Below, piece by piece: positions 1 through 64,000 of a stretch of DNA of 64,000 bases; within the stretch, counting starts at the first letter, position 1, and every line of letters starts with the position of its first letter. Both the position numbers and the translations under genes were made by a program. The DNA is from Amphiscolops sp. MND2022 (lineage: Eukaryota). The notes beneath the pieces were generated by a model. It had not been told where the DNA came from, searched no databases, and was given only the letters and a program-made list of their open reading frames with translations. Location: positions 74,338,001-74,402,000 of the forward strand of contig OZ076412.1 in assembly GCA_964187785.1 (NCBI GenBank). The letters are read 5' to 3'.

Positions 1-75
1 GTTATCAGACATATAAAAACATGGGTTGTCGGGGTCCGAAAATCTTAGTTCAACCTACTGTGAGGGTTCGACAGT

Positions 76-250
76 GAGATATTTGGAATAAACAACAAAC
101 CGTCGTTCTCCACAGGAATGTGAATACAACCAGAATAAATATCATGATAACAGCGGGACTCGCCAGTATTGACACTAATAAGGGTAACAGAAGGGAGCTG
201 TGAGAAGGTTGACAATTGATATGAGACTTTGTTCTGCATAAACTTGCTAA
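76..250. repeat. Dispersed repeat, copy 1
   Basis: Diverged direct copy of about 5326-5465 (gagatat..aataaacaacaa.ccgtcg...gagc.gtgagaaggttgac). Confidence 0.65.
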
Positions 251-2448
251 TTTTGACCTACCCAAAAAACTCTGATTTTCTTCGGAAAGAACTCTGATTT
301 ATTCTTCCCCTATCATTCTTCAAAATATCATCTCCGAAACAGAAAACTCTCTCCAAGCTCGGTTGAGAGACTACAGTGATGACAAGGGTACTGAAACACA
401 AAGTTCGTAGATTTTTATTAGGCTTGATTTAAATAAAATCTCATTAAAACGTCAGTGAAACCGAAAACAAATACATTTTTGTCAGATTGCCCTCCAACAA
501 AAGCGTTTTTCTCGTTTACGCTCTTCAACGACTTGGGCACTCCAAATAGCACCAGCCCGAGACTGCAATTCGGATAACAAAAAGTTGGTGATATTTGGAC
601 TCCAGGAAGTGGAAGTTCCTTAATTCTCAGAGTCGACTAAAAACTGGAAAAGATTTGGTTTCATTCTTTTTCTTTCCTCAACGGTATTACATTCAAACTC
701 TTAAAGCTAACATAACAACGAGACCAGGAAAAAAGACGAGCGGGAGAAGTTCTGTACATACACAGGAACGCAAAAATGGAAAAAAAATTGTAGCCGACAC
801 GTTCTATAAGGAAAAACACCAGTGAGACACGGACATGCGATTGAGACAGTAATCAAATTTTTGAACCTATTCCAAGAGTTCACAGTTTTTACACTGTAGT
901 AGAATGTAACCCAGTCTATCCAAATTCTGCGAAAGTTACGAATGGATCTTGAGAAATTTATTGAGCTGAAATTGATCTTGCCAGTGTGGTGCCGAGTAGC
1001 TACGGAAATGGTTCAAGGCAAAGATTAGACCACATGAGTTTGTTGGACTTATGAGGATTGGGTTGTTAACATTAGATGACTTAATGCAAAGCAATCAACC
1101 TTGAGTCATGAAACACAGTAAAACAACAGTAGTAGGTCGCGAGTTATATCGAGGCTCAGAAAGACTCTATCTTCACGAAATTTGTTTTTCACTTTATTTT
1201 TCCGGACCGCCAGCTGGGTTTCATCTGAGGCGTTGTACACTGTTTCCAAACTGTCAAAAGAGACAGTACGGCGCTGGGGGATTGCCAGAGAAAAAGCATT
1301 TACGTTGCTCAACCTTTTGTTGATCTATACTCTTTTTCGTTTTCTTATTAGGATTTATTCCCTAACAAGATTAAAAAGATTAGGTACTTCCTCAAAGGTA
1401 GCTTCTCAGCCACTCAATCCATTTAATGAGTAAAACCAATTACGTATGAGGTGATAGTACTACGTGAATCAAAATTTTACACGGAAACAAGTCGTAAGTT
1501 TCTGCTCAGCATTACGATATATATGCCGCAACGAACTAGCAAGATCTTGCTAGTTCGATTAACAGCCAATAGAAACGCGTTCTTTCTACTGATACGCATT
1601 ACGAGATTTGCCCGTTACACTGTGTGATTTGGTGTTACGCGTAGTGATCAAACTACAGTAAATGACTACTTTACACTATCTACAGTTACGTACTTTGACT
1701 GGTTTCTACTTCACACACGAAGACGGAAGTTGATTATTTTACACATAATTCTGGTACACACTTTGACTGGAAATCTTTTTCAAAGTGAAAAACAATCAAA
1801 GTGTGTAGGTAAATGTAAAACAGTCAAACTAATTACCCACTGCAATTACAATGTGAAGCGTTTTTGTTACATAAGAAAGCAATACGATGTATCGTTTGTT
1901 TGGTGTAAAGTAGTCAAATTTTGATCACTTTCCCCGTTTTCAATGAATGAGTTTTCTAAGTACTCGAAAAGTATATTCTAGTCAAACATTGAATAAATTA
2001 CGAGGTAGATGTTTCTAAGTACTCTAAAGTGAATTCTAGTCAATGATTGACTAATTTACGCATTATACACGTTACGGAATTGAGCCAAATATAGGTTGAA
2101 ATTTTTGACTGGTTTCCACTTTTCTCTAATTGCTCTCAATGACCACAATCCGCAATTTCTGATAACACTGCATCAAAATTCAAGATGAACACTATGCACT
2201 GTTTGACTGGAAAACGATTCGCTCTCGTTTTACGGAAAAAACACTTTACACTCGTTGATAAATTCTACTTTTGCGGCATATGTATCGTAATGAGGAAGGA
2301 AAGACAATCGAGTGAACGAGTGAATTTACTACTGGCCTGAAATACATCAAATCAAAACAGAAAAAGCCCCATGATTATATGGAATTCAGGGCTGCAATTC
2401 AGGCGGTCAAAAACTGCTTCGAAACATGCTGAGTTCGGCCGAAAGAAA

Positions 2449-3218
2449 CAAGCCGGGAACGGCCCAAGTCGGCCCCATATCCAAGGCTCAAATATTGCAG
2501 AAGGACTTCAAAGTGTCAAAATATTCTCTTCTAAAGCACCCCAAAAATCCGAAAATTGGAACAGTTGGGGCGCCAGGGGAACGCTTTCATCCCTCCTGTC
2601 GCAAGTCATCAGAAAGTTTGAAGGGGGAACCTTCGGTGAAAAACAAAATTGAACCAAAGTTTCACAATTCCAAAAAAACTAAGAGAGGCATCTTTTGGTA
2701 ATTTTCAACATCCATTCAGCCGCAAAACTCCAGAAAAAATGAAGGCGGAACCTTTGCGGAAAACTTTTTTGTCTAAAAGAAGTCGCACTATGTTGAAATA
2801 AAGAAAAAAGATTGAGATAAAATATTACCGAAGTTTTATAAGTCGCATAGTGCCAAAAAGTGTAAAAGAAGGAACCCTTTGGGATTTTTGAACGTCCATT
2901 TGGTTGCAAAATATCAAAAAATTTGAAGGGAGGATTCTTGGGACACATTAGCGAAAAACAAAACATTTGCGAAAAAAGTCTCACAAAGCCAAAATTACAT
3001 GGACAAAAAAACTTGGTCATGGGTGAGACTTGACCCCAAGTCCTTTTGCTTGCTAGATATCAAAAACTATCCCAATTAACCATTATGGTAAGTGGCAGTA
3101 GAAGTTACAAGTGTGGCAGTTGGTGGACGCAGCTTATAAAGCTTATGAAATCTGTCACTTCGTTGGTCTTAAAAAAGACACTGCTATGGTCTGCGTTTGC
3201 AACAAAAAGCGCCGATTA
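2449..3218 (-). mobile_element. Non-autonomous Helitron2/Helentron-like element
   Basis: Reverse-complement homolog of 53162-53587. The end GCGCCGATTA pairs with the subterminal AGTCGGC near the other end; terminal hairpin; flanked by A-runs. Confidence 0.65.
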
Positions 3219-5325
3219 AAAAACCGGGCTGTTTCAACAGGCTTCAGCTTGCCTGGTTTTGGCATTAAATGAGGCTCGTCTCATCAGAGCAGAAAAGTAT
3301 ACGCTAAAATGACACGCTAATCGCAAAAAAAAAGATCCAAGAGATTATTTCCACAACTTGAACTCGACGTAAAGATGCAACGAGAGCTTACTAGACAATT
3401 ATTTGAGGGTTTGGAAAAACCACGCAATTTGGTTAGAAGTGAAAGAGCTGAGCAGAAATGACAGAAAAGCTGATCCGAGATTTGAAACAAAAGCACTTAG
3501 CACAACGACCGTTCACGCTCTACAAAATTTGTAGGGTAAGGAGACAGCGGACGAAGAAACAATTCGGAAAACGAGTGAAAAACTGGCTATAATGACACAT
3601 CCTGGCGTAGATGGATATGAAGAACATATCAAAGCAATGTTTAGGACAGTTACGGTTTGTCCTGCAAAGCCTCTAGATTTCTAAATGTCGCCTTCGAAGT
3701 TGAAAAAAGCAGCAGACGCAGACGAAAAAGAAGAACTATTTGGCAGATACAATCGGAGTGATCAAAATTAGGCCACAACGGGATAAATAACAAACTTTTG
3801 TAGCTTTATAGTTAGAGAGGTGAGAGGCCCGTGAGTGTTCACCTTGAAGTGAAACCCTCGGAAACGTTTCGTTCGAAAATGAAATTTGGGTCACGTCTGA
3901 GGGTATAATTTACCAACGTGCGTCGTTCTGGGCGAACGTGGGTCTCATAAAACAAAAGAAAACTGATTCCATTTCGAAGTTGAACAGTGATGCTTCACGA
4001 GAGATCACTGTCAATTTTAGCAATGGATTTTGCAAGCTCATGGTTGTGAAAAAAGAGGCCACAACGAATGAAGTTTTGTAAGGAGAGTTGATCGATGTTT
4101 CTGGGCAGTTGAATGGACAACTGAAATCTCAATGGCTTCAACAGTATATTGCACACCGCCTGTCGGAAAACGAATCCGTTCTTCACTTGAAGACTTTCCT
4201 CAAGCAGACCGGAACAGTTGGTTTGAAGCTCTAAAATCCCAGTTCTTTCTGTTGATGAATTAGAAGAAGTGTATGAAGAGGGACACAAAAAGTCTTTTGA
4301 AAATCTTTAGCGTCGAAATAGAAAAGTTGTTGCTTACGGGATGACTACAGGCGTGTCGCAGAGGAACACGAAGAATAAAAGCACCACCACCAGCTATTTA
4401 ACTCCAAAAGGATCAGCTGCAATGCAATGGTACACCACCCTACCCTCTATCAAACGTTTTTGATTCTTCAGATTTGTGGCGGACCAAATAACGGCCAATT
4501 TCTGGAAACGGAGTGTTCTAAGTCACCCGACAAAGTCGGAGACATGGAGGTTTTTGAACGGCTCCAACAAGTACATGTTAATCGTAACCGAACGTCACTG
4601 AAGTTTTTTGGCTCAAAGTCATTTTACCTAATTCCTTTGATCACTTGGTCATTTTTTGTAGAGCCCAACGTCTTCGATAAATGGTCACTTGGCTTAATAC
4701 GAAGTGAATGAAAATCACCGAGGAGAAAACGCGTGGCTATTTTTGTCAAAAATAATAATTTGTTCACACACGCCCTGAATGCAGGAACGAAGGGAAGCGT
4801 AGCGACGTGCAATTTGGTCATGCCTCATTGTTGCTACTCGGAGAAAGAAGGCAGAGGGCGTAGAGCCACGAGCCGTAGAACCAATATTCTTGTGATTGTT
4901 TGCGAATATGCCTATCTTGAAAGTTTCGTTGAAAATTCATTTCATTTCTTGTCTTTAATAGGGTGTTTTTAGTCATTGCCTGAGTTAGAATAAACTTTAC
5001 TTTATTTTCGGCCAAATGAAGCAGCAGAATTGTAAGTCAAGCGATTTGCAACCCCAGCACACCAAAGACTTGGAAGCCCTGAAGCTCGTGCAACCTATGA
5101 CTGCGAAGGAATAGAAGCAGCTCTTCTATGCTAACAAAGGATTTGACTGAAGTTTCAGTTCATTGTCTTGTGTAGTCAACTTCTTTCAGTTAAGGAAAAA
5201 CTATATTAAAAAATGATCAAAAGTCGAAAATTCAGCCTGCCTTTAATTGAGAAACAGAATATTGTTATCAAAAACATCAACACATGGATTTTCGTTGTTC
5301 GATAACCTTAGTTTAACCTAGTGTC

Positions 5326-5465
5326 AGTGTTCGAAAACGAGATATCTGTAATAAACAACAAGCCGTCGGGCTCGACAGAATTGACACTGATAAAGAGTTA
5401 AAAAGGAGCCGTGAGAAGGTTGACTTTTGATAAGATACTTTCCTCTACCTCAATTAGCGAAATCA
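5326..5465. repeat. Dispersed repeat, copy 2
   Basis: Aligns by eye to 76-250. Confidence 0.65.
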
Positions 5466-5674
5466 TCCTTAACAATAAAACTTTGTTTCATTTTTAAAGA
5501 AAACGTTAATTTATTCATCCCTCAAAATACTTCAAAAACGTACACAAACCTCTCTTCGAAGAAACAGCTTCATTAAATCATTCATTTCATACAATGATCC
5601 TCTGAAAACATTTGATGCTTCAAAAATACATCTATACATTCCACAATCTCTAATAGACAATAAAGTTTATGACA

Positions 5675-8600
5675 TTGTAGTTTTCCCTCACCCCTCCAGC
5701 TCGAAATGGTCGTAGTACATTGGGGAGGACTGTCAAAATCAAATGTTGACCCCAAGTTTCGCGGGGGGTCGCTTTTCTTTTTGGGCACGTGTGGGGGGAG
5801 CCGTTGATTGTCCGGAGGAGTCTGTGCTAGGGGCGACTCCTTGTCGTGTGACAGGGTTTCATTAAGTTTGTCACAACAATTGGACTCCGACTCATTGTGG
5901 GCTGATCTAGTCAAAAAATGTGGGACATGATACGTCTGTTCAGCAGAAGCTCGTTCTCATTTCTGTGGGATTCATTTGGAGGGCAGTTGCACTTGAGTGG
6001 GGTTTCAATTGTAACCTCCGAAGGTTTGCTTCCCGGTTGCCGTGTTTGCGGCTTTGTAGGTTGATCTTGAAGCTGTTCTCCTGGGTGAGTTTGTTGATTC
6101 GCCGGAGACGTTGATTGTTTTTAGAAGCTGGATAGTGCGGCTAACTACCAAGTTAGCAGTCTACAACAATTTTGTCGAATTTCCGCAGAAATTTGCGATT
6201 CCGGAGAGTAACTCTACCCGAGCCATCCATTCCACGAACTGTTTCACCTGGATCACAAGGCCCGTTCGATCCCCTCGCAGTGGTTGGTTACTTGTCTTGT
6301 TCTGGATGAAAACCGGGTTGCCAACTTCAAGGGGTTGCATCCGTACCGTGTGTCCGCGAGGCGTATATCAATTCTGACCTTTGTAGCACGAATTGCCGCT
6401 TCCCTGGACCTCGATATTTCGATACAGTTGTTGTGAGGTCTGTACGACCCGGGCAGAATTGGGATGAAGTCCGTTATGGGTCGTCCAAAGATCATCTGTG
6501 CTGGGGGTAAAACGAAATTGCGACCGCAGGTTAGCGGTTTTGAAGCATGCCTCTTTGAAAGTTATCAAGGTTAATCTCGACATTCGAGCCAATGTTGTCC
6601 ATTAGCATGCGCTTGCAGGTCTTGATCCCGAGCTCGGTGCGTCTTTTTGAACGGGCAAGCGCAACAGACGAGAGGCGATGGGCAGACCAGTTTGATAACA
6701 GTTGCTGTGTCTCCTCGTCCGTCAATTCAAATCCCCCATCTGAAGATAGTTCGTCTGCAATGCCGTTGGTGACGAACATTCCACGAATGCATTTTACAAA
6801 ACCCGAACAACCATTTTGTGACTGCTGCACAATCAGTCATCCAGAGTAGCGGTCCGCAACTACCACGTAAATGCATCCCTTGTAATGCAGCCAGCACTGG
6901 AAAGGGTAAACTGGTTTCTGTGCCGCAATCCGAGGGCCATTGGACTGACTGGGCGCACGCTTGCTACAAGATCGGCACCGGGACCTCCTTTTTGCAATAG
7001 CCAGCGTAAATCCTGGCCAGCAGACACTAAATTCCACGCTGGAAGTCTTGCAGAATACACCTTGATGAGCAGAATGTAGTGTGTCTAGCATGAGTTCTTT
7101 TTGTAGTGATGGGATAATTAGTGAAGGGTACCCATGTTGTATAAAATCACTCTATACACTGTGCTGAGTCCATCCTTGAATTGCAAGAATTCTCGAACAT
7201 CCGGGGCAAGATCCAAACGTAAGGTTGTGCCTGGAAACTGTCTTCGATCTTTTCTCGGAGATTTCACGTCCTATGGCGTAACGAACGTAGCGAGGTGGCA
7301 GCCTTCTTCTCGGATACCCGTTCTAAACATCGGTGATCGTCTTCAAGGTCCCTGAAGGTACCAGTGTCGCCTCGTCAAACGGAAATTGAGTGTATCCTGT
7401 GTTGTGTTTCACGGACGGCATGTTTGTTGAGCAACTGCCTGTCAACTGTGCGTTTTGGCTTGCCGTTTCTCTTCCGTGATGTGCCCATTCGATGGCACCA
7501 GATAACCGGTTTTTCCACCCTCTGGTTTTTCCGCCCTTAATAGGTTTTTCCAGCCTCCAGGACCCCGAATTCGACGTATCTGTCGAAAGCCACCTTCACT
7601 TCTTGTTGGGAGCGCGGTTGTCAGTTGCTGGGAACGGTAGAGGAGTTGGAAATGGTAACAGCTTGGTGCATAAAGGGCAGGAGCAGTCGCACTCCTCATC
7701 GTGTGGGCTTGCTAAAGCTGAAATAATTAACGTGGGTTGGTGAGTGGCTGATCCGAGGCGCAAATATTGGATCGGGATAATTCCCAGTGCTGTACAGGTT
7801 TCCTGACGCAAGTATGCACATTCTATCACGTCGGTCATTTAGCATACTTGTGCTGTCTAGGTAGGACAACTGCATCTAGAATTGAGATGAGGTCATGACC
7901 TAGAGCCGACAATTTTGTTTTTATGGAGATGAGGTCCGATTGTTTGAAACCCAGCCTCTGGATGATTCTGAACCCAACTAGAACAGACTGACAGCCAGTA
8001 TCAGCCGTCATGGCTATCGTTATCTGGCGTGTCCAAGTGTAAAGACGGTACCCCAGCTCCTCATTGTCTGTTGTGTGAATTTGGCCGGTGAGATAAACTG
8101 TCAGTTGTCTTGTGATCTAGCCATCTTTCTCGTCAAAATGTGGTGGTTAAGGCCGATCGCACGTTGACCTGTTTCATGAGGGGGGACCGTGCAGGCTGGT
8201 TTTCCGCATTTTCGGCATTAGACTAAAAGTTGGTCTTATTTGTTCGCCTGTTGGTACGAAGATAATGTCGAAGCGTTTGGAATATTGATCGTATCTTCCA
8301 GGGCCATGTAATGGTGGTTATGTCACAATACATCTTGCTGTTGCGAAGTCCTCTGATGAGGGCCTCACGTACCATTTCGTCGTTGTAAATAACTTCTTCA
8401 AATGGGTTGCAAGATTAGTTGTTGAAAAACTTGCAGACCTTAGCTTGACCTCGTAAAGCGGCAAAACTCCTAACAACGTCCTCTGTTTCCTGAGTCATTG
8501 TCAAGTGAGTCATCCTGCTCACCATGGCAATCTCAGCCTTCACGGTTAGAGTCTTGATTGCTGCCAGGGCTACTGTCTCGATTGCCATGGCGATGTTTGA

Positions 8601-9430
8601 GTGGGAGCGTTGGAGGTCCTTGCGTAGATTGTCTTCACAACATTCGAGAAGCTGTAAGGTGGCATCGTGGTCCGCTATGCGTGTGGCTGTATTGTAGGCA
8701 AAGTTTGTTACATATAGTTTTGTTCCTCAAGCCTGTATATCATCTCAGCTTTTTTCCAAACCTTGTTTCTTCCGGTCTGGCAGGTATGAGTTGCTTGGTG
8801 GTTGATTTTTGTGGCTACTTGGCTGGCAATGCTTGTGGCCGTCTTGTAGGCGTCGTACCTTGTGATGAAGTACTCCCATTCCTAACTTGTGCTCTTTTTA
8901 GACACTTTGGGCGAGACAATTTGTCTGGTTTAGCCTTTTGACAAGCGCCAGGTGTTTGACAATACCCGTGCATCGTGGAAAATGCCTTGACTTGAATCGT
9001 TTCAGTATCCCCGGCGGCGTGGGTACATCTTTCAATGGGGCAATTGAGCACCACTATACTAGTGGACACGTTGAGTAGTTGATTTCATGCTTGTAGCACA
9101 CGATACGTGATGCTACCAAGGTAGATATCGGAATGGGTTTGAAGTACACGTTACGTGATACTTCAAGGACAGATAAGGTAGAATATGCTTGAAGCATACG
9201 ATACGTGACACTAAAGGGTGGTATTCATGAGCAAGACTTTTGTAGGTCTGAACCAGTTCAGACTTCATTTTGGAGGAAAATGGGACAATATGCGAAAAAG
9301 ACAGTTGTTGTTAGAAATAAGATGGAAAGGAACGAACTGAAAGGATAGAAGTAGATGTTTTTTGTAGGTTGCAGGACGTTTTTAGATTGCAGAAGTTGCT
9401 CATTCACTTACTGAGAAGAGAAGGACCATA
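5675..9430 (-). mobile_element. Decayed, internally deleted Ty3/gypsy LTR retrotransposon
   Basis: Minus-strand remnants in gypsy order: gag (EMVREALIRGL, about 8360), protease ADTGCQS (7985-8008), RT N-half (IREEGCHLATFVTP, about 7270-7320), then a jump to integrase (LDTLHSAHQG; ELSSDGGFELT). PPT GGAGGGGTGAGGGAAAA at 5681-5698 is followed by TGTCAT. The 5' boundary and LTR pair are unresolved; a weak PBS-like TGGTCCTT lies at 9421-9428. Confidence 0.85.
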
Positions 9431-9579
9431 TAGAAACATTGTAGAAAAATGACATCTCTGAAAACCAAACCATTCTCTCCAAGCTTGGATGAGATACTTC
9501 AGATCTCAGCGTAGTTACTTCGGACAATTTGAATAAACATTGCGGAAGTACCTATTATTGCTGATAGTTGTGAATTTTG

Positions 9580-10280
9580 TCATCGGACATATCAAAACAC
9601 TGGTTTGAATGTTATCAACTGTCATCAATGCATATTCGGGTCTCAGTGGCTGAACGTTGTTCCTGAAAAGAACATAGACCTGAAACTTGATGATCAGCAG
9701 TATCAGGATTCTGATTGGTTTACGTCTTGGAGCCAATATCTGTGTTGCGCAAACGTGCCACTGCGTTGTGAGTGTTGAGCGGAACAGTTTACACGTCCTT
9801 CTTGCACCAAGAGAACTGGTCGCTTCAATTTTCATAAAGCAGACGTTGAGACCTCTCGACTTGCCTTCAATGCTCGAGCCGCGTGGACTCTACCAAACCG
9901 ATGGCGAACGCCCCGTCGGTGTCACCATGATTATTTGGGAAATATGTAAACAGCTCGTGTGGAAAATCACGGTTGTGGATGCTCCTGTACCCAGTCGTTC
10001 AATTCGAGGCCCCTTGTTCATCCCTGTTATCACCGCCACAGAGGACTAAGCACGTAAAATTGAGCCCTCTATTACGCACATAACATTTTTCAACCTGTGG
10101 TGATGGAAAGACAGGGTTCTTTGGGAGAGATCACTGAACATTTCTTCATGCTTCGCTGTTAAATGCTCTGTCGTTCGCTCGACGATCACCGAGTTGGCAG
10201 TTTTTTGAAGCAAATAACCTCAATGGCTCTTCACATCAACAATGCGGCCTGTTCTAGGAACTGTGAGCAACAGAGATGCT
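9580..10280 (+). mobile_element. 3' fragment of a CRE-clade (restriction-like endonuclease) LINE
   Basis: SGQWLNVVPEKNIDLKLDD, IGLRLGANIC, LEPRGLYQTDGERPVGVT (decayed RPDG), VLGT C-terminus; the tail resumes at 14428 beyond the gypsy. Confidence 0.8.
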
Positions 10281-10428
10281 TGTTTTGAATGTGATATATA
10301 TGTAGGGATTAACGCTGGTGTATAATGTAGTTGTGTTATTTTTGTTAGCCTAATTGTTGTATGTATGCTTCAGATGAATGCTTATCAAATAGAAACTTTA
10401 TACAAGTAGTGTTTTCCATCGCGAAACT
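10281..10428 (+). repeat. 5' LTR
   Basis: Diverged direct repeat of 14276-14427. Confidence 0.85.
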
Positions 10429-10446
10429 TCTCTTTGATATCTCCTA

Positions 10447-10980
10447 ATGTGTTATCACCTCTTCAACACCTCGCCCACTCGTAACCTGATTATCACAGAT
10501 TCACAGGGAAGGAACCTGACATTCCGTAACTTCAATATCCTCGTCTTACCAGGTGCACAAGTTGAACACGCGAGACCCTTCTTACCTGCAAAGGTCGGTA
10601 CGATCTGATCGTGCACATCGTCGGAGGCAACGATTTACCAACCGGCAACACTCAAACAATTGCCAGGAACATCCCCGACCTTGCTGTAGCAGCCTCTGAA
10701 GTTGCACTCAGAATCTTCGTTATCGCGGTTCCTCCTCGGTTAAACATCCCTGACCAAGCCAAAGCAATAAAGCGACTCCTAGAAAGCAACAACGATCGCC
10801 GGTGGTTTTACAGAGGCATATCCCCAAGCATCTAGAGCGTCGAAAAGCATACTATCAGAGAGGATATCAACCTTGAGCTAAAAGCCATCAGTGGAATTCG
10901 CTCTATATTAAAGGACCGAATGCTTCGGAAAGCCTTCTGCCCCCAGATCGACAACCGAGGACACCCCCAAACACAAACAT
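10447..10980 (+). pseudogene. SGNH/GDSL-hydrolase-like extra ORF inside the gypsy element (frameshift and stop)
   Basis: LIITDSQGR (block I), LPGA (block II), YDLIVHIVGGNDL (block III); block V histidine not seen (EDINL). Confidence 0.65.
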
Positions 10981-11056
10981 AAGAGTGCCGTCGGGGTTAT
11001 TGCACCTGTCCGCGCTAGGTCACGTTAGCTGTCTTCAGGTAAGCTACTTCACTTAT

Positions 11057-11182
11057 CTGCTACTACGGTACTTCCTTAAGTTCCTCGTAGCTGTTGTCCT
11101 TTCTGCTACTACGGTACTCTCTTAAGTTCCTCGCGCTATCGTCTATTCTGCTACTACGGTACTTTCTTATGTTTCTCGTAGC
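11057..11182. repeat. Minisatellite, about 2.8 copies of a 45-46-bp unit
   Basis: TCTGCTACTACGGTACT...CTTAAGTTCCTCG occurs three times. Confidence 0.9.
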
Positions 11183-11218
11183 AATTACCTATGCGCTGTA
11201 TTCCTTCTTCTGTCTCTC

Positions 11219-11758
11219 ATGAAGTTCAAACCACCCACCTTGCCATCAAATCCTTTCCTAGAGAAGTGGAAATGGTGGAAGCAATGTTTGAAGGACGGTT
11301 TACTTATCGACGGCTCATCCGAAGATGCTGACAAGTTAGTTTTCCTTCGTACATTTGTCAGCTGCGACTATTTCATCCGCCTTGTAAGTTCTGCAACGTT
11401 TGGACACGCACTGAGAACGTTGAACAGGCACTTTCTGAAGCCCGCGAGAGTGCCCTTCGCCCGTCATCAAATGCTCAGTGCCAGTCAGATGGACGACGAA
11501 TCCATCGTACAGTTTTCTGGAAGGCTGAAACGACTAGTTGAAGACTGCGAATGCACCAGTCTGAGCATCCAAGCACACAACGACTATCTAGTACGAGACG
11601 CCCTAATATCAGGGTTCAGGTCTGACGATGTTCGGGCAAGACTATTGGAGCTGGAAGACTCTAAGGCCAACATCGATAGTTGCATCTCGCTTGCGTGTGC
11701 AATCGACCTATCCAGTGACTTTCGAAACCTTTTCGAAGCGATGAATTTTCAACTGTAG
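11219..11758 (+). pseudogene. gypsy gag remnant
   Basis: WKWWKQCLKDGL, QMDDESIVQFSGRLKRLVEDC, LVRDALISG; premature end. Confidence 0.8.
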
Positions 11759-11972
11759 CTGCGGCAAAGCCGTTCTCTCAGACAACCCGGCGACAACTTG
11801 ATCGACCTGGCACCCCGCTGCCCAACAGGTTGCGAACAAGCTTCGTCCGCGCTGTCAGGTCTTCGTTCTAAAACAGCACCCATAATCAAAGTGCCCAGAC
11901 AAAAAGGACACTTGTCACAAATGCTCCGAAGCAGGACACTGGGCGTCGGTATGTAGATCGACCGCTGTCGTC

Positions 11973-14253
11973 TTGAAACAGTCATCTGATGACGAACTCC
12001 AGACTGCCGCTGTTTTGTGTAGTACTGGCCTGCCGCCTGCCAATCTAAATGTCAAATTTGCCGGAAGCAATGAACAAGTTCAAGCGATGATTGATACGGG
12101 GTCCATGAGCTCTTTTATCAGCAAATCAACAGCTGCAAAACATGGTCTGAAGTTCCGCGCGAACTGCAAGGTGACTGTCTTGGCAAATGGCGACTCCCTG
12201 GTTACCTCAGGTAAGGCTCAAGCGAAAATTGAGGTAAACCAAAGGACCTACCAAGTTACCTTCACTGTCACGAAACACGTTGTTGCGGATGTTATTTTCG
12301 GGCTTGACGTTCTCCGACAACATATCTGTAAGACTTCAGCTAGGAAGTGATCAACCAGAGACTGTTTTATGCGCCTGGATTGATGAAATGGTTTTTCCGG
12401 AAATGAAATTTGCCCCTCCGACGATACTCTCCAGTTCAGTCTATAGTGCAAAACCGATCGCTACAAAATCGCGCTGCCACAAACCGCAAGACGTCGCCTT
12501 CATGGATTCCGAGGTTACCCGCATGCTCACTGAGGGCATTATTCAAGTTTCAACGTCTCCCTTTGAGCACAAGCCTTTGTCGTTAGGGACGGTCCCCAGC
12601 CACAGATGGTGATCGAGCCAAATCAAGACTCTGATGGATTTCCCTATTCGCGAAAACTCCTCCCAGTTGGAACGTCATCTTGGATTCTTTGCGTACAACG
12701 CAAAGTGGGTTGCAGGTAACTCGAATAAGGTGTTTTCTCTCCTCGCATCACAGAAACAACGGGCCTTTCCGCTCCATCCAGCTTCTCGACTGGCTATCGC
12801 AACTTTCAAGAAGGAAGTTGCCTCCGCTGTACTCTGGCTTCCCTGGTCAAATGAGGCCCTCGTTCTCCAAACGACGCGTCCGGAACCGGTATCGGAGCGA
12901 CACTCAGTCAGGGCGACAAACCTGTCGGCGTCTCGAGAACTTTGAAACAGCGAAAAGACGTACGTGGTTGTCGAACGGGAAGGTATATCTATCTTGGAAG
13001 GCTTTCGCCGTTTCTGGGACCTGCTAAGTGCGTCACGAGTTTTAGTTCGCACTGACTAAAGGTCGCTCTCTTTCATATTTGCACAACTCTTCCAGAGTGA
13101 AAAATGACAAGTTGATTCACTGGCGCTTAGAACTATCGAAATACAACTTCGCATTAAGTTATCTGAAGGGTTCTCAGAACGTGCCAGCTGACGCCCTGTC
13201 TGGTTTGGCGACCACACTGCTCAGCTATAAAACCTTACACGAGACACTTGCACATCCGGGAATGACCCGATTGTACGTGTACATTCAAAGACTCAAAGTC
13301 CCAATCTCCCTTGATGAGGTGAAAGGGTTACTGAGAACTGCAAAACGTCCGCTAAATGGAATTCGCACTTTTTGCTGCCGCACGTCAGCATTCTTATTCG
13401 GTCCTCCAAACCTTGGGAGCGACTATCAATTGACCTTGTTTGCACTTAATCAATGACTCGCAGCAAAAAGCCAATGACTTCTCACAGTGATGGACAGGTT
13501 TAGTAGGCTCCCGTTCACCTTCTTTCTCCGGAACTTCACGTCTAATAGCATCATCAAATGACTTTCGACACTTGTTGCCATCTTCGGAGCTCCCGGGTTC
13601 CTTCCCTCCGGAAGGGGCACACAGTTCGGGTCATCGGACTTCCATAACTTCTGCCGCAAAAATGGAATTGCGATCTCCAAAACTACGCCCTACCATACTC
13701 AAGCGAAAACGAACGCAACAACTGAATTTTGTGGAAGGCCTTTCAGTGCTTGTTACACTCCGCTAACCGTCTAACCCCACTCTCTGACTGGAAAACGTCC
13801 TACCATCAGCGCTCTTGTCGATCCGGACACTCTTCAATACCGTCACCAAAGAGTCCGCATGACCGCTTCTTTTGTTTCAAACGCGGTGAGCCGCTGATTT
13901 CTCACTCCAAGAGAGCACCTTTGCTCAAGGCAGACACACCCGCTTACCTCCGGAAACTCGTAAGGGCAAAAGACCAAGATGGGCGAGTTGACACGGTTTC
14001 TACCAGTGACCTCTCTCGACGACCGTCGGATATTGACAACGAAGGAACAATCTCGCAGCCAGACGATCAGTGCAGAGACAAGGAGACTAACGTAGACTCC
14101 GACATCAGAACCCTGTGTGAGCCACCTGAACATGTGGAACCAGTAAAGGAATCTCAAGCCAGTCCGAACTCCCCTGCTCCCACCTTGCGACGCTCGGCAT
14201 GGAACAGGAAACCGCCTACATACCTGGGCGATTTCGTGTTGGCGACAAACTAG
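11973..14253 (+). pseudogene. gypsy pol remnants (protease, partial RT, RNase H, integrase)
   Basis: Fragmented ORFs at 11973-12350, 12280-12612, 12634-12945, 13079-13456 and 13729-14253 (ends LRRSAWNRKPPTYLGDF). Confidence 0.85.
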
Positions 14254-14275
14254 AGACTTTCGAGGCGGGAAGGAG

Positions 14276-14427
14276 TGTTTTGAATGTAATATATATGTAG
14301 TTATCAATACAGGTATATAAATAATGTGGTTGTGTTATTTATGTTGGCCTACTTGTTGTATGTATGCTTCAGATGAATGCCCATCAAATAGAAACTTCCT
14401 ACAAGTAATGTTTTCCCTCACGAAATT
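14276..14427 (+). repeat. 3' LTR
   Basis: Directly follows the PPT and aligns to 10281-10428. Confidence 0.85.
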
Positions 14428-14677
14428 GCGTTTGAAAAAAATTGTTACATGTAGTTTTTGGTTTCTCAAACATGTATGGCATCGCGGTTTTTCAAAAAAA
14501 TGGTTTCTTCCACTCGACTGGGAGGCGACATTCAACCAAATAGAAAATTTTGATCGAAAATATTCATTGCGAATATTGTCGACTAGGAATTAGGTCGAAA
14601 TTGAAGGGGGGTATTTTTTCGGTCGACATGATTACGTCGAATGTTCAGAATTTTGCAAAGATGATCGAAAGTAAAAT

Positions 14678-14824
14678 GGGGGGTCATATACGGTGTATGC
14701 ACGCTCGCCTTCACCGTCGCAAAGACCAGCTCCCACTACGATCGCTTCGCGCTCCCCGTTCCCGCTAGGTCTTTGCTCCTGTTTGACCTCGCTTAGCAAG
14801 ATGGGATCATAAGCGGCCCCAAGG
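14678..14824 (-). repeat. GC-rich repeat of about 145 bp, inverted relative to 17324-17467
   Basis: Near-exact reverse complement of 17324-17467. Confidence 0.9.
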
Positions 14825-17130
14825 AAGAAGAAGAAGAAGAAGAAGAAGAGATCAATTAACTTTCGGGATGTGGCAGTACAAATGACTTTCTATCATTGGA
14901 CATTCCAGGACAAAATAAATCGTATAAATAGAATTGACACAAGGAAGGCAAGTGAGGATTGCAGGGTTATAAGATTTAATCGATGCGTGCAATAAAGCCA
15001 GCCAACGCGTTTATAACATGCTTGTTTTCACAATTTAGCAAAACAACTAGCGTTTCGTCAATGTTGTGATTTTGAAGCTCCTTAATGAAACTCCTTCGGT
15101 GTTCTTGGTATGAGACACAGGAAAATAAGAAATGTGCAGTATCATCGACAACTCTACAATAGGGACAAATATCGGTTTTGCTCTTTTTACATCTGAATAA
15201 TAACTTCGCGTACTTCAAAATCATTCATTAGAACACGTAGCGTTTTAACAGAAACTTTCCTACGGGAATGTTGCACATTTTCAAGATGCTGTTTCTTACT
15301 TCAAGCCCTGAGTTTTTTGAGTACACAAGACCATGCTTTATTTCTCGTTGCCATAAGTGCCTGCAACACTCTACCACCTCCTTCTTAAAAGTACTGACTG
15401 AGAATTGTCTAGCATATTGTATGTATATTGCCTTAATTTCATCGGGATCACGATTTACAAATGAAAGTTTTTGTACCAAAAAAATTCTCACCATATTAAT
15501 ATGTTGGGGTATGATTGCTAAATTACCTGCGTTTAGAATATCTGCACTTCTGGCAGTTGAATGAAGAAACAATAATACTTGATTAGTGTAGAGTAGAGAA
15601 GGAGGCCAAACATTACTTAAAACACTAACTACGTAATTCGATACTTGGTAGTTTCTTATCCCAAAGATAGATTTCTGAACACTCCACCACATCTTGTCCA
15701 GAGATGTCATATTTTGATGAAACCATATAGTCATACAGTACGTTACACCTGGTTTCACATATGAATCAAAAATACGTACAGCGTAAAATGGATTTAATCC
15801 TTGCGTTATGAGTATACTAGTTTCTTTCCAGTAATTAACCACCGAGGCAGAGATAATGGCAGCATGTGTTTTGAAACTCAAATCTCGCAAAAACCATAGG
15901 CCCAGTCTTTTATTTCTCTCAACAAATTTATAGTCGGACTGAAATGCTTCTTTTGAGAAATTTATTTGTTCAGTTTTGTCTTTATTCAGCACCTGCCTCC
16001 ATTTGTATGTTTAGTTTTCCGCCTTTTCTAAATATGTGCTTAAGTTTTCTTTGCTTGAAAGAGAAGTACTGTCAACTGCATACATATATGTTAAGTCCGC
16101 ATCTTGGAGCAAGCCCTTCATATAAAATATAAACAAAAGTGGTGACAGTACAGCTCCCTGAGGTAAACCATAAAGAGGGACAAATGACATGTTGATAAAA
16201 TCATTGACTTGGATACTGACTTTCTGATTCGATAAAAAAGATTTTATAGTAGCTAACATTGGACCATTTAAACCACTGTTTATAAGCTTGCTTATCAATA
16301 AAGTTTGATCTACGGAATCAAAAGCTTTCTCTAGATCATATACTGTTGCGATTGGTAAATTTTTCATTGCTAAGATATCATGATATAATTTGTATAAGTA
16401 GTGCAAAGTTGACTTGCCTGGCTGAAAATCAAATTGTTGCTCATCAATGTCGAGGATATCTGATGATCTTAGTCTTCTATCTATCTCTCGTTCATCTACT
16501 TTTCCTAAATGGGATGTAAGTGAAATAGGTCTATATGAAGATGGATTAGAATAATCAGTTTTGCCAGACTTTTTCAAGAATTTGACAATGGTTTTATCAA
16601 ATGGCCAATTCCCCATGAAGAATGCACTGTTTATCAAGTGCAAACATATCCTAATGGTGTTAAATTTGAATTTCTTTAATAGTTTAGGATGAAGGCCATA
16701 AGGTTCTACGCCCTTGTTGTTTGTCTTGATTTTCGTTATGGCTTGTTTAAGTTCATCCATTGTATTACGCATGTTTAGATCATTCTTGACCTACTCCTTG
16801 TAATAATCTCCAACGGTGTGAGCCAACTTCTCTTTCACTTCTACTTTTACTTGTTCATAAAAAGTGTCGTCAAATAGTTTACCAGTAAGGTGTGCACCAT
16901 CGAAGAAAATACGTTGAAAGAGCGCAGCTTTATGGCAATCCTTTTCTAGTGTCCTACCCTTGTGACAAAGTACTCCTATGTTATTTATGTCCATTGAACC
17001 ATTGAATTTGCGGAGATTATCGAAAAATGTTTAAGCGTTTCCCTTATTCATTTCCATGATGCCATTTTGCGTCCAACGGGTATTGTTCTTTTTCATTTCC
17101 TTTTTGAATTCGATTTTAGCCATTTCAACA
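14822..17130 (-). mobile_element. LINE A: 5'-truncated I/Jockey-group-like non-LTR retrotransposon with (CTT)n tail
   Basis: RT motifs YRPISLTSHLGK, DLEKAFDSV, LPQGAVLSPLLF, decayed YAVD; C-terminal CPYC..HFLFSC knuckle; (AAG)n at about 14821-14849 on the + strand. Confidence 0.88.
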
Positions 17131-17323
17131 ATGTTCTTGTTTTTCGGGGCGGTGGGCGTTTGGATCGAATGAATTTGCGCGAAAATGCAATCTGTCACTG
17201 AGATCGAAGTAAAATGGTCAAAAAAATGAGATCGAATCCATGTTTTCAAATACCTAGCGTTTTCAAATAACAATGTTTTTGGTCGTCGGATATGCCCCCC
17301 ATTTCCTCTAATGCCACGCGGCC

Positions 17324-17467
17324 CCTTGGGGCCGCTTATGTTCCCATCTTGCTAAGCGAGGTCGAACAGGAGCAAAGACCTAGCGGGAACGGAGATCGCG
17401 AAGCGATCGTAGTGGGAGCTGGTCCTTGCGACGGTGAGGGCGAGCGTGCATACACCGGATATGCCCC
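17324..17467 (+). repeat. GC-rich repeat with hairpin GCGGCCCC-TT-GGGGCCGC at its left edge (also at about 23692 and 30086)
   Basis: Reverse complement of 14678-14824; perfect 8-bp stem. Confidence 0.85.
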
Positions 17468-17844
17468 ACATATCATACGAAACGTTTCGTCAAATTATTT
17501 TAGCCTGAGACGTTTCGGCATTTTTTTTGCCGAAACGTCCGACGCCATGTTTTTGCCGAAACGTTCGGAATCCGACTGGGATAGTGGCTGGTATCAGTAG
17601 TTTGTTGGTTGTATTTTCTTGTTGCTACTTGTCTGTTGGGATAGTGGCTTGCACGGGGTTTCTTCTTTCGTTGCAGACCATGGTTGAGTGTCTTTTCCCA
17701 TCATCATGACTTACATGGCAATTAATTGTTGACGATGATTCATGATATCTCGGTGGTTTAATCTGTAGTCATATTCATAAATAACTATTAGTGCGGTTAT
17801 CGTTGATAAAGAAGTTATGGCGTTATTTTTCGTGAATTTTTCCG

Positions 17845-17953
17845 TCTTTTCAATGGCTCTTCAGATCGGCAATGCGGCCTATGTTCTAGGAACTGTGAGC
17901 GACAGAGATGCGTTCGAAGAAATTTTTTACATATAGCTTATATTAAAAAAAAA
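17845..17953 (+). mobile_element. 3' tip of the CRE-type LINE with poly(A) (also about 24213-24321 and 30607-30715)
   Basis: Matches 10222-10280; reads VLGTVSDRDAFEEIFYI-stop followed by an A-run. Confidence 0.75.
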
Positions 17954-19356
17954 CCTTTATATCATTGCAGCTTTAAAAAAAATTTCTACCGGTCGACTGC
18001 GATAGTGGCTGGTATGAGTTGTTTGTTGGTTGTTTCTTTTTGCTACTGGGATAGTCGCTGGTATGGGGTTCCCTACTCTCGTTGCAGACCACGGGTGTGT
18101 GTCTCCCCCCCCCCCCCAACATGGTGATGCACATGGCACTTGATTGATGACGAAGATCCATGATATCTGATAGAGGAAAAAAATTTCCGTCTTCGTAGAA
18201 TGATTCTTACTATATGGTGACTTTCCATAGCTCTGAATATTCATTGCTCCGAAATCAAAATCGAGTGTCATAAATTTTAATTATCTGCTTCGATTCTGAA
18301 TCGCAGTCCAAATGTTCTAATTTAAATAAAGGCGCTCCCGCAAATTCTTAACCTAAAATCACTGCGGCAACTAAAGGCATTGACAGTTCGGGGAATATGC
18401 AAAACAAACAACTTGTCAATATTTCGTCAACTTACGCGAATTTTAGGTGTGAAAATAATGTTGGAAATTCCGGAGCTATGGCAGTAGATTTTAAATTCGG
18501 AGCTAAGAATAGTCACCTTACTATATATCTGAGTACATTCTCAGGCTTATGAAGCGCGAGCTTCGTTCAAGAGGAGAGCAGGAATAACCAAAGCCAAGCC
18601 ATGCGCAGGCTTATTTCCAATCTTAATACGTTGGATTTCTTCAGACGTTATTCCCGAAACACTTTTAGACATTAACTTGAATTTAGTTTCTGTCGAAATG
18701 AAATTTGTTGTTTAACAATTGCAGGATGCTTTTGAGGAGAGCCATATACCCATAAAAAGTTTCAAGATTTTAATATTTAATGGGATAGGTTATCGAAGAA
18801 ATGGTGATGGTTTCTTTCAAAACTTCGCGTTCATACTTCGCGAACATAGTTTCATACCTCTTCGTCTCTTGTCAATCTTTTCGCACCAGTTATCAACGAA
18901 CTGTGAAGATAAATCCTGCACTAAACGGTGTCTACTGTGTTCTCTATCGTCAGGAACATACGCATTTGAAGCAGGTGCTTTTTTCGGCACTCTTCATCTC
19001 GGGTTCCTAAAGAGTTTCCAGTGGTCACTTGTATAGCTACTGCTGATGCGCCTGGAAAACCCGCTCCAGCAGACCTTATTCCCGAACTTTTCGTGACCCA
19101 CATCTTCCAATGGTTTTAATGTCGCTCAAATCAGGAAAAGGATTTATTCTGAATTGAAAAAATACGGCACTCATTTGCTATATACTTGTCTCGAGGCTTC
19201 CGTTAAGCGGGCTCACACCTTGAGAAGTCTTTTCTGAACATAGATATGTTACATGATGAATGAATTTTATTTTCTGTGTTATCGAAGTACGGATGAATTC
19301 AATTATTATATATAAAATCTAACTGTTGACTTACCCACAGTGACTTTGTTTTTCAG

Positions 19357-19776
19357 ATGATGGGTCCCGTTCCCATAGGTGGGTATCTTCCCACCATCAA
19401 CTGAAAGTAAGTTGCTTTGCATGTCTAAAAGTCCTGCTCCCTATTAGCAATGAATGCATAGGATAATTTCGATGGTTTAGATTATGAGCCTTGGATCATC
19501 AAGAAACTTTCCAAATTCAGCCATCAACGGCCCGGCAGCGCATTCTATAAATTCATCACAGTTTGGATCACACACATTCAATACTCAATATACGAACTCG
19601 AACCCGATGTCATTCGTCAATAATAGCGCTCAAGCAAACAATGGACATCTGTTTCCCCCAGGGGTAAGTGGTTCAGATTGTGCACATTAATTTTCATTCT
19701 ACTTCTTCATCTCATCAAAATTTTTCCGTTTCAGAACGCAACCTTCTCCCATATGTATAATCAAGCTCGAGATATG
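19357..19776 (+). other. Three-exon cassette, copy 1 (19357-19406, 19481-19663, 19735-19776); host gene unassigned
   Basis: TTTCAG/TTTAG acceptors, GTAAGT/GTAAGT/GTGAGT donors, introns of 74 and 71 nt. The spliced frame is open: DGSRSHRWVSSHHQLK-IMSLGSSRNF...LFPPG-NATFSHMYNQARDM. Confidence 0.7.
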
Positions 19777-19926
19777 GTGAGTCCATTTGTCTGCATTCAA
19801 TCGATCCATTTTCTTTAACATCTCAACATTGAAAAGTAAACGTCTTTCCATGTAATCAGGTTTCGACATAGCTTGTTTTTCACTTTTTGTAGCTGTTCTG
19901 ATTGGCTGAATTCCCGAAACTATTTA

Positions 19927-20100
19927 CAGTGGAATCCGCCTAATTCGTATCGCCAGGGACCGAATAAAATACTACGAATAACGAGAAATACCAATTAACA
20001 GGATGATTTTACTTTGGTCGTCCTGAAATGGGGGTCTCAAAGACGTACGAATTAAACGAAGATCCGAATTATCCGGATACGAATTAACCGGAGTTGACTG
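19927..20100. mobile_element. Tc1/mariner-type MITE, 174 bp (also 26293-26466 and 32685-32858)
   Basis: TA|CAGT...ACTG|TA ends with imperfect TIRs of about 25 bp (..TAATTCGTATC). Confidence 0.85.
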
Positions 20101-20662
20101 TATAATGTAGCTGTTGTGTCTTGAAAAGGGGCGCAGACGACAAGTTCAAGATTTTTGTGAATTAGCTGTTTACCGAATCAGCTGAGCGGAGAGCTTTTTT
20201 TCAGCGATGTTCAAGAGCTCACCAAACAATAGCTTGTTTCCAGAAAATTGTTTCAGCTAAACTGTGGTGGTGTGTAAGGAGAGACCATGTAAATTATCCC
20301 AAAAGCCATCAGAAATATTCCAAAAATATGTTATAACTCCATCCATAAACGACACACTTTTTGGTGGCCAGTCTTGTACCCTCAATACAAAAAACTATTT
20401 TTGGTTGGAAATCAATTATTGGAACCAACAAACTTACACCTGATTAGCAATTGCGAAATAAGTGGTTGATATCAGCGATGTCACAACTCTGGTATCAAAT
20501 AGTTAATTATTTACGGGCTATCGGTCGATCGTGGTATCGAAATTCAGCATGCACAATTGCGTGAACTCTACGCGAAAAGTCCAGTATTATTTGGATTCAA
20601 AATGATTTTGACCTTTTCATTGGCGCTCTGCTCTGCGTTTATAGAATTTCAAGTTACATATT

Positions 20663-22068
20663 TAGTAGTAGTAGTAGTAGTAGTAGTAGTAGAATAGACT
20701 TCAGGGCGTAGCCCTAGGAGGTTTCCACCTTTGATTGTCCGAGTTCTAATTCACCCGCAGTTTTTCAAAGATGTTGCAGTTTCCACATCTGCATAGGAGT
20801 CTCCATGTACATGTGTTTGTCTCATTGTTTTTCTTTCGAAAGAAGGTGTGGTGGATGTCAGTCAGTGTCGTTTTGTCAGGTTTTTGGTGGAAAGAGGGAC
20901 ATGCGCAGATAAGGTAGCTGTAGTCTTTTTGTGCGGGTGAAGAATTTGTCTTTTGGAGTCGAGCCTGGGCTAATGGTAGCTCTCCTCTTCGAAATTGCCT
21001 GGTTGAATCATATGCATGTGGTAAGGTTTCATTAAGTACTACGTCATACTTGTCATTGAGCATAGCCAGTAACATCAGGATGTCGTGCATTTCCATATAG
21101 AGACTGAGGGGGAGGAGCTTCAGTACTTTCATTCTTTGGTAATAGCTTTTTTCTGGTCCAAGATCCAACGAGTCGCCAAATTTTGAACTTTCTCTAGTGT
21201 TGCAGAGTTTGCTTTGTTTGCTTTGCCATGTCTGGAGGCATAGGTTAGTACGGGTCCTATGTCGCTTATTTGAAAAAAATTGACTTCGCATTGCTTTGGT
21301 TGCATGTCCGTTACTGTTTCCGTTCCAGGGAAAGTTGTTGCTGATCATGACTCCCAGGCCGCGTTGACTTTGAACAGTTGAGAGGGGCTTATTCAACAGG
21401 GTAGCGTTTTGTTCTCGCAGATTGAGAAGTGTCGAGATTTCTTGACTTTGGGCATCATTTTGTTTGCTTCCCACCAATTTTCTATATTTGTTGAATAATC
21501 CAGCTGACTTCGCTCTTTGGTAATGACTTTGAAATCATCTGCATAGCTAAAGCTATCAACTTCATTTAGTGATTCAGGGCGATCGTTTATGAACAGTAGG
21601 ACGAGGAGAGGACCCAATATAGACCCCTGCTGGACCTCCTAACCGCTTTTGGAGTAGTTACGCTCCTGTTGTCCTCGCTACGAACGTAATGTTTTCTATC
21701 AGTCAGGTGCAATTTTATATGGAAAACAGCTTTCCACCAAATCTATTTTTTTGGATCAGGATGTCTTGGGGGAGGGGTTGTATCGAAGGCTTTGGCAAAA
21801 TCGAGATATGAAACATCTAGCTGGTCTGTTTCTACCTTGTCATATAGAGTTCATATAATCGGTGTTTGAAAACTAACAATTGGACAGTCGCCTGTTTGCG
21901 GAAGCCAAATTGACTCGTGTAGTCTATCTCTGACATGCTTGTATATATCGTCGAATTTAACTTCTTCCAGTATTTTACAGCAGCAGGATTGTAAACTGAT
22001 GGATCTGTAGCAACTTACGTCATCCTTGTTGCCTTCTCTGAATATTGGTGTCACTTTACAGATTTTCG
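20663..22068 (-). mobile_element. LINE B (CR1/L2-group-like) 3' part with (CTA)10 tail, cut by the junction
   Basis: KVTPIFREG..YRSISL, GVQQGSILGPLL-like, YADDFK; (TAG)n at 20663-20692. Confidence 0.85.
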
Positions 22069-22081
22069 AAAATTGATCGGA

Positions 22082-23498
22082 TTGATGAAACCATATAGTC
22101 ATACAGTACGTTACACCTGGTTTCACATATGAATCAAAAATACGTACAGCGTAAAATGGATTTAATCCTTGCGTTATGAGTATACTAGTTTCTTTCCAGT
22201 AATTAACCACCGAGGCAGAGATAATGGCAGCATGTGTTTTGAAACTCAAATCTCGCAAAAACCATAGGCCCAGTCTTTTATTTCTCTCAACAAATTTATA
22301 GTCGGACTGAAATGCTTCTTTTGAGAAATTTATTTGTTCAGTTTTGTCTTTATTCAGCACCTGCCTCCATTTGTATGTTTAGTTTTCCGCCTTTTCTAAA
22401 TATGTGCTTAAGTTTTCTTTGCTTGAAAGAGAAGTACTGTCAACTGCATACATATATGTTAAGTCCGCATCTTGGAGCAAGCCCTTCATATAAAATATAA
22501 ACAAAAGTGGTGACAGTACAGCTCCCTGAGGTAAACCATAAAGAGGGACAAATGACATGTTGATAAAATCATTGACTTGGATACTGACTTTCTGATTCGA
22601 TAAAAAAGATTTTATAGTAGCTAACATTGGACCATTTAAACCACTGTTTATAAGCTTGCTTATCAATAAAGTTTGATCTACGGAATCAAAAGCTTTCTCT
22701 AGATCATATACTGTTGCGATTGGTAAATTTTTCATTGCTAAGATATCATGATATAATTTGTATAAGTAGTGCAAAGTTGACTTGCCTGGCTGAAAATCAA
22801 ATTGTTGCTCATCAATGTCGAGGATATCTGATGATCTTAGTCTTCTATCTATCTCTCGTTCATCTACTTTTCCTAAATGGGATGTAAGTGAAATAGGTCT
22901 ATATGAAGATGGATTAGAATAATCAGTTTTGCCAGACTTTTTCAAGAATTTGACAATGGTTTTATCAAATGGCCAATTCCCCATGAAGAATGCACTGTTT
23001 ATCAAGTGCAAACATATCCTAATGGTGTTAAATTTGAATTTCTTTAATAGTTTAGGATGAAGGCCATAAGGTTCTACGCCCTTGTTGTTTGTCTTGATTT
23101 TCGTTATGGCTTGTTTAAGTTCATCCATTGTATTACGCATGTTTAGATCATTCTTGACCTACTCCTTGTAATAATCTCCAACGGTGTGAGCCAACTTCTC
23201 TTTCACTTCTACTTTTACTTGTTCATAAAAAGTGTCGTCAAATAGTTTACCAGTAAGGTGTGCACCATCGAAGAAAATACGTTGAAAGAGCGCAGCTTTA
23301 TGGCAATCCTTTTCTAGTGTCCTACCCTTGTGACAAAGTACTCCTATGTTATTTATGTCCATTGAACCATTGAATTTGCGGAGATTATCGAAAAATGTTT
23401 AAGCGTTTCCCTTATTCATTTCCATGATGCCATTTTGCGTCCAACGGGTATTGTTCTTTTTCATTTCCTTTTTGAATTCGATTTTAGCCATTTCAACA
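22082..23498 (-). mobile_element. LINE A, 3'-truncated copy
   Basis: Same ORFs as 15714-17130. Confidence 0.85.
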
Positions 23499-25722
23499 AT
23501 GTTCTTGTTTTTCGGGGCGGTGGGCGTTTGGATCGAATGAATTTGCGCGAAAATGCAATCTGTCACTGAGATCGAAGTAAAATGGTCAAAAAAATGAGAT
23601 CGAATCCATGTTTTCAAATACCTAGCGTTTTCAAATAACAATGTTTTTGGTCGTCGGATATGCCCCCCATTTCCTCTAATGCCACGCGGCCCCTTGGGGC
23701 CGCTTATGTTCCCATCTTGCTAAGCGAGGTCGAACAGGAGCAAAGACCTAGCGGGAACGGAGATCGCGAAGCGATCGTAGTGGGAGCTGGTCCTTGCGAC
23801 GGTGAGGGCGAGCGTGCATACACCGGATATGCCCCACATATCATACGAAACGTTTCGTCAAATTATTTTAGCCTGAGACGTTTCGGCATTTTTTTTGCCG
23901 AAACGTCCGACGCCATGTTTTTGCCGAAACGTTCGGAATCCGACTGGGATAGTGGCTGGTATCAGTAGTTTGTTGGTTGTATTTTCTTGTTGCTACTTGT
24001 CTGTTGGGATAGTGGCTTGCACGGGGTTTCTTCTTTCGTTGCAGACCATGGTTGAGTGTCTTTTCCCATCATCATGACTTACATGGCAATTAATTGTTGA
24101 CGATGATTCATGATATCTCGGTGGTTTAATCTGTAGTCATATTCATAAATAACTATTAGTGCGGTTATCGTTGATAAAGAAGTTATGGCGTTATTTTTCG
24201 TGAATTTTTCCGTCTTTTCAATGGCTCTTCAGATCGGCAATGCGGCCTATGTTCTAGGAACTGTGAGCGACAGAGATGCGTTCGAAGAAATTTTTTACAT
24301 ATAGCTTATATTAAAAAAAAACCTTTATATCATTGCAGCTTTAAAAAAAATTTCTACCGGTCGACTGCGATAGTGGCTGGTATGAGTTGTTTGTTGGTTG
24401 TTTCTTTTTGCTACTGGGATAGTCGCTGGTATGGGGTTCCCTACTCTCGTTGCAGACCACGGGTGTGTGTCTCCCCCCCCCCCAACATGGTGATGCACAT
24501 GGCACTTGATTGATGACGAAGATCCATGATATCTGATAGAGGAAAAAAATTTCCGTCTTCGTAGAATGATTCTTACTATATGGTGACTTTCCATAGCTCT
24601 GAATATTCATTGCTCCGAAATCAAAATCGAGTGTCATAAATTTTAATTATCTGCTTCGATTCTGAATCGCAGTCCAAATGTTCTAATTTAAATAAAGGCG
24701 CTCCCGCAAATTCTTAACCTAAAATCACTGCGGCAGCTAAAGGCATTGACAGTTCGGGGAATATGCAAAACAAACAACTTGTCAATATTTCGTCAACTTA
24801 CGCGAATTTTAGGTGTGAAAATAATGTTGGAAATTCCGGAGCTATGGCAGTAGATTTTAAATTCGGAGCTAAGAATAGTCACCTTACTATATATCTGAGT
24901 ACATTCTCAGGCTTATGAAGCGCGAGCTTCGTTCAAGAGGAGAGCAGGAATAACCAAAGCCAAGCAATGCGCAGGCTTATTTCCAATCTTAATACGTTGG
25001 ATTTCTTCAGACGTTATTCCCGAAACACTTTTAGACATTAACTTGAATTTAGTTTCTGTCGAAATGAAATTTGTTGTTTAACAATTGCAGGATGCTTTTG
25101 AGGAGAGCCATATACCCATAAAAAGTTTCAAGATTTTAATATTTAATGGGATAGGTTATCGAAGAAATGGTGATGGTTTCTTTCAAAACTTCGCGTTCAT
25201 ACTTCGCGAACATAGTTTCATACCTCTTCGTCTCTTGTCAATCTTTTCGCACCAGTTATCAACGAACTGTGAAGATAAATCCTGCACTAAACGGTGTCTA
25301 CTGTGTTCTCTATCGTCAGGAACATACGCATTTGAAGCAGGTGCTTTTTTCGGCACTCTTCATCTCGGGTTCCTAAAGAGTTTCCAGTGGTCACTTGTAT
25401 AGCTACTGCTGATGCGCCTGGAAAACCCGCTCCAGCAGACCTTATTCCCGAACTTTTCGTGACCCACATCTTCCAATGGTTTTAATGTCGCTCAAATCAG
25501 GAAAAGGATTTATTCTGAATTGAAAAAATACGGCACTCATTTGCTATATACTTGTCTCGAGGCTTCCGTTAAGCGGGCTCACACCTTGAGAAGTCTTTTC
25601 TGAACATAGATATGTTACATGATGAATGAATTTTATTTTCTGTGTTATCGAAGTACGGATGAATTCAATTATTATATATAAAATCTAACTGTTGACTTAC
25701 CCACAGTGACTTTGTTTTTCAG

Positions 25723-26142
25723 ATGATGGGTCCCGTTCCCATAGGTGGGTATCTTCCCACCATCAACTGAAAGTAAGTTGCTTTGCATGTCTAAAAGTCC
25801 TGCTCCCTATTAGCAATGAATGCATAGGATAATTTCGATGGTTTAGATTATGAGCCTTGGATCATCAAGAAACTTTCCAAATTCAGCCATCAACGGCCCG
25901 GCAGCGCATTCTATAAATTCATCACAGTTTGGATCACACACATTCAATACTCAATATACGAACTCGAACCCGATGTCATTCGTCAATAATAGCGCTCAAG
26001 CAAACAATGGACATCTGTTTCCCCCAGGGGTAAGTGGTTCAGATTGTGCACATTAATTTTCATTCTACTTCTTCATCTCATCAAAATTTTTCCGTTTCAG
26101 AACGCAACCTTCTCCCATATGTATAATCAAGCTCGAGATATG
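25723..26142 (+). other. Three-exon cassette, copy 2
   Basis: Same exons and splice sites as copy 1. Confidence 0.7.
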
Positions 26143-27028
26143 GTGAGTCCATTTGTCTGCATTCAATCGATCCATTTTCTTTAACATCTCAACATTGAAA
26201 AGTAAACGTCTTTCCATGTAATCAGGTTTCGACATAGCTTGTTTTTCACTTTTTGTAGCTGTTCTGATTGGCTGAATTCCCGAAACTATTTACAGTGGAA
26301 TCCGCCTAATTCGTATCGCCAGGGACCGAATAAAATACTACGAATAACGAGAAATACCAATTAACAGGATGATTTTACTTTGGTCGTCCTGAAATGGGGG
26401 TCTCAAAGACGTACGAATTAAACGAAGATCCGAATTATCCGGATACGAATTAACCGGAGTTGACTGTATAATGTAGCTGTTGTGTCTTGAAAAGGGGCGC
26501 AGACGACAAGTTCAAGATTTTTGTGAATTAGCTGTTTACCGAATCAGCTGAGCGGAGAGCTTTTTTTCAGCGATGTTCAAGAGCTCACCAAACAATAGCT
26601 TGTTTCCAGAAAATTGTTTCAGCTAAACTGTGGTGGTGTGTAAGGAGAGACCATGTAAATTATCCCAAAAGCCATCAGAAATATTCCAAAAATATGTTAT
26701 AACTCCATCCATAAACGACACACTTTTTGGTGGCCAGTCTTGTACCCTCAATACAAAAAACTATTTTTGGTTGGAAATCAATTATTGGAACCAACAAACT
26801 TACACCTGATTAGCAATTGCGAAATAAGTGGTTGATATCAGCGATGTCACAACTCTGGTATCAAATAGTTAATTATTTACGGGCTATCGGTCGATCGTGG
26901 TATCGAAATTCAGCATGCACAATTGCGTGAACTCTACGCGAAAAGTCCAGTATTATTTGGATTCAAAATGATTTTGACCTTTTCATTGGCGCTCTGCTCT
27001 GCGTTTATAGAATTTCAAGTTACATATT

Positions 27029-27088
<60 letters not shown>

Positions 27089-28463
27089 AATAGACTTCAG
27101 GGCGTAGCCCTAGGAGGTTTCCACCTTTGATTGTCCGAGTTCTAATTCACTCGCAGTTTTTCAAAGATGTTGCAGTTTCCACATCTGCATAGGAGTCTCC
27201 ATGTACATGTGTTTGTCTCATTGTTTTTCTTTCGAAAGAAGGTGTGGTGGATGTCGGTCAGTGTCGTTTTGTCAGGTTTTTGGTGGAAAGAGGGACATGC
27301 GCAGATAAGGTAGCTGTAGTCTTTTTGTGCGGGTGAAGAATTTGTCTTTTGGAGTCGAGCCTGGGCTAATGGTAGCTCTCCTCTTCGAAATTGCCTGGTT
27401 GAATCATATGCATGTGGTAAGGTTTCATTAAGTACTACGTCATACTTGTCATTGAGCATAGCCAGTAACATCAGGATGTCGTGCATTTCCATATAGAGAC
27501 TGAGGGGGAGGAGCTTCAGTACTTTCATTCTTTGGTAATAGCTTTTTTCTGGTCCAAGATCCAACGAGTCGCCAAATTTTGAACTTTCTCTAGTGTTGCA
27601 GAGTTTGCTTTGTTTGCTTTGCCATGTCTGGAGGCATAGGTTAGTACGGGTCCTATGTCGCTTATTTGAAAAAAATTGACTTCGCATTGCTTTGGTTGCA
27701 TGTCCGTTACTGTTTCCGTTCCAGGGAAAGTTGTTGCTGATCATGACTCCCAGGCCGCGTTGACTTTGAACAGTTGAGAGGGGCTTATTCAACAGGGTAG
27801 CGTTTTGTTCTCGCAGATTGAGAAGTGTCGAGATTTCTTGACTTTGGGCATCATTTTGTTTGCTTCCCACCAATTTTCTATATTTGTTGAATAATCCAGC
27901 TGACTTCGCTCTTTGGTAATGACTTTGAAATCATCTGCATAGCTAAAGCTATCAACTTCATTTAGTGATTCAGGGCGATCGTTTATGAACAGTAGGACGA
28001 GGAGAGGACCCAATATAGACCCCTGCTGGACCTCCTAACCGCTTTTGGAGTAGTTACGCTCCTGTTGTCCTCGCTACGAACGTAATGTTTTCTATCAGTC
28101 AGGTGCAATTTTATATGGAAAACAGCTTTCCACCAAATCTATTTTTTGGATCAGGATGTCTTGGGGGAGGGGTTGTATCGAAGGCTTTGGCAAAATCGAG
28201 ATATGAAACATCTAGCTGGTCTGTTTCTACCTTGTCATATAGAGTTCATATAATCGGTGATTGAAAACTAACAATTGGACAGTCGCCTGTTTGCGGAAGC
28301 CAAATTGACTCGTGTAGTCTATCTCTGACATGCTTGTATATATCGTCGAATATAACTTCTTCCAGTATTTTACAGCAGCAGGATTGTAAACTGATGGATC
28401 TGTAGCAACTTACGTCATCCTTGTTGCCTTCTCTGAATATTGGTGTCACTTTACAGATTTTCG
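27029..28463 (-). mobile_element. LINE B, copy 2, (CTA)20 tail
   Basis: As copy 1. Confidence 0.85.
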
Positions 28464-28476
28464 AAAATTGATCGGA

Positions 28477-29893
28477 TTGATGAAACCATATAGTCATACA
28501 GTACGTTACACCTGGTTTCACATATGAATCAAAAATACGTACAGCGTAAAATGGATTTAATCCTTGCGTTATGAGTATACTAGTTTCTTTCCAGTAATTA
28601 ACCACCGAGGCAGAGATAATGGCAGCATGTGTTTTGAAACTCAAATCTCGCAAAAACCATAGGCCCAGTCTTTTATTTCTCTCAACAAATTTATAGTCGG
28701 ACTGAAATGCTTCTTTTGAGAAATTTATTTGTTCAGTTTTGTCTTTATTCAGCACCTGCCTCCATTTGTATGTATAGTTTTCCGCCTTTTCTAAATATGT
28801 GCTTAAGTTTTCTTTGCTTGAAAGAGAAGTACTGTCAACTGCATACATATATGTTAAGTCCGCATCTTGGAGCAAGCCCTTCATATAAAATATAAACAAA
28901 AGTGGTGACAGTACAGCTCCCTGAGGTAAACCATAAAGAGGGACAAATGACATGTTGATAAAATCATTGACTTGGATACTGACTTTCTGATTCGATAAAA
29001 AAGATTTTATAGTAGCTAACATTGGACCATTTAAACCACTGTTTATAAGCTTGCTTATCAATAAAGTTTGATCTACGGAATCAAAAGCTTTCTCTAGATC
29101 ATATACTGTTGCGATTGGTGAATTTTTCATTGCTAAGATATCATGATATAATTTGTATAAGTAGTGCAAAGTTGACTTGCCTGGCTGAAAATCAAATTGT
29201 TGCTCATCAATGTCGAGGATATCTGATGATCTTAGTCTTCTATCTATCTCTCGTTCATCTACTTTTCCTAAATGGGATGTAAGTGAAATAGGTCTATATG
29301 AAGATGGATTAGAATAATCAGTTTTGCCAGACTTTTTCAAGAATTTGACAATGGTTTTATCAAATGGCCAATTCCCCATGAAGAATGCACTGTTTATCAA
29401 GTGCAAACATATCCTAATGGTGTTAAATTTGAATTTCTTTAATAGTTTAGGATGAAGGCCATAAGGTTCTACGCCCTTGTTGTTTGTCTTGATTTTCGTT
29501 ATGGCTTGTTTAAGTTCATCCATTGTATTACGCATGTTTAGATCATTCTTGACCTACTCCTTGTAATAATCTCCAACGGTGTGAGCCAACTTCTCTTTCA
29601 CTTCTACTTTTACTTGTTCATAAAAAGTGTCGTCAAACAGTTTACCAGTAAGGTGTGCACCATCGAAGAAAATACGTTGAAAGAGCGCAGCTTTATGGCA
29701 ATCCTTTTCTAGTGTCCTACCCTTGTGACAAAGTACTCCTATGTTATTTATGTCCATTGAACCATTGAATTTGCGGAGATTATCGAAAAATGTTTAAGCG
29801 TTTCCCTTATTCATTTCCATGATGCCATTTTGCGTCCAACGGGTATTGTTCTTTTTCATTTCCTTTTTGAATTCGATTTTAGCCATTTCAACA
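28477..29893 (-). mobile_element. LINE A, 3'-truncated copy
   Basis: Same sequence; one T/A change removes a stop codon. Confidence 0.85.
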
Positions 29894-32114
29894 ATGTTCT
29901 TGTTTTTCGGGGCGGTGGGCGTTTGGATCGAATGAATTTGCGCGAAAATGCAATCTGTCACTGAGATCGAAGTAAAATGGTCAAAAAATGAGATCGAATC
30001 CATGTTTTCAAATACCTAGCGTTTTCAAATAACAATTTTTTTGGTCGTCGGATATGCCCCCCATTTCCTCTAATGCCACGCGGCCCCTTGGGGCCGCTTA
30101 TGTTCCCATCTTGCTAAGCGAGGTCGAACAGGAGCAAAGACCTAGCGGGAACGGAGATCGCGAAGCGATCGTAGTGGGAGCTGGTCCTTGCGACGGTGAG
30201 GGCGAGCGTGCATACACCGGATATGCCCCACATATCATACGAAACGTTTCGTCAAATTATTTTAGCCTGAGACGTTTCGGCATTTTTTTTGCCGAAACGT
30301 CCGACGCCATGTTTTTGCCGAAACGTTCGGAATCCGACTGGGATAGTGGCTGGTATCAGTAGTTTGTTGGTTGTATTTTCTTGTTGCTACTTGTCTGTTG
30401 GGATAGTGGCTTGCACGGGGTTTCTTCTTTCGTTGCAGACCATGGTTGAGTGTCTTTTCCCATCATCATGACTTACATGGCAATTAATTGTTGACGATGA
30501 TTCATGATATCTCGGTGGTTTAATCTGTAGTCATATTCATAAATAACTATTAGTGCGGTTATCGTTGATAAAGAAGTTATGGCGTTATTTTTCGTGAATT
30601 TTTCCGTCTTTTCAATGGCTCTTCAGATCGGCAATGCGGCCTATGTTCTAGGAACTGTGAGCGACAGAGATGCGTTCGAAGAAATTTTTTACATATAGCT
30701 TATATTAAAAAAAACCTTTATATCATTGCAGCTTTAAAAAAAATTTCTACCGGTCGACTGCGATAGTGGCTGGTATGAGTTGTTTGTTGGTTGTTTCTTT
30801 TTGCTACTGGGATAGTCGCTGGTATGGGGTTCCCTACTCTCGTTGCAGACCACGGGTGTGTCTCCCCCCCCCCCCAACATGGTGATGCACATGGCACTTG
30901 ATTGATGACGAAGATCCATGATATCTGATAGAGGAAAAAAATTTCCGTCTTCGTTGAATGATTCTTACTATATGGTGACTTTCCATAGCTCTGAATATTC
31001 ATTGCTCCGAAATCAAAATCGAGTGTCATAAATTTTAATTATCTGCTTCGATTCTGAATCGCAGTCCAAATGTTCTAATTTAAATAAAGGCGCTCCCGCA
31101 AATTCTTAACCTAAAATCACTGCAGCAACTAAAGGCATTGACAGTTCGGGGAATATGCAAAACAAACAACTTGTCAATATTTCGTCAACTTACGCGAATT
31201 TTAGGTGTGAAAATAATGTTGGAAATTCCGGAGCTATGGCAGTAGATTTTAAATTCGGAGCTAAGAATAGTCACCTTACTATATATCTGAGTACATTCTC
31301 AGGCTTATGAAGCGCGAGCTTCGTTCAAGAGGAGAGCAGGAATAACCAAAGCCAAGCCATGCGCAGGCTTATTTCCAATCTTAATACGTTGGATTTCTTC
31401 AGACGTTATTCCCGAAACACTTTTAGACATTAATTTGAATTTAGTTTCTGTCGAAATGAAATTTGTTGTTTAACAATTGCAGGATGCTTTTGAGGAGAGC
31501 CATATACCCATAAAAAGTTTCAAGATTTTAATATTTAATGGGATAGGTTATCGAAGAAATGGTGATGGTTTCTTTCAAAACTTCGCGTTCATACTTCGCG
31601 AACATAGTTTCATACCTCTTCGTCTCTTGTCAATCTTTTCGCACCAGTTATCAACGAACTGTGAAGATAAATCCTGCACTAAACGGTGTCTACTGTGTTC
31701 TCTATCGTCAGGAACATACGCATTTGAAGCAGGTGCTTTTTTCGGCACTCTTCATCTCGGGTTCCTAAAGAGTTTCCAGTGGTCACTTGTATAGCTACTG
31801 CTGATGCGCCTGGAAAACCCGCTCCAGCAGACCTTATTCCCGAACTTTTCGTGACCCACATCTTCCAATGGTTTTAATGTCGCTCAAATCAGGAAAAGGA
31901 TTTATTCTGAATTGAAAAAATACGGCACTCATTTGCTATATACTTGTCTCGAGGCTTCCGTTAAGCGGGCTCACACCTTGAGAAGTCTTTTCTGAACATA
32001 GATATGTTACATGATGAATGAATTTTATTTTCTGTGTTATCGAAGTACGGATGAATTCAATTATTATATATAAAATCTAACTGTTGACTTACCCACAGTG
32101 ACTTTGTTTTTCAG

Positions 32115-32534
32115 ATGATGGGTCCCGTTCCCATAGGTGGGTATCTTCCCACCATCAACTGAAAGTAAGTTGCTTTGCATGTCTAAAAGTCCTGCTCCCT
32201 ATTAGCAATGAATGCATAGGATAATTTCGATGGTTTAGATTATGAGCCTTGGATCATCAAGAAACTTTCCAAATTCAGCCATCAACGGCCCGGCAGCGCA
32301 TTCTATAAATTCATCACAGTTTGGATCACACACATTCAATACTCAATATACGAACTCGAACCCGATGTCATTCGTCAATAATAGCGCTCAAGCAAACAAT
32401 GGACATCTGTTTCCCCCAGGGGTAAGTGGTTCAGATTGTGCACATTAATTTTCATTCTACTTCTTCATCTCATCAAAATTTTTCCGTTTCAGAACGCAAC
32501 CTTCTCCCATATGTATAATCAAGCTCGAGATATG
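32115..32534 (+). other. Three-exon cassette, copy 3
   Basis: Same exons and splice sites as copy 1. Confidence 0.7.
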
Positions 32535-33420
32535 GTGAGTCCATTTGTCTGCATTCAATCGATCCATTTTCTTTAACATCTCAACATTGAAAAGTAAACG
32601 TCTTTCCATGTAATCAGGTTTCGACATAGCTTGTTTTTCACTTTTTGTAGCTGTTCTGATTGGCTGAATTCCCGAAACTATTTACAGTGGAATCCGCCTA
32701 ATTCGTATCGCCAGGGACCGAATAAAATACTACGAATATCGAGAAATACCAATTAACAGGATGATTTTACTTTGGTCGTCCTGAAATGGGGGTCTCAAAG
32801 ACGTACGAATTAAACGAAGATCCGAATTATCCGGATACGAATTAACCGGAGTTGACTGTATAATGTAGCTGTTGTGTCTTGAAAAGGGGCGCAGACGACA
32901 AGTTCAAGATTTTTGTGAATTAGCTGTTTACCGAATCAGCTGAGCGGAGAGCTTTTTTTCAGCGATGTTCAAGAGCTCACCAAACAATAGCTTGTTTCCA
33001 GAAAATTGTTTCAGCTAAACTGTGGTGGTGTGTAAGGAGAGACCATGTAAATTATCCCAAAAGCCATCAGAAATATTCCAAAAATATGTTATAACTCCAT
33101 CCATAAACGACACACTTTTTGGTGGCCAGTCTTGTACCCTCAATACAAAAAACTATTTTTGGTTGGAAATCAATTATTGGAACCAACAAACTTACACCTG
33201 ATTAGCAATTGCGAAATAAGTGGTTGATATCAGCGATGTCACAACTCTGGTATCAAATAGTTAATTATTTACGGGCTATCGGTCGATCGTGGTATCGAAA
33301 TTCAGCATGCACAATTTCGTGAACTCTACGCGAAAAGTCCAGTATTATTTGGATTCAAAATGATTTTGACCTTTTCATTGGCGCTCTGCTCTGCGTTTAT
33401 AGAATTTCAAGTTACATATT

Positions 33421-33462
<42 letters not shown>

Positions 33463-35590
33463 AATAGACTTCAGGGCGTAGCCCTAGGAGGTTTCCACCT
33501 TTGATTGTCCGAGTTCTAATTCACTCGCAGTTTTTCAAAGATGTTGCAGTTTCCACATCTGCATAGGAGTCTCCATGTACATGTGTTTGTCTCATTGTTT
33601 TTCTTTCGAAAGAAGGTGTGGTGGATGTCGGTCAGTGTCGTTTTGTCAGGTTTTTGGTGGAAAGAGGGACATGCGCAGATAAGGTAGCTGTAGTCTTTTT
33701 GTGCGGGTGAAGAATTTGTCTTTTGGAGTCGAGCCTGGGCTAATGGTAGCTCTCCTCTTCGAAATTGCCTGGTTGAATCATATGCATGTGGTAAGGTTTC
33801 ATTAAGTACTACGTCATACTTGTCATTGAGCATAGCCAGTAACATCAGGATGTCGTGCATTTCCATATAGAGACTGAGGGGGAGGAGCTTCAGTACTTTC
33901 ATTCTTTGGTAATAGCTTTTTTCTGGTCCAAGATCCAACGAGTCGCCAAATTTTGAACTTTCTCTAGTGTTGCAGAGTTTGCTTTGTTTGCTTTGCCATG
34001 TCTGGAGGCATAGGTTAGTACGGGTCCTATGTCGCTTATTTGAAAAAAATTGACTTCGCATTGCTTTGGTTGCATGTCCGTTACTGTTTCCGTTCCAGGG
34101 AAAGTTGTTGCTGATCATGACTCCCAGGCCGCGTTGACTTTGAACAGTTGAGAGGGGCTTATTCAACAGGGTAGCGTTTTGTTCTCGCAGATTGAGAAGT
34201 GTCGAGATTTCTTGACTTTGGGCATCATTTTGTTTGCTTCCCACCAATTTTCTATATTTGTTGAATAATCCAGCTGACTTCGCTCTTTGGTAATGACTTT
34301 GAAATCATCTGCATAGCTAAAGCTATCAACTTCATTTAGTGATTCAGGGCGATCGTTTATGAACAGTAGGACGAGGAGAGGACCCAATATAGACCCCTGC
34401 TGGACCTCCTAACCGCTTTTGGAGTAGTTACGCTCCTGTTGTCCTCGCTACGAACGTAATGTTTTCTATCAGTCAGGTGCAATTTTATATGGAAAACAGC
34501 TTTCCACCAAATCTATTTTTTGGATCAGGATGTCTTGGGGGAGGGGTTGTATCGAAGGCTTTGGCAAAATCGAGATATGAAACATCTAGCTGGTCTGTTT
34601 CTACCTTGTCATATAGAGTTCATATAATCGGTGATTGAAAACTAACAATTGGACAGTCGCCTGTTTGCGGAAGCCAAATTGACTCGTGTAGTCTATCTCT
34701 GACATGCTTGTATATATCGTCGAATATAACTTCTTCCAGTATTTTACAGCAGCAGGATTGTAAACTGATGGATCTGTAGCAACTTGCGTCATCCTTGTTG
34801 CCTTCTCTGAATATTGGTGTCACTTTACAGATTTTCGGTCTTTGGAAAAGAGCCTTTGTTGAAACAGGTTTGGAAGATGAGAGTTAATGATTTCCTGAGA
34901 GTACTATGGCGTTTCTTTAGGACAAGATTTCCGATTTTTTTGTGACCCATGGGTTTGTTCACATGTAGATGCTCCGTGATGTCATTTTATTTTGATTCAC
35001 TTTGAGTTCGTTTAGAGGTCCGGGTTCAGTGGTACTGTCAAGTTTCATTTCATTTTTGCCAAACACTGACAATGTAATCGTTGAAAAGTTCGCTTTTTCC
35101 ATCACTATTGGTTGAGACATTCGAGCCGTTTCTCACAGTAGGCAGGATAATTGGTGCTTTGCGAACACGTTTGAGATACTTTTGAATTCGACTGAAAAGT
35201 CTTGCTTTGAAAACCTTGGTTTCGAATTGGGATAGATCTTCTTCAGACGCTTCCAAGATTTCTTTTTCCATTTTTTTATCTTCAAGACCCGCTTCAAGTT
35301 TTGGTTTGGTTTCTTTTCGATTGATTCCACTTGTTGAGATGGGGCGTGGGGCTTGTAATCCAGTGTGGCAGCTTCTTTCTGTGTTCGGTTACTCTAGGAA
35401 TATATGCTCCTGGTACCAATAAAAATTTTTGAAAGACATACCGGATTCCGTTGTTCGTTGGGTTCGCGTCGCCTTTCAAAATCAGTGGTCAAGATACCAT
35501 GTTAGCAGAGATCTAAGATTCTTGAGTTCTGGTGGAACGCAATAGTGTTGTTTAACCATACCTGGGGCCACATAACTGACCTGCCATTCA
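33421..35590 (-). mobile_element. LINE B, copy 3, (CTA)14 tail, extending to an endonuclease remnant
   Basis: Continues past 34837 into linker ORFs (35050-35479; KSELFNDY, LPHWIT) and an RILDL remnant near 35520. The 5' end is approximate. Confidence 0.82.
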
Positions 35591-36598
35591 ATGTTTAATG
35601 AATTTTTCATTAGTTGGGTGTTTGGCTTTTATTCAGCTATCCTATCGCTAATTATCAGAAGCGACAGCTAGCTGTAGCAGAATTTTAATTTGAACAGTTG
35701 ATATTTTTTTTCAGTTTTTCTAATAGTTTTCCACATGATCTGCATGTAGAAAAGGCGGTCACTTGTCAGAAAATAGCGACACGTTTCGCCTTCAATGTCT
35801 AAAATTCATGAAAAAGTCACGGTATAAGTGTTTTGTTTACATGCTGATTTTGGGAACTCAGCAAAGCTATGTTTCCGAAATTAAAATTAACAGGGCGAAA
35901 TTGAATACGAACTTAAATATCTATCAAACCACTGCCTCCAATTTTTTGTAGTAAAGTAAAAACTACCATTTTTGTAGGCGCTTTCTAGGATCGACTTTTT
36001 TAGTATCTAGTTTTCTCGAGGTCCCAGACGTGCGCTGTATGTTCCATCCAAGAATGTAAATGATTTTTGATCCTCTCATCAGAAGTTGAAGTTTGGGACT
36101 AAGAATCTGGGGGGACAGAAATGTCTGTTTGATATCTGGGACCGAAATGTCCGGACACGGAATGTGATTTGAACTTCGTCAATGAGTTTTTTCATGCTTG
36201 AGTTTTATCACCATTAAAGATGTTTTATCACCATTACGTCAAATAGTCGTTTGTTTTTCATAATATATTTTATAAATTTTTCAACATTCACTTCGGTGAA
36301 CCACTAGGTTTGACTACCACTGATCCATTTTAAAACCGTATAAGGTTATGAAACTTATTATTTGCAAATTAGGTACACTTAATCTCTCATGAATATGATA
36401 TGCCTTTACATTTGCCGTTGATTGGTGACTCCCGGTTTAGTACCAGAATGCACAAATGTTATTACCAATTTACGTGCCCTCAATTAATGCTTATTTCGTC
36501 TTAAATTGCGTTTAGACGTGCACAAGGCTGGCTCGCCTAACTAATTACGTGAGAACTATGATGGTAATGAATGAAGTAAGCAGTGGCTGATAGGTTAA

Positions 36599-36607
36599 AA
36601 GATGGCG
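36599..36607 (+). promoter_or_regulatory. Candidate YY1-like initiator motif (AAGATGGCG) upstream of eIF4G
   Basis: Motif match only, about 270 nt before the ATG, in a locally CpG-containing stretch. Confidence 0.25.
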
Positions 36608-36877
36608 CAAATAGTCGCAGTTTAATGTTTGAGTTGTGGCGCGCTAATTATTGCGTCCGGATTAAGTTGTAACACGTTTCAGTATCATCTAACCAGACAT
36701 TTTTATCTGTTCACATCTTACTCATATTAGCTTCTAATCCAACTTAAGCTTTCTTACCAGCCACCATTTTGTTGGCATACATACAAATTTTACACTTGTT
36801 TCAATTGTGTAACTCGACTGAGAGTCAGTCGACTTAAGATTTATTGGTTAGGACTTGAAGTTGAAAGAAGTTATTTC

Positions 36878-37088
36878 ATGTCGTACAAGCAGAATTTCAT
36901 GGCGGGACAGACACCCCAGTTTACTCCCAACGTCGTGTGTCCCACTGCAGTGCAGCCCAATCTGAATGGATCTTACCCCACGCTCACCCAAGTGCCCCCC
37001 AATATGCAGAACCAAGCCAACATCGCCTACATGCGGACCGCACAGTTTCACCCGCAAGCCCATCATTTTTATGCAGGTCCTCATGCAG
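36878..37088 (+). CDS. EIF4G: eIF4G exon 1 (Q/P/N-rich N-terminus)
   Basis: [10 protein letters not shown]...HHFYAGPHA, ending at donor G|GTGAGA (phase 1), which matches the exon 2 acceptor phase. Confidence 0.75.
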
Positions 37089-40000
37089 GTGAGAACTGCA
37101 GAACCAATTCTCCATGGCCTTTTTGCATTTATTCTGTCCGACTTGTTCTTCGCAAAATCTCTGTAAGATCATAAGAAGTACACTCAACTCCGTTTATAAC
37201 GATATTCCGGTTATAGCGATCGAGTTTCACGGTCCCAGTCACGATGCTAGTATATAACTATTTTCGCCTATAACAATATTCGAATATATAGCGATTAAAA
37301 ACTTCGGTCCCCGGGCTATCGTTATAAGCGGAGTTGAGTGTAGTTTATAAAATACTGAGATAAGTGAAGACTGCAAATTGTGCAGTATGGTCTTCAACAT
37401 TTCAGTACATTTCGTCCTGTGCAATTGAAACGTTGCCTTTTCAACCGCTCACAATTTCAACCTATTGCATTTTCAACTTTCTGCAATTTCGACCTAAACT
37501 AATTTTGGCTAGTTGATCATGATTAGTTACATAATTATTTCATGTTTTTCCATTTTCATACATTCCTAAAACCAAATATGCTAACTTTTACGCCAGGTTT
37601 GATGTTTTGGCTTCTTCATGGATAATTACCATTAATTGAGTGTTTGATTCATTAGTAACTATTGTACTGAAATAATAACTCAAAACCGAATTAGGATTAA
37701 ATAGCCAAATTAGTTTAGGTTGAAGTTGCACGTTGAAATGGGAACGGCTAAAATTGTATAGGACGAAATGTCATGTAACCGCGCAGTATGGCCCAAAAGC
37801 TCAAATACACACTGACTCACGAATAAGCATAGTAGTTTTGTAAGGTTTGTTCTGCTTTGCTTGCCAAATGTGTGAAGACTGCTTTTTAGCCTTGATTCAT
37901 GTTGGACCTCAATTGTTTGATTTCAGCGCAATTTTTCATGCCGCCACATGGACCCATGCCCGGTCAGATTCCACCGCTGTATCATCTGCAGCCGCAGCAT
38001 CCTCACCACTTGAACATACGACCTCCCCATCCGAATACAAACGTGAACACAGGCGTGGGAGGACCAGCGCAGCCGTACGGTCATCACATGAACCATCATG
38101 GTCATCAGATGCAGGAGACGTCCAACTCCATCCACCAGATGAACTACAACCAGCCCGGCTACATGACGAACGCGCCCCCACCGCCCAACGTGACCGCCTC
38201 CAACGCACAGCCCAACTTCGTGCCCCCCACAAGCATGCATATGATGTCGGGCGGGTCCGCCGGTTCCGGAAATGCGGGGGCTGGTGGCTCAGTTAACGTG
38301 GATGCCAGTAGCAGCCAGCAGAATCACCAGTATTCGCGAAGTCAGAACGACCAGTCGGCTGCCCCTCCGGGCGCAGGAGTCAATGCCGGCGGGGCTCTGG
38401 GGTCCGAGGCAGGGGGTAACTCTGGAAGCAACTCTGGGCAGGCGTCATCCACAGCTAACACTGCTCCCAAACCAGTCCGAACAAAGATTGTTATCAGGGA
38501 TGCCACCACTCAGAAAGAGATCAACGTCGAAGAGTGGAAGAAGGGAGGCTCTTCATCTGCCGGTCCCAATGCTACTAACGTTAGACACTTCTCCATCTTT
38601 TTCTAAGCTTTTCCTTCATCTTTTTCTCTCCTTCACAAATTCTGAGGTTTTGAAAATATATATAAAAAAATAATGCATATCAAAAGCTCAAGGTGAAGTG
38701 ATAAAAATGTTGCATTTGCCCATGTTGAAGAGAGCGCTCGTCGCTAAAGTTTTTCAGGTGCCAACACGTTGCAAGCTGCAAAGCCTCCTTACAGTGTCAG
38801 TAACGGTCCCATTGAAATAAATTTTTCAACATTGGCAAGTTGAGGACAATTTATAAATTTGGTCGTCGTATCGAAATTTGATGGATAGTCAAAAATGGCT
38901 GGGCTAAGTGATTAGTTGCACCCGAAGGTTTGTCAACGTTAAGACAGCCCTCCCTCGCGGACTATGGCACTTATAGAGGCCTCTACCGTAGCTAGTTGAC
39001 AAAACCCATCAATCTCACAGTGTTGGAAATTACTCAAACAGGCTCCCTTGAGATTCGAAAACGCTTTTCACTAACTGAAAACATCAAAAACGGTCGATTT
39101 GGTGAAATCAAAAAAGCTCACAGTGCCGAAAAACTCAAAGGAGGGAAAGGACCCTTTGGCTTAGGCTCGCTTTGCAAACATGTGACAAGTTGTGACAACA
39201 AAAATATAGAAATTTATTGAATTATTTGCATAACATCAGTTCGAGTGAGGTCTTTAACAAATTCTAATGCGCGGACTAGAAAAATTTCAATTAGGTTTTA
39301 GAAACGAAAATGAAGTTTTTTACAACTTAGATCAGTGACTCCTGGATGTTTATTCGTTAATAAAGTTGACTTATGCCAGTACACATCCAAATTTACCTGG
39401 TTTCGTTTTTCCATGTTATGACCTTTTTTGATATCTCCAATCTTGTCAAAATTTGAGTGACGTAATCGTGTTTTGAAATGACGTCATCAAATATTTGAAT
39501 GATTCAATTGTACACAAATGATTGACAAAGTCAATGATGAATTATGTGGAGACTTCTCTGTCGAAATATCATTTGTCAAGTTTTGCTCATGTGTATACAA
39601 CCAACTATTCGTTAGTTTTTTTTTTAAATTTTACTTCACTTTTTTAGTTAGAGTGTGAATATAGGGCTCTATGAAAGGCATCCATAGCAAAAAGTTTTAG
39701 TGAATGTCAAAAATAGTTTTTCTTTATCACCTTGTTAGCGCATTTTTTTTGATGTTTTCGATGTGTTTCAGTCTAAAATTGGCGGTATCACAATACTGTA
39801 TTTTCCCCTAAATGTTATCGAGTTTCAAAAAACTTATAGATTAAAATATTTACCACACGTTTTTTGTAGCAAAATAGTTTCAATTGGAGTAATCCAGGGA
39901 TGTAAAAAATACATTTCAATGATCTTTTTGAAGTAATTATATTTGTTCAAACGAAAAATATTGGCCTATATTGTAAGTCGAAATTATATAATGTTCAAAG

Positions 40001-43000
40001 TGTTCATCTCTGACTATATTTATACCCCATTGATTTTTCATTACAGACAAAAAATATCTCAAAATGGACATTTTTTTTTCAATGGCTGTTTTTCAGTAGT
40101 CCTCAATTAGCCGTATATATCAATCAATAATATACCAAACTTTGAAGATAACACGTCCTGAATGGATTTTGCTACACGCCTAGTAACTAAAACCAAGTAC
40201 TTCATAATAGTTGGATGAGAAATTGTGTTTTGTGTGTTTTGTGTGTGTATACGATTAAAACCGCATATTTGTGTTACTTCTTCGGCAACTCCAAAATGAA
40301 TATCAAAAATATTGGTCTAGAACAAATATATATTAGAAAAAATAAATATATTGTACAAAACTACAAATATATTGTACAAAACTACACTATATTTTATTGT
40401 CAATATATTTTAAATAGAATATATTTTTACATCCCTATTCGGTCGATGTATCTCATTTTTAGTGTCAATGGCATTGTATTATGAGTTTGTCTGGTCTATG
40501 AGTTTGTCATGTTAGCCTTGGACTGTGAGCTGGTTGCAGTGGCTTGCTTTGAATAGGATAGTCTGTCGTCTATTGCAACGCACTCGTACTCTCTGCATGT
40601 GTGCGCTCACTTGCTGTTCCTTCAAGGAAGCAGTAACGTCACTGCATGCAGGCAGGAAAAGCCAGGGCGGTTGTTGACCTCGGGAGTGAAATGGCGACGG
40701 TGGCTATTGCAGTGAATGTTTTGAGTCATGTCGGTTACTGTGCTACACGACCGATAAAAAGAGCGCCGCGCATTCTATTTTACACTTCAATATTCCCAAC
40801 ATGCGCTCTACACTTACTTAGAACATCGAAAGGGGCCGTTTTCAAAGGCCACTGAATGCAACCAGACATGAGGGATGAAATACAATTGATGTACTTTAAA
40901 TGGGTTACTGAATGCTTTGCGACAATGGTGTCACAAAATATATCCTGTAGCATTCTTTTCTACCATCCTGGTTTGAAATGAAAGTGAAATTGGATGCAGA
41001 ATTAGCCGTTTTGTAATGAAAGGACCCCAAAGCTTCTGGAGTAAATGCTCATCCGATTTTCATCATGTTTTTGAAAGAAACTCAAGTACAATTGCACTAC
41101 AACATTTTGTTTTCAGAGTCAAGAAGCTTCGGGGAAAAGTGGAAGCAAGGTTTCAGTTTCCGTGGCTGACAGTAAAGACAGTTCCAAACAGACTGGAAGC
41201 GGCGGCAAAAAGGGCGCTTTGGACACCTTTGAAGCCTCCAAGCGAAAGGACAGCGGCAGCCACAAGCAAGGAGAGACTGCTGCGAATGGCAGCAAAACCA
41301 CGACAGACGACGAGAAGAAGTTAGCCGCCGAGAGGAGGACACCCCCTGTTGTCAACGGACATGCAGATATCCCCACAGCCTCTGTTTCCCAAAGCACACC
41401 TGTGGAGTCAGCACACCTGTCAGGAAACAGTATGGGCGACTTTTCAAAGGTGGATTTCGGCAAGGTGAAAGAGTTTGTACCGGAAATGAACAAGACATCA
41501 TCGGGGCCCATGGGCGGTGCTCGAGGGGGCGAACAGCCCATTCTGGTGGCCAAGCCCAGCATCGACTCAGAGGCAGACGTGACGCCCAGCCCGACTGTAG
41601 CCACTGTCACGGACCAGTCTGCTGAGTGCGCAGGTCAAGAGGTCACTGTCTATCAGTTCGACCTCAAGAAAAACTCACAGGTTTGCTCGCAACCTTGTAT
41701 TCTTCAGTGAACTGGCTTTCTTTTAAATGCTTTTTAGGATTTAAATGCTTTTTTGCAACGTGGGTCATTATGTCGGAAGTGTCCATCTTAACCCTAAATG
41801 GACGATTGGGACGAATTCGTACCGAGGGCACTAGCTGAATGTATGGAAGAGAAAACTTGAATAAGATTTTTAAACAATAATACATAGCATTGCACGCATT
41901 TTCACGAGTTTTTGACTTGATGTCTCTGAAATCAAGAAACCGGGACCAAAAAAACTGCAGATTTTTAGCCTTTCCGGTTTCCGTTTGTGGCCATTTTATC
42001 CCATTGGTATCAATGTTGTTCGGACCTAGCATGTTTTGAAACATACTGAATTGCAATCAGTGACATGAGGTGTGCAAGGTTTTGGCGTCCGGATATTGCG
42101 GTTTAAACATTCAGCACCAGATTTTTGGATGGCTTCGGAAATTTCCTCCTCCATTTAGGATTAAACGAGCTTTGAAATGTGAAAGAAATTGACAATTTTT
42201 GAATCCAACGCAGTATAATGGCCGTTTTTGTTTTCATAGATATATATTTTTCCACGTACTCGTGTGTTTCAGGCTGTTATCAACACAGACAATGGCAAGT
42301 GCATCATAGTACAAGCGTCGCCCACTTCTACTCCCGCTGTAGAGGACACAGAGAGGGTACCTGCCACTGCTGCGAACAACAACCACGAGACTGAACAAGC
42401 AGACAATCTACCTGTTGCATCCGCCGCCGCCGCCAGCAAGGCACCCCCCAGCAAAAGTAGCCATAAAGACAACAAACACGACGGGGACAAAACCAATCAG
42501 AATGACAGCAAGGATTTCCCGAAGAGAGGGGAGAAGTTCGTTTCGAGCAGTGCCGCTGCGGCCGCAGCAGCTTCCAACTCCAACAACCAGTCGGGCAACG
42601 ACCGCAACAAGCACGTCAAGGGAAAAGACGGCCCTGGAGACGCGAGGAAAATGGACTTCGCCGCCACTCGAGCCCCCGAAGACAAATCTATGCAAGATAA
42701 TCAAGGTGAAAACAAAGTCCCAACCCAATTCGTTTTATTCTTTGCTAGATAGAAGACCTCTGTTTTATTTGTAGCGCGGTCTGGGCTTAGATTAGGCTCC
42801 GCAGAAATTCACGCTGAAGGATCATCAAATTTCACACTTCCATATCACGCTAATTTTGGTCTAATTTCACGCATTTTCTTGTCAGAATTAGAAAAGCGTT
42901 TCGTTTGGCATTGACATACAAAAACAACAATTTCTTCTAGTTTTAAAATCTAAGTTTTGACGCTCATTGGTCAGAATTTTTAGCTGGCTGCAGAAACAAG

Positions 43001-46000
43001 ATTTTCCTGCCAAAATTGATGATATTGGTATTTTTCATCCAATTTCACGCCATATTTTCTATTTTTAAGGTATTGTTAGTAGTTATTTTACGCTTTTATT
43101 TTCGGTGACACGCTGAAATTTGATTGGGCAATAATTCACGCGTTTACATGATTTCACGCCGCGTGAAATACTGCGGAGCCTAGTTTAGATGGTTGGCGTA
43201 TGTTCAAGAAATATTTAGAAGTTCATAATTTAGGGCTATAATGTCATTAAGTTCGCATTTAATTGCTACCTAATTGCGTGTTCAAACGTTTAGATCAACT
43301 GTATTCCAAAAATTAAGTGACCTAATAAGTCGACTTCATTCAGTTTTTACTCTAATCCGGGAACTTTACACTGTAAAGAATAGATGTTGAAATAAGGATA
43401 AAGATGTAATTTCACTAATTGCTGTTCGGATTACACCCGGATTTGCGACAGGCGTTTGTAGATTGATTGCTTGATTGTACTAGTTATGAATATTTCTTTA
43501 TAATTGAGGGTTTGCGTACAAGCGGATTTGAGACAAGAAGTTTGCAATGGCAACCAAAGCGATTGAATGGTGGCATCATGGTGCAGTGGTGCTTCATTTA
43601 GAATTTCCATTAGCTAAGAATTCGAGTGTGCTAAATTTGGCATTTACAACAATTTTACTAGAGGCGATTGAAGCCGTGCAATTATTTGTATTGTCATATC
43701 TTGCTGGTTGGTGTGATGAAGTTCAGTTCAGTCGTCACTTATGGTTAGACTGCAACAACAGCCTCAGAGTGAGTACTCACTGCATATTGCATCTAATTTG
43801 CTTTCTTTTCTTCTCGAACAACCACCAACAATAAGCCTCACGCGGTTTATCACGCAATTTCAACGGCCTTCGTTAATATACACCATCCATTGTAACAAAC
43901 CGCATCGCTGCTTATTTTTTGACTTGAAAACAAAAAAAAAACGTGGTTGGTTTTGGTTGTAACTTTTAATTCGGTGTTCACGTTTAGGGGGAAGCTTTAA
44001 AAATGCGAAAGGCCACAAGAGAAAGAAGAAGGAGAAAGAGTTTGAGAAAAGAGGCGAGACAAACTTGCTGAGTGCTTATGACGTGCAAAACGAGCCGCCG
44101 GCTGAAAACAAGCAGTCGAGTGGAGCAGCGGTCAGCGCCAACGCCCACAAGAACTCATCAGGAGCTGCTGTGCCTACCGTAGACGTCAGCGCTGCTGCTG
44201 CAACTACCAGTAGCAATGCCCACGCCGGCGCAGCTGCATCGGCGGCAGCCACCGGTCCCGCCAAGCCCAACAAACTGGGTTTGGGCACGATAACTGCAGT
44301 CGACAACCCATCTACCTCAGATCCGCTCCAAACAGAAAGAAGTGCACATGGAGCCGAAGCCAAGGCCAACAATGCCGCCGCCGAGTCGGAAAAGGCCGAG
44401 GAAGAGACTTGTTGGGAAGACAAGACATTGGCCGACGACACACCCGAGAACGGAAACAAGGCAACCAAGTTTGCAGACAGTGAAAACGGCACTGCCACCG
44501 GAAGTAGTAGTAATGCCAAGTCATCTACCAATACCCGCAAAGTGTACGACAGAGATTTCCTCCTCAGCAAGCAGAAGGCGGCGGGTTCTCTGAAGAAAGC
44601 GTCCTTTACCGAGGAGCCGCATCTGAAAGACATAGTTACTCACAGTCCGCAGTTTTTGCAGCCATTAGCCGATAATGTGCCAGTTAACGACTTCCGAGAC
44701 TTCTCGTCTTCGCACAATTATGGAAACCCTTCACTCGGTGGACCCGGAAATGACTTTGCTCCAGATTTCTTGCGTAGACAACAGAGACCTATGGTGAGCA
44801 TTTGATCCTTGCTTTTTATGCGATCTCTAAATTTACTAGCTTTCAAGAGTTCTTTAGATCGATTTATCTTCCCATGAATTAAAATCAGGGTTGTGCATTA
44901 TTGCTTTGTCAATATTATTGTTCCTCTGAAAACTACCATTTTTGCTCAAAAAGACAAACGTTGCAATAATTGAATTATTGCAGACTATACACTAGGTGCT
45001 GATATCCTCATTGCACTTCGTTTCTGTTTGTTTAATTTCTTCAATATCCCGCCGCAAAATTCAATCAACTTACTGTATTAAAGTTCTTGCATCTAACTTT
45101 TCGTTTAGGTGTCGGTCAATTCATCAATTCATGGCGTAATTACCATCATAGTTGCTTAAAATTACATAATTATTTGTTTTTTTTTACATTGTCCCAATAT
45201 TGTCGACACGACTAAAACCAATTGCAATTAACTTTTCTTTGAAACACAATTATTACATCAAAAATATTGACCATAATTGCTCCGTTAAATATTAATTGCA
45301 CAACCCTGATTAAAATACCTACCCGTGGCGTCAAGTGCCAAAATTCAACCAGCGATTCGTAGTTCTCAATCATAAATTGATTTGTTTTTGTTTAGGGTGG
45401 TCCCACAAATTCGAGAGGCAAGGGTGGTATGGGAGGTGGCAATAATTTGCAGGGCGGAGGAACCAAAAGTTTCCGAAGTGACCGAGGATCCCACAACCAC
45501 AATCAGGGCAGAATGCACTTCACGACAAACGCGCAGAATCAAGACATCCGACTGACAGAGTCTGAGAATGCGTGGAAGTCCAGACGCAAGCAAGATTTCA
45601 CCAACACTGACGAGGAAGTCCTCAAGACAGAAAACATCAAGCGAGCGACTACTGCCATCTTGAACAAACTCACTCCCAATAACTTCTCACTCTTGTCAAA
45701 CGAGATGGCCCGACTCGACATTGACACCGACGAGCGAGTCGGTTTCGTCATCGACATCACTTTCGAGAAAGCATGCATGGAACCTAACTTCGCGGAAGCA
45801 TATGCCAACATGTGCAAAACAGTCTTATCAATCAGAAGTGTAAGTATCGTCCATTTTTGTCAAGTTCCATTTTTTCAGCTGCTCCGCTGTGGATAGTGTC
45901 GTGTTTATCTAAAGTTTATATCCGTAGAAACTTAAATCTTCGTTATCCCAGATCAATTTGTTGATGCTATTGAGTTCTATTCAATTTACACACAGTTTTG

Positions 46001-49000
46001 TTTCGCAACTTTCGGTTTAAGGTGTAATGCAGTTTCATACAGATTTTTTGCCTACACTCGACATACATTTGGTCGAAAGACTAATGCGACAAATATAGTT
46101 TCAAATTAACCTCGACAGTGATTTCGTCCTCAACTGAGGACAGCGAATTTTTTTGCAATCAATGAAAAAATTACGAAACACAAAAAAATAGGAAAACAAA
46201 AACGTGTCTTTCTTATCGACAATCTGTTGGACTAACTGGGCTGAGTTGCTACCTGTGTCAGTAGATTTTCTCACCGAGCCACCGGCAAAAAGTAACTGGC
46301 AAAATATGAAAATCTGCAAAAAAATACATTTCAAAATTTTATATTTTCTCAATAACAGCAATTCTGGTAACACAGTTGGCCACCAGTGAAAACACATATG
46401 GATGTTTTTTCAATGAAGCTTCAGCTATGAGTATCACCGGCATTTGAGAGTAATGTGTTGTCGCTACAGCGCCTTCAAGAGCAGAAGAACCAGAATGAGC
46501 CAGGAACTTCGGAAGTGAAGGCCGACCCAGTGGTGGCTTTGTTCAGACGTCAACTGCTAAACAGATGTCAGCAGGAGTTCCAGAGAGAAAAGGACTACGA
46601 AAAAGAGTACGAGGACAAACGACGAGAAATTGAGAACACTGTTTGGGTGAGCAATACTTCCTTTCTGATCCTTATCTCAACCGCACCTGTTTTGACTGTC
46701 TAGTACCATTCGTACATTTCCAAAACCATCTTTAGGAGTCGGAAAAAATTTTCGACTACTTGTGCACTCGTACCGTTTTCCTCTCGACCTCTCAATGACA
46801 ATTTCTAATTTCTCAAATTTCAAAATCTGTCCATAGGATTTTTATAAAATTTATCACAGTCATTCTACACCCAAAAGTGCTCCTGCGTGCGCAATGACAT
46901 CGAAATCGTATGACTGGGATCTGAGAAACAGCCGAAATTAGTCCAAAAATGACCAAATAACAATTGAGTACGTAGTTTGTTTTTCGATTTTATTCCGTTT
47001 CCAACTCCTTTACCGCACATGCGGCTCTGGTCGACGTAAGTTTTTCTTGATTCACCACAGCCGTTGTTTTCCAGGAACACGAGAAGGAGAAGAGAGAGGC
47101 TTTGGAGAACCTTGAGCTGGAGCTGAAGAGATCAAAGAAGAAGTCTTTGGGCAACAACAGATTCATCGGCGAGCTGTTCAAACTGGACTTCCTCACTGAA
47201 CGCATCATGCACTCGTGCATCGAGTCGCTGCTGAAGAATTCCAAGGACGAGGACTCTTTGGAGTGCATGTGCAAACTGTTGACTACCATTGGTCGCAAGA
47301 TGGACCACGAAACTGGCCGCAACCTCATGGACCAGTACTTCAAACGTATCCACAACATGATCGTCAACAAACAGACCTCATCCAGAATCAGATTCATGCT
47401 TCAAGACATCGTCGATCTCAGAGCTGTTAGTGTGCTGTGCTCTTTTGAGAGATAAGAGTTTCTCTAAGTTCCCGATCAGAGTTTTGACACCGCTAATCAG
47501 CGATTTAGCGAATTAGTGGCCGCGCAGGAATTTTTCAGCGATTTCATTAGCGATTCAAATTAGCGGTAACTAACAGACCCTCCAAATTCAAAATTTCTTC
47601 TGTGTATAAACGGTGTTTCAAAATGAATTTCGGAAAAATTCCAACTCTTACCCTTGTAAAACACGCACAGTATAAAAAATTCTAGTCTTTTCTCTTCCAA
47701 AAACCGAATAAGTTAATTTGAAACATAGTTGAAGCTAAACATTTAATAGTTCGCAGAAAAAGCTTTTCAGCGAAATAGCGATTTTCAAATTAGCTGTTTA
47801 GCGATTAGCGGAAGAAATTAGCGATGTCAAAACCCTGTTCCCGATTAGCTTTTCTTGCTTGCCATTAATGAATGCTGATGAAGTCTTCATTTTGGACAAA
47901 ACACCAAGTTTTTAGTCGGCTCTTTTAGAATAAAAGAGCCCGACTATTACAGTCACTCGTTTTTTTTTCTTTCTTTTCAAGACAGTCTCGAATGCGACGA
48001 AATTTTTGTTCAGTTTGTTCAACTAAACGAATACCTGGGAAACGCATCTAATGTCCGGAGTAAAGCGCTATATCCGAACTTTTGATATTATATCCGAACT
48101 GTATTGCGTTTTTAAGGAGGAGGCGGAGGTTCGAAACCAAGAGTTTTCCACGAAAACGTCCTACGCATATTTTAAAAACTGCGCTTTTTGAGCCTTAGAT
48201 ATAGCGCCGACTTGAGACGTTCCCTTCTTGTATCGTTTAATGTATCTGATAGTTTATCAGAAAAAAAACATTTCTTATTGTTGGTAATTCGTACAAGTAG
48301 AGATAATTTATTCTTTTCCAGAAAAAGTGGGAGTCGAGTAAAGAAACTGCTCCCAAAACTATTGATCAGATCCACAAAGAAGCGCGAGAAGAAGATATTC
48401 AGATGAAAATTCAAGCTGAAAATCTGAAGAGCAAAAGCAGAAACGACCGACAGAATTCCTACAATGACCGCAAATTCCAGCATAATAACCGTTAGTTGAA
48501 ATAAACTTTCATTTGTCGGGATTTTTGAAGTAAAGAATGTGATGTCACTAAGTTCCTTCGTGGGGCATAGTGACAACTCATATCAAATTGAGAAAGCGAC
48601 AACTCATCAAGCGAGAAGTCATATCAATTAGGAAAAAATGACAACTCATATCAGGTTTGTCGATAGGTTACAAATGCCTAAATTGTGATATCTATCTAAT
48701 TGTAATAATTTATAATTAAATACAATTAGAAATTTGGAATTATTTTCCATTTTATGCGCTGTATCAAGATTATTCTCTCTGCAACCCTTTTGGATGAAGG
48801 TGTGATAAGGGAGTGACTATATACAGGACACTGATATTTACCATAAAATCTTGTTACTGGTTCATTATTTCTAGTAATTTTTCATCAATTAACTAATTTT
48901 CGCTATCTAATTAATTATTTAGATTAAATTTTCCTATGTAAATTTTGATTTTCTGTGATGAGTTTTGATTGATATGAGTTGTCGGCTGATTCGAGTTTTC

Positions 49001-52000
49001 GCTTGATATGAATTGTCGCTGTACGGATTCGTGGGAATGTCCATCTTGAGTTGTTTTTTGATTATTTATAGATCTCTAATTTATAAGAAATGCTATAATT
49101 GGCCTATGAAATTGGGGGAAAATTTCCTCATACCGGAAAATGTTATGTTTTTTCATCACATCAAATTCAAACATATTCAAGAAAAATTTCTCACACTCAT
49201 TGAGAAAATTTTACTTGAGTTCAAACAATTAATGGTTTGGAGAAAAGTTTTTCAGCGAAATAGCGGTTTAGTAATTAGCGATGTCAAAACTTTGAATTGG
49301 ATAGACTTGGTTCTTTATAGGGCACTTGCTAGAAGAGCCGTGTAAGGTCATGGACTGTCCCAATTGAATGATATTCTGATTCTAGAAACTTGGTTCAATT
49401 TGAAACTTGATTTTCATTCATCATTCAATTAAATGAACTTTCCTTTCCTTTATAAGACGTCTATTTAAGGACTCGCTGGCAACAGTGGACCTGGTTCCCA
49501 ACAGGAATGGCAGCCACAAACTGCCGGCTCAAATGCAGGGCGAAACACAGACATCCGAAGTCTGCTGGACAAGACTAAAATCGGCGCACTGGACACCAAA
49601 CTGGGCAGCGGCTTCGGAACAGCCAACCTTGGTGGCAATCGCAGCACCTGGAGCAAAGGTAGCGTCGGCACGAGTCAGAAGAACATCTCGAGTGGGCCAA
49701 CGTCTAGCCAGGGGTCCACGGCAAGCAACAGATTTGGTGCACTTCAAGATGTGTTTGCGATTGGATCCGACGAAAACCAAGAGTCCAATAGGTGCGGTGC
49801 AGTCACCTTTGCAAAAATCATTGCAAGCTTTCACAGTGTTGTCTGTTCAAATTTCATGTTTCGCTTTGCGATGCTTCGACTGTAGTAGACATCTGAAAAT
49901 AGTGGAACTTGTTCAAAGTCAAGTGTGTAAAAGATTATTTCGTGCTTCTTTCGTCGCAGCTACTCCGTTTTGCGATTCTGTGATGCTGTAAATTCAATCT
50001 CTGAACAAGACTTGAGAATGATTACTAGATGAACCAAAAAACGGATACACACAAAATTCCATTCCTCAAAAGTGTAATATTGCAAATATGACACTGAAAA
50101 TATTTAACTTTCTCTGCCAATCATCCTCTCAACGAATCTCTCAATCAAATCTTCAACAAAGAATGATCCGAACCTTAGAAAAAGTCTAGACGTCTTCGAC
50201 AGTCATTTCGTTCGCACTTTGGATCAGTGAAAGTTCTTTTGCTTCGAAGTAAAAATGTCAAACTGAATGACGAACAAGCTGAACTGCAATGTTCAGAGTT
50301 GTTTTGAAACATTTGTTGACAGAAAATATTTGGAACTTTGGGAGCTCAAACTTTTTCATGCTTCCGTTTTTTACTAGATGAACCAAAAAACGGAACGTAA
50401 AAAAATTTTTGAGCTCTCATTTTGTCAAATATTTGTTAACCGTTTCAAAACAACGTTGAACGCAAAGTTCAGCTTCATTCAATTTGACAACATTGCTTTC
50501 ACACATTCCAGTGTCAGAACTCTAACACATCAGAAGTGCGAACAAAGATGTCTAGACTTTGTCGGAAGGTTTAAAACATGCTCAGTTGAAGATGTGATTA
50601 CGCAATGAAAGCTTCATTTTGAATGCTTGACCGAAAAAGTGAAGGCTTATCAGCGAATTGCTTACAAATGCTTTTGACAAGGGTTTCCATTATTGTATTG
50701 TAATATATTGACGCTAAATAATCAATTATTGAAATTATTGTGCCCAAAAACAAAATAATGAAGAAATTTGAATTGACAAAATTTCTTGTACATCAAAATT
50801 AGTCCAAAATGCTTCATGCATCATCAAAAGCATTTGAGACTCAAAATTGCTCGGAGAAAGTTTCTTTCTATAATCAGTCATTATCAATTTTCAGGGTTGG
50901 CCATTCTATGTTTAAAATTCCCTCGGACAAAGACAGAAAAACAAGCTTGAAAAAATGATCTTATTCAATATCATTCAAATATCACATCACAAAAGTAAGT
51001 TTTTCAACTTTCTGAACTCCAAGCCTGTTGCGAAGATCAGAGTGGATGGACTAGACATGCCATTTCGAGTGCCAATTTCAGTAATCCTTTGAGATAGATT
51101 TTCATTTTCACTTGACATTTCATTAATTTGCTCATTTTAGACGCCTACTTGTCTGTCTACAACGATTACATCTAAATGAAATAAAAAAAACCTTTGATGG
51201 GATTGTATTTTATTCAAAATAAAACAGTGTTTTAAACCCATGTTTTATTTTGGCCAACCCTGTCAATTTTGATCGACTAAAAATATATGTGATGTTGTTA
51301 GACTAATAGCTTAAAATTTCACTCTGCAATTAATAATTTCCCCACAGGATTACGCGCAATCAATAATTGTTGGAAAACAGAGTCGTTAAATCAATAATTG
51401 TAATTAATTGCAATAATTGTTCTTCCAATAATTAATTGAACACCTCTGGCTTTTGAACAATGAAATTTTTACGCATTCCGTTTTTTAGGTTCTTCTAGTA
51501 TGGTTGATTATCCTAGTAGGATATAATGTGTGATAATTGGAGAGCATGATGGGTTTTGTTCCAGGTCCATTTCCTCCGATCACCGGAACAGGGGTGCTGC
51601 TGCCGACATGGCGAGACAGCGCAGCAGAGACGGCGGAGACTCCTCGACCGGCAGACACATGCAGACGTCTTCGAGGAGTGAGCGGAACCACCGAGGGGGA
51701 AACATGTCCTCCTCGTACGCGTCATCCAACGGGCGTGGAGACTCGCCAGCCGACGGCCGAGGGGGCGGCAAGTTCGTCTCCGCTGGGGGCTCCCGATTCG
51801 CCGGAGCCTCTGGCTCTACTGGCAGTGCAAGTGGCCGCTCCAACTTGGGCGGCGGTGGCAAACAATCAACTGGTGCTACATATCCTACCCAGAATTCAGG
51901 TAATCATACCGCCAAGTAACCGAATTAGTCCTAACGTTTTGAACAGAACTGTGAATTATGAGCAGGGGTGGTCAATTTTTAAGTGTTGTTTACACTTGAT

Positions 52001-55000
52001 AGACCGTGAACGCGCACATTACTGACTAGATAAAATGGACCGTGTTTGACAATGCCCCCCAAAAATTGGGGGATTTTTAGCGTAGAATTTGGATTCTATA
52101 TGGAATACATATTAGGATACAGTGTTGAAAAACTGAACAAAAAACTTGCGTGCAAATTTTGGAATTCTTTTTTATAATTTATGCACTTCATCTTTTCGAG
52201 CATTATTCTCAGATGGCCGCGTTTAAACTTTTTCCAGTAAATGTGCTACTATTTGAGTTTCACCGTCTATGTAGCAGCGTTCTTATTGTTTGCTGGCTAT
52301 TTTTTTTTCTATCTATTTTCTGTTCACAACATCGTGCAAACAAACGTCTTAATAATTGATTTGTTTCCGCGTATGTGGCTATTTTGTTCGTAAATTTTGT
52401 GGGACAGGTAAATTTTCTGACAGTAGGCTGGGGGCATCAGCAAACAAAACCCCAATTTTCGACCACCCCTGATTATGAGCCCATTGATTTATCTGGATTA
52501 TTACATCGGATGTTGTTTTTAGCGCCCGCAGCTGAAATTCCAGTATTGGACATGGAAGGGCTTCAGAACAAAGTGTTTGCAATTATCACGGAGTTCGTGG
52601 AGATCCAAGACGTGAAAGAATGTTGCGAAGTAGTTCAGACAGAGGTTGCTCAGTCCAATCACAGTGACTTCATGAAATGTTATTTCGAATACGCAGTAGA
52701 CAAAAAAGAGGAAGTGTGCAAAGAGGCCGGAAGGTTGCTCTACGAATTAGTCAAGACTGGCATTATCGCAGTGGATTCAGTCAAAACTGGGTATGCTACT
52801 ATTCTGTTTCTCTCCCCTAATACCTTTCCTGGCTTGAGTCAAAAATACTCAGAGTTTTGAACCCGTTTATTAACAATTTAGCGAATTAGCGGCCGCGCAG
52901 GATTTTCCAGCGACTTCATTAGTGATTCAAATTAGCGACAACTGATAAAATGAAATCCAAAATCAAATATTCTTTCGGATGTTACACGGAGTTTCAAAAT
53001 GAATTTCGAAAATTTTAACTCTTGTGAAGCTCACATAATTAAAGAAATACCAGTCTGTTTTTCTTGCACAACTAAATAAGGTTATCATTCAATTGTGAAA
53101 GATAGTTGAAGTCAAACATTTAATAGTTTGGAGAAAAAATTGTGAGCGAAACAGTGGTTTTTAGTCGGCGCTTTTCTTAGAAAAACGCAGACTATAGTAG
53201 TGACTTTTTTTCTTTTCTTTAGACCAACGAAGTGACAAATTTTATAAGCTTTATAAGCTGGCTTCCACTAACTGCCACACTAATGTAGCTTCTGCTTCTG
53301 ATTGTTGAGGATTTTTTGAGGTCTGTCAAGCAGAAGGACGTGAATTCGAGTCCCGCCCTTGACCAAAAAAAATTTGTGCAGGTTATTCTATTTTGCAAAA
53401 GAATGGATGTTCAAAAACTCCCAAAGGGCCCCCTTTTACATTTTTTGGCACTATGCGACTTACCGATTTTTTTCAATTTTTTCCTCATGCGGGTACTCTA
53501 GAAGGAGAATACTTGACACTTTGAAGTCCTTTTGCTATTTATTTTTGAGCCTTAGATATGGCGCCGACTTGGGCTGTTTCCGGCTTGTTTAATTAGCAAT
53601 TTAGGGATTAGCGGAAAAATTAGCCCTGTCAAAACCGTGCTTGAATTTGTTTCCCTGTTAATAACTTACTTTTTTCAGAGTGAGCAAATCCCTATACAAC
53701 GCCGTGGACCTTTCTTGCGATGTCCCGCTGATCTGGTGCAACTATGGTCTGGTTTTGGGACCGATCATGCGCGATCAGTTATCCCTTTCTCAACTGCCGG
53801 AAATGGCGGATTCCATTGTGGAAGAAGACAAAGCGAGGGAATTTGCTGCTGAAATTGTGTTGGCGTATTCCCGCTTGACGGTTGGTATTACCTAGTGTCA
53901 GGACATTTCGTCCAATGCAATTTCAACCGTTCACAGTTTCAATCGTTGACATTTCGACCTAAACTAATGGATCCTAATTAGTTATATAATTATTTTAGGT
54001 GGTTCTCATTTTCATACATTTCTAAATTCAAATGTGCTAATTTTCACGCCAGTTTTGATACGTTCTGGCTTCTTCATGAATAATTACCATTGATTAAGGT
54101 TGTTTGATTCATTACTTAACCAGAGTTGTTATAAAAAACAGTTTTTTTCAAAAAAACGTTTAAAACATGTTTTTTTACGAATTATACTGTTTTTTTGTTT
54201 TTTATTGTTTTTTTCATTTTAGGCGGCTAATTGGTAAAAAACAAGCGCGTGAAAAACACTTTTCTTACCTTAAAGTATAAATAACTACAACAAAAATCAT
54301 TTTAAAGGAATGTATCAAATCAGTCAATCATCTTAAAGGAATGTATCAGAGCAATAAATGTCAATAAGTTTCAATTGTACACGCCATTTGTCACTGGTTG
54401 AGCTCTCGGTATAGAAATGCTAATTTCCCAGCTTTCTCGATTCCTAATTGAGCCCGCAGTGTACCATAAGAGAATCCCAGAGATGAAAAATGACGTTCCA
54501 ACCCTCCAGAACTACTGGCTCCACCCACAATTGCAACTGCAAGATTGACAATAGATTCCGGAAACAAAGCGGAAAGTGGCTTTGCAAATAGGACACTCGC
54601 CTCGGGTACTGCCATTTGCAAGTTGTATCTCATTGAACTTTTTCCAGATTGGATCCTTAATTCGAGGCATATCAAAATCTGAAAACAACAAATTGTCATA
54701 GTTGATGCAAATGTAAACCGTAGTGACATAAGCACCTCTTGAAAAAAACAATGAAAAAAACAATGTTTTTTTAAATTTGTGTTAAACACTGTTTTTTTTC
54801 CTCGTGTTTAAAACAGTTTAAAACACCGTAACAACTCTGTACTTAACTATTGTACTGAAATAGTAGCTCAACCGAATCAGGACTAAGTAGCCAAAATTAG
54901 TTTAGGTCGAAATTGCAGAAGGTTGAAAATGCGTAGGACGAAATGTCATGTAACCTATATCCGTGTTAGCAAAATGTCAGACTGCTGCAATTTTGCATCT

Positions 55001-57100
55001 ATGTTTTTTATGTTTCAGAGTAAAGAGAAGGTGGCGAAAGCTTGGGCAGTTGCGAAAGTTAACTGGAGGCAATTTACGCCCAGCTTTGTTTCCGATGAGC
55101 AACTTCAAGAATTTTTGAAAGCGAAAGATTTGACTTTTACTCTAAGTGTCAGCAATAGCGAAGCTGGTGGCGATGATTTAGTTTCCTATGAAGCCCCTTT
55201 GCTGGAATTAGTGAAGAAAAATCCATACGAGTCAACGCAAGTTTTCGAGTTTATTCAACGACATTTGTCTTCTTGGCTGAGCACACCAGAATGTATCGAA
55301 CTTTTAACGAGAGTAGTTTGCAAGGCGTGTTTTAAAAGAGGTGAGAATTGTTATGACTGTTCTTCCACTCAAGTATTTGTAAATTGAGCAAGACTAAAAA
55401 AATCTACAAATTAATGGGACCATGTTTCTTATTTCCCCACCCGCCCGCCAACACGAAAACAGCTTTTATGCTTGAAAAAAACTACTCGTGCAAACGAAAA
55501 AAAATGATATGACTATTAATACTTAGAGAATTGTCTCTTAGAGTTGTTTCGACACTTGCAGCAAAAAGTTATCCGGAGTTTTAAATATTTTTTGACAAAA
55601 AAGCAAAAATTCACCTATTGAACAAGCTAAAATTAATTAGAAAAGCCCCTATTTTAACGCAAAGTTTCTCCGCCATAAATTAAAATGAGCTAATGTTAAC
55701 TGTGAACCAATGTAAAAGATAGAATTGTCGATCTTTTTATTGACAGAAATTTCAGCGCAAGCGATGTCGACTTAATGGTATTGGAATCTTGTTTCTTGGG
55801 GGGTCATAAGAAACATGATCCAATTATTGTTACTGGAGCGCAATGTTGATTGTTCATTCTTTCGATTCGATCCTCCATTCGATCAAACTTGGATGGATAT
55901 TGTTTAGATCAAAGTGTTTAAACGTTTGAAATGATGTGATTCATTACAGCAGGAATAATTGTTTGATGTTTTGTTTCAGATGTGACGCCTGTTTCTTTTG
56001 ACAACAATCTGTTCGAGCCTAGAAAAGTTGTTTTATTGCGATACATTAACCACGACAAAGATTTCATGTTCCATGCTATCTATTCTATTCAACTTTTGGC
56101 CTCAGACTACAAATACCCTGCAGGTAACACATTCTCATCCCAAATACAGTAACCTCCGGTAAATTCTTATTCGGATATTTCGCATCTTCGTTTAATTCGT
56201 ATGTATCTGGGATCCTCAGTTCGCGACGACCAAAGTAATATCATTCGGTCAATTCGTATTTCTCATTATTCGTACTGTTTTATTCGGACCCCAGCGATAC
56301 GAATTAGGCGGATTCAACTGTAATCATTAACCTCGTCCATTTCCATGCTGTTTTTCGAGCTCTTGCCTCGAACGAATCAACGACGTTGATATTGATGCTA
56401 AAAAAGAAACCTATCATATGAAAAATGCTGCGCAAGTTTTTTTCTGTGAAGTACCTTTTAAATGAATTTGCAATCATCTTTTGGGGTTCCTCTATTTTCT
56501 ATTTTGGATAGTTTTGAAAAGAAATTTTAGAGCCATTAAAATCGGTTGCTGTTGAATCTTTTGAAACATGCCCCGGTTGGGGAAGTCGCTTTGTCGGAGT
56601 TTTTTGACTCTGTAGCATGGTTTCTCAAAGGTACGAAAATGATATAGTGGGGAATCAGTCATGGAGAACTTCATCATCAAAGATCTTATCACCTTAACTG
56701 CCTATCAGAGTTGGAACCGGGCCGGGCTTGTGTTTCGACAGGTGTAGAAAGAAGAGGGTCCGAATTAAATTCATTTTCTGTCTGCTAGTAGGAGTTCAAA
56801 ACCGTTGACCGGGTCGGGCTTGAATGTGACCGGTGAAATTCGGACCCGGTTCCAACTCTGCTGCCCATCATGACATCAAGTTTTTCTTTTTTGATCTTCT
56901 AGCAAAGTTTTTGTGTTTCAGGTTTACTAGACAGTATCTTCAGATGCCTTTATGACGCAGATGTTATAACGAGCGACGCTTTCTTGAATTGGAGGGACAA
57001 CAAAGACCCCAAGTACAACCGGGGCAAGGGCTCGTGCACTGTGCAGCTTAAACAGTTTATGACGTATGTAGCCGAGGGCGACGAGAGCGAGAGCGACTAG
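36878..57100 (+). CDS. EIF4G: Eukaryotic translation initiation factor 4 gamma; 16 coding exons: 36878-37088, 37927-38579, 41117-41680, 42273-42705, 43988-44793, 45396-45839, 46470-46646, 47075-47425, 48322-48490, 49470-49791, 51565-51899, 52523-52790, 53679-53880, 55019-55340, 55980-56123, 56922-57100
   Basis: All 15 introns are GT..AG with matching phases; the exons sum to 5580 nt (1859 aa plus TAG). Family motifs appear in the expected order: [12 protein letters not shown] (PABP-site-like), [29 protein letters not shown] (eIF4E-binding), [10 protein letters not shown] / [13 protein letters not shown] / [14 protein letters not shown] / [14 protein letters not shown] (MIF4G), [20 protein letters not shown]3 ([10 protein letters not shown]), W2 ([15 protein letters not shown]). 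The start codon is the least certain element. Confidence 0.96.
37398..37780. mobile_element. MITE in eIF4G intron 1
   Basis: Inverted ends ACATTTCGTCCT / AGGACGAAATGT; same family as 53895-54955. Confidence 0.75.
37927..38579 (+). CDS. EIF4G: eIF4G exon 2 (prion-like region plus PABP-binding-like motif at about 38463-38545)
   Basis: TTTCAG acceptor; H/Q/N/P/G-rich ORF; [25 protein letters not shown] resembles the metazoan PABP site; donor GTTAGA. Confidence 0.85.
41117..41680 (+). CDS. EIF4G: eIF4G exon 3 (low complexity)
   Basis: TTTTCAG acceptor, phase 0 open frame, donor CAG|GTTTGC. Confidence 0.8.
42273..42705 (+). CDS. EIF4G: eIF4G exon 4 (low complexity, poly-Ala runs)
   Basis: TTTCAG acceptor phase 0; donor G|GTGAAA phase 1. 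Confidence 0.8.
42793..43182. mobile_element. hAT-type MITE in intron 4
   Basis: TIR TAGGCTCCGCAG / CTGCGGAGCCTA; 8-bp TSD GCTTAGAT / GTTTAGAT. Confidence 0.9.
43988..44793 (+). CDS. EIF4G: eIF4G exon 5; eIF4E-binding motif YDRDFLL at 44545-44565
   Basis: TTTAG acceptor phase 1; YxxxxL-phi motif; donor ATG|GTGAGC. Confidence 0.92.
44886..45308. mobile_element. hAT-type MITE in intron 5
   Basis: TIR CAGGGTTGTGCA / TGCACAACCCTG; perfect TSD ATTAAAAT. Confidence 0.93.
45396..45839 (+). CDS. EIF4G: eIF4G exon 6 (RG-rich linker, start of MIF4G)
   Basis: [29 protein letters not shown]; donor GTAAGT. Confidence 0.95.
46470..46646 (+). CDS. EIF4G: eIF4G exon 7 (MIF4G)
   Basis: [14 protein letters not shown]; donor TGG|GTGAGC. 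Confidence 0.92.
47075..47425 (+). CDS. EIF4G: eIF4G exon 8 (MIF4G)
   Basis: [44 protein letters not shown]. Confidence 0.95.
47477..47837. mobile_element. hAT-type MITE in intron 8
   Basis: TIR CAGAGTTTTGACACCGCTAA / TTAGCGATGTCAAAACCCTG; perfect TSD TTCCCGAT. Confidence 0.93.
47913..48230 (+). mobile_element. Non-autonomous Helitron2-like element in intron 8
   Basis: 5' hairpin TAGTCGGCTCTTTTA-GAA-TAAAAGAGCCCGACTA; 3' GCGCCGACT 18 nt from the end; T-rich flanks. Confidence 0.7.
48322..48490 (+). CDS. EIF4G: eIF4G exon 9 (absent from the ORF track)
   Basis: TTTTCCAG acceptor, then [24 protein letters not shown]; donor C|GTTAGT. Confidence 0.92.
48562..49026. mobile_element. Foldback-like MITE in intron 9
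   Basis: GACAACTCATATCAA repeats at the left end are mirrored by TTGATATGAG/ATTGTC at the right end. Confidence 0.65.
49470..49791 (+). CDS. EIF4G: eIF4G exon 10 (linker; true frame is not the one in the ORF track)
   Basis: Frame GLAGNSGPG...STWSKGS...SNRFGALQD matches the eIF4G linker; phase 1 in, phase 2 out. Confidence 0.85.
50892..51262. mobile_element. hAT-type MITE in intron 10
   Basis: TIR CAGGGTTGGCCA / TGGCCAACCCTG; perfect TSD TCAATTTT. Confidence 0.93.
51565..51899 (+). CDS. EIF4G: eIF4G exon 11 (R/S/G-rich linker)
   Basis: TTCCAG acceptor phase 2; donor G|GTAATC phase 1. Confidence 0.85.
52523..52790 (+). CDS. EIF4G: eIF4G exon 12 (MA3 domain, N-terminal part)
   Basis: [15 protein letters not shown]...[11 protein letters not shown]; donor GG|GTATGC. 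Confidence 0.9.
52850..53639. mobile_element. hAT-type MITE (family of 47477-47837) in intron 12, split by a Helitron2-like insert
   Basis: Left end CAGAGTTTTGA, shared TTAGCGAATTAG.GGCCGCGCAGG core, decayed right end; TSD not recovered. Confidence 0.75.
53162..53587 (+). mobile_element. Non-autonomous Helitron2-like element nested in a hAT MITE
   Basis: Terminal AGTCGGCGC pairs with GCGCCGACT at 53561-53569 and also forms a 5' hairpin; inserted in a T-run with no TSD. Confidence 0.75.
53679..53880 (+). CDS. EIF4G: eIF4G exon 13 (MA3 domain)
   Basis: [21 protein letters not shown]; phases match both neighbours. Confidence 0.9.
53895..54955. mobile_element. MITE (family of 37398-37780) in intron 13, split by a hAT insertion
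   Basis: The two flanks rejoin to match the intron 1 copy. Confidence 0.8.
54121..54839 (-). mobile_element. Internally deleted hAT transposon, 719 bp
   Basis: TIR CAGAGTTGTTA / TAACAACTCTG; perfect TSD TACTTAAC; BED-finger start (DPIWKKF..ECPIC) next to the hAT dimerisation motif ([25 protein letters not shown]). Confidence 0.93.
55019..55340 (+). CDS. EIF4G: eIF4G exon 14 (MA3 end to W2 start)
   Basis: [16 protein letters not shown]...FIQRHL...FIELLT-like helix; donor G|GTGAGA. Confidence 0.88.
55416..55822. mobile_element. MITE in intron 14, superfamily unresolved
   Basis: TIR GGACCATGTTTCTTAT / ATAAGAAACATGATCC. Confidence 0.7.
55980..56123 (+). CDS. EIF4G: eIF4G exon 15 (W2; absent from the ORF track)
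   Basis: [27 protein letters not shown]; phase 1 in and out. Confidence 0.9.
56147..56320. mobile_element. Same Tc1/mariner-type MITE in eIF4G intron 15, opposite orientation
   Basis: 174 bp, TA-flanked, reverse-complement homolog of 19927-20100. Confidence 0.85.
56706..56860. mobile_element. hAT-type MITE in intron 15, 155 bp
   Basis: TIR CAGAGTTGGAACCGG / CCGGTTCCAACTCTG; TSD CTGCCTAT / CTGCCCAT. Confidence 0.92.
56922..57100 (+). CDS. EIF4G: eIF4G exon 16 (W2 C-terminus, stop codon)
   Basis: [23 protein letters not shown]...[25 protein letters not shown]-stop. Confidence 0.93.
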
Positions 57101-57765
57101 ACGACACGAGAGGAGCCGAGAACAAGACGACGACCACGAGGAACACGACAACATCAACGACATCATCCTATTCTACACGACCACCGCCACCGACGAACCA
57201 GGACGAGAAGAACGAGGAGCAAGTTTTGGGCTGCGGGTGTTTGTTTTAACCCTTACATACAAATGCGCATACATACATACTTTCATTGTACTTATACAAC
57301 TACATGTACCGGTATTACCAACTGCAAACAAACAGCTATACATGACATGACAACGGGACGGCGACATTGGCAAGGACACGACGAGAGAAGCAGATTGATC
57401 ACGTGACTTGATGTGGCACATTATCAGTGGCTTTGGCAGCACCTAATGGTGCTAGTACCATGGGTATGATTCAATGTCTAAACTACTAACCAACCTACCA
57501 AACCACAAGGCGAAGCGACGAGATGGCATTTCAACGATGATTATTTGTTCATTGCATTAATTGTGGCAGGCACATCAGTGGCTAGTAGAACTCTCAATTA
57601 CAGTAATACAACATTGACACTACTGTTCTCTACTGTGTTGTTGCTGCTGCTACTACTGCTACAAGTTTTATCCGTACTCGCAAATTTTAAAGTAAAGTTT
57701 ACCAATGTTATTATTGCGCATGGACTACTGGGGCAGTGTTTCATGTGTGGCTACTGCTTTGTTGA

Positions 57766-57771
57766 AATAAA
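57766..57771 (+). terminator. Candidate polyadenylation signal of eIF4G
   Basis: AATAAA about 670 nt after the stop, followed by a GT/T-rich tract. Confidence 0.45.
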
Positions 57772-60700
57772 TTGTTTATGATGATTGTTTTCAGTGCTAT
57801 TACTTTATCCTTGTAAATTGCAGGCGTCATTGGACGGACATATGCCGTGTCCGATTCCATGCAAGAAGCTAAATTGGTTTTAAATCTTTTAAACATGATG
57901 AAGCATCTCATAATTCGTGTATAGTCAGTTGAACTGAAACTGCAAACCTACGCTGGGTCGTCCCTATTTTCCCTACGCAGGTCCCGTAATTAAGTGTGTC
58001 TTTCTGCTAAACTGAGTCTTGACTATTATTTCTGATGACATACCACGCCCTCTTTTTTTTGGTAGCGTTTGGCTATTCATCTTCAGTTTTCGGAATTTTC
58101 CGATAGTAAAACTGACTTTGAAGTTTGTACATTTTGGGCAGTTTTTGTGGGCGGAAGGAACACTAATGAATGGATTTGTTTTCAATACCGGGTGAAGGCT
58201 TGCTTGCGGCGTATGGTTTTGTTTTCACTTCAACTGATGCTGGTTGTTCTCTGCTGTCGCCGTTTAGGATTGTCCTTGACTTATTCAACCAACAACAACG
58301 CTACCGTCACCACCGTCTCCTCTCACCTGCGTGGTCGCCCCTCCTCCCCCTCCAAAGCGCCCTGCTGAGGGTCACGTGCTGGCCCGCTCCTGCCCTTCGC
58401 ACCCTTTCCCCCTTGCTCTCATTCTCGGTCTCCTTTTCATAAAGTGCGCGCTTTGGGGGCAGTCCGTGTTGTATATATTATATTGCTTTTCCTTGCATAC
58501 TGAAGATGTTTGTTCTAGGGCTACAATAATGCGTCGTTGATTGGAGATATGAATTTAAATATTTAAATTTTGGAAACTACTTTTTAATTCAGTGGTAATG
58601 AGTTAGAGATCTACAAGTTTATAGTTGGGGTTACATGTCAAAAGCTTTTAAGTAAGAATCTAAGTTGAAATCTAGACTGAAATCCAAGTTGAAATCTTGA
58701 CGAAAATCTGGGTTAAAATCTAAATAGACGTGAAAAATTGGTTGTATGGATCGGGATTTTAACGTAAATTTTGACGTGATAGCAAAGTTGGTTATACAGC
58801 GTTGTGTTAGTTGAGACGAAACGATCATTGAGTGTCTTACAAGTTATTGAATTTCACTAACGAACTTGATTGATTCGACTAATCATTTGTCTCAAACATC
58901 ATAAGCTTCTTTAGTGATTCGAACTTGTTTCCAGACATGAACAACGCATCGATTCAGAGTTCAATCACTTCGTTCAGAACTTTATTCACGCACTTCAAAA
59001 CTTCAAGTTTATTCCAAATCATCTGTGCTTCATTTTGCGTGATGCTTTCTTTCACATTCTTTCAACTGATTCAATGGCTTCAACGTCATACTTGTGGTGG
59101 CGTTGCAAAGACTCTTAGTTGAGCTTCGCACTTTCAGAAAAGAGTGAGTTTGACCTTGGTTACACCGAGGTCGTGGGCACCCTAAAGATTGACGAGGTCT
59201 CAATTGTAATGAAGACTGGCAAAGCTCTCAAGTACAGAATTAATTGGAATAAAGTATGAGTTTCCACATTTTTTGGCGGAGATACATGCCAAACATGTAA
59301 GAACTCGCTCTCAAACGTTTCAACTTGCATTCTGGGAGATGGCATAAAGAATAAAGACTAAAGAATAAAGAGACCCATAAAGACCCATCGGAATATTGAA
59401 CAAAGTTTATGCACCTATAAGCTCATGGAAATTGCTCAGTAATTATTGCTGCACATTGTAATAGTGGATGCGCCACAAACTGACCGCTTTTCGACATAAA
59501 ATGACCGGTTTTTGTATATAACAAAATGGCCGGTTTTTGTATATAACAAAATGGCCGTTTCATTATTGAGTTTGGCGTTCCTAAAACGGTTAAAACAATC
59601 CCCTGTATGGCTGCCATCCCTTTCAGGGGTGCTTTGCGCTCCTCCAGATCGGCCTTCGTTAAAACCAATCATTATTCAAGTAACGACACGTCGCTCCGTT
59701 TCGTGCCTGCACTTAGGGTATTATAGGCGTGTCTCTGTAGCTGTCTTTCGTTACGCTTCAAAAACCAGTAATTTTGTTACGTTCTGAAATCGGCTGTTTT
59801 GTTATAATTGAAAAATCGGTCATTTTGTTAGGTGCATTAGGTCGCCTGTTGTGTTATGCCTACAATCTAATATTTTAAGCCTCCCTGTATCAAATACTTT
59901 TGACAGCGACCCTTTTAAAAATGCTGAAATTTTACGCAGCTTTGAGTTAAACCTTGAAACTCTTGAGTATTCAGTATCGTTTGACAAACATTTAGAAGGC
60001 TGTGCAAATCCCGGAGTAATTATGAAATGATATTGGTTTCGTAAATATTTGGTTGACTGCAGGCGGCAATTTAATCAATTTCCGCGAATTATCATATAAA
60101 AAAGCTGGGAACGGTCCAAATTGGGACCCCGCTTGAGACTCAAAATTCTTTTTGAACATGGCCGGGATCAATCATTGAAGAAATTTATCAAAAGTGCACA
60201 ATCCGAATTTTCGACGTTATATCTGATTTGTATAACTGTAATCGATATATCCGGAAAGCGTAAGTGTAATTAGCATAATTCAATTTGAAAAATTCGAAAC
60301 TCCATTTCCTTTCTGGCAAAAAAGAAGTGGAAGAAAACATTTTTTAAATGTTAATTGTGGATTATATAACTTTAGACATTTGATATCCGAAAACACTATT
60401 CCTATAGTCCATGTTGATAACGAAACGACCCCGAGCGGAATTCGAAAGGAATTCACAGAAACTAATGAAAAACCTTTTTGCCGAGTTTATTGGTGCCACG
60501 AGAAAACTATTGTAAGCGGATGAGTTTGGTTATTGATGAGTACTGGCGGATGATGATGGTTTCGATAGCTACAGCTAACCTCCAAGTACACTCTACGGCT
60601 TGCAGGAAACGTTTAAAATTACCGAAACGCAGAAAAGGAAAGCAGATATAATTTGCTTGGTAACTCGTATCGCATACCCCTGCTGAACAATATTTCATGT

Positions 60701-61455
60701 AACCAATTCTGCACACGTGATGCGCAACTTTTTTTGTCCCAGTTCTTCAATGCTCCTGTGAACCCAGAAAGATGTAGACCCCATGGGAACCCTAACGCGG
60801 TTTTATTTTGCATCCGGTGGAAGAAGCAATGGAGTGTGACATCTCCAATTATACCATATCACACTCCATGGTATAAACAAGGAAAAAGAAGATGATAGAT
60901 ACTCAGACTGAATTGAGACTGATGCGAGACTGGGGGAAAGAACTTGCAATTATACAATTATTAGGTTTGATTTTGTAAAGAACCAAGAATTCTAAAGAAT
61001 GTACAGTACAAACTTGAAACTGTTTTGTGGAAAAGGTTCCGTCGGCTCGGCAACCGCAATGCGCGGAGGTCTTCGTTACCGACCACGGACCACGAAGCAT
61101 TCGGACTGGTTACGGCCAAGGATTTTTATGGCCTTATCGCTGTGGGCAGCAAGGGTACTTTGCTGCGGATTGACCCCAAGCATTAAACTCGTTGAATAGT
61201 TTTGGTACTCTTTTTTGCCGAGAGTTTTTGCAAGCTCTGGTAAACGGTACAATTGTCAGGGACTCCGAGGGCTGCTGTATGTATGCTGCTGTCAGAGCCT
61301 ACATACGATTTCGTTCAATGAAGCGTTTTTGTGTCTCTTTGACAAAGAAACTAGTATGAACTGGAAGAGTTCATAGAAATGAAAATGAAGCACGTAATGT
61401 TTCTAATCCGGACTCGTACATCAGCTGTTCTACGCTGGTGTATTTTGAAAGGTAA

Positions 61456-61684
61456 CAAGCCGGGACCGGCCCAATTCGGCGCTATATCCAAGGCTCAAAA
61501 ATAGCAAAAGGACTTCCAAGTGTCAATTTACAGTACTCAAAAATCGAAAAACCAAAAACATGGACCGAGTGGCGCGCCGGGGCCCGCTAGCGCGAGCCCC
61601 TGGCGCGCTAAAAGAGGAGGGGGGACACTTCCGAATTGTCAACATTTTTGTCGCAGTTGAAGGGAGTACCCTTTGGTGAAAAAC
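61456..61684 (-). mobile_element. Partial Helitron2-like element, one end only
   Basis: CAAGCCGGGACCGGCCCAATTCGGCGCTATATCCAAGGCTCAAAA matches 2449 onward; abuts the gypsy LTR stub. Confidence 0.65.
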
Positions 61685-64000
61685 AGTCTTAGTAAGTTCG
61701 GCTGTACTCTACATTCCCCCTTCTACTATTGGGTGATCATCTGCCAATGGGGGCGTTCTGCTTTCTGTTGTGGCGGTTGTTCCTCCACTGGTCCGATGTT
61801 TGGTATGCGGTTGACCGTTCCCGGCTGTTGTGTATGTTACGGTGGTTAACTGCCCGTGACGTCTGGATTTTGTCTTGTGACTGGTTTAAAGGTTGCTGTC
61901 TTCCCCCTCCGGTGCATCGTCCCGTTGTTCGGTGTCGCGCCCGAATTCAGCTTTTCTACGGTATGACCTGTAATCATGACAAATTGGGTTATTATATCTA
62001 AAAATAGGATTAGGTTTTGTCAAGTCTTCTTGATCTGCGTATAGGTTCTTTCTCTTCGGTTTCGATTTCAGTACTTGAACTCAAGTTACTTGCTTAGTCT
62101 AGTCCAGAGTTTTGCAGGTTATCTTCTAGTGTGTTGGGGTTTGGTTTCTTATCAGTGAATACCTTACCGTACTTGTCCCGGATAAAAACTTTCAGGTCTG
62201 CGCTTTTAGCGTCTTCTATGGCATGGTTTACTTCCGTGTCCGTCATGTATGTCGTTTTGATTGTCAGTGGGCCCGTGCGTATCCTGGTGTAGGGTGGTTG
62301 TCGGGGCTGGTTTGTGGAGAATTTGGGCTGGCTCAGTCTCTGATGCGTTTGGGTCTGTCTCGGCCGAAGGTGCTTTCCTTTGTGGCCGTGTTGTCCTGAA
62401 TCTCTGTCGTCTTTGGACTCACTGTGTCCATCAATGGCGCCTCTGAGTCGTCCTCGGATTCGATCACCAATGCCCGTTTCTGTTTGGATGGTGATCTGAT
62501 AAATCGGCCGTGTGGTCCACGTGGGCCGATTCCTCTGTTGTTGAGCTCCTGGTTAAAATCAACAATGGGTTTACTAATCATTTCTCTATGTATTATTCTC
62601 CCATTGGGTGTAGTAACGGTATGGTTTGTGCTCGATATTGCTAATTGTGGTTTATCAGAACATGCACTTTCGAACTTATTTCGTTGGCGTTTCTTTTCTA
62701 GAAATAGAAAAGGATAGTTCCTTACTCCCTTTGCGTTTTTCTTTGGCTTCATGGGCAGCTGGTCAGGCACACCGCCAGCTCCACTGAAGGAATATACCTA
62801 TAAGTGTCGTTTTGTTAGCTTTTTGTTAGCGTAACGTTTTGTTAGCGTTTCTATTTCATCAAGGTTTAGTAAGTTACTTATCTCCGTGTTCGGTTTTCTG
62901 CCGTTATGGAGTTCGAAAGCAGATTTTTTAATCGCGTGCGTGGCGTTTTTCTCATTACATCTAGGGACATGTTCAAAGCTTTTCAAATCGTTCTCCTGCT
63001 TTGATGTTAGTTAGGAAATTTTCTTTCAAGGTTCTAACCTCCCGTTCTACCAAGCCGGTGGGCGTGTGTATTTACAGTGTCCCGTATATTATCTTAATGT
63101 AGTGCTTCTTACAGAAATCTCTGAAAAGGCGTTCCGTAAAAGCAGTGGCTTAGTCCGTACTAACTGTTTTCGGTTTCCCACTTATTCGGATGTATTGTTC
63201 AAGAATTTTTACCGCTGTTCCACCGTCCCGACCGTAGATGTGCAGAATCTTGCGGCTGGCCATTTACTATACCGGTCCATGGACAACAAAATGTAAAATC
63301 GGAGGTTGTGTTCCGTGATTAGTCCGATAAAATCCAATTAGATTTCTTCGTTCGGATTGCTTAATGTAGGAGATTATTAGTTTCCGTACTTGGAATATTA
63401 GGCTTAATGTTCTTACCGGACATTTTGCAGTAAAGGCATGATTCGCACTTCCTTTGTTTTGCATTGGTCATCCGTGGCCACCAGAAAAGTCGTGCGGCAA
63501 GGGTCATTTTATTGATGGCAGGATGGCCTTTGTGTAATAGGCTGATGATCGTTGTTCGGAGATAATAATCTTGTCCTTGATGAAGACGAAACCGAACCTG
63601 CTCGACAGTTTTTTCTTGTGCGTCTGGTACTCTTCTGGTATTAGCTCGTGTTGTTGGCTTTCCAGACAGACTAGGGTCTTAAGTAGGATCGGATCATTTG
63701 TGGTTTCCGTCATCAGCAGTTGAAGATCTGTTGAAATATTCCTCTCAGTCTCCCGTACGACCTGCTCCAGGTCCCAGTTAATTTCGTCTTGTGCTGCTGT
63801 TCTTGGGGCATGTCCCATTTTGACGTACTGAACACTTTTTACCCCTACGTGTAGCGTGCCCAATTCCATGCGGGTACTTCCAGAATAGACGGATCTTGAT
63901 CCGTCTCAATCGATTTTGCTTCTTCCATCGGTACGGGGGCGAATTGTTAGCTTGTGTTTGTTGTAACTGATGATGGTCCGGGTGTGTTCTGTTGCTGTTG
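61685..64000 (-). mobile_element. Decayed Ty3/gypsy 3' half (integrase region), running off the window
   Basis: HPAINK..WWPRM zinc-binding region, IQLDFIGPI..MDRYSKWP..GLVERG core, long C-terminal extension; PPT AGAAGGGGGAA at 61714-61724 followed by a TGTAGAG LTR stub of about 30 bp. Confidence 0.88.

Follow-up and report, generated by a model that had tools for sequence, protein, structure and literature searches.

In Drosophila, the Bar duplication became the Ultra-Bar triplication through unequal crossing over. Tandem duplications that depend on DNA polymerase theta (Pol theta) are known from brc-1/brd-1, helq-1 and tnsl-1 mutants of C. elegans and from BRCA1-type tumours, and in the model put forward for them one end of a break is lengthened by copying from a template before end joining links it to the other end (PMC7368036, PMC8654963, PMC13031629). 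Pol theta adds nucleotides at such ends by a mix of in-cis, in-trans and untemplated modes (PMC4912351). A further class comprises the human PLP1/MECP2 duplications and triplications of replicative (FoSTeS/MMBIR) type, which carry nearby point mutations, as cited in PMC4352052.

The array analysed here lies in a 64-kb window (the whole stretch of DNA under analysis) of a 1.07-Gb assembly, and is genuine: a tandem amplification, very young in evolutionary terms, of an ordinary, known kind. An earlier note on this DNA had described three near-identical head-to-tail copies of a block with the same 13-nt scar at both joints, and self-BLAST combined with direct reading bears this out to the base: the edges of the three copies are exact, and similarity ends sharply at 15713/15714 and 34837/34838. 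With moderate confidence we favour an account in which a single Pol theta-type joint was followed by its homology-driven propagation in a very young amplification, for which the sample is probably heterozygous. The features of the array are as follows.

14834-17148, minus strand: LINE A, a LINE fragment that bears an RT, matches RVT_1 and has its (GAA)n tail on the low-coordinate side; the left breakpoint 15713/15714 falls within it
15714-22068, plus strand: copy 1 (c1), 6355 nt, made up of the 5' part of LINE A, a SINE-like repeat 325 nt long, a core that is unique for the most part, and the 3' part of LINE B
22062-22073, no strand: perfect palindrome ATTTTCGAAAAT, 12 nt, consisting of the block end ATTTTCG and the filler letters AAAAT; present again at 28457-28468
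22069-22081, plus strand: filler of joint 1, 13 nt, AAAATTGATCGGA
22082-28463, plus strand: copy 2 (c2), 6382 nt, a mosaic and of all copies the closest to the ancestral state
28464-28476, plus strand: filler of joint 2, 13 nt, identical, AAAATTGATCGGA
28477-34837, plus strand: copy 3 (c3), 6361 nt
33421-35398, minus strand: LINE B as present in copy 3, with a (CTA)n tail, holding the right breakpoint 34837/34838

The unit of ~6.36 kb is mostly transposon-derived, and its non-LINE middle of ~3.5 kb, which partly consists of other repeats, is repeated along with the LINE parts. For the unique core, the 1.07-Gb assembly contains no copy outside the array, and a 34-mer spanning the joint occurs exactly twice in the whole of it.

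The labels LINE A and LINE B, under which the flanking elements were first described, stand. Other genomic copies of both elements continue unbroken across 15713/15714 and 34837/34838; the array's outer edges therefore represent the ancestral sequence and the 13 nt are foreign to both LINEs. The points at which the two LINEs were broken do not correspond within the RT, being ~0.9 kb out of register, and the two sides show no similarity; by way of the 13-nt filler, the joint brings the N-terminal part of the LINE B RT together with LINE A sequence from beyond the RT. With outer edges that lie inside unbroken LINEs and are out of register by this distance, the first joint is therefore non-homologous, and its attribution in the earlier note to one non-homologous event holds: two different LINEs were joined at non-corresponding positions lacking homology. 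The out-of-register breakpoints and the presence of the filler rule out non-allelic homologous recombination between LINE A and LINE B. Also ruled out are a chimeric LINE produced by reverse-transcriptase template jumping, as the non-LINE middle is repeated too and both LINEs extend into the outer flanks, and a large LINE-mediated target-site duplication, as the filler has neither a LINE 3' end nor a (GAA)n or (CTA)n tail. The sole match of the filler to the 3' region of LINE A is an 8-mer, which is at chance level in 64 kb.

Direct reading confirms both structural elements that had been noticed in the filler, namely the perfect palindrome ATTTTCGAAAAT at 22062-22073 and the letters TTGAT at 22073-22077, which are identical to the first five letters of the next copy. 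An inverted 5-mer adjoining its source has a chance of ~0.004 (palindromic extension of at least 5 nt) and a direct 5-mer copy abutting the partner end one of ~0.03; a generic 5-mer match anywhere within 40 nt has a P of 0.88, the templated pieces are short (5 nt each), and four of the 13 filler letters are unexplained. A remote template was not found, there being no match of more than 10 nt within the 64-kb window, i.e. chance level, and within 150 nt the search for other nearby templates returned only the palindrome and one chance 6-mer. This composition is compatible with end joining by Pol theta. A gene of Pol theta type is present in the genome (PF00476, 296 bits, C4:28174305-28175621, examined for its polymerase half), and the best solved relatives of this polymerase match are DNA polymerase theta (E=3e-90). 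The reading of the scar as a Pol theta-type templated filler is partly upheld: the partial templating resembles what is published for Pol theta end joining and the gene is present, with Pol theta as the putative polymerase. The origin proposed for the palindrome, snap-back copying of the broken end, fares less well: the palindrome is present, but strict snap-back in cis with a zero-length loop is sterically doubtful, and in-trans pairing of two like ends or the opening of a hairpin would yield the same palindrome.

Judging from the scar, the first step would have been the joining, once and without homology, of a broken LINE B end to a broken LINE A end 6.36 kb upstream, by an alternative, Pol theta-type end joining that added 13 nt. 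In these, AAAAT would be an inverted copy from the LINE B end, TTGAT would come from the LINE A end and CGGA would be untemplated. Such a product would be expected when a break end that has been over-extended on the sister or homologue is end-joined instead of being annealed.

The three-way alignment of the copies, in which all variants were listed, contains each of the private variants quoted earlier (alignment columns 2653/2657, 2887 and 2484). Copy 3 has 11 private substitutions and three one-base indels, copy 1 has four substitutions, one indel and a length change in a C-run, and copy 2 has just two substitutions; pairwise, the substitutions number 6 (c1-c2), 13 (c2-c3) and 15 (c1-c3), or 0.09-0.24%. 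The copies also differ in the (TAG)n tract that forms the 3' tail of LINE B.

20663-20692, plus strand: (TAG)n of copy 1, 10 units
27029-27088, plus strand: (TAG)n of copy 2, 20 units
33421-33462, plus strand: (TAG)n of copy 3, 14 units

Copy 2 is a two-part mosaic, with its left 4.85 kb resembling copy 1 and its right 1.4 kb resembling copy 3, and the switch falls between alignment columns 4846 and 5072, which bracket the (TAG)n tract; the private changes are strongly clustered, with the mosaic switching at this tract (Fisher P=5e-4). As unequal crossover predicts, the joint does not vary between units: the filler of 13 nt and the sequence on either side of it are identical at both joints. 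The identity of the fillers and the mosaic make-up of the middle copy show that the second step was a homology-driven copying of the joint, in which a homology-dependent exchange or out-of-register repair synthesis spread it, with a switch point at the (TAG)n tail of LINE B or within ~100 nt. Of the earlier proposal that unequal crossover or rolling-circle copying propagated the joint, homology-driven copying is thus retained, whereas a simple sister crossover is contradicted by the reversed polarity of the mosaic and a one-shot rolling circle by the clustering of changes. Specifically, sister unequal crossover after drift predicts a middle copy that is c3-like on the left and c1-like on the right, and the opposite is observed.

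Of the 17 substitution sites, 11 were polarised; the derived state is found in 10 of these 11 differences, and these are located only in the right part of copy 1 and the left part of copy 3 (P=0.006). The left 4.85 kb of copy 3, with marker alleles from 28774 to 33317, has 10 private substitutions and three indels, with six of the seven polarised changes being derived, and copy 1 has the following tract.

20755-21957, plus strand: tract rich in derived states on the right side of copy 1, with four private substitutions (20755, 20860, 21865 and 21957), all four derived, and one indel

The 10:1 excess of derived states in these two parts does not fit any clock-like history. A second array on another chromosome (C8:42044362-42054524) serves as a control, having the same build, with three copies and an identical 22-nt filler at its joints. 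Templating is clear in this case, as 21 of the 22 nt are an exact copy of the partner end. The C8 copies form the tree (d1,(d2,d3)) with a symmetric polarisation of 4:5, and their middle copy, unlike that of the array studied here, fits the prediction of unequal crossover. Symmetric polarisation, as opposed to the observed 10:1, would be expected of gene conversion between neighbouring copies and equally of the capture of a divergent allele, and both were rejected. As the sequences stand, no single exchange from a two-copy precursor would give a near-ancestral middle copy together with derived right and left parts in copies 1 and 3, respectively. The arrangement requires two or more array alleles, a contraction from four copies to three, or a minor ordering error in the assembly; a simple textbook duplication history fails to explain the arrangement of the variants.

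One conceivable but improbable explanation of this arrangement is that the derived changes are a footprint of error-prone repair synthesis at array formation and not of drift. They fill exactly one repeat period, from (TAG)n to the block end in copy 1 and from the block start to (TAG)n in copy 3, so that each derived tract is bounded by the microsatellite and a joint, and the rest of the array, which has twice this length, is close to the ancestral state. A break at the microsatellite in the LINE tail would then have been followed by extension of both ends by a low-fidelity polymerase, at ~2.5 changes per kb, and by their joining.

For the depth over the block, which the earlier note had named as a check, the k-mer depth of Logan contigs of one sample (four runs), probably the assembled one, was used. 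Relative to an adjacent single-copy contig, the k-mer depth of the block is 1.9-2.0x in two runs and 1.4-1.6x in the other two, figures which according to the tool's own warning are not copy numbers. The depth is therefore above the single-copy level and short of 3x, i.e. more than one copy and less than a homozygous triplication. An artefact of haplotype duplication would show single-copy depth and at most two versions of the sequence; besides this depth of 1.4-2.0x, the block has three distinct haplotypes at columns 2653/2657 and three (TAG)n lengths, too many for two alleles of a single-copy locus. At every informative site, the contigs of all four runs show the allele shared by two of the three copies; the c3-private alleles are absent from them over the compared stretch, which is uninformative there because contigs drop minority variants. 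The sequenced sample is probably heterozygous for the array, with 3+1 copies for example; alternatively, the assembly overcounts the array.

Under this alternative, which we consider unlikely, the joint and the duplication are real, and either the true haplotype has two copies or copies 1 and 2 have had their right parts exchanged, the third copy or its placement having arisen from near-identical reads of two haplotypes threaded together. It would account for a k-mer depth that corresponds to ~3-4 copies per diploid genome and not 6, for the lack of an alternative haplotig of the region in the assembly, and for a near-ancestral middle copy, which has the sequence expected of a single-copy allele; moreover, once copy 2 is removed, or the right parts of copies 1 and 2 are swapped, the derived-rich DNA becomes one contiguous period across the joint. 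However, copy 2 has private changes and a microsatellite length (20 units) of its own, the window is free of gaps (0 N), and the C8 locus has the same three-copy build. If A and X denote the left and right parts as in copy 1, and B and Y those as in copy 3, the two-copy model reads A-X-filler-B-Y, from which the assembled X-filler-A and Y-filler-B differ at 81 nt and 298 nt from the joint, distances that any long read would phase. The majority alleles of the contigs, too, suit ratios of 2:1 or 3:1 and not 1:1.

Less probable still is an origin in one event, in which end joining would have closed a 6.36-kb fragment into a circle that was copied by rolling circle and then inserted by homologous repair of a (TAG)n break. 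The filler would then have been made only once, at circularisation, in keeping with the identity of the two fillers, with the exact number of three copies both here and at C8, and with a switch point at a microsatellite, microsatellite-induced breaks in human cells being reported to give eccDNA and kilobase-scale mutagenesis (PMC11161834). Yet such an origin predicts copies that are identical at birth and acquire later changes evenly, whereas the private substitutions number 4, 2 and 11 in copies 1, 2 and 3 and are spatially clustered; these counts and this clustering rule out a star-like one-shot origin with even drift. The C8 tree and its symmetric polarisation fit two steps separated in time, and the assembly contains no permuted, circle-type copy elsewhere. 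The same pair of ends can yield the same templated end-joining product more than once, but that the same deterministic end joining made both joints independently is extremely improbable, as the same two breakpoints would be needed twice, to the base, an identical filler is unlikely to be repeated because four of its 13 letters have no template, and the C8 locus would require the same coincidence.

The array also holds an open frame across a joint, and it has a gene as its neighbour.

28246-29535, minus strand: chimeric open frame of 429 aa spanning joint 2, with the LINE A RT, then the filler, then the start of the LINE B RT
36878-37089, plus strand: first ATG-initiated coding exon of an eIF4G-type gene, 2 kb downstream of the array
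45429-45896: MIF4G domain of the eIF4G-type gene
52375-52860: MA3 domain of the eIF4G-type gene

The 429-aa frame is open only because copy 3 retains the family-majority A at 28774, where copies 1 and 2 have a stop, and a look-up of the two joint-spanning ORFs in public assemblies found nothing on record. The array lies directly upstream of the eIF4G-type gene, and its copy number might affect a central translation factor. More generally, the array is a clean natural case of the birth of a tandem array, in which a non-homologous joint with a Pol theta-type scar is formed and homology then copies it, and the second array indicates that the process recurs in a duplication-prone worm. If upheld in raw reads, the reversed mosaic and the one-sided derived excess would link breakage at a microsatellite with end joining and local hypermutation in one germline event; the error-prone synthesis considered above, if true, would mean that a natural germline has recorded hypermutation on the kilobase scale coupled to tandem duplication.

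Among known systems, large LINE-linked target-site duplications resemble the array in having a short insert between two copies of host DNA, but the insert here has no LINE 3' end or microsatellite tail. Footprints of templated insertion by Pol theta, from natural isolates of C. elegans and from in vitro work (PMC4490562, PMC4912351), combine inverted copying of one end with direct copying of the other and a few letters that lack a template, and the scar seems to have the same make-up; in contrast to those footprints, its templated pieces are only 5 nt each, with the C8 locus having a 21-nt piece. In size and junction type the array matches the Pol theta-dependent tandem duplications of C. elegans (PMC7368036), and with the wider set of such duplications it shares the head-to-tail arrangement, a length of kilobases to tens of kilobases, and a junction without long homology, sometimes with a templated insertion (PMC7368036, PMC8654963, PMC13031629). 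The published cases are mostly 10-20 kb and single events, whereas the present array has three copies and is a natural germline allele, fixed or segregating, in a wild-type genome, with a putative role for Pol theta. The FoSTeS/MMBIR events at PLP1/MECP2 likewise combine copy gain with extra base changes concentrated beside the joints; however, their triplications are usually inverted or complex with joints that differ, and the density seen here (~0.25% over 6.2 kb) would be far above the values reported. Finally, as in Bar and Ultra-Bar, each added unit inherits the same novel joint and homology drives the expansion, but the polarity of the recombinant middle copy is opposite to the one that exchange between two diverged copies, whether sister or homologous, would yield.

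Repeat finding, self-BLAST and direct reading all place a ~6.4-kb block head to tail three times in the window, with the same 13-letter filler, AAAATTGATCGGA, at both joints. The triplication with a shared scar, described in the earlier note from sequence alone, is thus exact: similarity between the copies has its outer limits precisely at 15713/15714 and 34837/34838, there are no Ns in the window, and the joint-spanning 34-mer has only two sites in the 1.07-Gb assembly, both in this array. No further copy or haplotig of the mostly unique block core was found in the assembly. Re-reading also recovered the palindrome at 22062-22073 and the TTGAT repeat reported there, and a three-way alignment recovered all the private variants quoted for the copies.

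Tandem copies of the block and the LINE at its left breakpoint
15714-22068, copy c1
22082-28463, copy c2
28477-34837, copy c3
14834-17148, minus strand, LINE A, with a reverse-transcriptase (RT) match

The breakpoints lie in two minus-strand LINEs. LINE A supplies the left 1435 nt of the block and LINE B the right 1.4 kb, with a (TAG)n tract as the 3' tail of the latter; ~2.4 kb of unique DNA separates them, together with a young 325-nt SINE-like element and two more short repeats. Seven other genomic copies of LINE A, 92-93% identical, are continuous across 15713/15714, and other LINE B copies are continuous across 34837/34838, reaching 35398. This continuity shows that the outer array edges are ancestral, unbroken sequence. 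The filler letters are foreign to both LINEs. Read on the minus strand, the post-RT part of LINE A is followed across the joint by the RT start of LINE B. The joined positions are ~0.9 kb out of register, which excludes homologous recombination between the two elements, while a chimeric retrocopy is excluded by the repetition of the non-LINE middle of the block.

Several further features were seen in and around the block. A 429-aa frame at 28246-29535 on the minus strand links the LINE A reverse transcriptase, by way of the filler, with the first part of the LINE B one; it is open in c3 only, by the allele at 28774, with a stop there in c1 and c2. The SINE-like element (17149-17475) is very young, its genomic copies being 97-99% identical, and part of it recurs inverted at 14676-14824. 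A very young 180-nt repeat (genomic copies 97-100% identical) stands at 19924-20103 and 56144-56323 and reaches a k-mer depth of up to ~1e5 in the Logan contigs of the sequenced sample. The segment ~6000-14300 is GC-richer (0.45-0.49) and carries retroelement-type ORFs.

The best reading of the filler is an AAAAT that inverts the LINE B end and overlaps a TTGAT taken in direct sense from the LINE A end, with an untemplated CGGA after it. This reading draws on simulation with random 13-mers, in which a palindromic extension of at least 5 nt at either side arose in 0.4% and copying of the five filler-abutting letters in 3%, and on the failure to find a longer template in the nearest 150 nt or anywhere in the window. 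A generic 5-mer match at most 40 nt away arose in 88% of simulated 13-mers and hence has no evidential value. As to the snap-back copying proposed for the palindrome, the palindromic letters are real, but strict snap-back in cis cannot yield a loopless palindrome; the same letters would result if two like ends paired via the terminal CG or if a hairpin was opened off-centre. Polymerase theta (Pol theta) combines synthesis in cis, in trans and without template (PMC4912351), the three modes that the filler would show on this reading. A Pol theta-type polymerase domain is encoded in this genome.

Differences among the copies are clustered. Over the left 4.85 kb c1 equals c2, c3 differs by 10 substitutions and 3 indels, and two substitutions are private to c2; over the right 1.4 kb c2 equals c3, c1 differs by 4 substitutions and 1 indel, and one substitution is private to c3. 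Alignment columns 4846 and 5072 enclose the switch and bracket the (TAG)n tract, and the left/right partition is significant (Fisher's test, P=5e-4); the middle copy is thus a mosaic. That pattern favours a homology-driven step and speaks against formation in one shot with even drift afterwards. Unequal crossover between sisters carrying two diverged copies leaves a middle copy that resembles the last copy on its left and the first on its right; c2 has the reverse polarity, resembling c1 on its left and c3 on its right.

With other genomic copies of the block's repeats as outgroups, the odd copy carries the derived state at 10 of 11 polarised differences (c3-left 6/7, c1-right 4/4; one-sided binomial P = 0.006). 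A clock-like history, whether of paralogues, alleles or neighbour-copy conversion, is expected to give about 1:1 derived to ancestral. The left part of c1, the whole of c2 and the right part of c3 are thus near-ancestral, with changes concentrated in c1-right and c3-left, which together make exactly one period, each tract being flanked by the microsatellite and a joint. The mosaic and the derived excess have 17 substitutions as their base. A single exchange from a two-copy precursor cannot give this arrangement in the assembled order; it could stem from exchange between two distinct two-copy alleles, from contraction of four copies to three, or from a slight misordering in the assembly. Error-prone repair synthesis is a further, quite improbable source of the two tracts. 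In human cells, breaks induced by microsatellites are reported to be surrounded by mutagenesis on a kilobase scale (PMC11161834), but at rates far lower than the 0.25% of these tracts.

Copy number was gauged from Logan contigs of four runs, all of one sample, comparing k-mer depth over non-repetitive block parts with that of a single-copy contig at 35236-36999.

Contig k-mer depth in the four runs
X1: block ~130, flank 67, ratio 1.93
X2: block 50, flank 25, ratio 1.98
X3: block 50, flank 32, ratio 1.56
X4: block 64, flank 45, ratio 1.43

At face value these ratios imply ~3-4 copies per diploid genome, contig depths not being true copy numbers. Where the earlier note suggested a check of read depth, contig depth yields neither single-copy level nor a homozygous triplication, but a value between them (1.43-1.98 times flank), as would be the case if the array is heterozygous (3+1) or overcounted in the assembly. 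At all informative sites in all four runs the contigs show the allele of two of the three assembled copies, which excludes a 1:1 mixture; c3 minority alleles are absent from the contigs, but as contigs drop minority variants this absence carries no information. Columns 2653/2657 occur in three versions and the microsatellite in three lengths, so in a diploid at least one haplotype must hold more than one copy. One contig passes 34837/34838 into the flank. The contig over the right edge shows ~20 differences from the assembly within 180 nt of LINE B (34976-35157); it represents a second, divergent haplotype or else a graph chimera involving another LINE B copy.

An eIF4G-type gene lies downstream, its first ATG exon 2 kb beyond the end of the array.

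Features of the eIF4G-type gene
36878-37089, plus strand, first ATG exon
45429-45896, plus strand, MIF4G domain
52375-52860, plus strand, MA3 domain

Three short exon-like pieces, bordered by AG/GT and with good splice signals, lie in the block at 19357-19777; they are repeated in c2 and c3 and identical across all copies, and the second of them codes for a Q/N/S/P-rich stretch with an ATG at its start. They are candidates for alternative 5' exons of the downstream gene.

A second tandem array, met while gathering LINE B copies, lies on another chromosome (C8:42044362-42054524) and has three copies of a 3.35-3.41 kb unit, 99.4-99.8% identical. Both its joints carry an identical 22-nt filler, 21 letters of which exactly match positions 7-27 of the partner end in direct orientation, a clear templated insertion. 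The process inferred for the window array thus recurs in this genome. Its unit includes a LINE B copy with a (TAG)n tail of 6, 26 and 5 units, so that the longest tract stands in the middle copy in both arrays. As a control its polarisation is 4:5, and it agrees with a simple two-step history. An older array at C4:20180789-20189816 repeats a 3.67-kb unit with LINE A-family sequence ~2.5 times, at 94-97% identity. Near-identical LINE pairs 11-23 kb apart also occur on C6, C1 and C4, and suggest many local duplications.

One non-homologous, Pol theta-type joint followed by homology-driven propagation is the best available account, and the clearer C8 array strengthens it. The earlier note's two-step origin is partly supported; its simple unequal crossover or rolling-circle copying misfits the variant pattern. 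The reversed mosaic and the one-sided derived excess, both needing confirmation, are what give the array its interest, while the structure itself is of an already known kind. In C. elegans repair mutants, Pol theta-dependent tandem duplications are explained by extension of a break end on the sister and subsequent end joining (PMC7368036, PMC8654963), and the window array resembles them in both size and junction type.

Follow-up and report, generated by a model that had tools for sequence, protein, structure and literature searches.

A window of 64,000 nt, the whole stretch of DNA analyzed here, carries three copies of a small three-exon cassette ahead of a gene resembling translation initiation factor eIF4G. 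Two questions follow from this arrangement: to which gene do the cassette exons belong, and does their repetition alter the protein that this gene encodes?

The identity of the downstream gene, which lies on the forward strand, was established from several of its exons. By homology, exon 1 occupies positions 36893-37088, beginning with the residues NFMAGQ after a tandem AAG/CAG acceptor and ending in phase 1, and exon 2 occupies 37927-38571 (3′ end approximate). Exon 2 is of low complexity and is 51 to 55% identical to exon 2 of a related species (tblastn) and 54% and 50% identical to proteins P0156 and P0157 (protein search); its terminal 11-residue stretch, which we take to resemble the human PABP-binding segment, is kept in the relative. 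Farther along, an open reading frame (ORF) at 44065-44805 on the forward strand holds an eIF4E-binding exon with the motif YDRDFLL (Y-x4-L-hydrophobic), which is also kept in the relative's copies. This exon is single copy, found nowhere else in the 1.07-Gb genome, and precedes the MIF4G exons (45429-47455, forward strand), in which PF02854 was detected within the ORFs at 47102-47455 (E 2.8e-28) and 45429-45896 (E 7.8e-11). The MA3 domain (PF02847) reached 22.9 bits against a cutoff of 23.2 in a partial exon at 52375-52860, and no W2 domain could be found in single ORFs. Annotations of the best named relatives read eIF4 gamma 1/3-like. Judged by these features, the downstream gene is eIF4G, a scaffold of the eIF4G1/3 type.

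The cassettes reside in a tandem repeat block spanning 15714-34837. Self-BLAST and a repeat search both resolved it into three head-to-tail units of 6.37 to 6.39 kb (unit 1, 15714-22081; unit 2, 22082-28476; unit 3, 28477-34837), in agreement with the triplicated unit of about 6.4 kb reported in the first-pass annotation. Pairwise identity between units is 99.4 to 99.5%, and the window is free of N. A 13-nt filler, AAAATTGATCGGA (22069-22081), lies where unit 1 meets unit 2, and an identical copy of it occupies the joint between units 2 and 3 (28464-28476). The middle unit is a mosaic: over its first three quarters it agrees with unit 1 (13 sites), and over its last fifth with unit 3 (5 sites). 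Transposon debris, including a LINE reverse-transcriptase ORF and dispersed repeats, makes up the bulk of each unit, and the cassette is the sole unique coding part; an Rfam search of the whole window returned zero matches. We suggest that a 6.4-kb block with exons A to C was recently duplicated in tandem and that unequal crossing-over may then have produced the third copy. The cassette is threefold in the assembly because the block around it was recently copied.

In the proximal cassette (copy 3, forward strand), exon A spans 32115-32164 (50 nt), exon B 32239-32421 (183 nt), and exon C 32493-32534 (42 nt, 14 codons). Copy 1 (19357-19776; A 19357-19406, B 19481-19663, C 19735-19776) and copy 2 (25723-26142; A 25723-25772, B 25847-26029, C 26101-26142), on the same strand, are identical to it, and the 461-nt span of cassette and introns is the same letter for letter in all three units. 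Every cassette exon in every unit is flanked by AG and GT, and the spliced exons form 275 nt with a single open frame of 91 codons, so the three exons and the open frame of about 91 residues described in the first-pass annotation hold up. So does its reading of the last exon: both B (61 codons) and C have phase 0-0, with the GATATG|GTGAGT border closing C in phase 0. One correction concerns exon A, which contains no ATG in the cassette's open frame. The ATGATG of exon A opens another frame, a 15-codon upstream ORF whose TGA stop lies inside the same exon, which is probably 5′ untranslated. Two upstream ATGs in exon A precede the start proposed below, and repeats dominate the part of the unit that lies upstream of this exon.

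The candidate start codon is the ATG at 32242, codon 2 of exon B, which has a purine at −3 and leaves exon B with 60 residues rich in N and S. Together, the 74 residues from B and C are 18% N, 16% S, 5% Q, and 4% charged, and S, N, Q, G, P, and H account for 58% of them, compared with 57% in eIF4G exons 1 and 2, a likeness that had already been noted. The cassette was found nowhere else in the 1.07-Gb genome. A search with exon B alone against 5.8 billion proteins yielded no candidate; exons this short are not called as genes.

Evidence on the cassette's affiliation came from one related species, the host in ENA sample ERZ26859043, which was the sole related sample found and amounts to one independent comparison. 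On one strand of contig L017, within 1.3 kb, the relative has exon B (9502-9681), a 64-nt intron, exon C (9746-9787), a 169-nt GT..AG intron, exon 1 (9957-10119), and exon 2 (from 10179). A second contig, L016, has a partial B, C (15381-15422), and exon 1 in the same order. Both contigs are duplicates that have undergone rearrangement and, in part, fusion with transposons, and constraint between them is relaxed (pN/pS about 0.5), so that the linkage of B, C, and exon 1 does not come from a demonstrably functional orthologue. Exon B shares 75% amino acid identity with L017:9502-9681 (E 3e-24), and at the nucleotide level 78.5% identity compared with 52 to 62% in the introns; its length of 183 nt against 180 nt differs by 3 nt, which keeps the frame. 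The length and borders of exon C match in both contigs, and the donor and last 17 nt of exon A are kept. In the relative, a TAA 9 codons upstream of the exon A donor closes the frame. The ATG of exon B with its purine at −3 is present in both species, in both of which the remaining two frames of B contain stops. Between species, B and C have a pN of 0.157 and a pS of 0.59 (omega about 0.15), and pN is 0.20 for exon 1 and 0.22 for exon 2. These values indicate that B and C are under purifying selection and are no less constrained than exons 1 and 2. The earlier proposal that the cassette consists of upstream eIF4G exons thus gains from the relative, which keeps B, intron, and C ahead of exons 1 and 2 with splice sites and phases that match, and from an omega of about 0.15.

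A 20-kb walk along the relative's contig ctg88390 in the upstream direction (L012, L014, and L015) revealed no 5′ exons, nor did L013, L021, and L022 contain any within 10 kb; between the window and L017 there was no conserved block upstream of the cassette. The N termini of the 150 best eIF4G representatives showed no similarity to the cassette, nor to exons 1 and 2, which means that such a distant comparison is without power. Alignments of exon 2 and exon B, used in two scans against JGI metagenome contigs, gave no match.

In both species, exon C lacks a stop and retains the GTGAGT donor; it must therefore splice onward, and exon 1, whose phase matches, is the next conserved coding exon. The relative's C and exon 1 are joined in phase 0 across the 169-nt intron, and the acceptor that corresponds to the relative's here is 36892|36893, 15 nt inside what had been taken as the first exon. 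The intron predicted by homology (32535-36892, forward strand) would measure 4.36 kb, 26 times the relative's length, and contains the tail of the repeat unit and transposon fragments.

The first-pass annotation had instead joined the cassette to a textbook acceptor at 36760|36761 (CTAAT...CTTTCTTACCAG), which does give a stop-free run of 39 codons that shares its frame with the ATG at 36878. The resulting bridge (36761-36892, forward strand) consists of these codons followed by ATG-TCG-TAC-AAG-CAG. Its frame is really open from 36731, giving 49 codons, and 4.5% of 39-codon windows in the neighboring intron are open, making the bridge mildly unusual and not compelling. Its share of S, N, Q, G, P, and H is 20%, compared with 58% in the cassette and 57% in exons 1 and 2, bearing out the earlier caveat about its composition. 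The bridge has no counterpart in the relative, nor does the MSYKQ encoded at its end, as a TAG directly precedes the relative's exon 1 acceptor. The ATG at 36878 has T at −3, a poor context. The pyrimidine tract at 36893 is weaker than that at 36761, and both acceptors are in frame. Of the proposed splice from cassette to eIF4G, the in-frame upstream extension is retained and the use of 36761 is not: the conserved junction appears to run from C to 36893 rather than to 36761, and the bridge may represent an alternative form of exon 1 extended at its 5′ end.

We consider it probable, on the strength of the homology and reading frames described above, that the single-copy eIF4G gene truly begins with exons A, B, and C, start codon included. 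Exon A would be a leader with a short upstream ORF, exon B would carry the start codon (32242 in the proximal copy), and exon C would splice in phase 0 to exon 1 at 36893, placing 74 N/S-rich residues ahead of NFMAGQ. On this model the ATG at 36878 could serve, at most, as an alternative start peculiar to this species. Only the proximal copy would have kept the ancestral relation to exon 1, and the two distal copies are probably redundant; transcripts passing through more than one cassette, including the next exon A, would have long upstream ORFs or undergo decay and would not encode a longer eIF4G. The locus was found in four sequencing runs from one sample, none recorded as RNA, and the junctions are those predicted by homology.

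The copy number itself is contested, as two assemblies disagree, one having three units and the other one. The threefold number could be an assembly error or belong to a single haplotype, with one or two units at the true locus; we regard this as unlikely, and it concerns the unit count only, being compatible with the cassette as the 5′ end of eIF4G. In its favor, an independent contig of the same species (L020; ERZ25074608 ctg184673_94x) runs from the left flank through one unit to the right flank at 99.8 to 99.9% identity, and among the k-mer contigs listed, none bridges the joint at 28463-28477 and one departs there into unlike sequence. The 429-aa LINE ORF that crosses a unit joint is not on record in the protein collection searched, a null that we treat as uninformative. 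However, the lone unit of L020 carries unit 1 alleles on its left and unit 3 alleles on its right and so resembles a collapsed repeat. In k-mer contigs from the four runs, all 12 of 12 clean variable sites showed the allele shared by two of the units against the third, and these majority alleles match no single unit, nor L020. Each of the three units also has private alleles, which would require more than two haplotypes at a single-copy locus, and the 13-nt filler at both joints must derive from reads. Since the four runs represent one sample, perhaps the assembly's own, the k-mer and filler evidence is not independent of it.

Less probable still is that the cassette has become a relic, its promoter having moved to just upstream of 36878, with translation starting at the 36878 ATG or at the conserved Met at 36899. 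The switch would have followed the stretching of the intron between C and exon 1 to 4.4 kb by transposons and the copying of the block, leaving the cassettes unused or in nonproductive transcripts. Consistent with such a shift are that 26-fold longer intron, a pyrimidine tract before 36893 weaker than the relative's, and the in-frame ATG at 36878, which is present here and absent in the relative. Several initiation codons are used in human EIF4G1 (eIF4GI), according to Byrd, Zamora and Lloyd (2002, Mol Cell Biol 22:4499, PMC133909), a study cited in PMC12709193. Against a relic, all three copies are unchanged, with intact frames and all six splice sites, the constraint on B and C is as strong as that on exons 1 and 2, and the ATG at 36878 has the poor context noted above.

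The first-pass annotation had also suggested that cassettes could be concatenated into an N terminus of variable copy number. This suggestion found no support: the joint from C to the next A reads MMGPVPIGGYLPTIN and meets a TGA stop after 15 codons. Chaining in frame would have to run from C to the next B, skipping A, and would endow eIF4G with a disordered N terminus built of one to three 75-residue N/S-rich modules; we think this highly improbable. In its favor are the phase 0-0 exons B and C, copies that do not differ and have intact sites, and an N/S-rich composition like that of the rest of the N terminus. However, exon A, with its strong acceptor, would need to be skipped every time, inclusion bringing the stop 15 codons in; the relative has one cassette per exon 1; and a start codon inside B means that each B restarts the same ORF without extending it. 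Scarcely more probable is a conjecture in which one pre-mRNA spanning all three cassettes, through regulated skipping of exon A, yields isoforms with one, two, or three modules, or in which the two distal B exons, with their start codons, serve as upstream ORFs of 89 codons that hold down eIF4G synthesis. If either were true, unit copy number, possibly varying between individuals, would tune the dose or the N terminus of eIF4G. We rejected the idea that the cassette belongs to a distinct gene lying upstream, because exon C has no stop and a conserved donor, and the sequence checked upstream of the repeat is all transposon.

The preferred model, with the cassette as the 5′ end of eIF4G, has parallels in known systems. 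N-terminal isoforms of human eIF4GI reportedly arise from several initiation codons and 5′ exons. The human gene EIF4G1 shares with this locus the eIF4G scaffold, a coding start in small upstream exons, a choice of possible in-frame starts, and an extended disordered N terminus ahead of the PABP- and eIF4E-binding sites. In contrast, the upstream exons are threefold here and were found via one related species rather than cDNA, and the cassette has no similarity to the N termini of 150 other eIF4G proteins. Young tandem segmental duplications grow by unequal crossing-over, and the block resembles them in its head-to-tail order, 99.5% identity, recombinant middle copy, and a copy number that differs between assemblies; unlike them, it has the same 13-nt filler at both joints, breakpoints that are not in homologous repeats, and, within it, the putative start-codon exon of an essential single-copy gene. 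In human leukemia, KMT2A-PTD is an intragenic partial tandem duplication of 5′ exons, in frame and observed in RNA. It illustrates that duplicated internal exons can splice serially into one transcript, whereas here serial splicing through exon A would break the frame and the arrangement is known from genome sequence alone.

Most likely, the locus represents a corrected gene model together with a young structural variant, with nothing showing that the copies lengthen the protein. The likely start of eIF4G would lie 4.6 kb upstream of the ATG that a reading of the sequence, and probably automatic annotation, would choose, and the corrected model would add 74 conserved residues to the protein. 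The locus would also provide a naturally occurring example of a very recent triplication that takes in the start-codon exon of a translation factor both essential and single copy. Neither point overturns known biology; their value lies in the corrected gene model and in flagging a locus at which assemblies disagree. If the copy number is real and variable, the locus would offer a system for studying how repeated 5′ exons are tolerated, whether through promoter choice, skipping, or decay.

Each of three ~6.4-kb tandem units upstream of eIF4G contains a cassette of three exons, A (50 nt), B (183 nt), and C (42 nt), with AG/GT borders throughout. The three copies are letter-identical, both small introns included, and the cassette region occurs three times in the 1.07-Gb genome, always at this locus. 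Spliced together, the exons leave a single frame open over 91 codons. Both B and C begin and end in phase 0, and the end of C reads GATATG|GTGAGT. The first-pass annotation had described these exons, splice borders, open frame, and phases, and its description matched in all units, with the correction that exon A has no ATG in the open frame. Its own ATGATG starts another frame, which reaches a TGA inside exon A.

The downstream gene is a bona fide eIF4G, the sole one of its type in the genome, as indicated by an exon encoding the eIF4E-binding motif YDRDFLL (ORF 44065-44805), which is single copy in the genome, and by further downstream exons with the MIF4G domain and a putative part of an MA3 domain. 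Its exon 1, beginning at 36878 or 36893, ends at 37088; exon 2 begins at 37927. In eIF4G generally, the N-terminus is known to contain a PABP-binding region (PMC5005323). In the intron after exon 2, a block of about 110 nt (39515-39625) is 82% identical to a related animal (L012:3690-3811), which exceeds the conservation of most N-terminal coding exons. All of its frames contain stops, it shows no Rfam match, and it folds unremarkably (z of -1.1 and -2.1). The block, in which AATGATGAAT and a short inverted repeat occur, may serve as a regulatory element or alternative exon.

A search of sequencing runs turned up no RNA run containing this locus, and the cassette was therefore compared across species. 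Distant eIF4G proteins were uninformative about it, since exons 1 and 2 themselves lacked a match among the 150 best representatives. A search with exon 2 matched two ORFs, both on contigs of the related animal (ENA sample ERZ26859043). At one of its loci, L017, everything from the end of exon A through exon 2 lies within 1.3 kb: the last 17 nt of exon A and its donor are conserved, exon B (9502-9681) has 75% protein identity (E = 3e-24) with an ATG at the same place, and a 64-nt intron leads to exon C (9746-9787), which has 14 codons as in the window and an identical GTGAGT donor. Next is a 169-nt GT..AG intron, followed by the exon 1 homologue (9957-10119) and exon 2 (from 10179). At a second locus, L016, exon 1 is preceded by C and, before that, by a partial B, and the relative carries a single cassette per exon 1. 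The linkage of cassette and exon 1 thus predates the split of the two species.

Between window and relative, nucleotide identity is 78.5% in exon B and just 52 to 62% in the introns, and the 3-nt difference in exon B length (183 versus 180 nt) preserves the frame. For B and C together, pN is 0.157 and pS is 0.59 (omega, ~0.15), compared with pN values of 0.20 for exon 1 and 0.22 for exon 2, and both other frames of exon B contain stops in both species. Together with the shared exon order, these values indicate that the cassette has been preserved as coding sequence in its predicted reading frame, no less strictly than the accepted N-terminal exons.

In the relative's sample, pieces of eIF4G occur in varying order at five or more loci (L012, L016, L017, L021, and L022), which are 85 to 96% identical to each other; coverage is roughly double on one contig (80x, versus 32 to 41x on the rest). 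Immediately before the 4E-binding exon, L016, L017, and L021 read NIIFD(N/K)LP, which resembles a LINE ORF1 motif, where the window has CWEDKTLA. Compared with each other, L016 and L017 have a pN/pS of about 0.5 and similarly diverged introns and exons, which indicates that at least one of them is decaying. Such decay weakens the claim that these loci include a functional orthologue; the cross-species constraint is not weakened and, if anything, is underestimated.

Synteny and constraint thus support the proposal that the cassette belongs to eIF4G and joins it in frame, although the junction we favor differs from the acceptor first proposed, 36761. In the relative, exon 1 homology starts precisely at an acceptor (tttttttag|TCC CTC ATG) immediately preceded by an in-frame TAG. 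Its counterpart in the window is 36892|36893 (aagcag|AAT TTC ATG), 15 nt into the exon 1 that opens with the ATG at 36878, where it would continue exon C in phase 0; the residues encoded in those 15 nt, MSYKQ, have no counterpart in the relative. We favor 36893 as the ancestral exon 1 acceptor. Position 36761 looks stronger (CTAAT, then CTTTCTTACCAG) and is also in frame, the frame being open from 36731. Predicted joining at either site extends the ORF. The 44 extra residues it would add are not conserved, and their S/N/Q/G/P/H share is 20%, versus 57 to 58% in the cassette and exons 1 and 2; 36761 may be a species-specific alternative.

The second codon of exon B is a conserved ATG with a purine at -3, and in the relative the frame 5' of it is closed, which makes 32242 the likely start codon of eIF4G and exon A a probable leader. 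On these comparisons, the cassette is most likely the conserved 5' coding end of eIF4G, with an in-frame splice predicted at 36893. Human eIF4GI reportedly has multiple in-frame starts and small coding exons upstream (Byrd, Zamora and Lloyd 2002, listed in PMC12709193). The 15-codon upstream ORF of exon A (ATGATG...TGA; 32115-32162, also 19357-19404 and 25723-25770) stops 5 nt before the proposed start in the predicted spliced RNA and may regulate eIF4G translation.

Self-comparison of the window, which contains no N, placed the three units in one long tandem repeat (15714-22081, 22082-28476, and 28477-34837) with pairwise identities of 99.4 to 99.5%. The differences among them are about 20 substitutions, a few 1- to 2-base indels, and a (TAG)n run of variable length, and the same 13-nt filler, AAAATTGATCGGA, is present at both joints. 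Unit content is mostly transposon debris, including a minus-strand LINE reverse-transcriptase ORF in each unit, SINE- or MITE-like pieces, and further dispersed repeats; a dispersed repeat terminates about 40 nt 5' of exon A. At the unit 2/3 joint (minus strand, 28246-29535), two different parts of LINE reverse-transcriptase fragments are joined via the filler into one open 429-aa frame, which at the unit 1/2 joint is split into frames of 169 and 253 aa. A 149-nt element occurs in inverted orientation, at 94% identity, once to the left of the repeat (14676-14824) and once per unit (17324-17471, 23692-23839, and 30086-30233). Its k-mer depth, in the hundreds of thousands, marks it as a very abundant short repeat. 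Transposons make up the ~10 kb that precede the repeat (5500-14300), namely a family present in dozens of copies of 75 to 80% identity (5500-10450) and a retroelement whose aspartyl-protease ORF lies at 11973-12350.

Evidence on copy number is mixed, and we lean towards a truly multicopy locus. Private alleles occur in each unit. Over its first 76%, unit 2 agrees with unit 1 at 13 sites, and over its last 20% it agrees with unit 3 at 5 sites, switching near the (TAG)n run (27029-27058), the longest of the three; it has two private substitutions. Such a mosaic is what unequal crossing-over of two older copies leaves behind, and it fits unit 2 as the third copy made in this way. Logan k-mer contigs from four runs, which are one sample, perhaps the assembly's own data, and so not independent of it, carry the allele of two of the three units at 12/12 clean variable sites, a pattern corresponding to no single unit. 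Against three copies, none of the k-mer contigs listed bridges the joint, and in a second assembly of the species (ENA ERZ25074608), one contig (ctg184673_94x) runs from left flank through a single unit to right flank, equivalent to window 11842-44792. This could possibly be a single-copy haplotype; its unit has unit 1 alleles to about column 2630 and unit 3 alleles from column 2799, a mix that resembles a collapsed repeat, which it probably is.

Triplication is unlikely to have given eIF4G the copy-number-variable, prion-like N-terminus suggested by the first-pass annotation, an idea the sequence does not support. Exon C joined to the following exon A reads MMGPVPIGGYLPTIN and then a stop, so that in a transcript with several cassettes, upstream ORFs of 89 codons or a premature stop would be expected in place of an extended protein, and in-frame chaining would require skipping exon A, with its strong acceptor, each time. 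Unit sequence 5' of exon A, and all checked sequence 5' of the repeat, is mostly transposon, and comparison of window and relative revealed no conserved upstream block. In the simplest reading, the proximal cassette would retain its original function and both distal copies would be redundant. Expansion of young tandem duplications by unequal crossing-over is commonplace; this locus is distinctive in that the exon with the likely start codon of a gene that is essential and single copy lies within the duplicated block.
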